A DNA stretch of 63,820 nt, filler included, from Myxococcota bacterium (lineage in GTDB: Bacteria > Myxococcota_C > UBA6777), in NCBI GenBank assembly GCA_023150835.1. It is 4 parts of 4 records of this genome, joined end to end, with 100 filler letters (N's around TTAATTAATTAA, not from the genome) between each part and the next. Parts side by side here need not be neighbours in the genome. Positions count along the whole stretch, not along the records: positions 37,787 to 56,144 come from JAKLKB010000136.1; 3 more parts are not named here. One strand, given 5' to 3'. Shown one piece after another: positions 1 to 63,820 of the stretch (the first letter of the stretch is position 1; each line of letters opens with the position of its first letter). The notes beneath the pieces were generated by a model that was given only the letters and a program-made list of their open reading frames with translations, did not search any database and had not been told where the DNA came from. The position numbers and the translations under genes were made by a program.

Positions 1-3
1 GAG

Positions 4-64
4 GTAGGGGCAGGCCCCCGTGCCTGCCCTCGCTCTGTTGCGTCGCTGACCTCTTCATCGCTAT
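4..64 (+). repeat. GTAG-type REP-like palindrome plus ~35 bp conserved tail; near-identical copy at 37803-37864
   Basis: GTAGGGGCAGGCCCCCGTGCCTGCCCT hairpin followed by a tail shared with the 37803 copy; both copies lie at contig starts. Confidence 0.7.
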
Positions 65-169
65 CTGTTTTGAATGAACCCCTCGAGTTTTCGTTGTTTT
101 CTTCAACTGTCATGTAGCGAGTTTCGCAAACACCCTCTCACACAAGCTCTCCCCAAACAAAGACAGATA

Positions 170-1243
170 TCAAGGATGGATCTCGACACGCTGAAGCCCT
201 CGTGTATCGGCTTCGATGGAGATCGAGACATGGGGAAGAAAGGACGAGATGATATCTGCGTTGGTGAGAAGATGGCCGGTGCGCTGGGGAGCGAGAAAGA
301 CCGAAGGGCCTTGTGCAAGAGCCAACGGAAGCAGGAGTTGATCGGCCATCCACTCATCGACGACGGCCTCGCTGCGTAAGAATTGAGCGGCGAGGGCAGC
401 GGCTTCGGCTCCGACTTGTTCGGCTGGACGGCCTTTCCACCCCCACGCTGTAAAGCCCGCACGCAGGGGGCCAAAATGACAGATCACATGGCAGACCGCC
501 CCAACACAAAGCGCATCAGGCTCGCTACACAAGAAAGAGGCGCGAAATCCGAGTTGATGAAGAAGCTCTTGGGCTGCATTTCCCATGCGTTGGGCCACAG
601 GTGCAAGTCCGCTGCTAGGGCGTTTTTGTTCGGGAGGTTGCCCAAACAAGGCGAGGATCGAGATCCGATCGAGATCAGGGCGCTGTTCGTATCGGAAAGG
701 TTGAGGGCGTTGTTTGGATGGGATGGCGGCTTCGATCAGGCCGCCACCACGGGGATAAAAGCCATGTCGATGTAAACGCAAACTCACATCCATTCCGCAC
801 ACCCGTATCATCGGAGCCCATACATTGTTGAGGTAGTCGAATGTTGGGGCTTTATCGACATGGGTTCCTCCCGCTAGGCGAAGAGTCCCACCTTGATCGG
901 ACCACGCCATCGGGTAATACAGCGCATGCAGCAGCAAGGATGTTGCGCCCGCTGTGCCGATATCGATGGAGTGTTCTCCAAAAGGCAGATGGTTTGGGCT
1001 GTAGTGGATGCGTGAAGCGCCGACTTCTGCGCCCTCAACGTGGCCCCCACACAGTCGCGCACTGGCTTCGACGGCAGTCAAGTGTTGTGGGCGCAATCCC
1101 GTTTTTTGTCGACGTGCGCGGATGCGATCCATCGAAAAGGGGATACCAAGGATGTTGGACAGCGAAAGCGAAGAACGCAGCATCTGGCCGCCGCCTTCAC
1201 CAAGCGACCCGTCGATCTCGACGGATGTGTGGGTCGATTCCAT
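170..1243 (-). CDS. rtcA: RNA 3'-terminal phosphate cyclase
   Basis: N-terminal IDGSLGEGGGQMLRSSLSLS, GLRPQHLTAV, GFYPRGGG, and C-terminal DQLLLPLALA...HLLTN motifs typical of RtcA. Confidence 0.93.
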   Translation of the reverse strand: MESTHTSVEIDGSLGEGGGQMLRSSLSLSNILGIPFSMDRIRARRQKTGLRPQHLTAVEASARLCGGHVEGAEVGASRIHYSPNHLPFGEHSIDIGTAGATSLLLHALYYPMAWSDQGGTLRLAGGTHVDKAPTFDYLNNVWAPMIRVCGMDVSLRLHRHGFYPRGGGLIEAAIPSKQRPQPFRYEQRPDLDRISILALFGQPPEQKRPSSGLAPVAQRMGNAAQELLHQLGFRASFLCSEPDALCVGAVCHVICHFGPLRAGFTAWGWKGRPAEQVGAEAAALAAQFLRSEAVVDEWMADQLLLPLALAQGPSVFLAPQRTGHLLTNADIISSFLPHVSISIEADTRGLQRVEIHP

Positions 1244-1377
1244 ATTTCTCTCCGCTTATACGATTTCCGTGAGAAGTGTACACGAAGGGTCGAAGTGATC
1301 CGTTGTAAACGCCCTGTGGTCGGGCAGCCCCCCTGTGGCAGCCCCGACCTCGTTTACGATCGCACCGTTTCGTATGA

Positions 1378-4300
1378 CTAGGGTAGCACAAGTCGCCATT
1401 GACCTTGGCGTCGTCGAAAGAACCAAGCGCCTGCATCGGTTTTGTTGGTCAGGATCAGTTGGTAGCGGATCTGTACGACGCGACCAAGAGAGGGATGGTG
1501 AACCCAAAAGATCCGAGGCGGATCATATAGCGAAGCGTCGTGTCCTTGCTTTTGCAAGATAAAAGAAAAGAGTCGAAACCAAACCAAGGACTTAGCGGGG
1601 GGAACGCTTGGATCAAGGATGTGGCTCCATGCAGAGAAATCGCCGTTGCGAAGGGCTGCAAAGGCGAGGCGGGCATTGCGTGCGACGTGTCTGCGGATGG
1701 CGAAGCTGCGGACGCGTTGGAGGATGATCAGTTTGTTGGGGCGCTTGGGGCGGCGATATACGCGTTTAGGAGGGGGTGGTTGCGTGGGGGGGACGGGAGG
1801 ATGGGTCGGGGTGGGTTGGCCCTGAGGGGGCTGATCTTGGGGTGGATTGGGTTGAGGGGGCGTAGGAACTTGGGGGGCGGCGAGGGAGCGCAGACCTTTT
1901 TGCATACGAGCGATGGAGAGCTTGCGCATGATAGAAGTGACGATCCCAGAGATGCCGCGTTGGACGAGGAAGTTGTAGGTTTCTTGGTCGAGAACGGAGG
2001 GAGTAAGGACGAAGAGTTTGAGCAGGAAGCGATCGTTGGGGAAAGGTCGGGAGAGGGCGAGGATCCTCCATTCTTGGAGGGAGATCGGTCGTGGGGAGAC
2101 GTTGAAGTAGAGGCGTATTTGGTTGCGGGTGGCTTCGTCTTGGGCTTGTTCGAGCAGGATCTGGCCGACGCCGAAGGTGATACCTGGCAGGCCGCTTTGG
2201 TAGGCGACCTTGGCGAGGCGTTTTCCGGCGGTGAGAGCGAGGGGATTGCGAGAGAAAGAGCCGAGCAAAGCTCCCCATGTTCCGAGCAGAAAGAGGATCT
2301 TGATTTTTTGGAGTTGTCCCGTTGCACCACGATCGACGCATTGTCCGCCAACGTAGATGGTATAAGCATCAGGGGTCGAGCCCAAGATCGCGTGACTGTC
2401 TAAGAATTGGATGTAGGCGTTCCAACCTTTGTCGAGATCGTTGGTGGCGTGATAGGCTTGGAGGAGGATGCTGTGGAGGAAGGGGTGGTAAGGGTATTTT
2501 TCTTTGAGAGATTCGAGCGAAGGGACGGCGGTTTCGTATTGTTTGAGCATGATCTGGCCGTGATATTCGGAGATCTTGAGGTCTACTTCGTTGGGTGCGA
2601 TGCGTTGGGCTTTGCGGTAGGCTTCGATGCTTTCGAAGTATCGGCCAGCAGAGAAAAGGATCTGCCCACGCGTGCTGAGTCCGAAGGAGAGGATGCCGCG
2701 AGTCAGTTGGTGTGCTTTGTTGGCGTCTTCGAGGGCTTGTGGGTATTTGGATTGGGCCGCGAGCAGGCGGGCGCGCAAGAGATAAGGCGAGTAATAACCG
2801 GGCTGTTGTTGGATCATCTTGTTGATCAGGTAGGTGGCGGTGGAGAAGTCACGTTTTTCGAGAGAGATGCTGGCGAGCAGCTCAAGGAGGGTGGAGTGGT
2901 CGGGGTCTTGGCGTAGGCCGTTGTCTGCCCATTGACGGGCTTTTTGAAGCATCTTGTCTTGTTGGTCATCTTGGAACTTGTAGGATTCGCCGAGATAGAA
3001 CTGGGCGAGTCCTGCGTAGGCAGCGGCGAGGCGAGGATCTTGTTGGGCAGCGCGTTGGAAGGCTCGGATGGCGGGTTCGTGATAGCCTTGTGCATACCAA
3101 TAGGTGGCGAGATCGTACCATTGGAAGGCAGAGAGGGGGCTTTTGGGTACGGCGAGGTAATCGGGGAAGTGTTGCCAGACAAGATCGATGGGGATGGCGT
3201 AGTAGTAGCCGAGTCCCATTGCAGGGCGGGCGAGGGATTTGTCGAAGATGCCGACCCATGTGTTGATGCCGACGGCAGCACCTGTTTCGAGGTGATAGAG
3301 GGGGCCACCGCTGTTTCCGCCGGCGACTTTTGCGGTGTGTTGGATCTCGTTGACGGTGCGGTTGGTGAGGCGGATCAGACGGGAGATCGTGCCAGAAGTG
3401 GCGGTGATATCCTCAGTGCCCATGTATCCGATGCTATGGCCTTCGGTGGGGAAGCCCATGGCGACGATGTTGTCGCCGAGGGTGGTGGTTTGGATGGAGG
3501 CGAGCGGGGTGTAGGGATAGGGTCCGTCGCCTTCGAGTTTGAGCAGGGCGATATCGATGTGTTGGCGTTGGAAGGTGCGAGAGCGGCCTGTTTTGAAGTC
3601 GTGTTTTTGGGTGGCTTCGCTGAGGGAGCCTTGTCGATAGGCGTGGATCAAGCGGGCTTTGGTGGCGCTTCGCCCTGTACTACGGTCCCAATTGACCATA
3701 AAGCGTTCGAAGAAGCGGCCTATTCGGCTGTTGAAGATGACGTGGTGGTTGGTAATGACGTAGCCATCAGGGGTGACGACAAAGCCGCTGCCGCTGCCTC
3801 CAATAAGCCTTCCTTCGGCGTCTTTGCCGTAGGCGGAGATGCTGACGGTGGCGGGGATCTTGGATTGGATGATCTGTTGTTTGGTTTGGGGGGTGGCGAG
3901 TCTTGGAGCGCGATAAGCCTGTAGCGGCGGCTGTATTTGAAACGATTGGAGGATGGTTTTTGCTTGCGCATCAAAAGCGTCGAAGGTTTCGGGCTGTGAA
4001 AAGACACGGAGGATCATAAAGGCCTTGCGACCGTGGCTCCAGAAGAAGAAGAAGCGGCTTTTGTGTGGGTGCGCGCTGGTGCGATCTTGTCCTCGGATCA
4101 AGGTGGTGGCGGTTTGGAGGGCGTGAAGTTTTTCGGTGCGCAGAGGTGTTTCTTGTCGGAGTTGATCTTCGGAGGCCAAGAGGTTGGAGATGGAAACTTG
4201 GGCGAGTTCGGCCTCGTTGCGCATACGGATCTCAGGGCTGCTTTGGGAGATATACTCGGTAAAGAGACAGATGCCTTGTTTGAGTTGGCCGGTATAGAGG

Positions 4301-5193
4301 GTGTTTTCAGGCGTAAAGCACACGACAGGACGGATATCGGTGGGAGATATCTCTTCGAGGACGTGCCAGCCCGAGGGGACGGCGAATTGAAAGAAGCCGG
4401 AGGCTGAGCGATAGATGCCATCGGAAGGGGGATAGGCGCGTTTGGCTTCGCGCTGTTGGAGGGCGCGTTCGCGATCGCTGAGAGGTCTTTGAGAGGTGGG
4501 CAGAGGTGGATTGGTCGAAGGCATCGGTGGGGCGGGCGTTTGTGAAGGGAGGATTGGTTGTGAGGGATCGATCGGAGCAGGGGAGGGCTGGGCGGGCGTG
4601 GGGGAGGGTTGGTCAGGGTTCGGTGGGGCGGGCGTTTGTGAAGGGAGGATGGTGGGGGAAGGATCCACAGGGGTAGGGGGGGAAAGTGATTTTTGTTTGA
4701 GCTTGTGGATGAGTTGGAGTGTGGGGATGGAGAGTCCGTCGCGGTTGAGTTCGAGGAGTTGTAGAGCGGAGAAGTCGGAATGGAGGACACCGCGAAGGGT
4801 GAGTTGTTGTTGAATCCACGCTTCGTTTTTGCGTTGGGCGAGCCACGATTTCAAGAGGGCGAAAGAGACGGGCTTTGGTGCAGAAACGGCAGGCGCACCG
4901 ATGCCCATCAGGCGAAGGAGGCGAGGGCTGAGGCCCTTTTGTCGGAGTTGGAGGGTTTGGGTGGGAGTGAGGCCAAACTTGCCCTTCATGCCGGACTGTT
5001 CGATGTGTTGGAGCAATTGTTGTTCGGTATAACCGATGTCGACGAGCAGAAGGATATCTTGGACGGTGAGTTTCTTTTGCGCCGCTGTATCCGATGGAAG
5101 AAACAGCAGTGTGTGAAGAGCGATAGCGAGCACAAAGGCCAGAGAACGAAAGAAAACAAACAGTAGAGAGGGTGGTGGCGTGCGTTGAAGCAT
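1378..5193 (-). CDS. Secreted trypsin-like (S1) serine protease with TPR repeats, paralog 1
   Basis: Signal peptide ending TAA-Q; catalytic motifs TNHHV, HIDIALLKL, GGNSGGPL; TPR-like helices C-terminal to the protease; Pro-rich linkers. Confidence 0.85.
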   Translation of the reverse strand: MLQRTPPPSLLFVFFRSLAFVLAIALHTLLFLPSDTAAQKKLTVQDILLLVDIGYTEQQLLQHIEQSGMKGKFGLTPTQTLQLRQKGLSPRLLRLMGIGAPAVSAPKPVSFALLKSWLAQRKNEAWIQQQLTLRGVLHSDFSALQLLELNRDGLSIPTLQLIHKLKQKSLSPPTPVDPSPTILPSQTPAPPNPDQPSPTPAQPSPAPIDPSQPILPSQTPAPPMPSTNPPLPTSQRPLSDRERALQQREAKRAYPPSDGIYRSASGFFQFAVPSGWHVLEEISPTDIRPVVCFTPENTLYTGQLKQGICLFTEYISQSSPEIRMRNEAELAQVSISNLLASEDQLRQETPLRTEKLHALQTATTLIRGQDRTSAHPHKSRFFFFWSHGRKAFMILRVFSQPETFDAFDAQAKTILQSFQIQPPLQAYRAPRLATPQTKQQIIQSKIPATVSISAYGKDAEGRLIGGSGSGFVVTPDGYVITNHHVIFNSRIGRFFERFMVNWDRSTGRSATKARLIHAYRQGSLSEATQKHDFKTGRSRTFQRQHIDIALLKLEGDGPYPYTPLASIQTTTLGDNIVAMGFPTEGHSIGYMGTEDITATSGTISRLIRLTNRTVNEIQHTAKVAGGNSGGPLYHLETGAAVGINTWVGIFDKSLARPAMGLGYYYAIPIDLVWQHFPDYLAVPKSPLSAFQWYDLATYWYAQGYHEPAIRAFQRAAQQDPRLAAAYAGLAQFYLGESYKFQDDQQDKMLQKARQWADNGLRQDPDHSTLLELLASISLEKRDFSTATYLINKMIQQQPGYYSPYLLRARLLAAQSKYPQALEDANKAHQLTRGILSFGLSTRGQILFSAGRYFESIEAYRKAQRIAPNEVDLKISEYHGQIMLKQYETAVPSLESLKEKYPYHPFLHSILLQAYHATNDLDKGWNAYIQFLDSHAILGSTPDAYTIYVGGQCVDRGATGQLQKIKILFLLGTWGALLGSFSRNPLALTAGKRLAKVAYQSGLPGITFGVGQILLEQAQDEATRNQIRLYFNVSPRPISLQEWRILALSRPFPNDRFLLKLFVLTPSVLDQETYNFLVQRGISGIVTSIMRKLSIARMQKGLRSLAAPQVPTPPQPNPPQDQPPQGQPTPTHPPVPPTQPPPPKRVYRRPKRPNKLIILQRVRSFAIRRHVARNARLAFAALRNGDFSAWSHILDPSVPPAKSLVWFRLFSFILQKQGHDASLYDPPRIFWVHHPSLGRVVQIRYQLILTNKTDAGAWFFRRRQGQWRLVLP

Positions 5194-5366
5194 CGGCGAT
5201 CTCCGAAAAGAGGGGAAGGGATCGAGGCGAAGGGGACGACTGGGGGCGGCTTAGGCGAAATTCGCCTGTTTTGTGATCGTGAAGAGGTCGGGGCATTCCC
5301 CTGTAGGTGCCCTATAATAGGGCACCTACGCACTTTTCTTCGTTCACGCATCACTTGGATATCGTA

Positions 5367-8300
5367 TTAAAAGGAGTACCAGCGGCTTTGGTAGAGGCAA
5401 AACTGCCAGTAGTAGTGTTGGATCGGTTTGCCTTCTCCGATGCGGGCAGGGAACCAAAATCGTGCAACACGTCCATACTTGGGGTCGTTGGCCCATGTGA
5501 TGACGTAAGGGTTGGGGATGCTGTAAACAAAAGCTCCGTTGCGGTAGCCGTTGTGGAGGAGTTGAAAGATCTTGGCGATCTGGGCGCGGTCGGTGAGGCG
5601 GGGGTCGTACATGGCATTCCAGATATCGTAATCACCGCTTTGGAGTGCGCGAAAGAGCATGCCTGAGTTGTTGGTGATCTGGGCGCGGATGCTAGGCGAT
5701 TGGATGGGGGTTCCGAAGCGAGGGTCTTGTTGGATTGGCTGGTTGGGTTGTTGGGGCTGGTTGGGTTGTTGGGGCTGGTGGGGGGGTTGGTGGGGGGGTT
5801 GTTGAGCCGTGGCGGGAACAGCGATGGGGCGGACACCTTTGGCGAGGCGTGCGCTTGCGATCTTGATGAAGATGGCGAGGCTCTGGCCGGAGAGTCCGTT
5901 GCGTTGAAGAAGAGTGAGGGTGTTTTGATCGATCACGGAGGGGGTGAGGATGAGCAGTTTGAGCAGAAAGCGGTCGCTCATGACGGGTCGAGAAAGCCCG
6001 AGTATCCGCCATTCTTGGAGCGAGATCGGTTGGGAAGGGAAGCGCTGAAGAAGGTTTGCGATGGTTTGTTGATCTTTTTCGGTTTTGACCTGTTCTTGAA
6101 GGATACGAAGGATCCCATAAGCGACGCCGGGCATATTGTTTTTGCGTGCAAGGACAGCGAGTTTGGCGGCAGCAGCGATGCCATAAGGACTGCGAGAAAA
6201 AGATCCAACGATCTCACCCCATGTACCGAACAAGAAAAGGGATTTGTATGTTTCGTTCGCGACTGAGGCGCGTTCGATACAGGTTCCGACGGTAAAGATG
6301 GTAAACGGATCACGCGTGACGTTGCGGATCTGGGTGCTTTTGAAGTAATTCATGTAGGTTGCAAAGCATTTGTTGATCTCGTTTTGCTGTTGATAAGTGA
6401 TGACAAGGAGACTTTGTAGTTCTGGGTCATAGGGGTGTTGTTCAAGGAGTTTTTCCATTTGAGGAACACCCACATCAAATTGTTTGAGCAGGATCTGGCC
6501 GAAGAGTTCGTAGAGTTGGAATCGGAGGTTTTTGGGGGCGATGCGTTGGGCTTTGCGGTAGGCTTCGATGCCTTCGTAGAATCGGCCAGAGGCGTAAAGG
6601 ATCTGTCCTCGCAGAGAATGTCCGTAGGGGATAAAGCCTTGACCGAGGCGATGGACTTGTTGTGCGTCTTGGAGGGCTTCGGTGTATTTTTTCTGGGATT
6701 TGTGGAGTGTGCTGCGAAGAAAGAAAGGGGTCCAGTCCCCGGGTTGTTGTTGGATCATCTTGTTGAGGATGTAGTGTGCGGTGGAAGCGTCTTGTTTTTC
6801 GATGGCAACGCGGGCAAGGAGTGTCATGAGGGGATAATTGTCGGGATCGATTTGGAGGCCACGATCGGCCCATTGACGGGCTTTTTGGAGTAGTTTGTCT
6901 TGTTGATCGTCTTGAAAGCGGCTAGAGCGGAGGAGATAAAGCTGGGCGATACCGGCGTAGGCGGAGGCATAGTTTGGATCTTTTTGTTGTGCGCGTTGGA
7001 AAGCGCGCATGGCGGGTTCTTCGTATCCTTTGGAAAACCAGAGCGAGCCGAGTTCGAACCATTGGGCGGCAGAGAGGTTTTGTTGGGGTACGGCGAGGTA
7101 ATCGGGGAAGTATTTCCAGACGAGGTCGATGGGGATGGCGTAGTAGTAGCCGAGTCCCATGCCGGGGCGGGCGAGGGATTTGTCGAAGATGCCTCCCCAC
7201 GTATTGATGCCGACGACCGCGTTGGTCTCGCGATGATAGAGGGGACCACCGCTGTTTCCGCCGGCGATCTTGGCGGTGTGTTGGATCTCGTTGACGGTGC
7301 GATCGGGGAGTCGGATTAGGCGGGATATCGCGCCGGAAGTGGCGGTGATATCTTCGGTGCCCATGGATTCGATGCTACGGCCTTCGGTGGGGAAGCCCAT
7401 GGCCACGATGTTGTCGCCGAGGGTGGCGGTTTGGATGGAGGCGAGCGGAGTATAGGGATAGGGTCCATCGCCTTCGAGTTTGAGCAGAGCGATATCGACG
7501 TGTTGGCGTTGGAAGGTGCGAGAACGGCCTGTTTTGAAGTCGTGTTGTTGGGTAGCTTGTCGGAGGGAGTCTTGGTGGTAGGCGTGAAGCAAGCGGGCTT
7601 TGACGGATTGTCGGTCGGTGCCGCGATCCCAGTTGACACGGTAGTGTTGGATGAACTGGCCGCTTTTTCTGTCAAAGACAACGTGGTGGTTGGTGATGAC
7701 GTAGCCATCGGGAGAGACGACAAATCCGCTACCTGCGGCGACGTAGACGATCTTGCCCTCTTTGTTGCGAAAGCCGAGGCTGATACTGACGGTGGTGTGG
7801 AGCTTGGACTGGATGATTTGTTGGCGGGTTGCAGCGTTTTCAAGTCGGGGCGCGCTGTATTGAAGGAGTGGATCGAGGAGTTTGAACGAAGCGAGGAAGG
7901 CGTTGGCTTGTTTGGAGAAGGCATCAAACTGTGCGGGCGTTGCGTAGATTTGGATGTAGAAGAGGGTTTGTTTGTGGCGTAAGAAGAGGTAGCGAGTGCG
8001 GAGTACGTGTTGGTGAGCGCGTTCTTGGCCTTCGAAGGTGGCGGTCCATGCGGGGCGTTGTGCGAGGGTGGTTTGTTGGAGGGGGGAGAGCTGTTTGACT
8101 TGATCTTCGCGAGCGAGGAAGCGTTGTGTACCGAGTTGTGCGAGTTCTTTGAGGGTACGATCAGCGAGATCGTTGTCGTTGTGGGAGAGATATTCGAGGG
8201 TGAAAGTGACGCCTTGTTGGAGTGCGGCAGGCTGGGGATTTTTTTCGGGGCTGAAATGGACGGTGGGAGCGAGGGCGTCGGGCAGGACTTCTTCGTAGAG

Positions 8301-9011
8301 ATACCACGACGTTGGGGGCTGGATGGAGTAGAGGCGGGTGAGGTTGATGTAGGGGGTTTGGGGCGCGGGGATGGGCTGCGCGGTGCGAGAACGCAAGAGT
8401 TGTTCACGTTCGCTGAGAGGGCGGACGGTTGGGGCTGTGGGGAGGACGGGAAGGACGGGCAGAGAAGGATCGGAGGGAGGGAGTTGTGGGGTGGGTAGGG
8501 GAGTGGGTGATTTTTGTTTGAGTTTGTGGATGAGTTGAAGGGTGGGGATGGAGAGTCCGTCGCGGTTGAGTTCGAGGAGTTGGAGCGCGGAGAAGTCGGA
8601 GGGAAGGATACCGCGAAGGGTGAGCTGTTGTTGAATCCATGCTTCATCTTTGCGTTGGGCGAGCCACGATTTTAAGAGGGCGAAAGAGACGGGCTTTGGT
8701 GCAGAAACGGCAGGCGCGCCGATGCCCATCAGGCGAAGGAGGCGAGGGCTGAGGCCCTTTTGTCGGAGTTGGAGGGCTTGGGCGGGAGTGAGGCCAAACT
8801 TGCCCTTCATGCCGGACTGTTCGATGTGTTGGATTAGCTGTTCTTCGGTATAACCGACGTCGACGAGCAGGAGGATATCTTGGACGGTAAGTTTCTTTTG
8901 CGCCCTTGCATCGGGGGGAATAGAAAGGAGGCAGCCGAGAAATACGCTCAAGAGCAGGGTCAGGCAGCAGAGCCTTGCGAAAAAGCGGTGGGTACGTTGC
9001 GTTGGAGGCAT
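5367..9011 (-). CDS. Secreted trypsin-like (S1) serine protease with TPR repeats, paralog 2
   Basis: Start moved to ATG at 9011 (GAGGAG upstream, MPPTQ.. signal peptide); motifs TNHHV, HVDIALLKL, GGNSGGPL; same architecture as 1378-5193. Confidence 0.85.
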   Translation of the reverse strand: MPPTQRTHRFFARLCCLTLLLSVFLGCLLSIPPDARAQKKLTVQDILLLVDVGYTEEQLIQHIEQSGMKGKFGLTPAQALQLRQKGLSPRLLRLMGIGAPAVSAPKPVSFALLKSWLAQRKDEAWIQQQLTLRGILPSDFSALQLLELNRDGLSIPTLQLIHKLKQKSPTPLPTPQLPPSDPSLPVLPVLPTAPTVRPLSEREQLLRSRTAQPIPAPQTPYINLTRLYSIQPPTSWYLYEEVLPDALAPTVHFSPEKNPQPAALQQGVTFTLEYLSHNDNDLADRTLKELAQLGTQRFLAREDQVKQLSPLQQTTLAQRPAWTATFEGQERAHQHVLRTRYLFLRHKQTLFYIQIYATPAQFDAFSKQANAFLASFKLLDPLLQYSAPRLENAATRQQIIQSKLHTTVSISLGFRNKEGKIVYVAAGSGFVVSPDGYVITNHHVVFDRKSGQFIQHYRVNWDRGTDRQSVKARLLHAYHQDSLRQATQQHDFKTGRSRTFQRQHVDIALLKLEGDGPYPYTPLASIQTATLGDNIVAMGFPTEGRSIESMGTEDITATSGAISRLIRLPDRTVNEIQHTAKIAGGNSGGPLYHRETNAVVGINTWGGIFDKSLARPGMGLGYYYAIPIDLVWKYFPDYLAVPQQNLSAAQWFELGSLWFSKGYEEPAMRAFQRAQQKDPNYASAYAGIAQLYLLRSSRFQDDQQDKLLQKARQWADRGLQIDPDNYPLMTLLARVAIEKQDASTAHYILNKMIQQQPGDWTPFFLRSTLHKSQKKYTEALQDAQQVHRLGQGFIPYGHSLRGQILYASGRFYEGIEAYRKAQRIAPKNLRFQLYELFGQILLKQFDVGVPQMEKLLEQHPYDPELQSLLVITYQQQNEINKCFATYMNYFKSTQIRNVTRDPFTIFTVGTCIERASVANETYKSLFLFGTWGEIVGSFSRSPYGIAAAAKLAVLARKNNMPGVAYGILRILQEQVKTEKDQQTIANLLQRFPSQPISLQEWRILGLSRPVMSDRFLLKLLILTPSVIDQNTLTLLQRNGLSGQSLAIFIKIASARLAKGVRPIAVPATAQQPPHQPPHQPQQPNQPQQPNQPIQQDPRFGTPIQSPSIRAQITNNSGMLFRALQSGDYDIWNAMYDPRLTDRAQIAKIFQLLHNGYRNGAFVYSIPNPYVITWANDPKYGRVARFWFPARIGEGKPIQHYYWQFCLYQSRWYSF

Positions 9012-9324
9012 CAACCTTCTCCTCGTGTGTTGTTTGGGTGTTTTGCTTGATCTGTCCCAATGGATAGACGCGACGTTTGGGTCTGTGGGTGATGGGGATT
9101 TGTTATACGGCAGCGTGGGTGGATTGTGAAGAGGCGAGCAGGGTAAGCAGCAAAGGTCGGTGAATGGGGGTTGCAAGCATTTTTTTTTCTGCCAGTATGA
9201 CGAGGATCGCCGAAGGAAAAGCAAGCGCAAGGGCGATCGATCGAGAGAAGAGGGGTGCTGAAGGATCGCGTTGGAATTGTTGGGGTGTGTGGTTTTTGTG
9301 GATGGAAAGCACGGTAGGTTGTTG

Positions 9325-9924
9325 ATGGTAAAAGAAGAAAAGCTGATCGCGGGGTTGCGTGGAGGCGAAGATTGGGCGTATCGGGAGGTTCTCCAACACT
9401 ACGGGCCTTTGCTGATGGGGTACGCGAAGCGCCTTGTGGGAGATCGCGATGAAGCAGAAGAAGTGGTGCAAGAGACGGTGGTTGCGATCTTACAACACAT
9501 CGAGCGTTTTGAGGGGCGTTGCAGCATCCGCAGTTGGTTGTTTCGGATCGTGCATCACAAAGCGATCGATCATCTGAGGCGGACTGCGCGTTTTGTAAAG
9601 CCTCCCGAAGAAGATCCTTACGCGGAGGCGTTTGATCGGGGAGGGCATTGGAAAGAGACGCCTGCGGCGTGGGGTCACGATCCCGAAGGTCAAGCAGGCG
9701 CACGTCAGATGTTGCACAAGATCCGAGCGGTGATCGATCAATTGCCAAATAATTACAAAGAGATGATTCTGTTGCGCGAGATTTATCAGATGGATACACA
9801 AGAGATCTGTAATGTTTTGGGGATCACATCCGTCCATGCGCGAGTGCTGCTTCACCGCGCTCGACAAGCATTATATAAGCTCTTGGAAGAAACATATCGG
9901 GGTTCCATAGAGTCGATGGATTGA
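9325..9924 (+). CDS. ECF (sigma-70 group 4) RNA polymerase sigma factor
   Basis: AEEVVQET, FEGRCSIRSWLFRIVHHKAIDHLRR (region 2) and LLREI...EICNVLGITSVHARVLLHRARQAL (region 4); ATG at 9325 preferred. Confidence 0.9.
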   Translation: MVKEEKLIAGLRGGEDWAYREVLQHYGPLLMGYAKRLVGDRDEAEEVVQETVVAILQHIERFEGRCSIRSWLFRIVHHKAIDHLRRTARFVKPPEEDPYAEAFDRGGHWKETPAAWGHDPEGQAGARQMLHKIRAVIDQLPNNYKEMILLREIYQMDTQEICNVLGITSVHARVLLHRARQALYKLLEETYRGSIESMD

Positions 9925-9987
9925 CTTATTTTGTGTTTTTTATAGAAAAAATCGTACACGCGACAAGGAGCCGTAGCGAGGAAAAAG

Positions 9988-10296
9988 ATGGATGTGATGC
10001 GTTGTGACGCGATGGTGCGGCGGATCGATCGGATCGTCGACGGTGAGGCGTCTTGGAGTGAAAGACTGGGATTTTACTTTCACATGGCGATATGTTGGAA
10101 GTGTCGGCGTTATCTGCGGCAGTTTCGACAGATGCGGTTGTTGGTGGGGCAGATCCAAGAAGAGATGTTGCCTGAGGACTTTGCTCAAGTGATGGGTCGG
10201 GCGCTTGCTTTGGGTGGGGATCGGTCGGAGCAGGGGCTTGAGGTGGATGATGAAGGTGTGTGGATCGGTCGCCCTGTGTGGATCACGAAGCGTTGA
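9988..10296 (+). CDS. Zinc-binding anti-sigma factor (ZAS / zf-HC2)
   Basis: HxxxCxxC motif (HMAICWKC) directly downstream of the ECF sigma gene. Confidence 0.85.
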   Translation: MDVMRCDAMVRRIDRIVDGEASWSERLGFYFHMAICWKCRRYLRQFRQMRLLVGQIQEEMLPEDFAQVMGRALALGGDRSEQGLEVDDEGVWIGRPVWITKR

Positions 10297-10305
10297 TCGA
10301 AAGCA

Positions 10306-10411
10306 TCGCGGGGTGGGCAGCAACCAGCTCGTTTATCGGCTTTTGCGTCTTATTGAACGTTATTTCAGCCTGTAACGTCGCGGGGTGGGCAGCAACCAGC
10401 TCGTTTATCGG
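10306..10411. repeat. Two identical 34-bp direct repeats separated by 38 bp
   Basis: TCGCGGGGTGGGCAGCAACCAGCTCGTTTATCGG at 10306-10339 and 10378-10411. Confidence 0.8.
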
Positions 10412-10480
10412 GTGCTGTGTGTATCGAAAAGCGTTGATCGAAAGAGGGGTTTGGAGATCGGGGGTAGGCGGAGTGGTTTG

Positions 10481-11092
10481 TTAGGGGAGGACGCGGTATC
10501 CGGCATCGCGGATGATCTGGGCGAGTTGGGAGGGGTTGGTGAGTTTGGAGTGGAAAGAGACGATGGCTTGGGGAGGATCGAGGGTGACTTGGGTATGGAG
10601 GACGCCTTTGGTTTTTTGGAGGGCTTCGGTGATGCGTGCGACGCAACCGCCACAACTCATGCCAGCGATCTTGAGGGTGACTTTTTGGGTGGATGTTGGT
10701 TGAGGTGGAGTGTGCGGTTTGGGTGGAGTTTTTTCTGTTTGGATCACGCCCTTGTATCCGGCTTTTTCGATGGCTTGGAGCATCTGCTGTGGGGTGACTT
10801 GTTTGGGTGTGTACACGACGATCGCACGCTGTGGTTCGAGGGTGACATCTGCTTTTTGAACGCCCGGGAGGGATTGCAGGGCACGCGTGATGCTTTCGAC
10901 ACAGCCTCCGCAGTGTAGCCCCGAGAGGTCGAGGGTGATCTGTTGGGTGTGCGTGGGGGGAGTGTGTGGTTTGGGGGAAGCGATGGAAAGAGAGGAAAGG
11001 CCGGATGGAAGGGCCGCAGCGATCAGGAGTAGGGCCAACAAGACAGGTGCGAATGCGGCGAGGCGGATGCTGGGTGGGGTGGATGGCTTCAT
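10481..11092 (-). CDS. Exported tandem heavy-metal-associated (HMA, MerP/CopZ-like) domain protein
   Basis: Signal peptide after ATG 11092; two HMA domains with GLHCGGC and GMSCGGC metal-binding motifs. Confidence 0.85.
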   Translation of the reverse strand: MKPSTPPSIRLAAFAPVLLALLLIAAALPSGLSSLSIASPKPHTPPTHTQQITLDLSGLHCGGCVESITRALQSLPGVQKADVTLEPQRAIVVYTPKQVTPQQMLQAIEKAGYKGVIQTEKTPPKPHTPPQPTSTQKVTLKIAGMSCGGCVARITEALQKTKGVLHTQVTLDPPQAIVSFHSKLTNPSQLAQIIRDAGYRVLP

Positions 11093-11144
11093 CAAAAAAT
11101 TCTCCGTATGGGTGAAGGATGTGCCGACGAGTTGGTTTTGTTTG

Positions 11145-11268
11145 GTGGGGCTTTGCCCCACGCCCCACAAGGGAGCGAAGCCCCCTTGACCCCGTATTGA
11201 CGGGACGAACAGAGCTTTTTTTAACCAACGACTTTGTTGCTAGGGCATCTGCGAACGCGGGGTTTTTT
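11145..11268 (-). repeat. Copy of ~120-bp dispersed double-hairpin (MITE/REP-like) element
   Basis: Reverse complement of ACGGGGTCAAGGG..CCCTTG.GGGGCGTGGGG....CCCCAC core with conserved arm; similar copies on all contigs. Confidence 0.7.
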
Positions 11269-11338
11269 CTCTTCCACGTCGTTGCTCTTTATAGGGGTTA
11301 CGCAGTTGAAGAGGGAAACCGTGAAGAATCAACCCGTT

Positions 11339-11362
11339 GTAGGGGCGGTTCGCGAACCGCCC
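11339..11362 (+). repeat. GTAG-type REP palindrome
   Basis: GTAGGGGCGGTTCGCGAACCGCCC. Confidence 0.7.
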
Positions 11363-11697
11363 GCGCCCAAACATGGGCCTTTTTCGTATCGAACTGTGTA
11401 AGTCCTATCTTTATTCGGAGCGAAGGAGGCGAGTGGAGCGCGCAAACATCTGAGGTATAGCGAGATCGGCGAGAGTAGGCAAGCGCGGTGGGATGTGGCG
11501 ATTTGTCGCAGGCGTGAAACAAAGCGGGAGGTTGTGCGGTGGAGGGGTGTCATAACAGCGCCTGTATCAAGCCCGCCATGAGGCAAAGCGGGAGGTTGTG
11601 CGGTGGAGGGGTGGATTGTGTGGGCTTGTGTCGTGGCGAGGGGAGCGTTAGCATGGCGGGGTGATCAAGATCAAGAAAGACAGTGGAGGAAAAGAAG

Positions 11698-13422
11698 ATG
11701 GGAGAATCATTTGACGTCGACTTTGCGGTGGTAGGTTCGGGGTTTGGGGGATCGGTGTCGGCGTTGCGGTTGAGCGAAAAAGGCTACAGCGTGGCGGTGT
11801 TTGAGCAGGGCAAGCGTTTTCGGGCGCAGGACTATGCGGAGACGAATTGGGATGTTCGGCGGTTTTTGTGGTTGCCGCAGGCTGGGTGTATGGGGATTTT
11901 TCGGATGACGTTGTTGTCCGATGTGTTTGTGTTGTCGGGTGCGGGGGTGGGTGGGGGATCGTTGGTGTATGCGAATACCTTGTACGTTCCGCCAGAGTCG
12001 TTTTTTTCAGCGGCGCAGTGGCCGAAAGATATCGATTGGAAGGGCGAGTTGCTGCCGCATTATCGGATGGCGCAGTATATGTTGGGCGTGACGAGGAACA
12101 TTTACGAAGGAGAGGCGGATCGCCTGTTGCAGCAGGCGGCGGAGGAGTTGGGAAAAGGCGACACCTTTGTGAAAACACCTGTGGGTGTGTACTTTGGTCA
12201 TGCGGAAAAGACCGAGCCGGATCCGTATTTTGGAGGGGCAGGGCCGGAGCGGACGGGTTGTAATTTCTGTGGTGGTTGTATGGTGGGATGTCGTTTTGGG
12301 GCGAAGAATACGCTCGACAAGAACTATTTGTACCTTGCGGAAAAGCTTGGGTGTACGATCCATCCCGAGCGAACGGTCTCGGATGTTCGGGCATTGGAAG
12401 GTGGGGGGTATGAGATCGTGCATCGGCGTTCAGGCTCGTGGCTGCGCCGAGATGTCAAAGTGACACGTGCGCGCAATGTGGTCCTTTCTGCGGGGGTGTT
12501 GGGTACGGTCAAGCTTTTGTTTGAAGCGCGAGAGCGAGGTTCTTTGCCGAAGGTGTCGCCGTTTCTTGGGGAGCAGGTTCGTACAAACAGCGAAGCGATC
12601 TTGGGAGTGAGCGATACTCGCGAAGGCATCGATCACAGCAAGGGGATCGCGATCACGTCTTCGGTGCATGTCGATGATCATACGCATATCGAAGTGGTGC
12701 GTTATAGTAAAGGCAGCGATCTGATCGGTCGGATCGCGACGTTGATGACGGATGGAGGGCCGGGGCGATGGCGTCCTTGGGAGTGGGTGAAGACGGCAGC
12801 AAGCCACCCGCGCAAGTTTTTGTCGACGTTGTGGCCCTTTGGTTGGGCGCAAAGAACCTTTGTGTTGTTGGTGATGCAAACGCTTGATAACGCGGTGGGT
12901 TTGCGGATGCGCCGTTCGTGGCGGACGTTGTGGGGGCGAGGATTGGATACGGTGATGCCGAAAGACGGAGAAGCGATCCCGACCTACATTCCGCTAGGAA
13001 ACCAAGTCGCTCGCTCGATCGCACACAAAACCAACGGTGTTCCGCTGTCATCGATCCCCGAAGTGCTGCTGAATGTTCCGACAACAGCGCATATCTTGGG
13101 AGGATCGGTGATCGGTGATTCGGCGGCAACGGGGGTGATCGACGCCAATCACGAAGTCTTTGGTCACAAAGGGTTGTATGTATGCGATGGTTCGGCGGTT
13201 CCTGCCAACTTGGGCGTCAATCCGAGCCTGACCATCACCGCGATGACAGAGCGAGCGATGAGCAAGATCCCCGTCAAGGAAGGGGCCACCTATCGGCCCG
13301 CGATCGAACCCGCATGGACAGAGGCGCGAATTGCTGCGATCGAGAAACGGTGGGCGTTCCACCAGAGCCCCAATGTCTACCTCCCCGTCTCCGAACAAGC
13401 CGAACCATCGGAGAATGGATAA
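11698..13422 (+). CDS. GMC family oxidoreductase (cholesterol oxidase-like)
   Basis: GSGFGG FAD motif, GVGGGSLVYAN, CxxCxxCxxxC (CNFCGGCMVGC), TAHILGG, ANLGVNPSLTITAMTERAM. Confidence 0.88.
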   Translation: MGESFDVDFAVVGSGFGGSVSALRLSEKGYSVAVFEQGKRFRAQDYAETNWDVRRFLWLPQAGCMGIFRMTLLSDVFVLSGAGVGGGSLVYANTLYVPPESFFSAAQWPKDIDWKGELLPHYRMAQYMLGVTRNIYEGEADRLLQQAAEELGKGDTFVKTPVGVYFGHAEKTEPDPYFGGAGPERTGCNFCGGCMVGCRFGAKNTLDKNYLYLAEKLGCTIHPERTVSDVRALEGGGYEIVHRRSGSWLRRDVKVTRARNVVLSAGVLGTVKLLFEARERGSLPKVSPFLGEQVRTNSEAILGVSDTREGIDHSKGIAITSSVHVDDHTHIEVVRYSKGSDLIGRIATLMTDGGPGRWRPWEWVKTAASHPRKFLSTLWPFGWAQRTFVLLVMQTLDNAVGLRMRRSWRTLWGRGLDTVMPKDGEAIPTYIPLGNQVARSIAHKTNGVPLSSIPEVLLNVPTTAHILGGSVIGDSAATGVIDANHEVFGHKGLYVCDGSAVPANLGVNPSLTITAMTERAMSKIPVKEGATYRPAIEPAWTEARIAAIEKRWAFHQSPNVYLPVSEQAEPSENG

Positions 13423-13688
13423 GGACTCGTACGATATCCGAGTGGTATGTACATAGGGGGGCTGCCCCTACATCGTTCGATCACACCATGCACATTCGCC
13501 GCGAAAATGGCGAAAGGCACGGGGGCTGCTCCTATGTCGTTCGATCACACCGCGAGCGGATTTCGTACAAGGACCCAATCGCTGCTTTTGGGGAGAGTTG
13601 ACGGGGCCTCAAGGGGTTGACAACGAGGCCGTTTTGTGCAGAGTGACTTTTTTGGGCATGAAGTCAAAGCAGCGTTGGACGTATTTGA

Positions 13689-13813
13689 CAAAAACCCCCG
13701 TGTTCGGGCTGGTTCGAGCGACAGAGTCGTCTGTTTGAAAAACAGTGAGCGTTTCGCTCAACACGGGGTCAAGGGAGCCGAGCTCCCTTGTGGGGCGTGG
13801 GGTGAAACCCCAC
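13689..13813 (+). repeat. Copy of ~120-bp dispersed double-hairpin element
   Basis: AAAAACCCCCGTGTTCG...ACACGGGGTCAAGGGAGCCGAGCTCCCTTGTGGGGCGTGGGGTGAAACCCCAC. Confidence 0.7.
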
Positions 13814-14051
13814 CCAGCTATTCCCACAAATCAGTCCGATGTTGTTGGCGTTTTTGTGGGCCGTGATCTTTTGGTGTTTGCGGCGTAAGGTTATCGAGAG
13901 TTGTTGCGAAAAAGTGACGGCAGGTAGCGCGGGTTGCCTTGTGGCGGGGGTTTGCTTGGTGCTGTGTGTTTTTTGATTGGAAGCGATACAGAGGGCGGAT
14001 GGAGCGGGTTGATCCGAAGAGGCAACCGAGGCTCGGAAAGAGGAGGTCTTG

Positions 14052-14345
14052 ATGTTGAAACGATCCCATTCATCATCGCTAGAGCGTATGCGTTGGGGAG
14101 GTGCGGAAGAATGGAGCGCGACGAAGGCGTGTGGGGTGGTGATGTTGTCGCATCACGACAGCGTGTTGTCTTCGGAGGCCGAAGAAGTCGAAGGGGACGG
14201 GCGGACGATGTGGGAGGTGGCAGGTCGGGGAGTGATCCGATCAAGAAATCTGCAATGGTTGTTGACCGAAGAATTCTGGGGACCAGTACTGGGTTGGGAA
14301 GTAGAGAGCAAGCGGCGCGAAGCAGAGGACGGCTCGTTGGTGTGA
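14052..14345 (+). CDS. Possible small hypothetical protein
   Basis: AGGAGG Shine-Dalgarno immediately before TTG-ATG; no recognisable domain. Confidence 0.3.
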   Translation: MLKRSHSSSLERMRWGGAEEWSATKACGVVMLSHHDSVLSSEAEEVEGDGRTMWEVAGRGVIRSRNLQWLLTEEFWGPVLGWEVESKRREAEDGSLV

Positions 14346-14574
14346 TCGCGGTGTGCGATACAGAAGGAAGTGGGGGGAGGCATTTTGTTTTTAAAAGCGG
14401 GGTGCTTTATATTGGGGGGCGTGTCAAGTGAACTCCCGACATCTTGGAGGGAGAAACGCGGAAAGTGCGCGACGAAGGGCCAAGGATAGCTTTTTTTTTT
14501 GCGTGGCGTTGGTTTGTTTGGGAAGAAGAAAAACGAGCCATCGTATCGGTTCCGCAGACAACGGGGATGCGTTC

Positions 14575-15519
14575 ATGTCCGTGTATCGGGTGCATTACAA
14601 AGCGATGAAAGCTTTGTTGGGCCAAAGCACCATTCAAACGAGTGAAGGGTGTCCATTTGCGCCGATGTTGCGGGGGCAGATGGAAGATCTGACGATGTAT
14701 CGGGAGGCATTGGAGGGCCAAGGCTTGTTGGTCGGGGGAGGGGGGTTGTGTGAGGAGGCGCGGGAAGCGCTCGAAGTGATCGCACGTCCGACGGATTGTT
14801 TGGCGGTGACCTCTTTTGCGTCGGGGAATCGCCAGCGGGTGACGTATTTTTTGCGGGAGGGTCGTGCGGTGGTGGCGGGATTTGATCACCAAGAGACGTG
14901 CAACTTTTCAAAACCTGTGTTGTATGGGCGTCTTGCAGAGAATTTGGCGCGACAGCTTGCAGGAACAAAGGGTGGTGGAGCGCAGAGACCGTTTCGGATG
15001 AATCCCGCGCTACTGCGAGTGTTTGCGCAGTGGATGGATGAAGGGATGCGCTTACAACCACCGCGTGAGGCAAGCGAGGCGTATCGGCGTTCTGCGTTGA
15101 GCAAGCAGATGATCTTGCGGCAGATTTCGGAGCAGGTGTCGAGCCGCAGCGCGGAAGCGTTGTGTGTGGCGTTGTTGGAGCTTCGGTTGTTGGTGGAAGA
15201 AGGGGCGTTGTGTTGGTTTGGGCCGGAGTTTTCGTTGTGGTACGAGGCTTTGTCTGGGGATGAGCGGGTGGAGTTGCAGTTGCGGGTGTTGCCGTTGCGG
15301 GATCAGGTGATGCCAGAGCGGGGGATGATCTTTGTGGGAGAAGCGGGTCAGCGTTTGATGTTGTGGTCGCAAGGCGAGCGCGAGGTGATCTGGGCTTTTC
15401 GTGCAGAAGAGGTGTTGGCCCAAGCGTTGTTGCGGGATCTGCTGGGCTGTCGGGAGGTTTCGGACAAAGAGATGTTGGAGGGATGGATGTCGAGAGGGGT
15501 GATGTTGGATGTCCTCTGA
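14575..15519 (+). CDS. Hypothetical protein
   Basis: Long ORF with local codon style, overlapping the next gene's start (operon-like); ATG 14575 chosen. Confidence 0.7.
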   Translation: MSVYRVHYKAMKALLGQSTIQTSEGCPFAPMLRGQMEDLTMYREALEGQGLLVGGGGLCEEAREALEVIARPTDCLAVTSFASGNRQRVTYFLREGRAVVAGFDHQETCNFSKPVLYGRLAENLARQLAGTKGGGAQRPFRMNPALLRVFAQWMDEGMRLQPPREASEAYRRSALSKQMILRQISEQVSSRSAEALCVALLELRLLVEEGALCWFGPEFSLWYEALSGDERVELQLRVLPLRDQVMPERGMIFVGEAGQRLMLWSQGEREVIWAFRAEEVLAQALLRDLLGCREVSDKEMLEGWMSRGVMLDVL

Positions 15520-16426
15520 GCGCAAAGTGGTGGGAGAGACGGTTCCGTGGTTGCGGTTGGTGTTGGTGTTGGCAGCGGGGGTGTTGGCGGTGTCCTCGTC
15601 AGCGATCTTGGTACGTTTGGCCAAGCAAGCTCCGCCGTTGAGCATCGCTTTTTGGCGAGTGACGTTGGCGAGTGTGTTGTTGCTGCCGCTGTGGTTTTCG
15701 GTGTCAAGGCGGCGCGAAGTCACGCTGTTGTCGGTGGATCAGCGTTGGCGCTTGCTGTTATCGGGGGTGTGTTTGGGGGTGCATTTTGGGGCGTGGATCA
15801 GCAGTTTGTCGTACACAAGTGTCGCGGCGTCGGTGTTGTTGGTGACGACGAATCCGATCTGGGTGGGGTTGATGTCGCCGTTGGTTGTGGGGGAACGGTT
15901 GTCGGGTGGGGCGTGGTTGGGTGTGGGGCTTGCGCTGTTGGGGGCGGGGATCGTGGCGTTGGATAGCGAGATCGCAGGATCGCCGAACCCGTTGTTGGGG
16001 AATGGCTTAGCGTTGTTGGGGGCGGTGGCGGCGAGCGGATATCTGTTGTTGGGGCGGCGTGTTCGTGCGCAGTTGGATGTGTGGTCGTATGCGTCGGCGA
16101 CGCTGGCGGGTGCGTGGTGTGTTTTGTTGATCATGGCGATGGTTTGGGGTGTTCCGTTGTGGGGATTTGGGTGGGAGGTGTGGGGGTTGTTTGGGGCGAT
16201 GGCTTTGTTGCCGCAGATGGTGGGGCATAATGCGATGAGTTGGAGTTTGCGGTATGTGCGTGCGGATGTGATCGCGGTGGTGTTGTTGTTGGAGCCGATC
16301 GGTGCGGCGTTGTTGGCTTGGTTGATCTTGTCGGAAGCACCGAGTCGTGGGGTCTGGTGGGGTGGAGCGGTGTTGTTGGGGAGTGTTGCGTGGGTGAGTC
16401 TCCAAGCTCGAAAGCCTTCGCGTTAA
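15509..16426 (+). CDS. DMT/EamA family transporter
   Basis: About 10 hydrophobic segments; HFGAWISSLSYTSVAASVLLVTTNPIW and GHNAMSWSL..LLEPIGA motifs. Confidence 0.9.
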   Translation: MSSERKVVGETVPWLRLVLVLAAGVLAVSSSAILVRLAKQAPPLSIAFWRVTLASVLLLPLWFSVSRRREVTLLSVDQRWRLLLSGVCLGVHFGAWISSLSYTSVAASVLLVTTNPIWVGLMSPLVVGERLSGGAWLGVGLALLGAGIVALDSEIAGSPNPLLGNGLALLGAVAASGYLLLGRRVRAQLDVWSYASATLAGAWCVLLIMAMVWGVPLWGFGWEVWGLFGAMALLPQMVGHNAMSWSLRYVRADVIAVVLLLEPIGAALLAWLILSEAPSRGVWWGGAVLLGSVAWVSLQARKPSR

Positions 16427-17547
16427 GAAGCGATCTGGAGGTGGGAGGTGGTTTGAAGGAAGGCTTGGAGGGTGGTGCGTTGGGTGGGGAGTCCGAAGAG
16501 GTCGAGGATGGCGGCGATCTCGTGAGAGATCGTCCAGAGGTGTTTGGTGTCGACGAGAGCGTGGAGGATCTCGCGTTGGAGGGGTTCGAGTCGTGCGGCT
16601 TCGGCGGGAGATTCGAGGCGAGAGAGATCAAGGAGTGTGAAGGTCATGTGGACAGCGCTGTAGGGGTCAACGATCGGGAGCAGATCGAGAAGGCGGGGGA
16701 TCACGAATTCGGGGACGCCCTCGCCAAGATGGCAAAGCAAGCGGCTGAGATCGCCGACCGTATCGGATTCGGCCCAAGGGAGAGTTGCGTAAAGGTCGGA
16801 TACTTCGGAGAGCGTGAGTGTGTGCATCAGGATGCGGAGAGCGTTGCGGGAGGGTTGTTGGGGATTTTGGCGGGTGAGCGAAGTGGCGGCGGCGAGACGG
16901 ACAAGTGCGGGGTGGGAGGAAACAAGGTAGCTTTCGAGCAAAGGTTCGAGCAGGATATCGTCGATCTCAAGGACACCGAGCGCAAAGAGGATGCTTGCGA
17001 GGACACAGGGGTGATCTTCGAGGAGCAGGCGTTGTTGGAGGGCGTGTTGGATGCGCTTGCTTTCAAGGGGGAAGCAGGCGAGCAGAAAGGCCGCGTGAAC
17101 ACGCAAAGCGGCTTGGGGTGCGTGGAGGCATCGGAGATAGAGGTCCATTCCTTTTCGGGCTTCTTCGTGGGTGCGTTGGAGCCATGCGGTATGGAGGGAT
17201 GGAGGTTCTTCGCACCCGGGGAGGAGCAGCGCCATGCGGCGATGTTGGGGGATCTCGTAAGTGTTGGGGCAAGTTTCGCCTGTGGCGAGATGGGCGAGGA
17301 GCAACAAGAGTTCTTCTTTGTCTTGGACACCGGGGTCTTGGAGCATCTCGATCAGGAAAGGGATGGAGACCGCGCTGGCTTCGAACACAAGGCCATGATG
17401 CCAGAGGGCTTCGTAACACCAAGAGAGAGCTTCGAGGCGTTCGTGTTGGAGGGGGGAGCGCAAGGCATGAAGGTGAAGGGGAAGGTCGGCTGCGTGTCCG
17501 TGGGCGTGCGTCATTTTTTCCCAAGCGATGGGTTGCGTGATCTGCAT
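16423..17547 (-). CDS. HEAT-repeat-like helical protein
   Basis: Start at ATG 17547 (MQITQPIAWEKMTHAHGHAADLP..L..L); LWHHG.VFEASAVSIPFL and repeated VRLAAA-type helices. Confidence 0.7.
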   Translation of the reverse strand: MQITQPIAWEKMTHAHGHAADLPLHLHALRSPLQHERLEALSWCYEALWHHGLVFEASAVSIPFLIEMLQDPGVQDKEELLLLLAHLATGETCPNTYEIPQHRRMALLLPGCEEPPSLHTAWLQRTHEEARKGMDLYLRCLHAPQAALRVHAAFLLACFPLESKRIQHALQQRLLLEDHPCVLASILFALGVLEIDDILLEPLLESYLVSSHPALVRLAAATSLTRQNPQQPSRNALRILMHTLTLSEVSDLYATLPWAESDTVGDLSRLLCHLGEGVPEFVIPRLLDLLPIVDPYSAVHMTFTLLDLSRLESPAEAARLEPLQREILHALVDTKHLWTISHEIAAILDLFGLPTQRTTLQAFLQTTSHLQIAS

Positions 17548-17693
17548 GGTGTCGTCCTTTCCTGTCGATCGGTAAGGTGGGGGTTGTTTGTGGCGACTTG
17601 AGAAGGGGTTGTACTTTGTGGTTGTGACGGATGTTGACACGCAAGGGATCGAGCAGGTTGTGAGAGGTGGATGCTTGAGTCCGAGGAGGGGGC

Positions 17694-18146
17694 GTGTTAG
17701 AAAAGTGGCCGTTGGATGGAGGTTCAAGTGATATCGAGGACGCAAGATCGGGAGAAAGATGGATGTTGTCATCAGAGGCGTATCTTCAGGCTCGTCAGAA
17801 AGCGCGTTATCACGTCCAAGTTCAGATCGAGCGGGTGGGGTTTCCTCCTCGGATGCCGGGAGAGGCCGAGGTGGGGGGGAAAGTCGTGCAGGTGTTTCGT
17901 GCGGATGGCTCGGAGTTGCGTTGTGGTGATCCGATCCGTTTTCGGTTGAGTGTTGCGGCCTACAACGAAGCGATTCCGCCCGAAGATGGGGTGTGGTGGT
18001 TGCCTGCGGATGCGATCTATGAGGGGGCCTGTATTGAGGCTTTTTTGAATGGCGAAGCGCCCGATTGTGCGGTCGCTTTGTGGCAAGTGACGATCTTGGA
18101 GGGGGCTCCTTCGCCACCTTGGATGAGCGAGGATGTATTGGACTGA
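17694..18146 (+). CDS. Hypothetical protein
   Basis: 150-aa ORF with GAGGAGG upstream, divergent from the HEAT gene; fills the gap between genes. Confidence 0.55.
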   Translation: MLEKWPLDGGSSDIEDARSGERWMLSSEAYLQARQKARYHVQVQIERVGFPPRMPGEAEVGGKVVQVFRADGSELRCGDPIRFRLSVAAYNEAIPPEDGVWWLPADAIYEGACIEAFLNGEAPDCAVALWQVTILEGAPSPPWMSEDVLD

Positions 18147-18330
18147 TCGGATTGATCGGATTGATCGGATTGAACCGACTGATCGGATTGAACCGACTGA
18201 TCGGACTGATCGGACTGATCGGACTGATCGGACTGATCGGATTGAACGGATTGAACGGGCTGATCGGACTGATCGGACTGATCGGATTGATCGGACTGAT
18301 CGGATTGATCGGACTGATCGGACTGATCGG
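18140..18330. repeat. 9-bp tandem repeat (GATCGGACT / GATCGGATT, ~21 units)
   Basis: Directly visible; lies between two converging genes. Confidence 0.95.
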
Positions 18331-18344
18331 TGGGGTGGGCAGCG

Positions 18345-18767
18345 TCAGGGAAGAGAGAGGGACATCTTTTGATGGGGGATGCCGGCCTCTTCGTAGACGG
18401 GGCCGTCGGTGGTGAAGCCAAAGCGTTCGTAAAAGCCGATGGCATGGGTCTGTGCGCTCAGGTAAACTGTTGGCAGGCGCTGTTGTTGTGCGTGGGCAAC
18501 CAAGGCTTCGAGCAGCCATCGTCCGAACCCACAGGAGCGCCAAGGTTTTCGGACGGCCATGCGACCGATCTTTCCGCTTGGAAGGAGGCGTGCGCATGCG
18601 ATGGGTTCGCCTTGTGCGGAGCGCAGGAGCAGATGGAGTGCGGTATGATCGTGTTCGTCGATCTCGATCTCGGGGGGGACGTGTTGTTCTTCGATGAAGA
18701 CTTCGCGTCGAACCAAATAGAGGTCGGCTTGATCGTCGGGCCAGCGGGCGATATGGAGTGTGGTCAT
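18345..18767 (-). CDS. GNAT family N-acetyltransferase (YjcF/ElaA-like)
   Basis: VRREVFIEEQHVP.EIEIDEHD, KIGRMAVRKPWR..GFG, LSAQTHAIGFYERFGF, EEAGIPH motifs. Confidence 0.9.
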   Translation of the reverse strand: MTTLHIARWPDDQADLYLVRREVFIEEQHVPPEIEIDEHDHTALHLLLRSAQGEPIACARLLPSGKIGRMAVRKPWRSCGFGRWLLEALVAHAQQQRLPTVYLSAQTHAIGFYERFGFTTDGPVYEEAGIPHQKMSLSLP

Positions 18768-19024
18768 GGTTTTGGGCCGCCGTGTCGGGGTGATTGTTGC
18801 GATGTCTTGTACGATATCCGAGTGATGTACACAGCAAAGGAGAGTACGTAGACGCCCTATGATCGGGCAGACACAGGGGTCTGCCCCCATACGCGCCTTG
18901 TTAAGCGCTTGTCGGCCCCCCACCCCAGCCCTCCCCCGTGAACAGGGGAGGGAGTGAAAGTCGGAGTCAGCGAGGTTTTGGGTTTCCATGCCGCACGCTG
19001 TTTGCACGAGAGATCGTCTTTGCC

Positions 19025-19124
19025 NNNNNNNNNNNNNNNNNNNNNNNNNNNNNNNNNNNNNNNNNNNNTTAATTAATTAANNNNNNNNNNNNNNNNNNNN
19101 NNNNNNNNNNNNNNNNNNNNNNNN
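19025..19124. other. Artificial contig linker
   Basis: N-run containing TTAATTAATTAA (stops in all six frames). Confidence 0.98.
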
Positions 19125-19460
19125 GCCTTCCAAGGTTTGATGGGTGGCGGTCAAGCCGGTGGCGCAGGCGGCCTCGGTGGCGCAGCAAACATGGGCCAGT
19201 TCCCCCAAATGCCCAACCCCGTCAATCCCACAGGAAACCTCGGCAACAACATCATGGGTCCCCAACAAGGTGCCATGAACCAACTCCAAGGTCTCCAAAA
19301 CCAGATCGCTGGTACCGATATCGGCGCACTCAACAAAAACCCCGCCGGCATGATGAAGCTCCAAGAAGATATGCAAAAAATGCAAGAGATGTTTGAGACC
19401 ATGTCCAAGATCTCCAAAAAACTCCACGACATCACCATGTCCATCCTCCGCAACATCTGA
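19125..19460 (+). CDS. Gly/Gln-rich protein with T3SS needle (SctF)-like C-terminus, copy 1 (5'-truncated by contig edge)
   Basis: Nearly identical to the 3' part of 20472-21011; ends NPAGMMKLQEDMQKMQEMFETMSKISKKLHDITMSILRNI. Confidence 0.75.
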   Translation, partial: AFQGLMGGGQAGGAGGLGGAANMGQFPQMPNPVNPTGNLGNNIMGPQQGAMNQLQGLQNQIAGTDIGALNKNPAGMMKLQEDMQKMQEMFETMSKISKKLHDITMSILRNI

Positions 19461-19480
19461 TCCCTCTCTGCGGCCCCTTC

Positions 19481-19513
19481 AAAGCCTCCTTCCCTTCGGG
19501 TTGGGGGCTTTTT
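19481..19513 (+). terminator. Rho-independent terminator
   Basis: AAAGCCTCC-TT-CCCTTCGGG-TT-GGGGGCTTTTT; C(UUCG)G loop plus U-tract. Confidence 0.85.
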
Positions 19514-19598
19514 GCATTTCTCTTCCCCCCGCTTCTTTCCAACCCGCGCATCCCGCGATACTTCCTCAACCACCAAAGCCCACCATCCATCCGCCGAC

Positions 19599-19721
19599 GT
19601 GGAGCGCTGCCCCAAACCCCGCAAGGAAGCGCGGCTGCCTTGATCCCGTATCGGCGAACAGAGCGCAGGCGCTCAACACAACGACTCTGTCGCTTGCGCG
19701 TTCGCGAACACGGCTTTCTTT
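19599..19721 (-). repeat. Degenerate copy of ~120-bp double-hairpin element
   Basis: GCCCCAAACCCCGCAAGG..CCTTGATCCCGTATCGGCGAA..CAACGACTCT.TCGCTTG matches the 60859 copy. Confidence 0.6.
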
Positions 19722-20080
19722 GGGACTCTGCGGCACTCCTGCTCAAATCAGAGGGTGTCTAAAGGAAGAAAAACCCCAAGGAATCGGGAGGACAGGCATC
19801 GCGTCAGCCTCGGAGCAGACGCAAACAAGGTGTGGTTCGCTGTTCTGCCTCGTGCCTACGGTCGCTTCGATGGCCCTATTCTTTCCCCTCGCGGCAGCTG
19901 CGTGGCTTTGCGAGCGTCGCAAGGAGAGGGGTGAGGGCGACGCGATCTGTACCCCTGTCAGGGAGAGGGCGGGGTTGGGGAGGGTGAGGGGACATCACAA
20001 GACGTCCATTCCTTCGATGTTTCTGTCTACCAGTCCAAAAGCTCTCGCTATGTTAGATACCCTCTCAGATCAGCAACCCA

Positions 20081-20148
20081 TGATCACGAAGGCGATCACA
20101 CGATCACGAAAGCGATCACACGATCACGAAAGCGATCACGCGATCACG
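20081..20148. repeat. 20-bp tandem repeat (GATCACGAAAGCGATCACAC) x~3
   Basis: Directly visible. Confidence 0.8.
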
Positions 20149-20471
20149 GCTCGAATAGAAAAGTGTTTTGCCCATGTATCGGTCTTTTTTGTATCAAGTG
20201 CATGATCTCGTGCAGTCGATCAACGAACGCTTAAACCCTTGCAACACAAGATCCCCGAAAAATAAAAAATCAACGACGACGGGCCTTTAGAACATTTTTT
20301 GAAAAGGTCGAAAATTATCCGCAACACCCAAAAGGCACAAAGCGATACTAGAGTTGAAAGCTGAGGGAAAAAACACTCCCCGCAAAACAACTCACAACTC
20401 AACCCAAGGTTGGGTTACAATAAAACAGTTCGCCTCGTTGTTGAGGCCAAACAAATCAAAGGAGATTCATC

Positions 20472-21011
20472 ATGCTTCCACTCGCAGGTATCGCAGCAAA
20501 ATTCGCAGCCCCTATCCTCGGTAAAGTGCTCGGTGGCGTTCTTGGTGGTGCAGGTGGCGGCGCAGGCGGCCTTCTCGGTGGTATCCTCGGCGGCGGTGGT
20601 CAAGGTCTCATGGGCGGCATCATGAAAATGCTCGGTGGTGCCAATCCCTTCGGCATGATCAACCAAGCCATGCAAGCCTTCCAAGGCTTGATGGGTGGCA
20701 ATCAAGCAGGTGGCGCAGGCGGCCTTGGTGGCGCAGCAAACATGGGCCAGTTCCCCCAAATGCCCAACCCCGTCAATCCCACAGGAAACCTCGGCAACAA
20801 CATCATGGGTCCCCAACAAGGTGCCATGAACCAACTCCAAGGTCTCCAAAACCAGATCGCTGGTACTGATATCGGCGCACTCAACAAAAACCCCGCTGGC
20901 ATGATGAAGCTCCAAGAAGATATGCAAAAAATGCAAGAGATGTTTGAGACCATGTCCAAGATCTCCAAAAAACTCCACGACATCACCATGTCCATCCTCC
21001 GCAACATCTGA
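20472..21011 (+). CDS. Gly/Gln-rich protein with T3SS needle (SctF)-like C-terminus, copy 2
   Basis: AAAGGAG Shine-Dalgarno; Gly-rich amphipathic N-half; C-terminal 42 aa align with the PrgI/YscF C-terminal helix. Confidence 0.78.
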   Translation: MLPLAGIAAKFAAPILGKVLGGVLGGAGGGAGGLLGGILGGGGQGLMGGIMKMLGGANPFGMINQAMQAFQGLMGGNQAGGAGGLGGAANMGQFPQMPNPVNPTGNLGNNIMGPQQGAMNQLQGLQNQIAGTDIGALNKNPAGMMKLQEDMQKMQEMFETMSKISKKLHDITMSILRNI

Positions 21012-21033
21012 TCCCTCTCTGCGGCCCCTTCTC

Positions 21034-21066
21034 AAAGCCTCCTTCCCTTCGGGTTGGGGGCTTTTT
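21034..21066 (+). terminator. Rho-independent terminator
   Basis: Same hairpin and U-tract as 19481-19513. Confidence 0.85.
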
Positions 21067-21464
21067 GCATTTCTCTTCCCCCCTCCCGCTTCTAATTCTT
21101 TCTCTTCCCCCGCTTCTCTCTAATACGAGACCCATCGAGCCGCGCTCCCTGCGGGGTGTGCGAACTCTCTCCCCATCAAACAATCTGTTGTGATCGAGAA
21201 TCTTTGCGATCATCCTTGATGGGCCTTCTTTTCGTTTGCGATCTCTTTTGGGCCTTCTTTTCGTTTGTGAGCATCCACTCTGCGCGATCATGATCCAAGG
21301 ATGCGTTGGGGATATGGATAACTCTTTGATATTGAACCGATATTAGAAAATCTAAAAAAACAAGAAACGGATCACACACACAGACGATACTTATCTCGAA
21401 ACAAACACGGTGGGCAGCGTCCTCACCGACACAAAACAAAAACAACTTTGTAAGGAGAACGAAT

Positions 21465-21983
21465 ATGCTAGGAGCACTCGGCGGAATCACCAACCAAATC
21501 CTCAAAAGCGCAGTGGGCGGCGGCTTTGGCGCGCTCGGTGGCATCGCAGGCCAGATGGCACAAAGCCTTGTCGGCAGCATCGCAGGTGGCCTCGGTGGCA
21601 TGGGTGGAATGGGCGGCGCAGGCGGTGGGTTTGGTATCCTCAATCAAGCCATGCAAGCTTTCCAAGGTCTCTTTGGCGGCATGAACCCCGGAAACGTGGG
21701 TGGTGCGCTCGGTGGTGGCGGTTTCCCCCAATTCCCCAACCCCGTCAACCCCACAGGCAATCTCGGCGGCGGTATCATGGGTCCCCAACAAGGCGCCATG
21801 AACCAACTCCAAGGTCTCCAAAACCAGATCGCTGGTACCGATATCGGCGCACTCAACAAAAACCCCGCTGGCATGATGAAGCTCCAAGAAGATATGCAAA
21901 AAATGCAAGAGATGTTTGAAACCATGTCCAAGATCTCCAAAAAGCTCCACGACATCACCATGTCCATCCTCCGCAACATCTGA
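21465..21983 (+). CDS. Gly/Gln-rich protein with T3SS needle (SctF)-like C-terminus, copy 3
   Basis: TAAGGAG Shine-Dalgarno; divergent N-half; C-terminal ~69 aa identical to the other copies. Confidence 0.78.
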   Translation: MLGALGGITNQILKSAVGGGFGALGGIAGQMAQSLVGSIAGGLGGMGGMGGAGGGFGILNQAMQAFQGLFGGMNPGNVGGALGGGGFPQFPNPVNPTGNLGGGIMGPQQGAMNQLQGLQNQIAGTDIGALNKNPAGMMKLQEDMQKMQEMFETMSKISKKLHDITMSILRNI

Positions 21984-22008
21984 TCCCTCCCCTCCCTTCG
22001 GCCTCTTC

Positions 22009-22041
22009 AAAGCCTCCTTCCCTTCGGGTTGGAGGCTTTTT
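22009..22041 (+). terminator. Rho-independent terminator
   Basis: AAAGCCTCC/GGAGGCTTT stem, UUCG loop, U-tract. Confidence 0.85.
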
Positions 22042-22222
22042 GCGTCTCCGCTGTGGCCCACGAATCGGGGCTTTTTGCGTCTCCGCTGTGGCCCACGAAT
22101 CGGGGCTTTTCGCCTCTCTGCTCCTCCTCACAACCACTTTTCGCTTTTTTCCACACGCCTGCTCTTGTACACTCGTTTCTTCTGAAATGTGCTTTTGCGA
22201 GCCTGTTGTTCGGAGAGATCGG

Positions 22223-23221
22223 ATGTCACAAGAATTTTTTCGCCTTGGCGCGATCAACCTTGCGCCTTGTTGGGAGCCGATGATCCACCCTTCGATCCGC
22301 GCCCTAACCTTCCCACCCGTCCCCCAAGTCGATTGCAACAATTGCCGCATGGTGAATGCGCGCCTTTTTCCTGCGCATGTGAAATGTTGTAGTCGCACCC
22401 CTGATCTCCCTAATTTTTTGATCGGCTCGTTGCTTGTCGAAGGCCCCGAAACGCATGGAAAACAGGTGGTTCGCGATTGGATTGTCCAACGTCGAACCGA
22501 TCCGTTGTATGCGCTGGTTCCGCCTCAACGCCGCCAAGAAGAATCGGGTCTTCATTCCTTTGAGGCTTGGCCTGTTTGCCCGATGTACAAGGAGGGTGGT
22601 TGTTCGATCTACGCCCACCGACCGTATGTTTGCATGGGATACCATTGCTTTTTTCCCGATCCTCCCGAACTGTACGCTTTTTGGAATAGCCTTTCTTCTT
22701 TGTTGGCTTTGATCTCTGTGTGCGCCTCGCAGTTTCTTGCGATCCGATGTGGTCTCGATACGCAAAGCTTTCGCCGCGCATGGGGCGCGTTTCCCAACGA
22801 AGAAGAGGCGTGGCCGGACAGTCAACAGCTCGATCCCAACCTGCATCAGCAACTGTGGGCATCTCTTGGCGCACCTTCCGAATTTTACCAACGCTGTTAT
22901 CGCTACATCCTCGATCACCGAGAGACCATCCTTTACGAACTGGATCAATTCCGCCGCGAGCAGTTGATCCGCTTCCTTGCGGTCGAAGATCACCCCGATC
23001 CACTACGCGAACACGTGATCCGTCAACAACCCACCGAACCCTCGCCGATCGCCCCTGAACCAGAGGATCACAAACGATACATGAAAGAACTCATCCTTGG
23101 GCCTGATAAACATCGCTGGACTTTTCGCGAGATCGAAGGCCACGTCCTCTGGTATTATCACCGCGTCTTTGCAAAGTCCCATCCCTCCGATGTCTTCTCA
23201 CCCGACGCACCCAATCCTTAA
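22223..23221 (+). CDS. YkgJ / CxxCxxCC family cysteine-cluster (putative Fe-S/Zn) protein
   Basis: CNNC...KCC and CPMY...GCSIYAHRPYVCMGYHC pattern; start ATG 22223 after GGAG. Confidence 0.75.
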   Translation: MSQEFFRLGAINLAPCWEPMIHPSIRALTFPPVPQVDCNNCRMVNARLFPAHVKCCSRTPDLPNFLIGSLLVEGPETHGKQVVRDWIVQRRTDPLYALVPPQRRQEESGLHSFEAWPVCPMYKEGGCSIYAHRPYVCMGYHCFFPDPPELYAFWNSLSSLLALISVCASQFLAIRCGLDTQSFRRAWGAFPNEEEAWPDSQQLDPNLHQQLWASLGAPSEFYQRCYRYILDHRETILYELDQFRREQLIRFLAVEDHPDPLREHVIRQQPTEPSPIAPEPEDHKRYMKELILGPDKHRWTFREIEGHVLWYYHRVFAKSHPSDVFSPDAPNP

Positions 23222-23247
23222 ATCTTCTCCACACAGGAAGGATCGTC

Positions 23248-24006
23248 GTGATGTTGTTTCTCCAAGATCCCGCCGAATCAAAGCTACAACGGCTCTTTCA
23301 ACGCGTTGTCTCCCATCTTCACCGCCTCACTTTTTCGCTCACCTTTCCTCTCTACGAATGGCTGTATCTTCTCTGGTCTTGCCCCGAGATGCTTCCGTCC
23401 CTTTGGCGGATCTTGAGTTTTTCGTGGGGGCGTGATCCCTATACCGCGATCACGCGGATGCCACACGATCTGCGCGAACACCGTCATCCCGATGATCTGG
23501 TGTACGGCGAGATCATCCTCCCCACGTTTGATCGGATCTTGCGATCTCTTCAACTCGGAGCAACCGATCGCTTTGTCGATCTCGGATGTGGACGGGGCCG
23601 GCTTGTGATGATGGCCGCTGCAAGGGGGATTCGAGCGCATGGCATCGAGCTTGTCCCGCTGCATCTTCGCTGCGCCAAGTATGCCGCTTCACCCTATCTT
23701 CCGCTGGCCTCCTTTGAACAAGCCGATATCCTTCAGGCTGATCTTTCACAAGCGACCGTCTTTTGGGCTTCTGGAACTTGTTGGAGCGATCCCCTTCGCG
23801 AGCAGATCGCTGCGCGTATCGCGCAACTTCTCCCAAATACCCGCGTGATCTCCGTCTCCTCGCCGCTTCCTCACCCTCAACTGGAGACCCTTTGCACCTT
23901 CTACGGTTGGACCACATGGGGCCGCGACGCCTTCTTTCTTCAACGTGTCCTCCCCAAACCCCAAGAAGCCCTTCCACCCGCATCTTTCCCATCACTCGGG
24001 ACTTGA
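23248..24006 (+). CDS. Class I SAM-dependent methyltransferase, DOT1-like
   Basis: LVYGEI...L.L...DRFVDLGCGRGRLV...AHGIELVP...FEQADIL, matching the YGE..F.DLG.G.G pattern of DOT1-like enzymes. Confidence 0.8.
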   Translation: MMLFLQDPAESKLQRLFQRVVSHLHRLTFSLTFPLYEWLYLLWSCPEMLPSLWRILSFSWGRDPYTAITRMPHDLREHRHPDDLVYGEIILPTFDRILRSLQLGATDRFVDLGCGRGRLVMMAAARGIRAHGIELVPLHLRCAKYAASPYLPLASFEQADILQADLSQATVFWASGTCWSDPLREQIAARIAQLLPNTRVISVSSPLPHPQLETLCTFYGWTTWGRDAFFLQRVLPKPQEALPPASFPSLGT

Positions 24007-24309
24007 CTGCACAAACCCTCACATGACCTCTTGCATACTTGAGTTCAAAACGTGCGAGAACTCTACAGGTCGAACCCGTCAACAAACTCCAACACGACAT
24101 CTTGCGCGCTGGCGATGCTGCTTTTGCGACATCTCGTCAAACACACCGCAGGAAAATCTCTTCGAGAAAGATTTGCGCCCCACATCAAAAAGCCCTAGAT
24201 TGCTCGTGTTTGTGCGATACCCCAGACGCTTTTTGCGTGTGACATATCGCGGCATGGATCTTGTTGTCGGCGCGTGGGCCTCTCGATCTCGGCGCATTTG
24301 CCTTCAAAC

Positions 24310-24490
24310 GTAGGGGCAGCCCCCTGTGGCTGCCCAGCCATCGCGTGGGCCTCTCGATCTCGGCGCGTTTGCCTATCGCAAGAGGCCGTCTTTTGGAGGC
24401 GATCTTTGAGTGATACGAAAGCCGCCCGTTGTTTGATCGCAATAGGTCGGGGCAGCCCCCTGTGGCTGCCCAACCACAGGGCGTCTACGT
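24310..24490. repeat. Cluster of GTAG-type REP palindromes
   Basis: GTAGGGGCAGCCCCCTGTGGCTGCCC at 24310 and GGGGCAGCCCCCTGTGGCTGCCC..AGGGCGTCTAC at 24449-24489; same unit at 44760. Confidence 0.7.
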
Positions 24491-24527
24491 ACTGCCTTTT
24501 GTGTACACTTCACTCGGATATCGCATT

Positions 24528-24543
24528 CGGCACTCGAATCGCT
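24528..24543 (+). promoter_or_regulatory. Candidate sigma-54 (-24/-12) promoter for gspC
   Basis: CGGCACTCGAATCGCT = GG-N10-GC with GGCAC core, ~40 bp before the ATG. Confidence 0.4.
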
Positions 24544-24581
24544 GTTTTTCTGTCTTGCCCCGTTGATCGGAGCTATTCGTC

Positions 24582-25589
24582 ATGGTCAAATTTTTCTTCG
24601 GACAACATTTTTGGATCTTTATCGTGTTCTTTCTCACCAGCGCGAGCTACCTCAGCGCTCTGAGCGTCAATCATCTCTTGCGTCTTTCGATCAAGCCCGC
24701 TGCAAGCGCCCCATTGATCGCAAGTGAGGACGGCGATCTGCAACTCGCCAAAACCCGCAAAGATGCACGCGTGATCCTTCAAAGCAACAACATCTTCGAC
24801 CCCAACGCCAAACCCATCACTCCCCAAGAAGCCGCAGCCATCGACAAATCCAAAGAGAAAAAACCAACCCCCAAAAAGATCGATGAGTTCGGTTGCCCTC
24901 CCGTCGACGAACAACGCGAATACCCTGAGTCCCAGATCCGAAACCTCTGGATCAAAGGAACCAGCGTCGCAAGCGATCCCCGCTACAATCTCGCCGCCTT
25001 CTATCTGGATGTCGAAAACGCCAAGCCCGTGTATGACCAAAAAGCACCTTGGCAAAAAACCACCCGCACCGTCGAGATCTTTCGGGTCGGCGATACCCTC
25101 GCCACGACACCTGCAAAGCTGTGTTTTATCGGTGCGCGCCGCGTGGTGTTGATCCATCGCAATACCCTCGAACAGATCTCCCTCGATCCCAAATCCAAAA
25201 AAGGTGCAAAACCCAAGCTATTCGGGGCTTTTGGAGTCGGGCAAACCGAAGAGGAATTCAAAGCCGATCGGGTCGATGATCGCACCATCCAACGCTCTCT
25301 TGTTCAAGACTGGCTCGCCAACCCCATGCAGCACGCCATGAGCGCTCGCGTCATGCCACACTACGAAGGCGGTCAATCCGCAGGCTTTCGCCTCGTTTGG
25401 ATCAAAGAAGGCTCGATTTATTCCAAACTTGGCCTCCAAAGCGGCGATGTTCTCCAGCAGATCAACGGCAAAACTCTCTCCGTCGGTAGCGCCCTCGGCC
25501 TTATGTCCCAACTCCCCTTCGCCAAAAATCTCTCCGTCAACCTCATCCGCCAAGGCGTCCGCCAATCCATCAACTTCAATATCAAATGA
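24582..25589 (+). CDS. gspC: Type II secretion system protein C-like (N-terminal TM, HR domain, C-terminal PDZ)
   Basis: N-terminal TM, ILQSNNIFDP, ARVMPHYEGG...GFRLVWIKEGSIYSKLGLQSGDVLQQING (myxobacterial GspC-type PDZ). Confidence 0.75.
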   Translation: MVKFFFGQHFWIFIVFFLTSASYLSALSVNHLLRLSIKPAASAPLIASEDGDLQLAKTRKDARVILQSNNIFDPNAKPITPQEAAAIDKSKEKKPTPKKIDEFGCPPVDEQREYPESQIRNLWIKGTSVASDPRYNLAAFYLDVENAKPVYDQKAPWQKTTRTVEIFRVGDTLATTPAKLCFIGARRVVLIHRNTLEQISLDPKSKKGAKPKLFGAFGVGQTEEEFKADRVDDRTIQRSLVQDWLANPMQHAMSARVMPHYEGGQSAGFRLVWIKEGSIYSKLGLQSGDVLQQINGKTLSVGSALGLMSQLPFAKNLSVNLIRQGVRQSINFNIK

Positions 25590-25725
25590 TCTTTCCCCCT
25601 TTCAGATATCACAAAACACCCTCAAAAATCTGAGGCTGCTTGAGTCCTTCCACCGCGTTTCGAACCCTGCCACAAGAAACACATCTGTCTGATAAACAAA
25701 AGAAAAACGACGTGATCTTTCCCTT

Positions 25726-25741
25726 CGGTATATGCCTTGCG
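25726..25741 (+). promoter_or_regulatory. Candidate sigma-54 (-24/-12) promoter for the beta-propeller lipoprotein
   Basis: CGGTATATGCCTTGCG = GG-N10-GC with TTGC. Confidence 0.4.
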
Positions 25742-25816
25742 TTCCTGCCTTTTTGACAAGACTCCCCACACCTGATTTTTTGCAGGGAACCCCCCTCAAG
25801 CCAAGGAGACGAAAGC

Positions 25817-28800
25817 ATGAAACCGAAACGTATCTTTCAACAATGGACGCTGACCCTCAGCGCCGCGCTGTTGGGCCTCTGGCTCAGCGCATGTACTGGC
25901 GAGATCCCCGATCCCAACGAGACCCCTACCCCCGGCCAAAAAGAATTCACCACCGAAGAACTCGGCAACAACAGCAACGGTCGCTCTTTCGACGGAGCCT
26001 CCCCCGAAGGCCAAGCCGCACCCAACGCAGGAACCGCTGAACCCGGAGCCAACGCCGATGCCAAAGAAGGCGCTCCTTCCGGTCGTACCGGCACCGTCGA
26101 AGAAGCCGATCTCTACCGCATGAGCGGAAACCTCCTGTTTTACCTCAACACCTACAAAGGTTTGACGGTGTTCGATGTTGCTGATCCCAAACAGCCCAAG
26201 AAGATCTCCAGTCTTCCCGTCTTTGGGTATCCCATCGAAATGTTTGTCAACAAAAACATCGTCTATGCCCTCGTGCGTGACGCACTCTATATGTTGAACG
26301 TCAACGGCAAGTTCGAATTCCACCGCCGTCACGTCTCTCAACTCGTCACCATCGACATCAGCAACCCCCAAACCCCTGTCGTCCTCCAACGCTTCGATAT
26401 CAAAGGCCAACTCCGCGAAGGCGTCTCTCGCAAGATCGATGACACCGTGTATGTCGTCTCTTATACGCCCCGCTGGTACTGGTGGGGCTGGTCCTACGAG
26501 CAACTAGAACGCAAAGAACAAGTCACCGTCTACTCGTTCAACGTCGCAAACCCCACCAACATCACGATGGTTCAGCAACTTGACCTGCTCAAAGAAACCT
26601 CCACCAGCAAAAACTGGGAAGACAAAGGAACCCAATACAGCGAGTCTTCCAACTTTAGCGATATCACCCTCTCCGCAACTTCCAACACCCTTCTCGTCGG
26701 CGAACAATGGTACCACTACAAATCCGCCTACAATCGCAACGGTAGCACCACCAACTGGTGCGAACGCAGCCAATACGAAAACTGGCAAGCGATGAAGATC
26801 AACATCGTCGATATCAGCGATCCCAAGGGCACAATCAAACTCCATACCCGCTTTGAATATCGCGGCCACATGGGCGACCAGTTCAAACAAACCTATGTCT
26901 ATGACGACACCACCAAAAAAGGCACCTACTACGGGATCTTCCAACGCAACGAGTGGAAGCGTGACTCCAACAACTGCAACTCCGAGCGCGTCGTCCGTAA
27001 CACCCTTGTCTCCGTCGATATCACCGATGGCAGCAACCCCGTTGTCCTGCACTCCCTTGACTTCGGCAAACCCAACGAAACCGTTCGTGGCAGCACCTAC
27101 GACGAAAACCGCCGCGTCGTGTACGCCATCACCGCCGTCAACACCGATCCCCTCTACGCGATCAGCTTTGCCGATCCCAAAAACCTCAAAGTCCTCTCCG
27201 CTGTGGACGGACTCAGCGGCGATATGAACGTCTTCCGCTTTGCCGATAGCACCCGCAACTTCTTGATGGGCATCGGACGCGATACCTCTTCCGCTTGTAC
27301 CGGCTTTGACCAAGATTCCCGTAGCACCAACATCGCCGTCAGCATCATGGATGTTCGCGATCTCAACAAAGTCCGCCTCGTTCAACGCAAGTGCGTCGCC
27401 ATCAAAGGCGCACAATGGGTCCATTCCGAACTCAACTGGAACCTCGATCAAGCCCACAAGATGCTCGGTATGTATTCCGACAAAGACGTCAACTTGATCA
27501 CCCTCCCCGTCAGCTACTACTCCCAAAATAGCACCAACGGCTGGTGGTATTCCGAATACAAAAGCGCCATCGGTATTATGCGTTGGGATCTGTCCAAGTA
27601 CGACGACACCAAAGATGAAAAACAACAAAATGTCCTCGAAAACATCGCCTCGATGGAACACCCCAAAGGTAGCGTAAAACGCACCATCATCTTCAAACAC
27701 CAAACCCTCAACGAGCGGATGGTTCTGAACCTCTCCGATACCCACCTCTCCTTGATCGACCTGTCCAACCTCAATAGCCCGAGCTTGCTCTCGACCTTTG
27801 AGTTGGCCCCCTATATCCGCACCGTCTATCGCTTCGGAAAACACCTCGTCGAACAAGTCAATCTTGGCCAATCTTACGACGATTACAACGAATTCCGTGT
27901 CAAAGAGATCGGCTCCACCAACATCAACGACGCCAGCGTCTTGGCCTCCTTCACCGTCGGCAAGATCCAAAGCGTGATCCGTTGGAAAGATTACCTCGTT
28001 CTCTTCCGCTACTACCAAGATCCCAGCAAAACCAACAGCAAAGGTTATCCCGAATACGATTACAACAAATCCGAACTCGTCCTCTACAACTTCTCGAACC
28101 CCCTCAAGCCCGTCATGGCCGGATCTACCGTGATCCCCCGCGCCTTCTATCCCTACTATTACTTCTACTGCGGCTGGTTCGATATGCGCTTCGGATTCGA
28201 TTCGTACTGGTATCCCTACTACAACGGCACTCGTGGTTTCGTCAGCACCGGAACAGGTATCTCTACCATACTCTTCCAATACGACTACCAAAGCCGCACC
28301 AGCAAGCAGTTGCTCTTGACGCTGGACTTTACCAATCCCGCAAAACCCACCTACCAAGAAACCACTATCCCCACCAACAACAACCGTCAGTACATGAGCC
28401 TCGTCTCGATGGACGACAACACCTTCTACATCACCAACCGCGAGCAGATCGGCACCCGCAACCAAAACAACCAAGGCTTCACCATCTTCCGCTATTATGC
28501 AGAGCGTTGGGTGCGCGGAGCCAACGGTTGGGCTTCCTCAGGTCAGATCAACCTCCCCGGTCGCCTCAGCAAAGCATGGGCATACAACGGCAAAGTCAAG
28601 CTCCTTACCAACGATCAGTCCTACATCCTCCGCCAAGTTAAAAACGGCAACAACACCTACAACCAATACCAATCGGTCTTCCGCCTCCACCTGCTTGAGC
28701 AAAGCCAAGACGCCAAGTGGGCCGTCCTTCAAGCCTCCCGTAGCTTCCTGAGCTGGCAACTCAAAGACATGATCGCCGATGGCGACCGCCTCTATCTCAA

Positions 28801-29161
28801 CGCCACCCGCGACTGGTACTATATGCAAGAAAACAAGATCGAATGGTACGATCGCAGCGATACCCTCTCGATCTTCGATCTCTCCAAAAATACCTTCGCC
28901 GAGAAATTCTCCCAAGCCACCCGCACCAGCAACATGCAACTCTCAGGTGTCCAAAATAACCGTCTCTTCATCCAACTCCCCGGTGAAGGTCTCTTGATCG
29001 CCGACGTTGCCGACGCCTCCGCACCCAAAGCCCTCCACTTCGAGCGCACCCTCGGATGGGCACAAAACGTCGAACTCAGCGGTGATTACGCCTTTATCGC
29101 CTCGGGACACTTCGGTATCTACCAAGTCAGCCTCAACAAAGCCACCATCCCCACCCTCTAA
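25817..29161 (+). CDS. Secreted beta-propeller domain lipoprotein
   Basis: Lipobox LSAC; VEEADLY, DPLYAISFADPKNLKVL and repeated (I/V)D(I/V)S.P..P motifs; AAGGAG Shine-Dalgarno. Confidence 0.8.
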   Translation: MKPKRIFQQWTLTLSAALLGLWLSACTGEIPDPNETPTPGQKEFTTEELGNNSNGRSFDGASPEGQAAPNAGTAEPGANADAKEGAPSGRTGTVEEADLYRMSGNLLFYLNTYKGLTVFDVADPKQPKKISSLPVFGYPIEMFVNKNIVYALVRDALYMLNVNGKFEFHRRHVSQLVTIDISNPQTPVVLQRFDIKGQLREGVSRKIDDTVYVVSYTPRWYWWGWSYEQLERKEQVTVYSFNVANPTNITMVQQLDLLKETSTSKNWEDKGTQYSESSNFSDITLSATSNTLLVGEQWYHYKSAYNRNGSTTNWCERSQYENWQAMKINIVDISDPKGTIKLHTRFEYRGHMGDQFKQTYVYDDTTKKGTYYGIFQRNEWKRDSNNCNSERVVRNTLVSVDITDGSNPVVLHSLDFGKPNETVRGSTYDENRRVVYAITAVNTDPLYAISFADPKNLKVLSAVDGLSGDMNVFRFADSTRNFLMGIGRDTSSACTGFDQDSRSTNIAVSIMDVRDLNKVRLVQRKCVAIKGAQWVHSELNWNLDQAHKMLGMYSDKDVNLITLPVSYYSQNSTNGWWYSEYKSAIGIMRWDLSKYDDTKDEKQQNVLENIASMEHPKGSVKRTIIFKHQTLNERMVLNLSDTHLSLIDLSNLNSPSLLSTFELAPYIRTVYRFGKHLVEQVNLGQSYDDYNEFRVKEIGSTNINDASVLASFTVGKIQSVIRWKDYLVLFRYYQDPSKTNSKGYPEYDYNKSELVLYNFSNPLKPVMAGSTVIPRAFYPYYYFYCGWFDMRFGFDSYWYPYYNGTRGFVSTGTGISTILFQYDYQSRTSKQLLLTLDFTNPAKPTYQETTIPTNNNRQYMSLVSMDDNTFYITNREQIGTRNQNNQGFTIFRYYAERWVRGANGWASSGQINLPGRLSKAWAYNGKVKLLTNDQSYILRQVKNGNNTYNQYQSVFRLHLLEQSQDAKWAVLQASRSFLSWQLKDMIADGDRLYLNATRDWYYMQENKIEWYDRSDTLSIFDLSKNTFAEKFSQATRTSNMQLSGVQNNRLFIQLPGEGLLIADVADASAPKALHFERTLGWAQNVELSGDYAFIASGHFGIYQVSLNKATIPTL

Positions 29162-29245
29162 TCTCCCCCATCTACCGTCCTCTTCCCTCTCCTCTAGCCT
29201 TTCTCGTCTGGTTTCTCTCCCTCAACTGTTTTTTTACTTTGGTGG

Positions 29246-29370
29246 TGCGGGGGTGGAACCCCACGCCCCGCCATAGACTTGCGCCCCTTGACCCCGTATC
29301 GGCGGGGCGAATAGACGTTTTTTCAAACCAACGTCTGCGCCGCTTGAAGTGTCGCAAACATGGGGGTTTT
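29246..29370 (-). repeat. Copy of ~120-bp double-hairpin element
   Basis: CCCCACGCCCC..CCCCTTGACCCCGTATCGGCG..CCAACG..CGCTTG..GGGGTTTT. Confidence 0.65.
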
Positions 29371-29522
29371 GGAAGGCGAGGGCTTGCATTCAGGGGGGGA
29401 GATGGTGATCTGCGATCCGAGTTTTTCGGGGAAGTGATCCGCGTGAGGCGGAGCAACGTAGACGGCTTGTCTTTCGCAATACAGCCGCGAAAACAAACGG
29501 CCCGAAAATACAGGAGGAATCC

Positions 29523-30980
29523 ATGCACCCAACCCAACAACGTCCCCCCCGCGCCCTTTTGGTGGGCGTCCAACGTCCCCAAGTCACCGATCTACAGCAT
29601 GCTTCTTCCATGACTGAATTGAGACGGCTCGTGGAAACCCTCGGCTTTGAAGTGGTGGCCTCGACCTCTCAAAAGCGCGCAAAGTTGTGCGCAGCCACCA
29701 TCGTCGGCGAAGGAAAGCTTGAGCAGATCAAGCAACACATCCAGTACCTGCGCGCCCATCCCGATGCCAACGGGGAGTGGGAAGAGGGCGACAGCAACGA
29801 GCCAGACGAACATACGCAAGCGATCCTCGAAGATGAAGTCTCCGAAAAGACCGAAGAGATCGCAGAGATCGAAGAGATCGCAGAGATCGCAGAGAACCAA
29901 GAGACCGAAGAGAACGAAGAGATCGCAGAAGAACTCCCCGAGGCCGATGCTTCGGTGGTGTTGATCTTCAACAATGAGCTCACTCCTACACAGATGCGGA
30001 ATCTGTACCGAGCAACCGAAGCCGAAGTCCTCGATCGTACGGGCGTGATCATCGAGATCTTTTCACGCCATGCCCGCAGTCGTGAAGCCCGCTTGCAAGT
30101 CGAGATCGCACGTTTGACCTACAACGCACCGCGTTTGCGTTTGACCCAAGGCACCACCGACCGACAAGGCGGTGGGATCGGGGCCAAGGGGTCAGGGGAA
30201 ACCTCGCACGAGTTGGATCGTCGTCGGATCCGCGATCGGATCGCAGAACTCCAACGGCAACTCAAGACCATCGCCCAAGACGAAGACAACCGACGCACCA
30301 GACGCCAAGATGCCCAAACCGTCGCCTTGGTGGGCTATACCAACGCAGGTAAGTCTTCATTGATGCGCGCCCTCACAGGCAGCGAGATGTATGTTGCCGA
30401 CAAACTCTTCGCAACGCTCGATACAACGGTGCGTGTGATGCAGCCCGAAACCACACCGCGTATCTTGGTGGCTGATACGGTGGGCTTTATCAAGCAGCTT
30501 CCGCATGATCTGGTGGCCTCTTTCCGCTCGACACTCGAAGAAGCCCGATTTGCTGGGCTGGTACTGCATCTCGTCGATGCTTCCGACCCGAATTTCCAAG
30601 AACAACTCAACGTGACGCACTCTGTTCTTTCGGAGATCGGAGCCCATCAAGCCCGTCTGTTGGTGCTTAACAAGCGCGACCGTTTGACCGAAGAGGCCCA
30701 ATCGATCCTGCAAAGCGGTTATCCTGAAGCGATCTTGATATCGGCCCACAACCCCGCAGATGTCGAGCGGTTGAAAGAGCGCATCCGTACGCACTTTGAA
30801 GGCGCAATGGCCGAAGAAGTCTTCCATATCCCCTACCGCAAAAGCAACCTACTCAACACCATCCACACCCAAACCCACGTCCTCGAAACAGGCTACGATG
30901 AAAAAGGCTCCGTCCTCCGCGTCCGCGCCCCCCTCCAAGCCATCGAACGCATCCACGAACTGCTCGAAGATCTCCAATAA
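29523..30980 (+). CDS. hflX: Ribosome rescue GTPase HflX
   Basis: VLDRTGVIIEIF..HARSREARLQVEIA, GYTNAGKSSL, LFATLDTT, DTVGFI, NKRD. Confidence 0.95.
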   Translation: MHPTQQRPPRALLVGVQRPQVTDLQHASSMTELRRLVETLGFEVVASTSQKRAKLCAATIVGEGKLEQIKQHIQYLRAHPDANGEWEEGDSNEPDEHTQAILEDEVSEKTEEIAEIEEIAEIAENQETEENEEIAEELPEADASVVLIFNNELTPTQMRNLYRATEAEVLDRTGVIIEIFSRHARSREARLQVEIARLTYNAPRLRLTQGTTDRQGGGIGAKGSGETSHELDRRRIRDRIAELQRQLKTIAQDEDNRRTRRQDAQTVALVGYTNAGKSSLMRALTGSEMYVADKLFATLDTTVRVMQPETTPRILVADTVGFIKQLPHDLVASFRSTLEEARFAGLVLHLVDASDPNFQEQLNVTHSVLSEIGAHQARLLVLNKRDRLTEEAQSILQSGYPEAILISAHNPADVERLKERIRTHFEGAMAEEVFHIPYRKSNLLNTIHTQTHVLETGYDEKGSVLRVRAPLQAIERIHELLEDLQ

Positions 30981-31093
30981 TACGAGATCCGCTCGTTGTG
31001 TGAGCGTAAAAATGTAGGGGCAGACAGGTGTGGTTGCCCAATCACAGGGTGTCTCCGCGCCCATCTTCGATAACACATCTCGCGGATATCGTA

Positions 31094-34000
31094 TTAGCGA
31101 AGGCGGCGGATCACGGCGTTGTTGTAATCGGTAAAGAGAAGATCGCCGTTGGGGGCCAAGATCAGGCAGATGGGATAGTTGAGGAAGGCGTTCACGCCGA
31201 TACCATCGCGGAATCCTGCGCGAGAATCTCCGCCTACAGAGGTGACATTGCCCGTTGTATCGAGTTTTCGGAGGCGGTTGTTGGTGCGCTCGCCGATAAA
31301 CAAGTTTCCGTTGGCATCAAAGGCAAGGCCCACCGGATCTTGGAATCGTGCGGTGGCTGCGGGTCCATCGAGCAGTCCAGCCGTTCCGCTGCCTGCGACG
31401 GTCGTCACTTGGGCGAAGTTGGTCACACCCAAGTTGACCATGCGGATACGGTCGTTGTACTGGTCCGCAACGTAGAGGTTCCCGTTGGGGCCGATGGCAA
31501 GAGCGCGTGGATAATAAAATCGTGCCCCTGTTCCGATACCATCAAGGAAACCGTAAGTTGTCCCTGCGAGGGTAGAGACGACACCGGCAGCGGTGATCAT
31601 GCGGATGCGGTGGTTGTTGCTATCGCAGACGTAGAGGTTCCCAACGCTGTCGAAGAGCAGATGCGTCACACTTGAACTAAAGCGTGCGTTGGTCAGCGAG
31701 CCGTCTGTGACCCCCGAAGACGTTCCGCCCGCAAAGGTCGTCATATCGCCGTTGGCATCGATCTTTCGGATGCGATAGTTGCCGGAGTCGGCGATGAAAA
31801 GGTTGCCGCTGGCATCAAAGACAAGGGCTGTGGGGGAGTTGAGTCGGGCTTGGAGGCGCGGTCCATCAAAGAATCCAGCAGCGCTTGTTCCTGCAAAAGT
31901 TGTCACGTTGCCAGTCATCGCATCAACGCGGCGGATCACGTGGTTGCCTGTGTCGGCGATGTACAGGTTGCCGCTGCTGTCATAGGCCATGCCTTGCGGA
32001 TTATTGAATCGAGCAAGTGTGCTGCTTCCGTTGGTGAAACCTCGGAAGAAGCCGCGCCCGGCGTAGGTCGTCACGTTGGCTTGAAGGTCGATCTTTCGGA
32101 TGCGATGATTTTCGCTATCCGCGACATACAAAAAGCCGCTGCTGTCGGACTTGATGCTAAAGGGGCCGCTGAATCGAGCGGCGGTGCCGTTGCCATCGAT
32201 GAAGTCGCTTGTGGAGGTCGATCCGCCTGCGTACAGGATCACGTCGTAGGTGGTACCGTTGAGGTGGATGCGGCGGATCGAGTTGTAGCGTTCGTCTGCG
32301 ACGTAGAGATAGCCTGCGGAGGTTATGGCCACATCGTAAGGATAATAAAAGCGTGCGGAACTACCGATGCCATTGGTGTTTCCAGCAGTCCCTATCCCTG
32401 CAATCGTTGTCACGTTGCCGGTAGTGTCGATACGACGGATGCGGTGGTTGTTGGTGTCGGCAACATAGACATCGCCGTTGCTGGCGACGACAAGACCACG
32501 AGGATAGTTGAATTGCGCGGTGGCAGCAGGGCCATCCAAAAAGCCGGCGATGCTTGTTCCCGCATAAGTTGTCACGTTGCCGAGCGTATCGACTTTTCGG
32601 ATGGCGTTGTTTCCGTATTCGGCGATGTAAAGGTTGCCTTGGGTATCTGTGGCAAGGCCGTGAGGATTGCGTAAACGTGCGGTGGTGAGGGCGTCTCCGT
32701 TGACATAACCGATCGTTCCTGTGCCGGCATAAGTGGTCACGTTGCCGGTGGTGTCGATTTTTCGGATACGGTGGTTGTTGTAATCGGCGACAAAGACGTT
32801 GCCAAACGCATCCACCGCGATCCCTGTGGGGGCGTTAAAAGAGGCGGTGTGTGCGGGTCCGTTGAGCATGCCCGCGATGCCGTTTCCTGCGATAGTCGTG
32901 ACATTGCCGTTGGTATCGATTTTTCGGATGCGGTGGTTGTTGTAATCGGCGACAAAGACGTTGCCAGCGGCATCGACGGCCACAGCATAAGGGGTATAGA
33001 AGTTGGCGATGCTACCGCCTCCATCACGCAGTTGTGGGGTTCCGACGATCGTATCCATCACGTTGCCGCTGGCGCATTGGCCTTGGAAGCAATGCGTGGT
33101 GGGGGAACAACCATTTCCGCAGCTCCCGCAGTTTTTGTCGTCTTGGAGGGTGTCTGTGCAAGCGGTCCCGCAAACAGTCTTTCCGACGGGGCATTCGCAG
33201 ACGCCGCTTTCGCAGGATTGCGAGGCAAGACAGGCATTTCCGCAAGAACCGCAATTGTTTTTGTCTGTTGTGGTGTTCGAGCACACGCCGTTGCAACGGG
33301 TGGTTCCGACGGGACAGGTACATTGTCCTGTTTGGCAGAACTGACCGCCACCACAGAGATTTCCGCATTGTCCGCAGTGAGCGGGATTGGTTTGGGTGTC
33401 GACGCAGACGTTGCTACAAGCGGTGAGAGGGGCGTTGCAGCCGCACGTTCCAGCGAGGCACAGCAGGTTGTTGGCGCAAACATTCCCGCATGATCCGCAG
33501 TGGCTTTTGTTGGTTTGGCCGTCGACGCAAGTCGCGCTGCAATAGAGGAGGTTGTTGGGGCAGAGGCATTGACCGCCTTGGCAGGTGCGACCATTGGTGC
33601 AGATCGTCCCGCAGCCACCGCAATTGTTGTTGTCCGTTTGGTAATCGCGGCACTGGTTGGCGCAGAAGTTTTGACCTGTGGGGCAGGTGCAAGCCCCTGT
33701 TTGGCAGATGCGACCGCCTGTACAAGCGTTGTTGCAACCGCCGCAATGGTCTTTATCGGTTTGGTAGTCACGGCATTGTGCGTTGCAGAAGTCTTGTCCT
33801 GTGGGGCAGTTACACACGCGGTTTTGGCAGACACGGCCTCCCGTACAGGCATTTCCACAAGTGCCGCAGTGGCTGTTGTTTTGGATGATATCGACGCATT
33901 GGTTGCCGCAAAAGCCTTCGCCTTGGGGGCAGACACATTGTCCATTTTGGCAGGATTGGCCCGTACCGCAGGCGTTTGCACACGCTCCGCAGTTCGCAAC

Positions 34001-35887
34001 GTTGATTTGCAGATCGAGGCATTGGCCATTGCAGAAGGTTTGGCCTTGGGTGCAGCGGCATTGCCCGTTTTGGCAGAATTGGCCGCCAGTACAGGCGTTT
34101 GAACACGCTCCGCAGTTGGCGACATCGGATTGTCCGTCAACACAGCGACTGTTGCAAAAGAGCAGACCATCGGGGCATTTGCACGCGCCTTTTTCACAGG
34201 CTTGTCCGAGTGGGCAGGCGGTGCCGCATTGTCCGCAGTGTAAGCGATTGAGCTGGAGGTCGGTGCAACGGCCATCACAGCGCACCAACGGCGATGGGCA
34301 GACGCAAGCCGCCGCTTGACAAGACTCTCCCGGGCTACAAGCGGATCCGCACTTTCCGCAATGAAGCTCGTTGGTTTGGGTGTCGATGCAACCGCCAAAA
34401 CACGCGCTTGGGGTGCTTGGGGGACATGCGCTGATACAAGTTCCTTGGGAGCAGTATTGGCCTTGTGGGCAGAGATTCCCGCAGTTTCCGCAGTTTGCCG
34501 CATCGGCTTGGACATCAATGCAGCGTTTGTTGCATTCGAGCTGCCCTGTGGGGCATTTGCAGATCGCGTTGTCGCAAAGCTGCCCGTCGGGACAGGCTTG
34601 GCCGCATCCGCCGCAGTGTAGGCTGCTTTCGTTGGTGTTAAAGCATCCACCAAGACAAGTTGTGGGGGTTCGAGCGGGACACGACAGCACACAAGCACCG
34701 TCGTTGCAACGCTGTCCTGCGGGGCAAGCTTGGCCACATCCACCGCAGTGAGCGCCGTTGCTTTGGGTATCGATGCAGCTTCCGTTGCAATCGGTCAGTC
34801 CGGGGGCGCATTGGCACTTGCCTTGACGACAGATCGCGCCGATCCCGCACTTGTTTCCGCACGATCCGCAGTGTGCAACATCGTTGTCAAGCAGCGCACA
34901 ATAAGTATCGCAGAAGGCGTAGCCTTGGGGACAAGGGTTGATACACGCACCGCTTCGGCAAGTTTCGCCGCTGGGACAGGTGGTTCCGCACTTTCCGCAG
35001 TGTTTGGGATCGGTTTGGGGGTTGGCGCAAGTACCGCTACAAGGGATCTCGCCTTGGGGGCAGTTGAGTTGGCAGGTCTTGGCAACACAGACTTCGCCGT
35101 TTGCACAGGCTTTGTCGCATCCACCGCAATGTTGGGGACTCGTTTGGATATCGACGCAAGAGGTTCCACAGCGGGTTTCGCCAGCTTTGCAGGGTTGGAC
35201 GCAAGCCCCTTTTTCGCAAGCGTCTCCTTGGGGACAGAGTTTGTCGCAAGCCCCACAGTGCGAGGTGTTGGTTTGGGTATCGACACACGAAGTTCCGCAA
35301 ATTGTTTCTGTGGAGCCGCAACCGGCCTTGCATACGCCCGCTTGGCAAGATTCGTTGGCTGTGCAAGCTTTGCCGCAGCCGCCACAGTGAGCCGAGTTGG
35401 TTTGAGTGTTGACACAAGTCCCGTTGCAATCGGTCTCATCTGCTTTACAAGTGGGCGTGACTTTCTTTTTGCAAGCACCGGCCTCGCAGGATTCATCGGA
35501 GGCGCAGGCTTTTGCGCAAGCGCCACAATGGGCGGGGCTGGTTTTGGTATTGACGCAAGTCCCGCTACAATCGGTCTCATCAGCTTTGCAAGTGGGCGTG
35601 ACCTTTTTTTTGCAAGCACCGGCCTCACAAGATTCGTCGGAGGCGCAGGCTTTTGCGCACACGCCACAATGGGCGGGACTGGTTTGGGTATCGACGCAGG
35701 CTTCGCCACAAGTGAGCTTGGGAGGGGGGCAGACACAGGCTCCTGCCTGACAGGTTTTTCCCGATGTACAGGGCTTGCTATCGCTGCAAGCCTCGGGCGG
35801 TGAGGTCGGTTCGCAAGCGATCAAGATCACGGGCAGCCACAAAAAGGCGAAGAGACGCATCAGCAAGTTTCGAGGTGCGCAATACAT
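31094..35887 (-). CDS. Large lipoprotein with ~20 Cys-rich (C.DTQT...HCG.CG..C) repeats and C-terminal NHL-repeat propellers
   Basis: Lipobox LIAC; myxobacterial Stigma1/MXAN_6577-like Cys repeats; NHL repeats (F..P.G.A.D..GN.YVAD..NHRIRKID). Confidence 0.88.
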   Translation of the reverse strand: MYCAPRNLLMRLFAFLWLPVILIACEPTSPPEACSDSKPCTSGKTCQAGACVCPPPKLTCGEACVDTQTSPAHCGVCAKACASDESCEAGACKKKVTPTCKADETDCSGTCVNTKTSPAHCGACAKACASDESCEAGACKKKVTPTCKADETDCNGTCVNTQTNSAHCGGCGKACTANESCQAGVCKAGCGSTETICGTSCVDTQTNTSHCGACDKLCPQGDACEKGACVQPCKAGETRCGTSCVDIQTSPQHCGGCDKACANGEVCVAKTCQLNCPQGEIPCSGTCANPQTDPKHCGKCGTTCPSGETCRSGACINPCPQGYAFCDTYCALLDNDVAHCGSCGNKCGIGAICRQGKCQCAPGLTDCNGSCIDTQSNGAHCGGCGQACPAGQRCNDGACVLSCPARTPTTCLGGCFNTNESSLHCGGCGQACPDGQLCDNAICKCPTGQLECNKRCIDVQADAANCGNCGNLCPQGQYCSQGTCISACPPSTPSACFGGCIDTQTNELHCGKCGSACSPGESCQAAACVCPSPLVRCDGRCTDLQLNRLHCGQCGTACPLGQACEKGACKCPDGLLFCNSRCVDGQSDVANCGACSNACTGGQFCQNGQCRCTQGQTFCNGQCLDLQINVANCGACANACGTGQSCQNGQCVCPQGEGFCGNQCVDIIQNNSHCGTCGNACTGGRVCQNRVCNCPTGQDFCNAQCRDYQTDKDHCGGCNNACTGGRICQTGACTCPTGQNFCANQCRDYQTDNNNCGGCGTICTNGRTCQGGQCLCPNNLLYCSATCVDGQTNKSHCGSCGNVCANNLLCLAGTCGCNAPLTACSNVCVDTQTNPAHCGQCGNLCGGGQFCQTGQCTCPVGTTRCNGVCSNTTTDKNNCGSCGNACLASQSCESGVCECPVGKTVCGTACTDTLQDDKNCGSCGNGCSPTTHCFQGQCASGNVMDTIVGTPQLRDGGGSIANFYTPYAVAVDAAGNVFVADYNNHRIRKIDTNGNVTTIAGNGIAGMLNGPAHTASFNAPTGIAVDAFGNVFVADYNNHRIRKIDTTGNVTTYAGTGTIGYVNGDALTTARLRNPHGLATDTQGNLYIAEYGNNAIRKVDTLGNVTTYAGTSIAGFLDGPAATAQFNYPRGLVVASNGDVYVADTNNHRIRRIDTTGNVTTIAGIGTAGNTNGIGSSARFYYPYDVAITSAGYLYVADERYNSIRRIHLNGTTYDVILYAGGSTSTSDFIDGNGTAARFSGPFSIKSDSSGFLYVADSENHRIRKIDLQANVTTYAGRGFFRGFTNGSSTLARFNNPQGMAYDSSGNLYIADTGNHVIRRVDAMTGNVTTFAGTSAAGFFDGPRLQARLNSPTALVFDASGNLFIADSGNYRIRKIDANGDMTTFAGGTSSGVTDGSLTNARFSSSVTHLLFDSVGNLYVCDSNNHRIRMITAAGVVSTLAGTTYGFLDGIGTGARFYYPRALAIGPNGNLYVADQYNDRIRMVNLGVTNFAQVTTVAGSGTAGLLDGPAATARFQDPVGLAFDANGNLFIGERTNNRLRKLDTTGNVTSVGGDSRAGFRDGIGVNAFLNYPICLILAPNGDLLFTDYNNAVIRRLR

Positions 35888-36030
35888 TTGAATCTCTCCC
35901 AAAATGAGTACAAAACAAGGGACGACGCAAGGATGGTGTGCCTTGTAAGAAAGAGAGAGGAACCTCTCGAAAGCACAACAGATTCAGCATCGAAGAGGAA
36001 GGCTTGTCGTGTCAAGGTGGAGGATGTTTC

Positions 36031-37347
36031 ATGTCAAGCGATCGAGGTAGCCAAGGAATTTGGGATATCGGGCTTGGGGAGAGTCCCGTGGAGATCAACT
36101 TTTTCTGGCTGCGCCGTTTGCGGTGGGCGGTGTTTTGGGGACAAGTGGGGTTGGTCGTCAGCGTGTATGGTTGGATGGGGGCGTCGCTACCGCTGCATGG
36201 CTTGTGGATCGTGTTGTGGGGAGCGTTTTGCTCGAATCTTGCGCTGCGATGGTGGAGTCGTCCCTCCGAGGCTTGGTTGATCGGATGGATGGGCGGCACG
36301 ATTGCTTTGGATACGGTCGGATTGACGGTGCTGTTGGCGCTGACGGGGGGACCGACCAATCCGTTTAGTTTCTTTTATTTGGTGTATGTGGTGTTGGCGA
36401 TCTTGATCTTGCCGCAGCGTTGGGGGTGGTTGCTCGCGGTGGGCGCGTTGCTGTGTTACGGCGCGCTGTTTTGGGGATGGGAGGGGGCGCACGCCCATCA
36501 TCTCCATAGTCCCCTGCACATGAAGATGCACCTCGAAGGGATGTGGTTGGCGTATGCGATCACTTCGGGATTTGTGGCGTGGTTTGTCTCGCGCACCAAG
36601 TGGGCGCTGACTCGACAAGCCGCGAAGATCCGCTCTCTTCAATCGCTCCATGCTCGCAACGAAAAGCTCGCTGCTTTGGCGGCTTTGGCGGGTGGTGCAA
36701 TGCACGAGATGGCCACGCCTCTTTCCACGATCGCCCTCGTCGCAAAAGAGCTTCAATACACTCTACAGCACCCCACGCAAGACGCCGATCTATCGAATGA
36801 AACACGCACACTTTTAATCGAAGATACTTTGTTGATCCGCCAACAAGTCGAACTCTGCCATCGGATATTGCGGGAGTTGGTACACCAAGCAGGAGACAGC
36901 CTCGGAGAAGCCCATCAGTCCGTTCATTTGGTCGATCTCTTTGCAATGGCTTGTCAAGAGGTCGACGGCAAAGAGCGCATCGAACAAGAGGTGTCCGAAG
37001 AGGCCAAACGGCGGATACTCTCTGTTCCGTTGCAGGCGATGACTCGGGTGTTACGCGGGATCTTACGCAATGCGATCGATGCCTCCGATGCAGCGGGGCG
37101 GATCGTGCTTTCTGCGCGATGCCTATCTGGGATGATCGAGATCGCTGTCCGCGATCAGGGCTGTGGGATGCGACCCGAAGTCGCCGCACAGGTCGGCGAA
37201 CCCTTCTTTACCACCAAACCCGCAGGACAAGGACACGGACTGGGCTTGTTTTTGGCACGCACCGTCGTCGAACACCTCGGTGGGAAGATGCTTTTCGAGA
37301 CAACTCTCGGAAAAGGAACCTCTGTTTTTTTGCAACTTCCGCTCTAA
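36031..37347 (+). CDS. RegB/PrrB/ActS-like sensor histidine kinase
   Basis: WLRRLRW.., TGGPTNPF in the TM region, H-box HEMATPLSTI, NAIDA, DQGCGM, EPFFTTK, GLGLFL. Confidence 0.88.
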   Translation: MSSDRGSQGIWDIGLGESPVEINFFWLRRLRWAVFWGQVGLVVSVYGWMGASLPLHGLWIVLWGAFCSNLALRWWSRPSEAWLIGWMGGTIALDTVGLTVLLALTGGPTNPFSFFYLVYVVLAILILPQRWGWLLAVGALLCYGALFWGWEGAHAHHLHSPLHMKMHLEGMWLAYAITSGFVAWFVSRTKWALTRQAAKIRSLQSLHARNEKLAALAALAGGAMHEMATPLSTIALVAKELQYTLQHPTQDADLSNETRTLLIEDTLLIRQQVELCHRILRELVHQAGDSLGEAHQSVHLVDLFAMACQEVDGKERIEQEVSEEAKRRILSVPLQAMTRVLRGILRNAIDASDAAGRIVLSARCLSGMIEIAVRDQGCGMRPEVAAQVGEPFFTTKPAGQGHGLGLFLARTVVEHLGGKMLFETTLGKGTSVFLQLPL

Positions 37348-37417
37348 GACAAGGAAGAGTCCACGGAAAACACGGAAAACACGGAAAGAAGGCAGAAAGA
37401 GAAGAGTCCACGAGGCC

Positions 37418-37686
37418 GTGTTGTTTAGAGGAGCGGTGGTGTTGTTTAGAGGAGCGGTGGTGTTGTTTTAGAGGAGAGGTGGCGTTGTTTTAGAGGAGAG
37501 GTGGCGTTGTTTAGAGGAGTGGCAGTGTTGTTTAGAGGAGTGGCAGTGTTGTTTTAGAGGAGAGGTGGTGTTGTTTTAGAGGAGCGGTGGTGTTGTTTAG
37601 AGGAGCGGTGGTGTTGTTTTAGAGGAGAGGTGGTGTTGTTTAGAGGAGAGGCAGTGTTGTTTAGAGGAGAGGTGGTGTTGTTTTAG
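37418..37686. repeat. 21-22 bp tandem repeat (GTGTTGTTT(T)AGAGGAG(C/A/T)GGTG), ~12.5 units, running into the contig end
   Basis: Directly visible; contiguous units without spacers. Confidence 0.95.
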
Positions 37687-37786
37687 NNNNNNNNNNNNNN
37701 NNNNNNNNNNNNNNNNNNNNNNNNNNNNNNTTAATTAATTAANNNNNNNNNNNNNNNNNNNNNNNNNNNNNNNNNNNNNNNNNNNN
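37687..37786. other. Artificial contig linker
   Basis: N-run with TTAATTAATTAA. Confidence 0.98.
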
Positions 37787-37802
37787 AATCACACGGTGTT
37801 TC

Positions 37803-37864
37803 GTAGGGGCAGGCCCCCGTGCCTGCCCTCGATCTGTTGCGTCGGTGACCTCTTCATCGCCATC
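37803..37864 (+). repeat. GTAG-type REP-like element, near-identical to 4-64
   Basis: GTAGGGGCAGGCCCCCGTGCCTGCCCTCG.TCTGTTGCGTCG.TGACCTCTTCATCGC. Confidence 0.7.
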
Positions 37865-37989
37865 TTTTTTGAACGAACCCGTTCTTCGGGCGCGAAAGTT
37901 GAAGAAACTTAGTGATACTTACTTATACCGCAACAAGTTTAAATTTATTGAACAACCCTCGCCCCTCTCACGTCAAAGCGCGCCAAATG

Positions 37990-38120
37990 GTTGGGGTCTG
38001 TACCCTTACCCCCAAAGTGTACAAATAGCTCAATGGCAGAGCGCTTTTTTTCAGAAAAGGATGTTGCGGGTTCGATCCCCGCTTTGTACGACCACTTTGG
38101 ACACTCGTACAGACCCCAAC
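37990..38120 (+). other. Inverted repeats enclosing the tRNA (long precursor hairpin)
   Basis: GTTGGGGTCTGTAC (37990-38003) / GTACAGACCCCAAC (38107-38120), perfect 14 bp; CCAAAGT (38012-38018) / ACTTTGG (38094-38100). Confidence 0.85.
38019..38094 (+). tRNA. Non-canonical tRNA with UCA anticodon (reads UGA); amino-acid identity unknown
   Basis: Acceptor GTACAAA/TTTGTAC, U8-A9, D arm GCTC-AATGGCA-GAGC, anticodon arm CTTTT-TT[TCA]GA-AAAGG, variable ATGTT, T arm GCGGG-TTCGATC-CCCGC, 3' G-A-CCA. Confidence 0.82.
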
Positions 38121-38237
38121 TTTTTTCTCTTCCTCCCCGATCTGCCCGACTTTCCGCAACTTGACAGCTTCCCTGACACCAAGCCAGCCATCTGATATCG
38201 CCTCACAGCTTCCCTCACGCCAAGCCAAAACCATGTT

Positions 38238-38359
38238 GAAAAAGATATGTTCGTGTTGTTCCAAGCGGTGCAGCTGCTGTTTTGAAAAACGTCTGTTCGT
38301 CCCGCCAGCACGGGGTCAAGGGGTTGCAACCCCTTGCGGGGCGTGGTACCTCGCCCCAC
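38238..38359 (+). repeat. Copy of ~120-bp double-hairpin element
   Basis: CACGGGGTCAAGGGGTTGCAACCCCTTGCGGGGCGTGG..GCCCCAC. Confidence 0.65.
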
Positions 38360-38464
38360 AAAGCACCCCAAACACCCCAAGCACCCCAGTAAGATTGAAG
38401 AAGGTGCATGACAGCGCGGGCGATCTCGTGTATGTTTTCGGCCAAACCGAAGGAGACCGCAGCG

Positions 38465-39712
38465 ATGGAGATCGTTCGTACCGGCCCGAGAAAACGCTTT
38501 ACAGGGATCAGCCGACTGTATCCGATGGACACCGCCATCGGTACGTTGCGTGTGATCGAAGATGCAGAGATCCTTGTGGAGGGCAAACATATCGTATGGG
38601 TGGGGAAGCGCGGCGAGGGGATGGGGCCGATCGAGGGGGAAGAGCGCATCGAGATGAGCGGAGTGATCTGCACACCGGGATGGATCGATGCGCACACTCA
38701 CTTGATCTGGGCGGGTAGTCGGCAGAATGAGTTTCGCGCCCGCCTCCAAGGACAAAGCTATCTCGATATCGCCCGCGCAGGTGGCGGGATCATGTCCACC
38801 GTTCGGGCGGTTCGTCAAACAGATACGTCCAAGCTGATCGCTGAGGGCCGCCACCGATTGGAGCGGATGCTTGGCTATGGCATCACGACCCTTGAGGCCA
38901 AAAGCGGATACGGCTTGTCGACAGACGCCGAGATCAAGATACTACGCGCCATCCGCGCTTTGCATGAGGAAGGCCCCCAAGAGATCAGCGCGACTTTTTT
39001 GGGCGCTCACACCGTCCCTACTGAATACAAGCACGATCGGGCTTCCTACGTCTCCTTGGTTTGCGAAGAGATGCTGCCTGCCGTTGCAGAGGCAGGATTG
39101 GCTGATGCTTGCGATGTGTTCGTCGAAGAAGGCGCATTCACGCTCCAAGAAGCGCGGCGCATCCTCCAGCGCGGCCTCGATCTGGGCCTCCAGTCGCGCC
39201 TGCACGCCGATCAATTGTCATCAGGAGGCGGAGCCGAACTTGCCGCAGAGATGGGTGCATTGAGCGCCGATCACCTCGAAGAGATCAGCCCAACGGGCAT
39301 TCAAAAGATGGCAGAAGCCCGTGTGACGGCCTGTTTGATCCCGGGTTCGACTTTTTGTTTGCGCCAACATCGCTATGCCCCTGCCCGCGCAATGATCGAT
39401 GCAGGCATGCAGATCGCCCTTGCGACCGACCTCAACCCCGGGACAACTTGCAGCGAGTCCTTGCCTTTTCTTGGGACGCTTGCTTGTTTGCAGATGGGCC
39501 TTTTGCCCGAAGAAGTCTTGTACGCCGTCACGGTGGGGGCGGCACACGCCCTCGGACGAGCCGATCAGATCGGGCGGATCGCTGTCGGCTACCAAGCGGA
39601 TCTGGCGTTCTTTGCGGCTCCCGATATCGATTACTTGTTTTACCATTACGCCGTCCTCCACACCCAGTCGGTCTACAAACACGGGCGCAAAGTCTGGCCG
39701 TCAAGCCCCTAA
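38465..39712 (+). CDS. hutI: Imidazolonepropionase
   Basis: PGWIDAHTHL, GGGIMSTV, EAKSGYGL, FLGAH, LHADQL, SADHLE, ATDLNPG; AGGAG before ATG 38465. Confidence 0.95.
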   Translation: MEIVRTGPRKRFTGISRLYPMDTAIGTLRVIEDAEILVEGKHIVWVGKRGEGMGPIEGEERIEMSGVICTPGWIDAHTHLIWAGSRQNEFRARLQGQSYLDIARAGGGIMSTVRAVRQTDTSKLIAEGRHRLERMLGYGITTLEAKSGYGLSTDAEIKILRAIRALHEEGPQEISATFLGAHTVPTEYKHDRASYVSLVCEEMLPAVAEAGLADACDVFVEEGAFTLQEARRILQRGLDLGLQSRLHADQLSSGGGAELAAEMGALSADHLEEISPTGIQKMAEARVTACLIPGSTFCLRQHRYAPARAMIDAGMQIALATDLNPGTTCSESLPFLGTLACLQMGLLPEEVLYAVTVGAAHALGRADQIGRIAVGYQADLAFFAAPDIDYLFYHYAVLHTQSVYKHGRKVWPSSP

Positions 39713-39844
39713 GCTCGCTGCGATCAGAACAGACGACCGCAGCTCAAGCACACTTCCCCTCGGTGGAAACACCGACAAATCCCCAACAAGTCCTCGCGGT
39801 TTCTTCACCGGCGGACGAAAAAAGAAACACGGAGAAAGCGAAGT

Positions 39845-41806
39845 ATGCCACAACAACGAGATCGATGGACACGAGTACAAAAGCGCATCGTTGTCTTGTT
39901 CGGCTTCATCGGACTTTGGTGGTTGAGTGGACTTGGAGATCAATCCGCGAGAGCAGACGACTTTGTGTTGCCGGGCGACGATTCCCCGAAACCCAAAGCA
40001 CGCAAACGCGCCGTTGCTCCAAAACGCCAAGCACAGGGGCTTTTACCGATGTACGGCCCCCCCAAAGAATGGCAGTCTTTCCGTAGCACCTCCCAAGTGA
40101 CGTGCGCGATCCAAGAAGGCGATAACATCTGGGCAGGAACCCTCGATAGCGGTGTGATCCGTTGGAGCATCCGCTCGCGTGGTTATCGCTTTTATGTCCC
40201 CAAAGAAACTCTCGCCAAAGCCCGCCATGTCACCTCTCTGGCGATGGATCGCCAAGCCAACCTGTGGATCGGAACCAAAGGATTTGGGGTGGCGATGCTC
40301 AAAGACGGTGGAACGCGCTTTACATGGTATCAATACAAAAACGGCTTACCGAGCAACGATATCCGAGGCTTGGTTCGCGACAACAACGGCGCGATCTGGG
40401 CCGCCACCAACCGAGGTGCTGCCCGCTTCGATGGAAAACGCTGGAAGAAATTTACCCGCAAACAAGGGCTTCCAGATGGGGACTTGTTGGCGACTGGGCT
40501 CGACAGCAGCGGAAACGTCTGGTTTAGCCCCAACATCTCGAATCCCTTTTATTACGACGGCAGCCGCTTTCATCGCCTCAAAAAATTCCCTTGGACGGGT
40601 TCCACTTGTATCACCAACGATCGCAAAGGTGGTTTGTGGTTTTGTAACGCCCAAGGAGCCATCCATCACGACAGCGAACGCACCCGCGCTTACGACACGA
40701 CTCACGGCTTGGCTGGCCCCGTGATTCAGGCGATCCATGTCGACGCGGGTGGCGGTGTATGGTTTGGCACAAAAGACAACGGCATCAGCTATCTACGCGA
40801 GGGGCGCTGGACCACCATCAACCGCCGTCAAGGGCTCACCAACCTCGATATCCGCGCCATCACAAGCGGCCCCGCAGGTTCCATCCTCGCCGCGACACAC
40901 CTCAACGGCATCGCACATTACCAAAACCGCCGATGGTACAGCTTTTCCACAGGGATCGTCGGAAACAAGATCCACGCAGTCGCCCATGCCCACGATGGCT
41001 CCGTCTGGCTCGGAACAGGTTCGGGAGCCAGTCGCTATCACAACGGATATTGGTACAACTACGCCAGCGAGTTCACCACGCCCGATGTTCGGTCATTTAC
41101 ATTTGATCCGACAGGCGCGGTGTGGATCGGAACCTTTGGCGCAGGGATCTATCGACACCAAGGGCGCGAATGGAAATTGACGGATGTGCTTTCAGGGATC
41201 GCAAGCAACAACATCGTGGGAACCCACCTCACGCCCGAAGGACTCTGGTTGATCCACGAGCAAAAAGGCGCAAGCCTGTTTGATGGCAAAGAATGGAAGC
41301 TGTTTGACAACAACAACACGGTTGGCCTGCTCGACCCCGCCTATCCGGCCCAAGCGACGCACCTTGACAAAGACATGACCCTCTACATCGGGTTCAAGGG
41401 AGGGGGCGCTGTGAAACGCCCGTTGCGTGGGCGTTGGCAACGGATCGGCTTTATGAGCGGTGCGGGTGGGCGCGGTGTGGTCAACAGCATCAGCAGCGAG
41501 GATGACGGGGCCTTGTGGTTTGGAACGAAGATCGGACTGTACCGAATGAAAGGCAACGACACCAAACACTTTACCAAAAAAGACGGATTACCCGACACCC
41601 AAGTGCTGGCCGTTGCCACCGAAGGAAACAAAGTCTGGATCGGCACAAACAAAGGCGTGGCCTGCTTCGATGGCACCTCATGGCGCTCTTTTAACAAAGA
41701 GATGGGCCTTGTCTCCGATAGCATCAGCCTGATCAGCGTATCCCCCACAGGTGAAAAATGGTTCGGCTCTCCGCTTGACGGGCTGACCATTTATCGCGGC
41801 GAATAA
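39845..41806 (+). CDS. Exported multi-propeller (two-component regulator propeller-type) protein
   Basis: Signal peptide; repeated GL.SN.I..I..D..G..W.GT..G motifs. Confidence 0.8.
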   Translation: MPQQRDRWTRVQKRIVVLFGFIGLWWLSGLGDQSARADDFVLPGDDSPKPKARKRAVAPKRQAQGLLPMYGPPKEWQSFRSTSQVTCAIQEGDNIWAGTLDSGVIRWSIRSRGYRFYVPKETLAKARHVTSLAMDRQANLWIGTKGFGVAMLKDGGTRFTWYQYKNGLPSNDIRGLVRDNNGAIWAATNRGAARFDGKRWKKFTRKQGLPDGDLLATGLDSSGNVWFSPNISNPFYYDGSRFHRLKKFPWTGSTCITNDRKGGLWFCNAQGAIHHDSERTRAYDTTHGLAGPVIQAIHVDAGGGVWFGTKDNGISYLREGRWTTINRRQGLTNLDIRAITSGPAGSILAATHLNGIAHYQNRRWYSFSTGIVGNKIHAVAHAHDGSVWLGTGSGASRYHNGYWYNYASEFTTPDVRSFTFDPTGAVWIGTFGAGIYRHQGREWKLTDVLSGIASNNIVGTHLTPEGLWLIHEQKGASLFDGKEWKLFDNNNTVGLLDPAYPAQATHLDKDMTLYIGFKGGGAVKRPLRGRWQRIGFMSGAGGRGVVNSISSEDDGALWFGTKIGLYRMKGNDTKHFTKKDGLPDTQVLAVATEGNKVWIGTNKGVACFDGTSWRSFNKEMGLVSDSISLISVSPTGEKWFGSPLDGLTIYRGE

Positions 41807-41881
41807 CACGGCCCTCCCCATCCCAAACAAGACGACCCTCTCGACCACAATCCATCATCCCCCCACACGGAGTCCAAACAG

Positions 41882-43489
41882 ATGCAAGCCAACCAAACAT
41901 GGGAGCAATTTTGCGAAAGCTACTGGTGGGACAAGGCTGTCCCATTGCGCCTCGATCTAAGTCGGATGGGCATCCCTGCGGCTTTTTGGAAAGAGATCGC
42001 CCCCAAGATGCAAGCGGCCTTTGAAGAGATGCAACAACTCGAACAGGGCGCGATCGCCAACCCCGACGAACAGCGGATGGTTGGGCATTATTGGTTGCGC
42101 GATCCCAAGCGCGCTCCTGATCCGACGATCCGCGCCGAGATCGAGCAAAGCGTCCAACGCATCAAAGAATTCGCACATGCCATCCACACCGGCCAACTCC
42201 GCCCCACCACCCAACCCACCTTTACGCGGTTTTTGCAGATCGGCATCGGTGGTTCGGCCCTTGGGCCTCAACTTGTGTACGATGCTCTGCGATCTCCTCG
42301 CGACGAGATGGAAGGCTTTTTCCTCGACAACACCGATCCCGATGGGATCGACCGATTGATCGCCGATCTGGGTGAACAGATCGCTTCGACCTTGGTCTTG
42401 ATCGTCTCCAAGTCGGGCGGCACCAAAGAAACAGCCAACGGGATGTTGGAGATCAAAGCAGCCTTTGAAGCGCGGGGACTGTCTTTCGAGCGCCACGCCG
42501 TCGCGATCACAGGAGCAGGAAGCAAACTCGACGATCTGGCCCAACAGACGGGAATGTTAGACACCTTCCCGATCTGGGACTGGGTGGGGGGCCGCACCTC
42601 CTTGTTTTCGCCTGTTGGTTTGTTGCCTGCGGCTCTCCAAGGCATCGACATCAATCAACTGCTCGCAGGAGCCGCCGTGATGGACGAATGCACTCGCCGC
42701 GCCGATCTCAACAACCCCGCTGCTCGGCTCGCAGCAAGCTGGTACTTTGCGGGGGATGGACGTGGACAACGTGCGATGGTGGTCTTGCCCTACAAAGATC
42801 GGCTGCTTTTGTTGAGCCGCTACCTACAGCAACTCGTGATGGAATCGCTCGGAAAAGAACTCGACCGCGATCAACAAGTCGTCCACCAAGGGATCGCTGT
42901 CTACGGCAACAAAGGTTCCACCGATCAACACGCCTTTGTCCAACAATTGCGCGACGGAGCCGACGATTTTTTTGTGACCTTTGTCGAAGTCCTCTTGGAT
43001 CGCAAAGGCCGATCATTCGAGGTCGAAGACGAGATCACCAGCGGCGATTACCTGCTTGGCTTTTTGTACGGAACCCGACAAGCCCTCTGGGAAAGCGGAA
43101 AACGCTCACTCCACATCACTCTCCCCGAGACTTCCCCCACAAGTCTTGCGATGCTGATCGCTCTCTTTGAACGGGCCGTCGGCCTTTACGCTTCGCTGAT
43201 CAACATCAACGCCTACCATCAGCCGGGCGTTGAGGCAGGAAAGAAAGCCGCAGGTGCGTTCCTTGCGCTGCAAAAACAGCTACTCACCTTCCTACGCGCC
43301 CATCCCCACGAAGCGTTCTCTATCCCGCAGCTTGCCCGTTCCCTCCAATACCCACAACAAACCGATGCCCTGTTTTATATCGCCGAACATCTCGCTGCCA
43401 ACCAACGCTTGATCGCCTCGGATGCACCGCCACTCGCACGCACCTATCAATTCAAAAGCCCACCCACCACGAGCCGTCCGCTTCATTAA
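41882..43489 (+). CDS. pgi: Glucose-6-phosphate isomerase
   Basis: IGIGGSALGP, SKSGGTKET, DWVGGRTS, QQLVMESLGK, NAYHQPGVEAGKK. Confidence 0.95.
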   Translation: MQANQTWEQFCESYWWDKAVPLRLDLSRMGIPAAFWKEIAPKMQAAFEEMQQLEQGAIANPDEQRMVGHYWLRDPKRAPDPTIRAEIEQSVQRIKEFAHAIHTGQLRPTTQPTFTRFLQIGIGGSALGPQLVYDALRSPRDEMEGFFLDNTDPDGIDRLIADLGEQIASTLVLIVSKSGGTKETANGMLEIKAAFEARGLSFERHAVAITGAGSKLDDLAQQTGMLDTFPIWDWVGGRTSLFSPVGLLPAALQGIDINQLLAGAAVMDECTRRADLNNPAARLAASWYFAGDGRGQRAMVVLPYKDRLLLLSRYLQQLVMESLGKELDRDQQVVHQGIAVYGNKGSTDQHAFVQQLRDGADDFFVTFVEVLLDRKGRSFEVEDEITSGDYLLGFLYGTRQALWESGKRSLHITLPETSPTSLAMLIALFERAVGLYASLININAYHQPGVEAGKKAAGAFLALQKQLLTFLRAHPHEAFSIPQLARSLQYPQQTDALFYIAEHLAANQRLIASDAPPLARTYQFKSPPTTSRPLH

Positions 43490-43592
43490 AAGCAGCCGCT
43501 GGTAGAAACCTCGCATCCTCCGCAGTGATCACTCTTTCACACCAAAGAAGCCTTCGCTTGTCTACCCACAATCTCCACAAAGGAGCCTTTGC

Positions 43593-44573
43593 TTGTCTAC
43601 CCACGATCTGAACGTCTTGATCCTCGCCGCAGGCAAAGGGACGCGTATGCGTTCACAGCTTGCCAAAGTTCTCCATCCCATTGGCGGGATCCCACTCGCG
43701 GCGCATCCCGTCCACCTTGCACAATCGCTCTCTCCCCAACGCATCGTCTTGATCATCGGCCACCAAGCCGAGGCCGTCCAAGCCCAACTCGATGCGCGTT
43801 TTGGCCAAGGCACCTTGCGCTACGCCCTCCAAGCCGAACAACGCGGCACCGCGCATGCCGTCCAATGCGCCCAACAACACCTCCTCGATGGCCCCCGTGA
43901 AGTCTTACTTCTGTGCGGAGACGTCCCGCTTTTGAGCGAAGACACATTGCGGGAGATGCTTCGCCGAAAAGACCAAACCAACGCAACCATCGGCATGATC
44001 ACTTTTGAAGCCGACGACCCCACAGGCTACGGGCGGATCGTCCGAGACGAACAAGGCAAGGTCCAAAAGATCCAAGAACACAAAGACTGCAACACCACCG
44101 AGCGCTTGATCAAAGAATGCAATGCTGCGATCTACCTCGTCGCACGGGACTTTTTGCTCGATGCCCTCGATCGTATCGACAACCACAACGCCCAAGGTGA
44201 ATTCTATCTCACCGATATCGTCAAACTCGCTGTCCAACAACACCGTCACGTCGAAGCCTTGATCGTCAAAGATGCCGTCGAAGTCATGGGCGTCAACGAT
44301 CGCGCACAACTCGCTTTCCTCGAACAAGAATGGCTCCATCGACGCCAACAAGCCCTGATGAAACAAGGCGTCACGTTCCATCTTCCCCAAACCATCTGGC
44401 TTGATTACGACGTACGCATCGACTGCGACGCCGAGATCGGCCCCCACTGCGCCTTTTACGGCCAAACGCACATCGGCGAAGGCGCTCAGATCGGTGCGGG
44501 TGTTTACCTCAAAGACACGCAGATCCCCGCCCATACGACGCTTTCACCTCGCACCACACGCGGCATGGCGTAA
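43593..44573 (+). CDS. glmU: GlmU-like N-acetylglucosamine-1-phosphate uridyltransferase, short form lacking most of the acetyltransferase domain
   Basis: LAAGKGTRMRS..KVLH, Q.EQRGTAHAV, GDVPLL, GYGRIVR, NAQGEFYLTD, GVNDR; only 326 aa; TTG start after AAGGAG. Confidence 0.8.
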   Translation: MSTHDLNVLILAAGKGTRMRSQLAKVLHPIGGIPLAAHPVHLAQSLSPQRIVLIIGHQAEAVQAQLDARFGQGTLRYALQAEQRGTAHAVQCAQQHLLDGPREVLLLCGDVPLLSEDTLREMLRRKDQTNATIGMITFEADDPTGYGRIVRDEQGKVQKIQEHKDCNTTERLIKECNAAIYLVARDFLLDALDRIDNHNAQGEFYLTDIVKLAVQQHRHVEALIVKDAVEVMGVNDRAQLAFLEQEWLHRRQQALMKQGVTFHLPQTIWLDYDVRIDCDAEIGPHCAFYGQTHIGEGAQIGAGVYLKDTQIPAHTTLSPRTTRGMA

Positions 44574-44759
44574 AGCTTCGCGCTTCAGAAAAGACCAAAT
44601 CACGCCAACAACAGTCTACAAGGTGAGTTCGTTCGCTCCTGTTATGCCACACAAAAAACAATTGACGCAGATCGACGATACTATCAGGAGTGCATCGCAC
44701 AAAATGCTACGAAATCCGCAGGGTGTGTGATAAATCCGCAGGGTGTTTGATCGAAAAAC

Positions 44760-44802
44760 GTAGGGGCAGCCCCCTGTGGCTGCCCAACAATAGGGCGTCT
44801 AC
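44760..44802 (+). repeat. GTAG-type REP palindrome
   Basis: GTAGGGGCAGCCCCCTGTGGCTGCCC..AGGGCGTCTAC. Confidence 0.7.
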
Positions 44803-44941
44803 ATCGGATCATACCGACACGCAGATCACGCACCTTGGATATCGTATGAGTGAGGTTTCACCCGCATCAAAGAGCAAAAAGCGCGTATCTACCGAAGAAA
44901 AGAACGATCGTTGAGTTCAAAAAGCAAAGAGATCGCAAGCG

Positions 44942-45841
44942 ATGGAGGTTTTCGTGGAAACAAAACGATGGTGGGGATGGCTGTTGAGTTGCCTTGTCGG
45001 CTTGGGGTGGAGTGCTTCACCCGCTCAAGCGACCTTGTTGGTATACCGCAGCCTCGACCAACAGATCCAAGCCGCAGCAAGCATCGTGCGTGGCCGTGTC
45101 TTGCACAAGCACAGCTTTATCTACCACGGCAACGGACACATCTACACGGACGTTCGTCTACACGTCCTTGAAACGCTCAAGGGCCAAGCCCCTCACGAAC
45201 TGATGATCCGTCAACTCGGTGGAACAGTCGGAGAGCGTACCACCTTGATCGCGGGTGCTGCGCGGTTCTCGCTCGGTGAAGAGGTCGTCGTCTTTTTAGA
45301 AGCCCTTCGCCAACCCGACTTCCTCTTTGTCCAAGATCTCGGCGCTGGAAAATACACCGTATTTCTCCACGAAGGACGGACCTTGATGCGCCGATCCGTC
45401 GAGGGTCTCGCCTTTTACCGCCACACCCCCAACGCCGCTGACCGCATCCGCACCCCCCAATTCAGCGAACGCCCGATGGATCTCGATATGTTGCGCCAAC
45501 GCGTTCAGATCCTCCAGCAACAACCGACGCTTTATCTGCTCAAGCCCCCGACACAGCGCTTTGAAGAACGGCTGCAACGCGCCAAAGATTCGATCACACC
45601 GCGCCTACCCGTCCCGCAACCTCTCCCCGCCTTCCAAGATCCCCGTCATCCCGTCCGTTCCATCTACGACCAAAGCACACAAAAGACAGTTCCCCTGCGC
45701 GTCTTACAAAAACAACGGCTGCCTTTTTTTGTCACCCCGCTGCGCGGCGCACTCCTCCAAAAACGCCTTCGTTCCGCTCCTTCTCTGCTCTCTCCCACCA
45801 CCTCCAACTCACCATCTCCCTCGCAAGGAGGCTCCCGATGA
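44942..45841 (+). CDS. Exported hypothetical protein (matrixin-associated type)
   Basis: Signal peptide (AQA-T); IVRGRV..IYT....V.ETLKG..GGTVG..G.ARF..GEEVVVFL pattern; ATGA overlap with next gene. Confidence 0.7.
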   Translation: MEVFVETKRWWGWLLSCLVGLGWSASPAQATLLVYRSLDQQIQAAASIVRGRVLHKHSFIYHGNGHIYTDVRLHVLETLKGQAPHELMIRQLGGTVGERTTLIAGAARFSLGEEVVVFLEALRQPDFLFVQDLGAGKYTVFLHEGRTLMRRSVEGLAFYRHTPNAADRIRTPQFSERPMDLDMLRQRVQILQQQPTLYLLKPPTQRFEERLQRAKDSITPRLPVPQPLPAFQDPRHPVRSIYDQSTQKTVPLRVLQKQRLPFFVTPLRGALLQKRLRSAPSLLSPTTSNSPSPSQGGSR

Positions 45842-48156
45842 TCCGCATAATCCGCACACACCACACCTCCACGACTTCATCACGCAAAATTGCAACACCC
45901 ACGAAGCATCGTATATTCGGGATTTTTGTGGTCTTGATAGGCTTCTTTGCGTTGCCTTCTGCCCATGCCTACAAGCAGATCCTCACCAACACAGGCAAAA
46001 CCGCCAAGTGGCCGAAGATGCCGATTACATGGTTCTACAACCCCAACGGCTTCACTCAAATCAGCCAACAACAAATGATCGCCGTGATGCAGAATGCCTT
46101 CCAACAATGGGCTTCTCCCACATGCACCAGCTTCCGCGCAAACTACGGCGGACTCAGCCAAAGCCTCTGGAGCCAATTCGATCAAAACAACGTACTCGTC
46201 TGGAATAGCACGATCCCTAGCGCGCAATTCCCTACAGCACTCGCCCTGATGGTCCCCAATATCAATCCGACGACGGGCGACTTCCTTGATGCCGATATCA
46301 TCTTCAATTCCAGCTACCAGTGGTCCACCCAGCCTGTCGGCCAACAATTCGATGTGATCGGGACAGTCACCCACGAGATCGGTCACGTCGTCGGCCTCGA
46401 TCATACCAACGTCACCGATGCGACGATGTTTCCAACAGCAGCCCCCGGCTTATGCCCTTGCCGCACCCTCAAACAAGACGACATCAACGGCGTTTGCGCG
46501 ATCTACCCCAGCGGAACCAACCCGGGCGGAGGCAAAGCAGGCGCAACCTGTTCTGTTCCCGCCGATTGTGCAAGCGGATTCACCTGTGTTCTCGCAACGC
46601 CACAAAGCACCTCGGGCGTCTGTCTCACCGATTGCACCAATACAGGCGGCTTTTGCGCTTCTGGCGAAAAATGCACCGCCCTCACCACAGGGACCTCCGT
46701 TTGCGCCTGCCAAAGCAACACCGACTGCAACAACGGTAAAACTTGCCAAAACTACCAATGCACGGGCGGCTCCACAGGTGGAAATCGCAAGCTTGGCGAG
46801 GTCTGCGATGCCCAAAACCTCTGCGCCACAGGACTGAACTGCGTGATCCTCCAACAAGGCGCAAACAGCGGCATCTGCTTTGAAGACTGCACCACCACAC
46901 GCGCCTGTCCGAACGGCGAAACCTGCAAATCCCTCACCAACGGCACCGCTGCTTGCGCTTGCCAAGGCGACAGCGAATGTAGCGGCGGAAAAGTTTGTAC
47001 CTCCAGTCTGCGATGCAGCAACACCAACAATCGACGCAAACTCGGCGAACCTTGCGACACCAACATCCTTTGTGAAGCAGGTCTGACTTGCGTTTCCACT
47101 TCTCAAGGCGCAACTGCGGGCGTTTGCCTCGCTTTGTGTACAACCACAGGCCCTTGTGTCACGGGAGAAAAATGCTACGACCTCGGCAACGGCGAAAAAG
47201 CCTGTGCTTGCCAAAACGACAGCGATTGCACCAACGGTAAGTCTTGCCAAAGTTTCCGCTGCATCGGCGGTTCCAACCAAGGCGCACGCGAAGGCGAAGC
47301 CTGCAATCCCAACTGCGAAGCCGGACTCAACTGCTTCGGAAACCCCACCAACGGCGGGATCTGCGTCCGCCCCTGTCAGTCCAACACAGAATGCACCGGG
47401 GCCAACAAACGTTGCGATACCAACAACCGCTACTGCGTCCCCGAAAATCCGGGAACTCGCAAACGCGGCGAAGTCTGCGACAACCAAAATCTCTGCATCA
47501 CGGGACTTTTTTGTACCGTCCTCCAACAAGGCGCATCCACGGGCATCTGCTTTCCTGTCTGTAACCCCCAAGCCACGGCCCCTTGCCCGGGGGGTGAACG
47601 ATGCGCCCAACTCTCAGGCAGCAACAGCGGTGTCTGCATCTGCCAACAAGACAGCGAATGCAGCAGTGGCGGAACCTGCCAACAGTACATCTGCAAAGGC
47701 AGCGTCAACCCCGGAACTTGCACCGTCGACACCGATTGCTCCTCGACCGATATCTGCCGAAACACCCGCTGCGTCCCGCGCAATAGCTGCCAAAGCAACG
47801 CCGACTGCGGCCCCAACCTCGTCTGTCAAAACAACCTCTGCACCACCAAACCCAGTCCCGAACCTCCCCCACCCGACGGCGGCCCCAACCCCGGCTCCTG
47901 TGATCCCGCCTGTGCAGCAGGCACCTATTGCCAAAAAGGCCGCTGCATCACCACTCCCGAATGTCTCAAAAACGAAGACTGCAACTCTCGCTCGACCTGC
48001 CAAGAATACGCTTGCATCCCCAACCCACTCCCCGAAACCACACCCCCCAAAACAGGATGCCAATCCCACGACACCACCCCGCTCTCTCTTTTCCTACTCT
48101 TCCTCCTGCTCGCCCTCGTACCCTTCTTCCGCCAACAACACCGCCCACGTTTCTAA
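45838..48156 (+). CDS. Matrixin (M10) family zinc metalloprotease with Cys-rich repeats and MYXO-CTERM-like tail
   Basis: HEIGHVVGLDH and Met-turn ATMFP; Cys-rich repeats; C-terminal GC...hydrophobic helix...basic residues. Confidence 0.88.
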   Translation: MIRIIRTHHTSTTSSRKIATPTKHRIFGIFVVLIGFFALPSAHAYKQILTNTGKTAKWPKMPITWFYNPNGFTQISQQQMIAVMQNAFQQWASPTCTSFRANYGGLSQSLWSQFDQNNVLVWNSTIPSAQFPTALALMVPNINPTTGDFLDADIIFNSSYQWSTQPVGQQFDVIGTVTHEIGHVVGLDHTNVTDATMFPTAAPGLCPCRTLKQDDINGVCAIYPSGTNPGGGKAGATCSVPADCASGFTCVLATPQSTSGVCLTDCTNTGGFCASGEKCTALTTGTSVCACQSNTDCNNGKTCQNYQCTGGSTGGNRKLGEVCDAQNLCATGLNCVILQQGANSGICFEDCTTTRACPNGETCKSLTNGTAACACQGDSECSGGKVCTSSLRCSNTNNRRKLGEPCDTNILCEAGLTCVSTSQGATAGVCLALCTTTGPCVTGEKCYDLGNGEKACACQNDSDCTNGKSCQSFRCIGGSNQGAREGEACNPNCEAGLNCFGNPTNGGICVRPCQSNTECTGANKRCDTNNRYCVPENPGTRKRGEVCDNQNLCITGLFCTVLQQGASTGICFPVCNPQATAPCPGGERCAQLSGSNSGVCICQQDSECSSGGTCQQYICKGSVNPGTCTVDTDCSSTDICRNTRCVPRNSCQSNADCGPNLVCQNNLCTTKPSPEPPPPDGGPNPGSCDPACAAGTYCQKGRCITTPECLKNEDCNSRSTCQEYACIPNPLPETTPPKTGCQSHDTTPLSLFLLFLLLALVPFFRQQHRPRF

Positions 48157-48533
48157 TACCCATCCCCATCAGAGCAACCCGTCGTCAATGACCCGCCCAT
48201 CTCGGGAGCGGGCTTGTGATGGTTTCGCTCTGCTCGCTTTGTTCGCTTTCCGTGTCTTCCGTGCATCCTGTGGACTGCTGTCTTTTTCCTTGACATCTTC
48301 AAGTCTTTCGACTAAAACTGCTCCACTCTTTTTGTGGATAACTGCGGCATCGTGCAAAAAAAGCCGTCTATCCGACCTTTCTTGCTCCAAAGAGTAGCTC
48401 TTCCACGAGACCTCTCTCGCCCTTCCCCACGAAAAGATCTTCGCGATGTCCACCCCCTCTCCTACGCAAACAACGTCTCATCGTTTTCTGTGCGATGCTT
48501 GCGTTCGATCACTCAGTCAAAAGGATTGCCCCC

Positions 48534-48863
48534 ATGTATGCGGTCATTCAAACCGGCGGTAAGCAGTACCGTGTCAAAGAAGGCGACATGTTCTTTGTCG
48601 AAAAACTGCCTGGCGAAAAAAATCAAAAGATCGTCTTTGACAACATCCTGATGGTCAGCGGTGATAGCGGCCTCCAGATCGGAACGCCCACCCTGCAAAC
48701 GGCTCGCGTCGCCTGCGAAGTCGTCGAGCAGTTCCGCGCCAAAAAGATCCTTGTCTTCAAAGTCAAACGACGCAAAAAATACCGCAACCGTCAAGGACAT
48801 CGCCAATACTACACCCGCTTGCGCGTGATGCAGATCGCTGCCGACGGTCAAATCAAAGACTAA
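48534..48863 (+). CDS. rplU: 50S ribosomal protein L21
   Basis: MYAVIQTGGKQYRV...KRRKKYRNRQGHRQ. Confidence 0.97.
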   Translation: MYAVIQTGGKQYRVKEGDMFFVEKLPGEKNQKIVFDNILMVSGDSGLQIGTPTLQTARVACEVVEQFRAKKILVFKVKRRKKYRNRQGHRQYYTRLRVMQIAADGQIKD

Positions 48864-48984
48864 CACACACAAAAAACACACAAAAAACACACAAAAAACA
48901 CACAAAAAAAGCGGATCACATCCTGATCCCTCTTTTTAACCCCCAACGGCCCCCCCAAAGGTCGCGCGGTAGGAGCTCAGACTT

Positions 48985-49266
48985 ATGGCTACAAAAAAAG
49001 GTGGTGGTAGTACCCGAAACGGTCGCGATAGCGCTGGCCAGCGGCGCGGCGTCAAAAAATCTGGCGGCCAAGCTGTGATCGCCGGAAATATCCTTGTCCG
49101 CCAACTCGGAACCCAGTTCCATCCCGGAATCAACGTCGGTATGGGCCGCGATTACACGCTCTTTGCGTTGGTCGACGGCATCGTGACTTTTGAAGTCAAA
49201 GATCGCGGTCGCAAGGCCGTCAGCGTGTACCCCGTCCAAGAAGACAACGCTGTCGCTGCCCCCTGA
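48985..49266 (+). CDS. rpmA: 50S ribosomal protein L27
   Basis: [16 protein letters not shown]...[25 protein letters not shown]. Confidence 0.97.
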
Positions 49267-49359
49267 TCTTTCCTTCCCCGTGTCCTCCCCAACACACTTC
49301 CCCCTCATTCCTTGCCCGAAACACTCTCCTCACAAACAACAACGACGCAAACAACAACC

Positions 49360-49690
49360 AATCCGAGTCCGCGCCACTTCAAGCGGCGCAGCCGTCGGCT
49401 TGAAAACGTCTATTCACCCCGCCAATACGGGGTCAAGGGGGCAAAGCTCCCTTGTGGTACGTGGGGCAACGCCCCATACGCGCCTTGTTAAGGTGGAAAC
49501 CTCGTAGAGTCGGTCTTGATCGCCTTTTTTTTTCTCCCCCCCCCCCTCAATCCCCCCGTGAACGGGGGGAAGTTGGAACGGGCTGCGTCTGCATTTGGTG
49601 CATACAGCGTGCGTCATGAAAAAACAAAATCCCCGATGCTTCCGACTTTCGCTCCCTCCCCTGTTCACGGGGGAGGGCGGGGTGGGGGGC
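49360..49690. repeat. Cluster of dispersed palindromic repeats
   Basis: Double-hairpin element (ACGGGGTCAAGGGGGCAAAGCTCCCTTG..GTGGGGCAACGCCCCA) plus inverted CCCCCGTGAACGGGGG / CCCCTGTTCACGGGGG palindromes, also seen at ~18929-18955. Confidence 0.65.
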
Positions 49691-50126
49691 TTTCCTCCGC
49701 TTCACCTAACGCCTATGGGGCAACGCCCCATCTCTCTCCTCGTGAATCCGCCCTCTCTTGCGAAAAAACGCGGCAACAACCCTTGGCGTCTCGTTTTTTT
49801 GAACGGGCATAAAAAAATTTTGAAATACAATTTGACATTTAAACCAAAGACCCATAAAAAAGGGCCTCAACCAAGTGACAGCCCATCGCTCAAGTGAGAT
49901 CACTTTCTCCTCTTCGCGCTGAACTTCTTGATCGAGACCCTGTAGATGCGACCCGCGCCTGTGAATACGCCCAACCCATTCTTGTGCCACTTCACACGCT
50001 CGCTCGACTTCGCACGCTTACGGCCCTGAAACGCTCGCTGTTCATTTTCTCTTCCATGCTCGCGTTCCCCGTTCGCACAAAGCTCAAGTTGATACAGCAA
50101 ATGTACACACGCAAGTTCCCCGCTGA

Positions 50127-51683
<1,557 letters not shown>

Positions 51684-51719
51684 TCCCCACCCTGATCGCC
51701 CCACACAACGGAGGCTTTT

Positions 51720-52748
51720 GTGAACGCGCAACCCCCCATCATCGAAATCCAACACCTCAGCAAAGAGTTTCGCATCGGCTTCTTTCGCAAACGCGTCCGC
51801 GCTGTACGTGACCTTTCTCTCACCGTCCATCAAGGCGAGATCTTCGGATTCCTCGGCCCCAACGGCGCAGGAAAAACCACCACCATCAAGATGCTGATGG
51901 GCCTGATCTACCCTTCCCAAGGTCAAGCCAAGCTCTTTGGCATACCCTCCGATGATCTGCGTGCCAAAGCTCGCCTCGGCTTTCTTCCCGAACATCCCTA
52001 CTTCTACGACTACCTCACAGGACTCGAATTCCTCAATTTCTATGCCCGACTATTCGGGATTTCCAGTTCTATCCGTAGCGTTCGTGTCGAGCGACTCATC
52101 GAACAAGTCGGCCTCTCTCACGCCCGAAAACTTCCCCTGCGCAAATACTCCAAAGGCATGATCCAACGCATCGGCATCGCACAAGCCCTGATCAATGACC
52201 CCGATCTCGTGATCCTCGATGAACCCATGAGTGGACTCGATCCGATCGGGCGAAAAGATGTCCGCGATATCATCTTTCGCCTCCGTGACAGCGGAAAAAC
52301 CGTCTTCTTTTCCTCCCACATCCTCCAAGACGTCGAGATGCTCTGCGATCGCGTCGCCATCCTCACCAAAGGACAACTCCGCAAACTCGGCACCCTTCAC
52401 GACCTTCTCGCCGAACTCAGCGGACTCAAAACCGAGATCACCTTCTCCGGACTTTCCACCCTCGATCTCGAACAACTTCAACGACTCGCCGATCGCATCG
52501 TCGTCCCCGGACCCCGCGCTACGCTCGTCTTCCCCAACGAACGCCTCGACGAAGCCGTCCGCTTGCTCCTCCAAAAAGGCGGCAAACTCGAATCCATGAT
52601 CCCTCTCAAAGGCACCCTCGAAGACCTCTTCGTCCAACAAGTCCACGCCACTCAAGACGAACCCTCCCCACTCCAAGACGAATCCTCCGCCTCACCGCCG
52701 CTACCCGAAAACACTCAGCCCCCACAGGAGACCTCCCGCGATGCATAA
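51720..52748 (+). CDS. ABC transporter ATP-binding protein (PilH-like)
   Basis: GPNGAGKTT, YSKGM, LDEP, SSH motifs. Confidence 0.9.
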   Translation: MNAQPPIIEIQHLSKEFRIGFFRKRVRAVRDLSLTVHQGEIFGFLGPNGAGKTTTIKMLMGLIYPSQGQAKLFGIPSDDLRAKARLGFLPEHPYFYDYLTGLEFLNFYARLFGISSSIRSVRVERLIEQVGLSHARKLPLRKYSKGMIQRIGIAQALINDPDLVILDEPMSGLDPIGRKDVRDIIFRLRDSGKTVFFSSHILQDVEMLCDRVAILTKGQLRKLGTLHDLLAELSGLKTEITFSGLSTLDLEQLQRLADRIVVPGPRATLVFPNERLDEAVRLLLQKGGKLESMIPLKGTLEDLFVQQVHATQDEPSPLQDESSASPPLPENTQPPQETSRDA

Positions 52749-53505
52749 ACTCCTTGTCATCGCCCAAAACACCTTCCGCGAAGCCATCCGCGACAAGATC
52801 CTTTACTCCATCTTCTTCTTTGCTTTCTTGCTCTTGCTCGCCTCCCTCGCGCTCGGTGAACTCTCCCTTGGGCATCACATCAAAGTCACCAAAGACCTCG
52901 GACTCAGCGCCATCTCTTTCTTCGGCATCCTGATCGCCATCTTTACGGGCGTCAGCCTCGTCCACAAAGAAATCGACAAACGCACCCTCTACACCCTCCT
53001 CTCCAAACCGATCTATCGCTCCCAATTCGTCCTCGGAAAATATTTCGGGATGCTTTTGACTGCATTGACTCAGCTTGCCCTTCTCACTGCCTTGTTCTCT
53101 TTGCTTGTTCTCTACCAACAAAAATACATCGAATCTGCTCTTTTCCAAGCCATCCTTCTCTATTGGATGGAAATTATGCTGGTCACCAGCATCGCTCTTT
53201 TCTTCTCCTCTTTTACCACTCCCTTCTTTAGCGGTGTCTTTACCTTTTCCATCTTTGTCATCGGGCGGCTCATGCCCGAGATCGAGATCCTCCTCAAACG
53301 CACCACCAACCCCCTGATCTGGCTCCTGCTCAAGATCAGCACCTTTCTCCCCAACCTCGATTACCTCAATATCGGACAGCGTGTCGTCCACCAAGAAAGT
53401 ATCCCCTTCGACTATATGCTCTCTTCCGTGACCTACACCACGCTTTACATCGTCCTCTTTCTCTTCTTCGGAAGCCTACTCTTTTCCCGCAGAGACTTCA
53501 TTTAA
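52741..53505 (+). CDS. ABC-2 type permease (PilI-like)
   Basis: IAQNTFREAIRDKILY, EIDKRTLYTLLSKPI.R..FVLGKY, ends FSRRDF. Confidence 0.88.
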   Translation: MHKLLVIAQNTFREAIRDKILYSIFFFAFLLLLASLALGELSLGHHIKVTKDLGLSAISFFGILIAIFTGVSLVHKEIDKRTLYTLLSKPIYRSQFVLGKYFGMLLTALTQLALLTALFSLLVLYQQKYIESALFQAILLYWMEIMLVTSIALFFSSFTTPFFSGVFTFSIFVIGRLMPEIEILLKRTTNPLIWLLLKISTFLPNLDYLNIGQRVVHQESIPFDYMLSSVTYTTLYIVLFLFFGSLLFSRRDFI

Positions 53506-53570
53506 TCTCGGAGATTTTCGCCGCTTTCCCCAAAGCCGACCGCACCCCACTCCCAAGCAGGCAAGGCAAC

Positions 53571-54218
53571 TTGATGACGATGCGCCCGCACCAACGCTTC
53601 TTGACTTTCCTCTTGCTGCTTGGCTGCTTTGTCCTCACTTCTCTCTACCTCAAAGGCTACCTCAGCGCACGCTCCGCTTTCTATCGCGCTGAATCCGCCC
53701 TCCAAAAAAAAGCCCTCCGCCCTGCCATCCGCTCCTACGGACACGCCATCCGATGGTACACCCCCGGCTCTCGCTATGTCGAACGCTCCATACACCGACT
53801 CTTGCGCCTCGCCGAGATCTCTTTTGACAAAGGTGACTGGGAACTCTCCCTCTTCGCCTACCAACACCTCTACAACGCCCTCTCCGCCATCCGTGGACTC
53901 TTCCAGCCCTTCCCCGCCGAAACTGCCCTCTGCCGCAACAAACTCGCCATCCTCCTCGCTCTCCTCCCTTCTCCCAACACCCCTTCGCCCGCCGAACGCA
54001 AAGCCCTCCACCAACAACTCCGCCTTCTCCTCCAACACACCCACGAACCCAACACCCTCCTCTCTGCCCTCTCCCTCTTCTTTTTCTGTTCCTTCTTCAC
54101 CACGATCATCGTCGCTCTATGGCAAGGCCCTCTCTTGCAACCCAAACAACAAGCTCTCCTCGCCTTGATGGCCCTACAATCCGCCCTCTTCTGGCTGCTC
54201 TTCTTGCGCCTCGCCTAA
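53571..54218 (+). CDS. Hypothetical membrane protein
   Basis: N-terminal TM, helical middle (AIRWYTPGS), two C-terminal TMs; co-oriented in the operon. Confidence 0.65.
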   Translation: MMTMRPHQRFLTFLLLLGCFVLTSLYLKGYLSARSAFYRAESALQKKALRPAIRSYGHAIRWYTPGSRYVERSIHRLLRLAEISFDKGDWELSLFAYQHLYNALSAIRGLFQPFPAETALCRNKLAILLALLPSPNTPSPAERKALHQQLRLLLQHTHEPNTLLSALSLFFFCSFFTTIIVALWQGPLLQPKQQALLALMALQSALFWLLFLRLA

Positions 54219-54241
54219 ACCGCGAACACGAGGACTCTTCC

Positions 54242-55720
54242 ATGCTCTTTCACCCCCAAAAAAATAACCCGCACACCCCTCCCACTCCACAAGAACCCCC
54301 TTGGAAGCGTTCTTTGCGCCGCTTCATGAATCACACCATCACCGATATCGTCGTTATCATCCTGATCCTTTCCTCCATCGCCCTACTGCTTGCAGAGATC
54401 CTCTTCCCCCAACGCCCTGACATCCTCGAAGTCTTCAACATCGCCCTCACGATCTTTTTCTCCATCGAATTGTTTTTGCGCTTCCTCGCCGAACGCAAAA
54501 CCTCTGTGTTCTTCCGCCGCTATTGGCTCGATATCATCGCCGTCCTCGCACCGTACTTCCGATCCCTTCGGATACTCCGCGTCCTCCGACTCTTGCGCAT
54601 TTTCCGCCTCGGAAAACTACTCAACCGCCGCTTCTCTGGCATCCAGTCTTGGGTCGCTTTCGGTCTGCGACAGCAGTTCTGGCTTATCCTCATCATCGTC
54701 ACCCTTGTCATCGCGGGTGCCGTCACCTTTCACCTCGCCGAACCCCAAAATCCCAAAGTCAAGACCCTCCAAGACGCCGTCTGGTGGAGCTTGTTTTCCC
54801 TCGTCGGCGGAGAACCCCTCACGGGAGAACCCGCCGAATCCTTCAGCGGTCGCCTGATCTCCCTTATCATCGTCACCTCCGGCGTTATCACTTTTGCCGC
54901 CGTCACGGGCATCATCACGGCCATCATGATCAACCGTCTCAAACCCCAAATGGAGCGAGGAGATATGGACCTCGAAGACCTCGAACACCACATCGTTATC
55001 TGCGGCTGGAGCCGCTCCGCAAACCTCTTGATCGCTGCTCTCCAAAATAGCGAAGAATATTGGGACAAAGGTATCGTACTCATCGCCGAATTTGGCGAAG
55101 GTGAACCCGAAAATCTCCTCGACAAGGCCAAGATCCTACCCTCCACCCTCTACGTCATCAAAGGCGACTTTACCCGCCTTGAGATCCTCGAACGCGCCGG
55201 CATCCGCCGCGCCAACGAAGCCATCGTCCTCGCCGATCAGATCCGCGAACGCTCCGACCAAGACCGCGACGCACGCACCGTCCTCGCCGCCATGCTCATC
55301 GAAAAACAAAATCCCACCATCTTTACCTGTGTCGAACTCCTCAACCGCGATAACGCCGCACACCTCCAAATGATGGGCGTCGAAGAGATCCTTGTCACCG
55401 ACGAATACGCCGGAACCATCCTCGCCAACGCCCAACGCACCCGTGGCATCATCACCATGCTCAACGAACTCTTCGACCCCACCCGCGGAAACCAATTCTA
55501 CAAAGTCCCTCTCCCCACCGTCTGGGCCGACAAAACCATCTCCTACATCTTCGAGGCTCTCAAACGCCAATACGACGCCATACTCGTCTCCATCGAAACC
55601 ACCGCTCCATCCGGCGAACCACAACTCAAAGTCAACCCTCCCAACCACCTGATCGCCCGCAACGGCGACAAACTCGTCATCATCGCACAACGACGCATCG
55701 ACTTCCGAGACGCCTTTTGA
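54242..55720 (+). CDS. 6-TM voltage-gated-type ion channel with C-terminal RCK/TrkA domains
   Basis: S4 RSLRILRVLRLLRIFR; pore helix DAVWWS; HIVICGW, GDFT..LERAGI, DARTVL RCK motifs. Confidence 0.85.
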   Translation: MLFHPQKNNPHTPPTPQEPPWKRSLRRFMNHTITDIVVIILILSSIALLLAEILFPQRPDILEVFNIALTIFFSIELFLRFLAERKTSVFFRRYWLDIIAVLAPYFRSLRILRVLRLLRIFRLGKLLNRRFSGIQSWVAFGLRQQFWLILIIVTLVIAGAVTFHLAEPQNPKVKTLQDAVWWSLFSLVGGEPLTGEPAESFSGRLISLIIVTSGVITFAAVTGIITAIMINRLKPQMERGDMDLEDLEHHIVICGWSRSANLLIAALQNSEEYWDKGIVLIAEFGEGEPENLLDKAKILPSTLYVIKGDFTRLEILERAGIRRANEAIVLADQIRERSDQDRDARTVLAAMLIEKQNPTIFTCVELLNRDNAAHLQMMGVEEILVTDEYAGTILANAQRTRGIITMLNELFDPTRGNQFYKVPLPTVWADKTISYIFEALKRQYDAILVSIETTAPSGEPQLKVNPPNHLIARNGDKLVIIAQRRIDFRDAF

Positions 55721-56144
55721 TATCGATGCCCCCCCCAAATAAATTCACTCGTCCTTCCACACGCCCATCCATCCGCCCCTTTCGATCCTCTAACAGCCTC
55801 CCATTCCCCTCTGCTCACCCACGCACACAACCTAAACCGCGATCTCTTGAGATCGCTACCCTTCTCCCTCCCTCGCGGCCTAACGTTGTGTTGTTTCAAC
55901 GTAAAACAAAGAAACGTTCATTGTGAGATCACCGAATCCGACCTCAAACGCAAGCAGATCTGAACGAGGCATTTATGCGACTTTTCCAATCCATCCTTCT
56001 TGCCTAAGTCAGTATCGCTTGATTTTTGTAACTTTGGTGCTTGAGCAGCAAGGTTCTTCGGGGTCCGTTCAAACCAACGCCATGAGAGAGGTATCAAGAT
56101 GCAACACATTTCAGCCAGGGCAACCACAGGGGGTTGCCCCTACG

Positions 56145-56244
56145 NNNNNNNNNNNNNNNNNNNNNNNNNNNNNNNNNNNNNNNNNNNNTTAATTAATTAA
56201 NNNNNNNNNNNNNNNNNNNNNNNNNNNNNNNNNNNNNNNNNNNN
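56145..56244. other. Artificial contig linker
   Basis: N-run with TTAATTAATTAA. Confidence 0.98.
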
Positions 56245-56331
56245 CGCCGAAAGCTCTAGCTCTTTTACGATGTCTGCGGGGATTCTCAGCGCCAAACTGT
56301 TGCCCCATACCGAGATGGATGCTTTGCGCAT
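56245..56331 (-). CDS. AbrB/MazE/SpoVT family antitoxin (3'-truncated by contig edge)
   Basis: MRKASISVWGNSLALRIPADIVKELEL; WGNS..LRIP signature; AGGAGG upstream. Confidence 0.85.
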
Positions 56332-56372
56332 ACGATGCCTCCTTTCCATTTCTTCTTGCTGCTCACAAAACG

Positions 56373-56471
56373 GCAGAGAAGAACATATATATACATCGTA
56401 TATAAGTCTCGTCACACACGGCGTATTGTCTCAGCTTTATGCAGAGAAGAACATATATATACATCGTATAT
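56373..56471. promoter_or_regulatory. Duplicated 31-bp unit containing the palindrome ATATAC-ATC-GTATAT; probable antitoxin operator/promoter
   Basis: GCAGAGAAGAACATATATATACATCGTATAT at 56373-56403 and 56441-56471, directly upstream of the antitoxin. Confidence 0.6.
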
Positions 56472-56567
56472 CCGTTCAAAGTTCTGGCGTCAAACACTTT
56501 GTCCGGTACAAATGAATGAAATATGCTACGTCGCCTCGCTTCTTCTTCGCGACTTTTTCAACAAGTT

Positions 56568-57362
56568 TTAGGCACTTTCAAACGGGTGTCGGCTCGGCAA
56601 GTACGTTGTGCAAAATCTGCTGGTAATGTCCCACAGATCCGAAGTTAACAACGCCTTCACTTTTTCTTGGATGGTTTGCGGCACACCGCCGTAAAAGGCT
56701 TCTGCGATGCTTCCCGCGATGCAAGCCAGCGTATCGCTATCGCCTCCGAGAGAGACCGCGTTTCGGACGGCGTCTTCGTACGAATCGGAATCTAGAAACG
56801 CGATGATCGCTTCAGGAACCGTACCTTGGCAGGAGACGTCGAAAGAGTACGTCGGTCGGATCTCTTCGGTGGTGCGGCCCAGATCATAGTGAAATTGGCT
56901 GGATATCTGCGAACGGATGGATTCTTTGCTTTGGCCGGTCCTTGCGAGGAAAATAGCAAGAGCCGTAGCCTGTGCCCCTTTGATGCCTTCTGGATGGTTG
57001 TGCGTGATCTCTGCGGTTGCTTTCGCTTGAGCCAACACTTCTTCTTCGGTGGAAAAAGCGAAGGCAACGGGACTGACCCGCATCGCAGAGCCGTTGCCCC
57101 AACTGTTGTAAGGTCCGGCATTTTCAACGCGAAGCCACCGAATAAACGTGCCACCATAACCAGCATTCGGATAGCGTCTACCGATCTCTCGCACAGAATC
57201 GACATAAGGTTTTCCACCAAGTATGGCATCTGCGATCGCGACCGTCAAAACCGTATCATCCGTGAAACGGCACGATGGATGGAAGAGAGGAAATGTTTTC
57301 GTCTTCATCGGACGGCGCTCGTACACAGATCCAATGATATCACCTGCGATGGCTCCGATCAT
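56568..57362 (-). CDS. ADP-ribosylglycohydrolase (DraG/ARH family)
   Basis: GAIAGDIIGS, FTDDT, SWGNGSAMRVSP, THNH, GGDSDTLACIAGSIAEA. Confidence 0.93.
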   Translation of the reverse strand: MIGAIAGDIIGSVYERRPMKTKTFPLFHPSCRFTDDTVLTVAIADAILGGKPYVDSVREIGRRYPNAGYGGTFIRWLRVENAGPYNSWGNGSAMRVSPVAFAFSTEEEVLAQAKATAEITHNHPEGIKGAQATALAIFLARTGQSKESIRSQISSQFHYDLGRTTEEIRPTYSFDVSCQGTVPEAIIAFLDSDSYEDAVRNAVSLGGDSDTLACIAGSIAEAFYGGVPQTIQEKVKALLTSDLWDITSRFCTTYLPSRHPFESA

Positions 57363-57703
57363 CTTGTGTATCCTCTGTGCTAAAGATTTATTCTGAGACA
57401 GATCAAGGGCTTGTTTGCTATAGCAACTCGTACAATTTTGTAAGTGCGAGAGCGGCTTGCGTTGCTGTTTCTTTCAGTTTATCAAGAGCATTCCAAAACA
57501 TCTCGACTCCTTATTCAGGCCACTCCGTGTGTTGAAAGCGATCCGGCGGGAAACATATCGGCACCGTCTGACTTGTACAATGGGAACCATGTTCCGCACA
57601 AGTACCAAAACAGCAAGACACTGTTTTTTGTTTGACAGAAGAATCCTTCTCGTGATAGCATCAAAAACGCTTGATACAATCAATCATACGTTGGAGAGAC
57701 ATC

Positions 57704-59170
57704 ATGAGGAATTCAAGCGTTTTCTGGTTTTTCTTCGCGCTTACTGTGCTGTATTCTAGCTCTTGCGTCATCATCGAATCACCCAAATGCTTACAAGATA
57801 AAGACTGTAAAGCAAACGAGACTTGTCAGAACTCAGTGTGTAAATCGAAATTTACGCCTTGTGCGGGTGATCGCGATTGTAAAAATGGCGAATACTGCGA
57901 GAAAAAGCTTTTGATCTGCGTTGAGACCCCCAAATGCACAGACAACAAAGGCTGCAAAAACGGAGAGATCTGTCAAAGTGGAACATGCACATCGGGACCT
58001 CAATGCACAAACAACAAAGACTGTAAGATCGCAGAGATCTGCCAAAACGGAGCATGTGTGGCCGATCCAAAATGTTTGCAAGAAGAGGTCTGCAACGGGT
58101 TGGACGACAACTGCAACGGTGCCGTGGATGAAAATATCGCCGCTCGAAATTGTTATACTGGGCCAGAATCTTCTCGCGGAAAAGGCGAATGTAAAGAAGG
58201 TAGACAGCTTTGCGTAAATGGCTCTTGGGCTTCTTGCCAAAACGAGACCGTCCCAAAAGAAGAAACCTGTAATCAAAAAGACGATGACTGCGATGGCTCC
58301 ATCGATAATCTCGCCACGATCGGAAAAGAATGCGATTCTGGAGAAAAAGGAGAATGCGCCAAAGGCAAGCTGGAGTGCAAAGAAGGCCAATTAAAATGCA
58401 CACCACAAACAGCATCTTCCGCTGAGGTTTGCGATGGGAAAGACAATGATTGCAATGGTTTCATCGACGATTCAGCGGCTTGCTGCTCCTCTGGAAAAAT
58501 GCTCGAATTAAAGGGAACCTCTTCTTACGTTTTCGTGGATCAAGCCAAACAAAACATCCAAATACAAAACCAATTCACGATGGAAAGCTGGGTATTCATC
58601 AACGAAACTCCACCCTTTCCCGGCAATCCCAAAGTGTTCAGCCTTGGACTGCCCGGTTCGACTTATGAGCATACTGTGTTGCATTTTTGCACAAACGCTT
58701 GCAAAGGCAAAGACAAGCCAAACGCACGTATGGTCGTGGCTGCCCCCGGAGAAATCATCTTCGATTCCCCAGAACAATCGCCGCTCAAAGTTTGGCTCCA
58801 TCTGGCATTTTCATACGATGGCAAAACAGGGAACCTCTATATCAACGGCGCTCTGAAAAAAAGCCTCCCCATCAGCGCACCTGTGAAAACAGATCCAAGA
58901 CAACAAATGTACATCGGAAGAGGCGGCGGAGGCGAAGTGGATCGCTTTCTTGGGTACGTAGATGAAGTACGACTTTGGGACTATGCAAGATCTGAACAGC
59001 AGATTAAAGAAAATATGAAAAATAAATTAAATCCTCAAGAAAAAGGATTGATTGGCTATTGGAATTTTGACGATGGGACAGCAAAAGATCTTTCGACCAA
59101 ACAAAACAACGGCGAATTAAAAGGAGAGGCAGCGATCATCCCAGTCAAAAAGCCCACATGGTGCGACTAA
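57704..59170 (+). CDS. Cys-rich lipoprotein with CNGLDDNC.G repeats and C-terminal LamG-like domain
   Basis: Lipobox-like SSSC; EVCNGLDDNCNG..DE repeats; WLHLAFSYDG..LYING, GYVDEVRLW, LIGYWNFD. Confidence 0.82.
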   Translation: MRNSSVFWFFFALTVLYSSSCVIIESPKCLQDKDCKANETCQNSVCKSKFTPCAGDRDCKNGEYCEKKLLICVETPKCTDNKGCKNGEICQSGTCTSGPQCTNNKDCKIAEICQNGACVADPKCLQEEVCNGLDDNCNGAVDENIAARNCYTGPESSRGKGECKEGRQLCVNGSWASCQNETVPKEETCNQKDDDCDGSIDNLATIGKECDSGEKGECAKGKLECKEGQLKCTPQTASSAEVCDGKDNDCNGFIDDSAACCSSGKMLELKGTSSYVFVDQAKQNIQIQNQFTMESWVFINETPPFPGNPKVFSLGLPGSTYEHTVLHFCTNACKGKDKPNARMVVAAPGEIIFDSPEQSPLKVWLHLAFSYDGKTGNLYINGALKKSLPISAPVKTDPRQQMYIGRGGGGEVDRFLGYVDEVRLWDYARSEQQIKENMKNKLNPQEKGLIGYWNFDDGTAKDLSTKQNNGELKGEAAIIPVKKPTWCD

Positions 59171-59289
59171 CACTCTCCTCCAAGAATCGGCGATAAGAAC
59201 ACTGTTTCCTGTGTCACAAAGCCTTCGTGGGGCGACTAGCAGAGACAACAAGCCCGTCCGTCAAATCTTGTAGAACCCACGAAGCGCAC

Positions 59290-59410
59290 AAAAAACCCGT
59301 GTTCGTGCCGTTTCAAGCGAGAGAGTTATTGGTGTAAAAAACGATGATCTTTTCGCCAACACGGGGTCAAGGGGCTATAGCCCCTTGCGGGGTGTGGGGT
59401 GGCACCCCAC
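59290..59410 (+). repeat. Copy of ~120-bp double-hairpin element
   Basis: AAAAACCCGTGTTCG...ACACGGGGTCAAGGGGCTATAGCCCCTTGCGGGGTGTGGGGTGGCACCCCAC. Confidence 0.7.
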
Positions 59411-59441
59411 AAAACGATCGAACTGTGTCTATCCTCGAATC

Positions 59442-60611
59442 TTACGCGCAACGCGCCTCAAGCCAGCGCAAGATTCGAGGATAGACTTCTTCGTGGGCGT
59501 GTTTTGCGAAGATCAGTCCGTTGTGGCAATAATCCAATCGCGCCCCAAAAGATCGCCCCATCACATGAAATTCTTTGCAAGAAGAGCCGATCTTCTCGTA
59601 GCCAAGGCGCACTTGTGCAGGAGGGGCCAAGGTGTCGCCTTCCCCCGCGATACAACACAGCGGCACCCGAACCTTGGCGAGCTCCGCGAGATAATCGATC
59701 TTTCCATCCGCCGACAAAAAGCGGCCCGAACGCAACATCTCTAAAAAAACAGCCGTGATCCGTTCATTGAAGTCTTCGGTCATCACAAACAAGCCGCGCC
59801 GAAACACATACGGCTCGATATTTGGGGGATAACTGAAGCCCAGATGGATCGGTAGATAAGGGATCAACATCGCCCCGCCACGCGTCAGCCAACGCAATGG
59901 AAAAACCGCACAAACCGCAAAGATCAACGGAGCCACCCATGCGATCAGTCGATTCGAGAGGCTCGGTGGTAACCCCGCAGGGGAGCCCAAACAGCACAAC
60001 GAGGCGACGCGTGTTTCTTCGGGATGAAGGCCCAAATAAGCATACATCACCAACCCGCCCATCGAATGCCCCACCCAATGCACTACATCAACCCCCGATT
60101 CTCTCGTAATATGCGCCAAGATCGCAGGGACATCTCGGCTCGCATGATCATCAAAACTCCACAGCGGATCGCTCGGCCCCCCCTCCGCCACAGAACGCGC
60201 ACGACTCTCCCCGTACCCCCGCAGATCCACATTCCACACCTCAAAACCATGCCGACAGAAAAATTCGACAAGGCTCGCTCCCGTGATCAGGTCCATATTG
60301 CCCCGGTTGGCATTGAATCCGTGGCACGTCACCACCACCGCACGGCGAAGCCCCTCCGCAGGATGTCGCGCCACCGCCAACGACCACCCGCCTTCCAACA
60401 CGATCCGATCCACTCGCGGAGCCTGCCGCGCTTCGCCCAACCGACGCCCCCCAACCCAAGTAGAAACCATCCACACGATCTCAAAAATACCCAATACTCC
60501 GACAAAGATCAAAAGACTCGTCCAAGACCACCACGCCCACAACAGCACCATCCCCACAAAGGCCAACCATAAAACGACCCGATGAACTCGAATCCGCCGA
60601 TCCTTCGGCAT
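59442..60611 (-). CDS. Membrane-anchored alpha/beta fold hydrolase (lipase/esterase-like)
   Basis: HGF oxyanion region, DLRGYG, nucleophile GHSMGG, GEGDTL, YCH; N-terminal TMs. Confidence 0.85.
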   Translation of the reverse strand: MPKDRRIRVHRVVLWLAFVGMVLLWAWWSWTSLLIFVGVLGIFEIVWMVSTWVGGRRLGEARQAPRVDRIVLEGGWSLAVARHPAEGLRRAVVVTCHGFNANRGNMDLITGASLVEFFCRHGFEVWNVDLRGYGESRARSVAEGGPSDPLWSFDDHASRDVPAILAHITRESGVDVVHWVGHSMGGLVMYAYLGLHPEETRVASLCCLGSPAGLPPSLSNRLIAWVAPLIFAVCAVFPLRWLTRGGAMLIPYLPIHLGFSYPPNIEPYVFRRGLFVMTEDFNERITAVFLEMLRSGRFLSADGKIDYLAELAKVRVPLCCIAGEGDTLAPPAQVRLGYEKIGSSCKEFHVMGRSFGARLDYCHNGLIFAKHAHEEVYPRILRWLEARCA

Positions 60612-60858
60612 CCAAACCTCCTCGTCTCACCGCTCATCCGCATCTAAGCCACGCACCCACGTCTAAGCCACGCACGATCAGGCTTAAGCGCAGACACTTG
60701 ATGCGCTCGATCAAGCCCATCGCCGCCCAAAGATGAACATCCCCCCTCACAACGCAAGCCACACACCCCAGAGATGACAAAACACAGACAAAGATGTGAC
60801 ACGGCAAACGATGGCTGGGTCTTTCTATCTGATCGGAGTGACTTGTTGAATTCATTTC

Positions 60859-60979
60859 GTGGGGCGTTGCCCCACACCCCACAAGGGACTTTCGCCCCTT
60901 GACCCCGTATCGGCGAAGAGAGCGTCGCTTTTCACACCAACGACTCTCTCGCTTGCAAAAGCACGAACTCGGGGTTTTT
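60859..60979 (-). repeat. Copy of ~120-bp double-hairpin element
   Basis: GTGGGGCGTTGCCCCACACCCCACAAGGGACTTTCGCCCCTTGACCCCGTATCGGCG...CGGGGTTTTT. Confidence 0.7.
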
Positions 60980-61077
60980 CGCGACAAGTCGCTGCTCTTC
61001 GAGAGAACACAACACTTCGACCCGCAACGTGACACCGCAAGCAACGGCCTTGCACAAAACAGAAAAGGAGCCTCGCC

Positions 61078-61890
61078 TTGACCCCAGATATCCAAATCCT
61101 CTTTTCTGCCGTAGGGCTGGGCGTTGTCGTCTTTGGATGGCTGCATTACCTCTCCTTGATCGGCAAAGAAAAAGTCCCCAAGCATCCCCAGTTTTCTCTT
61201 TCCACGATGCTCGCAGGAAGCCTTCTTTCGCTCGCTCCTTGGATGGTGGCTGTTGCCCAACAGCTTCCGCTCTCTCTGTTTGCGGTCTCGCTCTCGATTC
61301 GAGCCGTCGGACTGGCCTTGTTTTTCGTGTACCTGTTGCGCCAAGCCCCACTCCCCGATCAACCGATCCGATTGCAGGTCAACGATCGTTTTCCACCCAT
61401 CCAAATCGTCGATGCCAACGGGCAATTACGCAACACCCAAGATCAGCAAGGCCAACGCTTTTTATTCAAGTTCTTTCGCGGCCATTGGTGACCGTACTGT
61501 TCCGCCGAGTTGCGGCGGTTTGAACAAATGAAGCCTCTCTTTGAAACCTACAACGTCGCTGTGTACGCTCTCAGCAAAGACACACCCGCTGAAGCCAAAG
61601 CTCACCAAGAACGCGATGCCTTGGGATTTGTGAGACTCTTCTGCGATCCAGCGATGCGGCATATCCGCGCATTGGGACTAGAGCACCACAAAGCTCTCGA
61701 ATTCAAAACGTGGGATATCTTGGGCATTCCGCTCGGCTATCCAAGCGGATTCAAAAGCATGGCGATCCCAACATCCATCCTTGTTGATGAAAACGGAAAC
61801 GTCCGATGGATCGACCAATCCGACGATTATCGGATGCGGGGCGATGCACAGCGCATCCAAGACGCCCTCCTCCAAAGCTTTGGGCCCTTA
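61078..61890 (+). CDS. Membrane-anchored AhpC/TSA (peroxiredoxin-like) protein with in-frame TGA, probably selenocysteine (U138-x-x-C); 3' end uncertain
   Basis: AAGGAG+TTG start, 3 TMs, FFRGHW-TGA-PYCSAEL continuing in frame into YALSKD...DP...AIPTSILVDENGNVRW thioredoxin-fold sequence; no in-frame stop until 63636. Confidence 0.8.
61502..61518 (+). promoter_or_regulatory. Candidate bacterial SECIS hairpin
   Basis: CCGCCG-AGTTG-CGGCGG; loop starts 16 nt after the TGA at 61489-61491 and has G in second position. Confidence 0.6.
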
Positions 61891-62097
61891 GCACAGAGAG
61901 GCCACGCAGTCGGCAAAAGCCCCCATGCCCGGGTGTTTCGTATCGCTCCTACACAAATCTCCTCCCGCCATCTCTGCTCTCCAACAATTTTTGATAAACC
62001 CGCCACCTTGACGACACAGAAAGAACCAGAAAGGCAACAACGCTTTTCCTTTCATTCTTTATCACAACAACACCCACACCGCCGATGGAGTCAGCCT

Positions 62098-63636
62098 ATG
62101 CGCACACCTACGCATCTGTACCTACCCTTTTGTCTGTTTTTTCTCGGAGGTTGCTGCACCTTGCCTGCCCCCCTCAACTTAACGGCCCCTGCGGATCTTC
62201 CGGCACATGTTTATTTCCGAACCCGCACAGAAACCTTTAACAAGAATTATGTTCTCGCTCTACGCGACGGGCGGATCTGGTACAAACACAACGTAGAAAA
62301 TACCCAAAAAAGCAGCGATTGGAAATTGCTTGGGCGAACAGGAAGGCCCGAAGGATGCGGGTTGTCGAAGTTTGGCGTCCCCAAAAACCTCGTGTCGCTG
62401 TCTGCGGATGGTATCCATCTTCAAGTTCTAGGGGAAAATCAGGTCATTTATCGCGCCACCAATCTTCGAGAAGATATCGAAAAAGGGGTGGAATGGAACG
62501 ATAGTTGGGGATGGCCGATGGCCGGTGGACCCGGACTCAAAAGCGAGTGGGGGTCTCAAACAATCTGGGATGTCGCAGATGCCCACACCTTCGACCTCAA
62601 ATACTACGAAGACGCCAACGGAACACGCCATCACATCGGCTTGGGCGTTGCGCACATCTACGTGCTCGATCCCGAAAAGAAAAAGATCCATTACAACGAC
62701 TGGTGGCTGCCTGCGGATTGGAGCCGCCAAGTGTGCGGCCCCCAACGCGGAACCTTCAAAGCGATCCAGATGAGCGTTAGCGGTTCGACACTCTTCGTGA
62801 TCAACCAACAGGGCGAGATGTTTACACGCCTCTATGACTTCGATACCTCGGGAGAAAACCCCTTCCTGACTTATACATTCGTCCAAACACAACCCGCCCC
62901 TCACGTTCGCCGTATCCCGATCCCTGACTGGCACCGCCAGCCTGCGATCTCGTCGGGACGCATCACCTCGCGCATCACCATATTTCAAGACGGCGAAGGC
63001 AACGCAGCGCGAACGCTTCGGGTGGAAGGCGAACAAAACGGCGTGGCCGGCTTTTTTCACAAAAAGATCTTCGCGCCAACTTGGGCGTTTCAAGCAACGC
63101 ACCACACGATCAAAACTCCCTTCCTTTCGGACACAACGCAACCTGCTCCCCAATCCACGTTCACCAACGCCGAAGAGATCCGCTACAGCGGAACCCTTCG
63201 GCGCGAAGATCTCGGTCGCACGCTACAAGTCGAATTCCAAGGCTTCCACTTTGTCTGCTCTCCTTCTTCCTTGCGCGTCCTATTTGAGGGAAAACCTGTT
63301 TTGCAAAAAGACGGAACCCCCTTGTTGCTCACCTTTCACCACGTCCACACGATGGTCACACAGATCCGTCCCCGCGACTATTGGCAAAAAGGCACCAAGG
63401 CCCCCATCCGCGCAGGCTTAATTTCTCCAAAGGATTTCTCTGTTATCTCAAACGATCAAGCGCGCACGATGCTTCGCGAATTTTTCGGCGACCTCTCCGT
63501 CATCAATCTGAGCGGCGAAGCCTCCACACAAACCCTGAAAATGAAAGAGCTTACACGCGGCGAACTCTTCCGCGCACCCGACGAAGAAAAAGCCCACACC
63601 GCTCGCTTTGTACTGGACCTTTCCGTCGCAAAATAA
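62098..63636 (+). CDS. Hypothetical lipoprotein
   Basis: GGAG then ATG 62098; signal peptide with lipobox LGGC; Trp-rich beta-type body. Confidence 0.7.
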   Translation: MRTPTHLYLPFCLFFLGGCCTLPAPLNLTAPADLPAHVYFRTRTETFNKNYVLALRDGRIWYKHNVENTQKSSDWKLLGRTGRPEGCGLSKFGVPKNLVSLSADGIHLQVLGENQVIYRATNLREDIEKGVEWNDSWGWPMAGGPGLKSEWGSQTIWDVADAHTFDLKYYEDANGTRHHIGLGVAHIYVLDPEKKKIHYNDWWLPADWSRQVCGPQRGTFKAIQMSVSGSTLFVINQQGEMFTRLYDFDTSGENPFLTYTFVQTQPAPHVRRIPIPDWHRQPAISSGRITSRITIFQDGEGNAARTLRVEGEQNGVAGFFHKKIFAPTWAFQATHHTIKTPFLSDTTQPAPQSTFTNAEEIRYSGTLRREDLGRTLQVEFQGFHFVCSPSSLRVLFEGKPVLQKDGTPLLLTFHHVHTMVTQIRPRDYWQKGTKAPIRAGLISPKDFSVISNDQARTMLREFFGDLSVINLSGEASTQTLKMKELTRGELFRAPDEEKAHTARFVLDLSVAK

Positions 63637-63759
63637 AGCCGCTCATTGCGTGGTGTGGTGGGGCTTTGCCCCACGCCCCACAAGGGCTTTCTCTTGGACA
63701 CTTTATGTGTAAGTGGTTAGAATGACAAGCAGCGCTTTTTAAGGTACAAGAAGGAGACG

Positions 63760-63820
63760 ATGATGTACTACATAAAGTCTGAAAGAGAATGGGCAAAAAA
63801 AACTTTAAACACAGCCAAGT
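63760..63820 (+). CDS. Possible start of a CDS truncated by the window end
   Basis: AAGGAG followed by ATG ATG and an open frame to the end. Confidence 0.35.
   Translation, partial: MMYYIKSEREWAKKTLNTAK

Follow-up and report, generated by a model that had tools for sequence, protein, structure and literature searches.

A tandem array of putative SctF-like subunits with glycine-rich N-terminal extensions in a Myxococcota bacterium

EspA, HrpA, and the harpins are exported by T3SSs and contain no cysteine; some lengthen or decorate the needle, others act on the envelopes of target cells, and the harpins are rich in glycine. The needle subunits of the SctF family (EscF, PrgI, MxiH, and YscF) are small, helical, cysteine-free proteins of ~70–90 aa. 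They fold as a hairpin of two helices, in which the N-P turn leads into M-L-x-L-Q and the chain ends with I-I/L-x-x-I, and they are encoded by one gene together with the T3SS export genes and accompanied by SctE/SctG co-chaperones. The Myxo T3SS, or T3SS*, has been described differently. PMC3459982, PMC10433427, and PMC12075869 report these systems without an SctF homologue, and PMC3459982 and PMC12075869 bear out the first-pass statement that the Myxococcus T3SS* has been described as needle-less. According to the main evolutionary model (PMC3459982), the ancestor possessed an SctF that the Myxo branch later lost. Studies of myxobacterial predation regard T3SS* as lacking a needle, and the route by which its substrates exit the cell is a question they raise (PMC10433427 and PMC12075869). 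Here we describe an array of SctF-like genes from a related organism; no description of such array genes was found in the literature searched, where supplementary gene tables might list them.

The window, i.e., the whole 63,820-nucleotide stretch of DNA analyzed, consists of four joined contigs (positions 1–19024, 19125–37686, 37787–56144, and 56245–63820). Three ORFs, W1, W2, and W3, were located on the second contig (Table 1), in agreement with the earlier proposal of a tandem array with its first gene cut by the contig edge. The 5′ part of W1 was cut off at the joint N44-TTAATTAATTAA-N44, immediately before the gene. The array is real and not a product of chance, since the related genome G001 contains the same family in five tandem copies. 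The last 69 residues (IMGPQQGA...MSILRNI) were identical in all three window copies, and the regions N-terminal to the NQAMQAFQG helix showed 46% identity between W2 and W3; a shared C-terminal stretch of ~69 aa with divergent N-halves had thus been read correctly. At the DNA level, the last ~210 nt of the three genes differed at few positions, all of them synonymous, and the near-identity ran ~70 nt beyond the stop codon, through the terminator. In W2, a Gly/Leu-rich segment (residues 1–63) is followed by the NQAMQAFQG helix, a FPQMPNPVNP linker, and the SctF-like hairpin (residues 115–179). The N-terminal 45–60 residues are rich in Gly, Leu, Ile, and Met with a period of ~4; they contain LGGxLGG repeats and only three Lys, and are almost uncharged. 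The array proteins are small, cysteine-free, and predicted to be helical, and neither a signal peptide nor a Pfam match to the Flagellin_N or Flg_bb_rod domains was found in them.

Table 1. Features of the array region, in positions of the window.
Feature	Position	Strand	Remark
W1 needle-like gene, 3′ part	19125–19460	+	111 codons + stop; first array gene, cut by contig joint
W1 intrinsic terminator	19481–19515	+	CUUCGG-loop hairpin + U run; -19.4 kcal/mol
Six CGATCA[CT] words	20093–20146	+	20-nt unit x3, 5′ of W2 promoter-like motif; candidate regulator sites
W2 promoter-like bipartite motif	20321–20348	+	GCAACA-N16-CGATAC; sequence motif
W2 5′ leader	20349–20471	+	two stem-loops + Shine-Dalgarno box; -34.4 kcal/mol, z -3.28
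W2 Shine-Dalgarno	20460–20464	+	AGGAG, ~7 nt 5′ of ATG
W2 needle-like gene	20472–21011	+	179 aa; complete ORF
W2 intrinsic terminator	21034–21068	+	-21.2 kcal/mol
W3 promoter-like bipartite motif	21364–21390	+	GAAACG-N15-CGATAC; sequence motif
W3 Shine-Dalgarno	21453–21457	+	AGGAG (AAGGAG box 21452–21457), ~7 nt 5′ of ATG
W3 needle-like gene	21465–21983	+	172 aa, other N-terminal type (GQMAQSLVGSIAGG); complete ORF
W3 intrinsic terminator	22009–22043	+	-20.3 kcal/mol

The hairpin AAAGCCUCCUUCCCUUCGGGUUGG[G/A]GGCUUU with a U run recurs behind each of the three genes, and the terminator scan agreed in all three cases. The near-identical UUCG terminator per gene (-19.4 to -21.2 kcal/mol) and the strong Shine-Dalgarno sequences before the W2 and W3 start codons were as first annotated. 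A promoter-like motif was found 5′ of all nine family copies that have upstream sequence, against 0.28 per window in shuffled sequences, the motif being derived from the same sequences that were counted. Its CGATA box resembles the -10 element of FliA/sigma-28 promoters. The cluster of CGATCA[CT] words possibly represents regulator sites. The array genes carry individual promoter-like motifs, strong ribosome-binding sites, and terminators, and they look built for high expression, as had been suggested. RNA-library contigs from all four runs examined (four studies) covered W2 at an identity of at least 99%, where DNA carry-over is possible. Three of these contigs started at 20369–20376, which gives a weak hint of the W2 5′ end. 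In most runs, RNA-library contigs left the spacers 5′ of 20314 and 3′ of ~21260 uncovered; neither this nor the low-share runs X21–X24 carry weight as evidence. Regulation of the leaders by a CsrA-type protein was set aside, as inspection by eye revealed no GGA motif in the hairpin loops of the W2 and G1a leaders.

The first-pass reading of the tail was supported, the C-terminal ~65 aa matching as a divergent hairpin of the SctF type with scores below the family thresholds. PF09392 (T3SS_needle_F) was the sole family match common to the three window proteins and the only match of any kind for W2. The E-values were 5.2e-5 to 3.5e-4 (21.1–23.8 bits, profile positions 14–71 of 71). TIGR02105 (SctF) matched both proteins tested, with E-values of 2.7e-4 and 7.1e-4 (19.9–21.3 bits). 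No HMM score reached the curated threshold: the best PF09392 score, obtained for a relative, was 27.7 bits against a gathering score of 29.4 bits, and the best TIGR02105 score was 21.3 bits against a cutoff of 41.7 bits. Taking window proteins and relatives together, the E-values spanned 1.5e-5 to 7e-4. All five G001 copies scored 24.1–27.7 bits with PF09392. The five related genomes contained no better PF09392 match than the array family; weak matches elsewhere in G002, G003, and G004 had E-values of 0.016–0.03. In PDB entry 7y6c_F, a needle fragment of 43 residues was also matched by the family profile (E = 1.3e-4).

Profile–profile comparison pointed in the same direction. Using hhalign, the C-terminal profile A3 was aligned with four annotated SctF proteins (EscF and three others) over 60 columns, covering the whole hairpin (probability 74.8, E = 2.6e-5). 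Both helices were aligned, with the NP turn and the C-terminal I-I-x-x-I in register. EscF alone gave 1.1e-3, and the same profile yielded no support for EscI (0.12) or EspA (0.38); these comparisons covered the inner-rod and EspA alternatives, to be set against the 2.6e-5 of the four SctF proteins. PF09392 was present in 10–17% of the members of the nearest ESM Atlas clusters. None of five more divergent family members (P0006, P0008, P0009, P0011, and P0012) matched PF09392 at E ≤ 1. A phmmer search with residues 60–179 returned five proteins at E ≤ 1e-3, including P0005 (1563 aa, seven stretches), which was left out of the analysis. A far larger family, 'DDAQLANVDLQN...AMAIIRKIG', shares the last ~45 residues. 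Some of its members have Sec signal peptides, so the C-terminal helix also occurs outside T3SS substrates.

The AF2 model of the C-terminal domain was a helical hairpin with helices at 5–22 and 33–70 (pLDDT 73.9). A Foldseek search with this model placed needle or inner-rod chains at ranks 1–5 and 7, e.g., 8fvu_U with a TM-score of 0.73. No match was obtained at E ≤ 0.001 (every E > 0.1), and the helical hairpin is a common fold. The full-length 179-aa monomer was predicted poorly (pLDDT 50.7), and only the C-terminal domain model was used for the fold search. Complex prediction for four copies of residues 105–179 scored 0.04 against a mark of 0.42, a value that weighs neither for nor against assembly.

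Further information was obtained from the relatives. The family was present in all five genomes (G001–G005) of the phylum-level group, and G001 is placed in a phylum-rank group of these five genomes only. In G001, five tandem copies (168–186 aa) follow genes for SctQ (FliM/N-like), a FliO-like protein, SctR, SctT, and SctU (locus L001). In G002, with 90–94% DNA identity to the window, sctQ-fliO-sctRST genes lead to sctU (8559–9617 of locus L003), and the first copy starts at 9821; W1 is 94% identical in DNA to this copy. In G005, which is more distant, as G001 is, sctU lies at C35:36049–37071 and the match of the copy at 37764–37952. A copy was thus found directly downstream of sctU in three of the three genomes having both genes on one contig, and this adjacency is kept across members that are only 35–45% identical in the domain. 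The genes had been annotated as stand-alone. This does not hold for the relatives, where a copy comes directly after sctU, and in the window the contig breaks inside the first copy. An ORF of sctS size in L001 is presumably sctS, judging from its position and its 90% conservation between L001 and L003. Synteny between the window and L001 extends to the genes that follow the array. The other contigs of the window yielded no T3SS gene; by extension from the relatives, its own species presumably has a T3SS.

The search for sctRSTUV and sctN, run in the relatives, was answered by G001, which has SctR, SctT, SctU, SctV, and SctN. SctV scored 810.6 bits (hrcV cutoff 692) and SctN 611.3 bits (cutoff 604.75); SctV, SctN, SctR, and SctQ all exceeded the NF-T3SS equivalog cutoffs, and on these scores the T3SS of the relatives classifies as non-flagellar. 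G001 further contains SctJ, SctL, SctO (E = 7e-23), a FliK/SctP-like gene, and an SctI-like gene adjoining sctJ (PF17001, E = 3.4e-6; TIGR02497, 21.6 bits vs. 23.45). The family of the SctI-like gene also occurs in G002, G003, and G005. FliG-, FliO-, and FliA-like genes are present as well, including an SctJ + FliG-like pair, and the T3SS cluster carries a FliA/WhiG-like sigma gene. The 137-aa ORF upstream of this sigma gene was considered as a FlgM-like anti-sigma factor, a reading that found no Pfam support. The sctI-sctN cluster encodes a 148-aa TPR protein of translocator-chaperone size. The T3SS loci of G001 contain no secretin; the single secretin match maps to contig C21, separate from C6, C19, and C20. 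No flagellin and no rod-protein match was found in G001, no SctE/SctG-type co-chaperone gene was seen beside the array in the window or L001, and no translocon homologue was noted in the T3SS loci examined.

Compared by gene content and description with the Myxo T3SS and T3SS*, the system of the relatives shares SctI, SctJ, SctQ, SctRSTUV, SctN, SctL, a TPR chaperone-like gene, the lack of a secretin, and the scattering of its genes over several loci, and the organisms are named as Myxococcales or Myxococcota. It differs in that SctF-like genes occur in every genome of the group and form arrays of 3–5 copies, whereas the described systems lack an SctF homologue. The array proteins share with SctF the two-helix hairpin with its turn and end motifs, the lack of cysteine, the small size and helical nature, and, in the relatives, the encoding with T3SS export genes. 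They are about twice as long as SctF, owing to a Gly-rich N-terminal extension of ~110 residues. Instead of one gene, there are 3–5 tandem paralogs after sctU, each with a promoter-like motif and a terminator, and their scores lie below the curated thresholds.

The N- and C-terminal parts have evolved differently. Three N-terminal types were shared between the genomes, with 69–78% identity within a type and 27–47% between types. The C-terminal domain was 100% identical within the window and 91–100% within G001, but only 81–85% between them. The C-terminal domain is homogenized within each genome, and the N-terminal types are kept between genomes. The first-pass comparison with flagellin arrays, a constant core with a variable surface region, therefore calls for revision, as the N-terminal parts are typed and conserved rather than hypervariable. 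Like flagellins, the array genes are tandem, monocistronic paralogs of putatively axial proteins, apparently highly expressed as judged from sequence signals; their -10 box is of the CGATA type, the T3SS cluster includes a FliA/WhiG-like sigma gene, and their presumed polymerizing part evolves in concert. Unlike flagellins, they contain no flagellin domains, and the varying part is the type-conserved N-terminus and not a central domain.

We consider it reasonably likely that the array proteins are exported, polymerizing needle or filament subunits of a T3SS. Each gene would be its own transcription unit, as the signals around it suggest. Given the sigma-28-like CGATA box and the FliA/WhiG-like sigma gene in the cluster, expression would be turned on as it is for flagellins. 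The proteins would leave through the SctRSTUV gate, the genes of which lie directly upstream in the relatives, and the identical C-terminal helix-turn-helix hairpin would polymerize on the SctI-like rod into a tube, the length of which would be set by the FliK/SctP-like ruler. In the solved PrgI and MxiH needles, the N-terminus lies outside; the extension of ~110 residues (Gly/Leu-rich segment, AFQG helix, and Pro/Gly/Asn linker) would likewise face the tube exterior. Since the three N-terminal types are conserved between genomes, the paralogs probably differ in function, for instance in filament position or surface properties. Gene conversion would hold the polymerizing domain identical, so that the N-terminal types can co-assemble.

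The array proteins might instead be T3SS substrates outside the needle shaft: the hydrophobic, glycine-zipper-like N-terminus would insert into the target or outer membrane, in the manner of a harpin- or translocator-like pore former, a distal tip, or a sheath, and the hairpin would only dock on the channel or rod. The composition of the N-terminal 45–60 residues (Gly/Leu/Ile/Met-rich with its ~4-residue period and three Lys) fits this, as do the conservation of the N-terminal types across genomes, a sign that these parts have a separate function, the lack of a noted translocon homologue in the loci, and the small TPR protein in the G001 cluster. A resemblance of the family profile to the membrane-proximal region of herpesvirus gB points the same way, at a non-significant E of ~0.2. 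We nevertheless find a role outside the shaft rather doubtful. The five genomes offer no other needle candidate, the SctI-like rod and the FliK/SctP-like ruler imply some polymer, the EspA comparison lends no sequence support for kinship, and no Pfam glycine-zipper family was matched even at E ≤ 10.

Two other accounts would remove the proteins from the needle altogether. Placing them at the base, as inner-rod (SctI-type) or hook-like adaptor subunits, draws on the relatedness of the SctI and SctF hairpins and on 6rwy_L, an export-apparatus/inner-rod entry, at Foldseek rank 4. It is highly improbable, given the separate SctI-like gene next to sctJ in G001 and its family in three further genomes, the hhalign preference of A3 for EscF alone over EscI, and the presence of several copies, each with a promoter-like motif and a terminator, which would suit a high-copy subunit. 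The sub-threshold SctF scores leave some room for coiled-coil proteins that are abundant and self-assemble but have nothing to do with T3SS export, e.g., kin of the Sec-signal family, with a convergent Q/M-rich helix and a sctU neighborhood of no functional meaning. The 'DDAQLANVDLQN...AMAIIRKIG' family shares the C-terminal residues, 3 of the 14 sequences inspected have signal-peptide-like N-termini, and none of its four tested members matches PF09392. The array proteins, in turn, lack a signal peptide, have PF09392 as their best or only family match, and align by hhalign over both helices and the turn, not over the last helix alone. Together with the PF09392 share of the ESM Atlas clusters and a sctU adjacency kept in three of three genomes despite 35–45% domain identity, this makes the coiled-coil account quite unlikely.

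A bolder extension of the needle or filament reading is speculative, and we regard it as unlikely in its full form. The secretin-less Myxo T3SS would not be inherently needle-less, but would build a composite filament of three SctF paralogs, the membrane-active Gly-rich N-termini of which coat or tip the tube. In attacks on bacterial prey, a single family would then be needle and translocon at once. Such a system, which combines SctF- and SctI-like genes with FliG-, FliO-, FliM-, FliK-, and FliA-like ones, might be a living flagellum–injectisome intermediate that has kept the ancestral SctF inferred by Abby and Rocha.

Several studies of activated sludge and wastewater have metagenomes in which the organism occurs, and RNA libraries contain the gene. 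Metaproteomics and the imaging of enrichment cultures would therefore be feasible. With its constant place after sctU in a related system that lacks a secretin but has flagellar-type parts, the needle-like family is a tangible candidate for the axial component missing so far, and it provides a profile for re-searching Myxococcus genomes. If the array proteins do polymerize, they would offer a natural case of several conserved modules, at the surface or tip, borne by one polymerizing core.

The needle-like genes open the second contig of the window (19125-37686), the four contigs being separated by N44-TTAATTAATTAA-N44 linkers. Their tandem array is a genuine feature, and every part of the first-pass description was correct: an identical C-terminal end, divergent N-terminal parts, individual terminators and strong Shine-Dalgarno sequences. 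The final 69 residues are 100% identical across W1, W2 and W3, with few synonymous differences across the last ~210 nt of DNA. This near-identity extends past the coding end through the common terminator hairpin (CUUCGG loop and U run), which follows 3/3 copies. Both complete genes, W2 and W3, have AGGAG boxes ~7 nt 5' of their start codons; ahead of the common NQAMQAFQG helix, they are only 46% identical. Past the W3 terminator, a ~33-nt unit (end ...CCCACGAATCGGGGCTTTT) occurs in two tandem copies, each resembling a second terminator-type hairpin. Elsewhere in the window, a tandem repeat of short period at the first contig's end yields repetitive ORFs in several frames (e.g., SDQSDQ and IGLIGL). 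Two very large, secreted-looking repeat proteins are also encoded: one carries 10 Stig1-like repeats along with several NHL repeats, and the other is a beta-propeller/LVIVD protein, syntenic with the related genome G001.

Coordinates of features in the window and in related genomes
Feature	Sequence	Position	Strand	Detail
W1	window	19125-19460	+	last 111 codons only; contig starts inside gene
W2	window	20472-21011	+	179 aa
W3	window	21465-21983	+	172 aa
~33-nt unit	window	22046-22110		
Short-period repeat	window	18065-18445		
Stig1-like/NHL protein	window	31094-35902	-	1601 aa
Beta-propeller/LVIVD protein	window	25817-29161	+	1114 aa
CGATAC box	window	20343-20348		
W2 5' leader	window	20349-20471		
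RNA-library contig starts	window	20369-20376		three contigs
CGATCA[CT] cluster	window	20093-20146		6 words
CGATCA[CT] cluster	window	21190-21291		3 words
Additional promoter-like match	window	32613-32586	-	
sctU	G002, L003	8559-9617		
First needle-like gene	G002, L003	from 9821		
IS605 OrfB/TnpB-type gene	G001, L006	7980-9158	-	
Flagellum-type parts	G001, L011 (C19)	8582-16958		
Flagellum-type parts	G001, L001	143-2272		
SctI-like gene	G001, L011	10659-11156		

The evidence for the SctF likeness of the C-terminal domain is consistent, yet under curated thresholds. Pfam T3SS_needle_F (PF09392), the profile that the first-pass annotation had proposed to search, was the sole family match common to the W1, W2 and W3 proteins (E 5.2e-5 to 3.5e-4; 21-24 bits, under the gathering score of 29.4), with alignments spanning positions 14-71 of the 71-position profile. 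NCBIfam TIGR02105 (SctF) gave E values of 2.7e-4 and 7.1e-4 on array proteins (20-21 bits, cutoff 41.7), and in PDB 7y6c_F the family profile matched a needle fragment of 43 residues (E 1.3e-4). A profile of the family C-terminal domain (A3, 11 sequences) was aligned with a reference set (A4) of EscF (E. coli O157 LEE) and three plasmid-borne genes annotated sctF. The hhalign probability was 74.8 (E 2.6e-5, 60 columns), with both helices, the N-P turn and the C-terminal I-I/L-x-x-I all in register. The P-value was 1.1e-3 for EscF alone and 0.12 for EscI; EspA, another suggested comparison, gave no match (0.38). For the C-terminal domain, AlphaFold2 gave a hairpin model (helices 5-22 and 33-70, pLDDT 73.9); the full-length monomer model was poor (pLDDT 50.7). 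Foldseek with the domain model returned nothing at E <= 0.001, and ranks 1-5 and 7 were needle or inner-rod chains, the top chains including 2jow, 8fvu_U (TM 0.73), 2x9c, 6rwy_L, 2v6l and 2ca5. The closest clusters in the ESM Atlas (score 0.91) contain ~200-aa hypothetical proteins, with PF09392 in 10-17% of members. Two observations count against SctF likeness: the poor full-length model, and PF09392 matches at E <= 1 in 0/5 more divergent family members. Across the group's five genomes, no PF09392 match exceeded the gathering score, and the best ones in G001 and G002 were array copies.

In G001, a Myxococcales bacterium MAG, five tandem needle-like copies (168-186 aa, locus L001) lie directly 3' of genes for FliM/FliN-type SctQ, a FliO-like protein, SctR, an sctS-sized ORF, SctT and SctU. 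G002, a Myxococcota MAG whose contig L002 shares 90-94% DNA identity with the window, has the same export genes in L003, ending with sctU and followed by a needle-like copy 94% identical to the cut copy W1. Together with G005, a needle-like copy follows sctU in 3/3 genomes with both genes on one contig. In G003, ~700 nt separate sctU from a contig end, and needle-like fragments are found at contig ends, as expected if repeats break assemblies; sctU was not found in G004. Gene order 3' of the array is syntenic between the window and L001 (unknown protein, DOT1-like methyltransferase, second unknown protein, beta-propeller protein, HflX). Because of this synteny and the placement behind sctU in relatives, the window array most likely consists of three copies immediately behind sctU, its contig having broken within the repeat. 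The genes had been called stand-alone, a description that these relatives and the contig start inside W1 contradict. In G001, an IS605 OrfB/TnpB-type gene precedes the sctQ operon by ~9 kb.

The remaining T3SS genes of G001 occupy two further loci. SctV is alone on contig C20, and C19 carries, in order, a TPR chaperone-sized gene, a FliA/WhiG-like sigma gene, SctI-like, SctJ, FliG-like, SctL, SctN, SctO and FliK/SctP-like genes. By NCBIfam scores, the core proteins group with non-flagellar systems (bits/cutoff): SctV, hrcV 810.6/692 vs. FlhA 682/772; SctN, 611.3/604.75 vs. FliI clade 2 599/629.8; SctR, 222/208.6 vs. FliP 196.9/217.45; and SctQ, 109.8/100.8 with the non-flagellar model. G001, taxonomically assigned to a phylum-rank group that numbers only five genomes, has neither a flagellin nor a rod-protein match, and its only secretin match is on another contig, away from the T3SS loci. 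By gene content, the machine looks like the secretin-less Myxo type. Abby and Rocha 2012 (PMC3459982) describe that type as without SctF, secretin and FliG and infer the loss of an ancestral SctF, and later work (PMC10433427, PMC12075869) terms the M. xanthus system needle-less. Unlike the type as outlined in 2012, the related system has SctF-like genes, and that of G001 has a FliG-like gene, located after sctJ (FliG_M 36.7 bits, FliG_C 29.5 bits, both exceeding Pfam cutoffs). Other flagellum-type parts are the FliO-like gene, the FliM-like N-domain of SctQ, the FliK-type C-domain of the ruler and the sigma gene. The SctI-like proteins form a second hairpin family (end ...SNxxKNRxxTAxNSIRNIN) in G001, G002, G003 and G005 (loci L011, L016, L026 and L028).

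The two protein halves appear to have evolved differently. The N-terminal parts fall into types common to several genomes: the W2 type is 72-78% identical to copies G1a and G1d of G001, and the W3 type is 69% identical to G1e and 100% to a further copy, K3, with only 27-47% between types. The C-terminal domain groups by genome (100% identity within the window, 91-100% within G001, 81-85% between them), and one I/V difference is uniform over all copies of one genome, with the other residue in a close relative. Since N-terminal types are common across genomes while the C-terminal domain groups by genome, the comparison shows concerted evolution of the presumed polymerizing domain, with distinct N-terminal modules under purifying selection. 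These conserved types do not look like antigenic-variation-style hypervariability, and the proposed variable surface region was not borne out.

A motif, G[A/C/G]AAC[A/C/G]-N14-17-CGATAC, lies 85-130 nt 5' of the ATG in 9/9 copies with upstream sequence (window, G001, G002), a descriptive count, as the motif was derived from the same sequences. Shuffled windows gave 0.28 matches, and the window holds one additional match. The CGATA box of the motif resembles the sigma-28 -10 element; the FliA/WhiG-like sigma gene of the T3SS cluster scores 156.8 bits with TIGR02479, under the cutoff of 189.6. The array stretch is present in activated-sludge and wastewater metagenomes from several studies and in six RNA-library runs from four studies. 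Contigs of 4/4 RNA runs examined cover W2 at >= 99% identity, with DNA carry-over possible in the libraries. Three of the contigs start just 3' of the CGATAC box, which weakly suggests a 5' end. Words of the form CGATCA[CT] cluster 80-250 nt 5' of the two promoter-like motifs of the window array, and similar words precede copies in G001 and G002; these words may bind a regulator. The W2 leader folds into stem-loops (-34.4 kcal/mol, z -3.28), and comparably placed hairpins, differing in sequence, occur in the leaders of other copies.

The family is rare. At E <= 1e-3, phmmer against 1.84 billion representatives yielded 5 proteins; at E <= 4e-14, a profile search of 5.8 billion proteins yielded about a dozen clear members. 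Members occur in 5/5 genomes of the group. Most have four parts (Gly/Ala/Leu-rich N-terminus, AFQG helix, FPQMP-type Pro/Gly/Met linker and C-terminal hairpin), and a shorter subtype of 141-143 aa (P0006, P0007, P0010) is without the first parts. A large metagenomic family (P0013, P0015, P0020, P0027, P0029, P0035, P0043, P0048-P0062) has only the last ~45 residues in common with the window proteins.

The N-terminus is on the outside in solved needles. The array genes probably encode exported SctF-family subunits, which would polymerize via the common hairpin and so build a needle or filament upon the SctI-like rod. The FliK/SctP-like protein would set its length, and the long N-terminal extensions would face the outside of the tube. 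The main alternative, membrane-active tip, translocator or harpin-like substrates merely docking via the hairpin, seems rather unlikely to us. That the proteins are unrelated to T3SS we regard as improbable, despite one point in its favor: some members of the separate large family carry Sec-type signal peptides, and T3SS_needle_F matched 0/4 of its members checked. Of the first-pass interpretation, the needle-like character remains, and conserved N-terminal types behind sctU replace stand-alone genes with variable surfaces. The array would bear clearly on how T3SS evolved and on whether the predation T3SS, described as needle-less, truly lacks a needle.

Follow-up and report, generated by a model that had tools for sequence, protein, structure and literature searches.

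The window analysed here is a stretch of 63,820 nt made up of four contigs of one 7.56-Mb draft genome of a Myxococcota bacterium (GCA_023150835.1; G000, 239 contigs), joined by runs of N. On one of these contigs (C77; JAKLKB010000136.1, positions 37,787–56,144), 200 nt from the contig start, lies a tRNA-like sequence with the anticodon UCA that is enclosed in a long hairpin, referred to below as the UCA unit. The locus comprises the following features, in which G000–G005 denote the six species genomes of the phylum that were compared.

37948–37953, plus strand: −35-like box TTGAAC, invariant in the upstream alignments of G000, G001 and G002
37969–37974, plus strand: −10-like box CACGTC (its CGT 17 nt after TTGAAC), invariant in the three species
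37989–38003, plus strand: 5′ arm of the outer stem, seen as inverted repeat and in the fold; covaries with 38107–38121
38004–38011, plus strand: 5′ side of the internal loop (CCTTACCC, family motif CCUYAC), unpaired in the fold and conserved in the alignments of both lineages and in the G005 units
38012–38018, plus strand: 5′ arm of the inner stem, seen as repeat and in the fold; changes on both sides at 5 of 8 pairs (MAFFT alignment)
38019–38090, plus strand: class-I tRNA body with acceptor GUACAAA/UUUGUAC and discriminator G (Rfam RF00005, ARAGORN)
38051–38053, plus strand: anticodon TCA in a canonical 7-nt loop, UUUCAGA (ARAGORN); arm identical in G000, G001 and G002
38090–38093, plus strand: 3′ bulge G-A-C-C at the junction of acceptor and inner stem in the fold; a bulge of 4–5 nt in 12 of 12 aligned units
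38094–38100, plus strand: 3′ arm of the inner stem (repeat, fold, covariation)
38101–38106, plus strand: ACACTC, forming the 3′ side of the internal loop; the family motif here is RAACUY, with A-C-U unchanged across all 19 units
38107–38121, plus strand: 3′ arm of the outer stem (repeat, fold, covariation)
38121–38126, plus strand: terminator-like T run in the sequence; 12 of 19 units have a run of 4 or more T no further than 12 nt past the stem

The perfect 14-bp inverted repeat described in the initial annotation (37990–38003/38107–38120) is the core of a 19-nt repeat of 89% (37985–38003/38107–38125). The inner pair reported with it (38012–38018/38094–38100) is present too, but had been given as 7 bp where the perfect repeat measures 8 bp (38012–38019/38093–38100). 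RNA folding of 37985–38125 returns the proposed hairpin: a 15-bp outer stem, an internal loop of 8 nt facing 6 nt, and, stacked on the acceptor stem (7 bp), an inner stem of 7 bp; the G-A-C-C at 38090–38093 is bulged out on the 3′ side as had been supposed. The predicted energy is −54.7 kcal/mol, as against −33.5 ± 4.1 for shuffled sequences (z = −5.12), and none of 200 shuffles is as stable. The encoded CCA with a paired terminal A, which had also been proposed, is one place off: the 7-bp acceptor stem and G73 are followed by the letters A-C-C, located within the bulge and helix of the predicted fold. The family consensus gives G1 a partner other than C72, namely the C at 38093 within an invariant CAC. 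Directly 3′ of the outer stem stands TTTTTT (38121–38126), a feature absent from the initial annotation. Considered as a terminator, the unit offers a stem followed by TTTTTT, but its 'loop' would be 103 nt long, and the terminator scan has no entry for it. The leader–trailer duplex is the strongest among 62 ARAGORN calls in the genome (−33.1 kcal/mol; all calls −16.1 ± 6.5), a ranking in which some other high values belong to atypically long, unvetted calls.

The enclosed body is a complete 72-nt class-I tRNA with a short variable arm. Rfam RF00005 matches 38019–38090 with 62.9 bits, above the Rfam tRNA threshold, and the positions read from the sequence are canonical: U33, G37, A15–U48, G1–C72 and the T loop. 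ARAGORN calls a tRNA with anticodon tca at 38018–38094 and labels it SeC because an 8-bp acceptor stem is allowed. The genome harbours its own tRNA-Sec (92 nt) on contig C24 and a tRNA-Trp(CCA) on contig C209.

Approximately 100 nt upstream of the UCA unit, and divergent from it, a gene for a 200-aa protein is found in three species (L017:728–1330, minus strand; L051:10006–10608, plus strand; and G000:C208:3856–4455, minus strand). The protein has no Pfam family and no usable match in the Atlas. The G000 copy lies at the end of contig C208, and the break between C77 and C208 is due to a genome-wide repeat that occupies the first 140 nt of C77 (37787–37926). This repeat is ∼94–140 nt long and present in dozens of copies, often in tandem with a spacing of ∼136 nt and at contig ends. 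Elsewhere in the window, the minus strand at 31094–35902 encodes a 1602-aa protein with ten Stig1-like cysteine-rich repeats and NHL propeller repeats, and GC skew across the window reaches 0.4 and flips with gene direction.

The UCA unit is one copy of a conserved family of tRNA-bearing small RNA genes. Two sister units arranged in tandem on contig C14 of the same genome retain the acceptor GUACAAA/UUUGUA within other flanks and have GUU and GAU as 'anticodons'. When 41 relatives were searched at the DNA level, orthologues of the UCA unit emerged in G001 (98%) and G002 (92%) and paralogues in G002 and G004; the units of relatives are named Asn, Ile, Pro, Lys and Asp by ARAGORN. In an alignment of 12 units, GUGUACAAAU is invariant, as is a CAC that follows the tRNA; the 5′ loop reads CCUYAC and the 3′ loop RAACUY. 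RNAalifold predicts 39 pairs on this alignment, 23 of which display compensatory changes. G1 is opposite A72 in 7 of these 12 units, and several sister-unit loops are devoid of U33 or of a purine at position 37. The UCA anticodon arm is unchanged in G000, G001 and G002, species that are 92–98% identical here.

A covariance model of 136 positions built from the family (R1) was used to survey the phylum, represented by six species genomes of one family. Thirteen matches exceed 100 bits, in four of the six genomes (three each in G000, G001 and G004, four in G002); none does so in G003 or G005. The UCA unit scores 139.3 bits and the best ordinary tRNA 63.3 bits. Rfam 15 contains no family for hairpin-wrapped tRNA units. 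An exact pattern search recovered the family in three assemblies of the genome collection, all from the same phylum, and at three metagenome loci; the same search of 2.9 million viral contigs gave no match, with a pattern that would miss the second class of bacteria described below.

The tandem units stand 3′ of a Ser/Thr kinase–FGE gene in three genera. In G004 they lie 29 nt upstream of a gene for a 640-aa protein on the same strand. Orthologues of this protein (59–61%) are encoded downstream of the units, again on the same strand, at a distance of 3.8 kb in G000 and G001 and 4.7 kb in G002. A conserved gene downstream of the units was considered and rejected: the 590-aa protein of G000 and the 577-aa protein of G002 that follow the units are unrelated to the G004 neighbour (23% identity). 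In G000 the 640-aa protein has a single counterpart, on contig C14, away from the UCA unit on C77.

The C-terminal 90 aa of the 640-aa protein correspond to EF-Tu domain 3 (E = 5e-14), with EGGRHTP kept. EF-Tu domain 3 touches the T stem of tRNA. The remainder of the protein is more elusive at the sequence level: Pfam vWA_Ro60 (PF25045) reaches 26.2 bits, a weak score against a cut-off of 27.7, and Pfam TROVE (PF05731) finds no match in the six phylum genomes at E = 0.001, a search in which controls matched in 2 of 14. A structure model from 4 sequences had been unusable (pLDDT 46.5); an AlphaFold model with 112 sequences attained a pLDDT of 90.7 and a pTM of 0.80. Foldseek aligns this model best with Xenopus and human Ro60, Deinococcus Rsr, a TROVE domain and a Thermus-phage Ro60 (E = 1e-13 to 6e-9, probability 1.00), collinearly over about 550 columns with a TM score by target of 0.60–0.65. 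A profile search against PDB sequences retrieves 1yvp (4.4e-4) and 2nvo (0.013). By its predicted fold, then, the neighbour is a divergent Ro60-like protein, a TROVE ring plus vWA domain, fused to EF-Tu domain 3; the assignment to Ro60 is based on the fold and a weak profile match. The predicted helical-repeat ring and vWA domain are shared with Ro60/Rsr (PDB 1yvp, 2nvo, 9nen, 9l5y), but identity is only 13–16%, and the EF-Tu domain 3 is a C-terminal addition of this lineage. A literature search retrieved no paper on a Ro60–EF-Tu fusion.

Shorter paralogues that lack EF-Tu domain 3 are present in G005 (two) and G002 (one). Beyond the phylum, the Ro60-like protein has ∼2,100 relatives of roughly 500 aa, all annotated as hypothetical; the few names given indicate Planctomycetota, Armatimonadota, Chloroflexota and others. 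Twelve clusters of these relatives carry EF-Tu domain 3 (PF03143). Residues ∼297–318 of the protein (L055:13567–15507) include a motif, D-x4-E-x-E-R-G-I-T, reminiscent of switch I, the effector region in EF-Tu domain 1; the match is weak (PF00009, E = 0.14) and the GTPase domain is absent. In genus g1 a calcineurin-like phosphoesterase gene is located directly 5′ of the Ro60-like gene (L055:12589–13557, L052:13889–14752), preceded in G000 by a SIR2 gene.

Both Ro60-like paralogues of G005 are preceded by a related RNA with a long outer stem and the loop CCUSAC/AAACUU. One of the two (51.7 bits) has D, anticodon and T arms, lacks the acceptor stem and corresponds to positions 10–63 of the tRNA model; the other displays the T–hairpin–D order of YrlA (25.2 bits) and keeps the internal loop. 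The YrlA layout and the unpermuted layout thus meet within this family. Upstream of the G002 paralogue (contig C6) no convincing unit was detected: R1 gives no match at E = 1 and the fold is ambiguous.

A survey of 401 genomes sampled across the domain identified one genome outside the phylum, G224, with a Ro60-like protein, and 14 of 151 genomes of the class to which G224 belongs encode one. The GCGATCGC palindromes in these loci suggest that this second class is the cyanobacteria. Twenty-seven loci, at 15 places, were scanned with R1. Whole-model matches of 67.7–92 bits occur at 10 places in 9 of the 14 genomes, on the strand of the gene and 0.2–1.4 kb upstream of it. The fetched loci of the other five genomes contain no unit: G224 (none within 1.5 kb of the gene), G458 and G466, together with G447 and G451, where the contig ends at the gene. 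The build is the same as in the first lineage, with an outer stem, CCYRAY, an inner stem, an acceptor UACAUAC, a D arm, a variable anticodon arm, a T arm, a bulge and AACUUG. ARAGORN assigns the 10 units to Gln, Pro, Ile, Met, Leu (twice), Asn and Ser and leaves two uncalled; 8 different anticodons are represented, and orthologous units bear another anticodon in nearly every genome. Rfam reads such a unit as 'tRNA' only. A link between the EF-Tu domain 3 fusion and complete acceptor/T-helix units, true for the six phylum genomes, is ruled out by this class, in which complete tRNA units lie beside proteins without domain 3.

Two minor elements accompany these loci. Between the main unit and the gene in G484 there is a weaker R1 match (L084:1043–1144, 29.1 bits), ∼30 nt before the Ro60-like gene, a candidate for a second Y-like RNA. 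The other is a 66-aa ORF, ending in IRPEAVYG, whose stop lies 10–45 nt before the unit in the second class (L077:660–860) and in G005 (G005:C41:116778–116975), with 52% identity between the two (E = 5.5e-16). This ORF has no Pfam family, and a query with it found nothing in G000, G001, G002 and G004, the genomes with the EF-Tu-domain Ro60-like protein.

Covariation of the flanking stems in homologues had been proposed in the initial annotation as a check on the hairpin, and it is evident when the enclosing stems (20 pairs) are examined in the MAFFT alignment: 94.2% of cells are paired and 13 of the 20 pairs have changed on both sides, a result equalled in 0 of 500 shuffles, and slid controls do not exceed 55%. 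Adding 9 units of the second lineage to those of the phylum gives a set of 19 units, from which three G001 units (near-duplicates), the G535:C52 unit (T-loop insertion), the two G005 units and metagenome duplicates are omitted. In this set 93.9% of cells are paired and 17 of 19 pairs have changed on both sides, again with 0 of 500 shuffles and with slid controls of at most 48.8%. Within each lineage the 5′ strand of the acceptor is 100% identical regardless of the anticodon, and the anticodon arm ranks near the bottom in conservation (0.51–0.60).

The sequence ahead of the units is also conserved. The pattern GAAC-N16/17-CGT ends 15–18 nt before the UCA unit and before the first tandem unit, two independent loci, in all three species of the genus (6 of 6 loci), with 0.03 occurrences expected per 110 nt. 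In its longer form, TTGAAC-N17-CGT, it lies 15 nt ahead of the UCA unit in the three species and 17–18 nt ahead of the first tandem unit. These boxes, at 37948–37953 and 37969–37974 for the UCA unit, are a putative promoter, with an apparent likeness to promoters of ECF-sigma (stress-sigma) type. As the same boxes precede both loci, one regulator for the UCA and tandem loci is suggested, and transcription would begin immediately ahead of the 5′ arm. Spacing between the tandem units is tight: 6–8 nt separate the T run of one from the stem of the next.

Public sequencing data offer a limited view of transcription. Part of 37940–38420 is present in 20 public runs, and contigs of four RNA-library runs from three studies were mapped on 37930–38700. 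Their cover extends from 38010 or 38026 to 38306 or 38360 in one sample, and over 38063–38230 and 38083–38242 in others, at a depth of 2.7–6.9; the contigs leave 37930–38009 without cover, may include DNA and cannot show RNA ends. Four of them bridge the T run at 38121–38126, so that termination there, if any, is incomplete. A stretch of ∼40 nt further downstream (38282–38323) matches, at 90–95%, RNA-library contigs with a depth of up to 708 that continue into unrelated sequence, and is read here as a probable short repeat or conserved motif common to other organisms.

A small RNA encoded close to a Ro60-like protein invites comparison with Y RNAs. Chen et al. 2014 (PMC4201824) describe the known bacterial Y RNAs as lying no more than about 4 kb from Ro60, on its strand; their paired ends form the Ro-binding stem and they often carry a tRNA-like module. 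The sister units, at 29 nt to 4.7 kb, and the units at 10 places in the second class are similarly close to a Ro60-like gene and on its strand; the UCA unit is on another contig. The initial annotation had set Y RNAs aside on the grounds that the arm order here, D–anticodon–T, is not permuted. This dismissal was premature: in PMC4201824, Yrn1, the partner of Rsr in Deinococcus radiodurans, has the other orientation, with an unpermuted T arm and anticodon-like arm. Yrn1 (RF01053) and the present family share a long stem formed by the ends, which in Yrn1 harbours the Ro-binding site, a module in normal order and a gene upstream of Ro60. According to that paper, Yrn1 differs in the absence of a full D arm, in an 'anticodon' loop of 6 nt and in an incomplete cloverleaf, where the units discussed here enclose a complete tRNA; in addition, the Rsr-binding sequence is not common to the UCA unit. 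RF01053 aligns end to end with 37995–38118 at 25.3 bits (E = 0.01), far below its gathering score of 80, and does not match the three G004 units at E = 1.

YrlA RNAs (RF02553) are more distant in layout. According to PMC4201824 and Wang et al. 2018 (10.1101/312249), they are tRNA mimics with D and T arms, often in tandem, on the strand of a Ro60 gene within about 4 kb, and they are circularly permuted, with a closed acceptor loop, ends at the position of the anticodon stem and no anticodon loop. YrlA of M. smegmatis has a 7-bp acceptor stem, is cleaved by RNase P and receives CCA in vivo (PMC4201824). In the present family, by contrast, the acceptor stem is lengthened by the ends, the order D–anticodon–T includes an anticodon loop and the putative partner protein is undetected by Pfam TROVE. 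RF02553 finds no match in the window at E = 10 and reaches 12 bits in the second-class locus L081, with a threshold of 69 bits. The Rsr-binding motif of known bacterial Y RNAs, GNCGAAN0-1G, is confined to a single unit of 22, in which it falls within the D arm. The three tRNA-mimic families of a 2026 preprint are, judging from its outline, other RNAs. A literature search disclosed no paper on an unpermuted, anticodon-bearing Y RNA, although cyanobacterial RNAs akin to these units may appear in the supplements of Chen et al. 2014.

Given the orientation of Yrn1 and the end-to-end Rfam alignment, the family is read as Y-like RNAs of Yrn1 topology with a whole-tRNA module. Of the possibilities raised initially, suppressor release controlled by a processing stem is a weaker candidate, and an ncRNA of ∼130 nt with a tRNA domain is favoured by the covariation of the enclosing stems and by the linkage of the family to a Ro60-like gene. 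The family would then comprise Ro60-associated, Y-RNA-like, non-decoding tRNA mimics, and the UCA copy would be an orphan member; a probability of about 0.6 is assigned to this reading. Positions 37989–38126 would constitute the gene for an ncRNA of ∼135 nt, in which an unpermuted, whole tRNA fold sits atop a stem formed by the 5′ and 3′ ends, and the Ro60-like ring would hold this stem as in a Y RNA. As the known Rsr-binding motif is missing, the docking site of the divergent Ro60 would be the family's own conserved loop, CCUYAC opposite RAACUY, with flanking pairs of GUG/CAC type. The tRNA module may serve as a stable handle, or as a bait or tether for tRNA-binding factors, and the variable 'anticodon' arm would be the part that differs between copies. 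The orphan copy would have its own promoter-like boxes (TTGAAC-N17-CGT) about 8–10 nt before the stem and a transcript ending at the U run, and presumably would be bound by the same protein.

The canonical body of the UCA copy (62.9 bits, G1–C72 and G73 present), together with the conservation of its anticodon arm in three species, could also befit a latent opal-suppressor tRNA. The hairpin, with or without the Ro60-like protein, would lock the precursor, with RNase P and RNase Z kept off by the extended helix; in response to stress, the stem would be cut or opened, followed by maturation, CCA addition, charging and read-through of UGA, and the sister units would be stored spare tRNAs. The presumed likeness of the boxes to stress-sigma promoters is consistent with such a scheme. 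M. smegmatis YrlA shows that a Y RNA can enter tRNA processing (PMC4201824). However, a single acceptor stem is combined with at least eight anticodons, A72 faces G1 in 7 of the 12 aligned units, and U33 or the purine at position 37 is missing from several loops, a poor match to charging by cognate synthetases. Moreover, almost every genome of the second class has a different anticodon in its orthologous unit, a pattern incompatible with decoding. Of 2398 long ORFs, 1026 end in TGA, more than in any other stop codon, so that a free suppressor would be costly, a circumstance that fits a non-decoding or a tightly locked RNA. The presence of a separate tRNA-Sec and tRNA-Trp(CCA) in the genome is in keeping with a role outside decoding. 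The latent suppressor is regarded as an unlikely candidate, though the next in line. A more speculative proposal, which appears rather doubtful, is that the units are programmable tRNA-shaped guides whose rapidly changing anticodon loop pairs with a tRNA anticodon or codon, each copy supplying one RNA species to the ring, or that the UCA copy is a stress-sigma-driven suppressor store released by tRNA-processing enzymes. If this were true, Y RNAs would have arisen from genuine tRNAs whose acceptor stem became longer, and a Ro60-like surveillance system, so far unrecognised, would be widespread.

Leader–trailer stems of rRNAs and some pre-tRNAs, substrates of RNase III or of RNase P/Z, likewise extend a terminal helix by paired flanks; they are not known to be tied to an internal loop conserved across phyla or to a Ro60-like gene. 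An ordinary tRNA gene, with a processing stem of this type and with the outer stem and U run as its intrinsic terminator, would account for the real tRNA fold and for the T run that follows the stem in 12 of 19 units. It is nevertheless improbable: among the vetted ordinary tRNAs of the genome none has a comparable stem, ordinary tRNAs score at most 63 bits with R1, and neither the synteny with the Ro60-like gene nor an internal-loop sequence conserved in two distant lineages, which a terminator does not need, is explained. The spacing of 6–8 nt from T run to next stem is a further difficulty, in that full termination would silence the second tandem unit. Even less tenable is a small mobile or cassette-borne unit with the inverted repeats as its recombination or transposition ends, a possibility that had been raised for this locus. 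DNA likeness between G000 and G002 is indeed confined to the unit (C77 197–340), and the genome-wide repeat lies 60 nt upstream in G000. Against this, the arms differ in sequence from copy to copy yet stay complementary, covarying rather than keeping one sequence, and each genome has 3–4 copies; the repeat of C77 1–140 is absent from the other unit loci compared (0 matches at 6 loci); the viral contigs have no exact pattern match; and the upstream 200-aa gene, at a contig end in G000 and common to G001 and G002 (64% identity), is a neighbour kept in three species. A mobile unit is therefore very improbable, and the Y-RNA-like partner of a Ro60-like protein is the reading adopted here.

Chen et al. 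2014 and Wang et al. 2018 asked what role the tRNA-like module of bacterial Y RNAs plays and how it originated. The family described here has a complete tRNA, anticodon loop included, as this module, and the putative partner protein includes a piece of EF-Tu known to hold tRNA. The RNA–protein gene pair recurs in two distant bacterial lineages, within an unannotated protein family of ∼2,100 members, and provides a concrete system for how a Ro60 ring and a tRNA fold work together. There are implications for annotation as well: tRNA finders give such genes names like tRNA-Sec, Asn, Ile or Lys, and what looks like an opal suppressor might wrongly be taken to indicate stop-codon reassignment.

Another odd tRNA, outside this family, is located on contig C201 of the same genome (G000:C201:24018–24173; L076:3043–3150) and scores 55.3 bits with the Rfam tRNA model. 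It has 44 nt in place of the 9-nt anticodon-loop region, and its leader and trailer are paired around a 1-nt bulge and followed by TTTTTTT.
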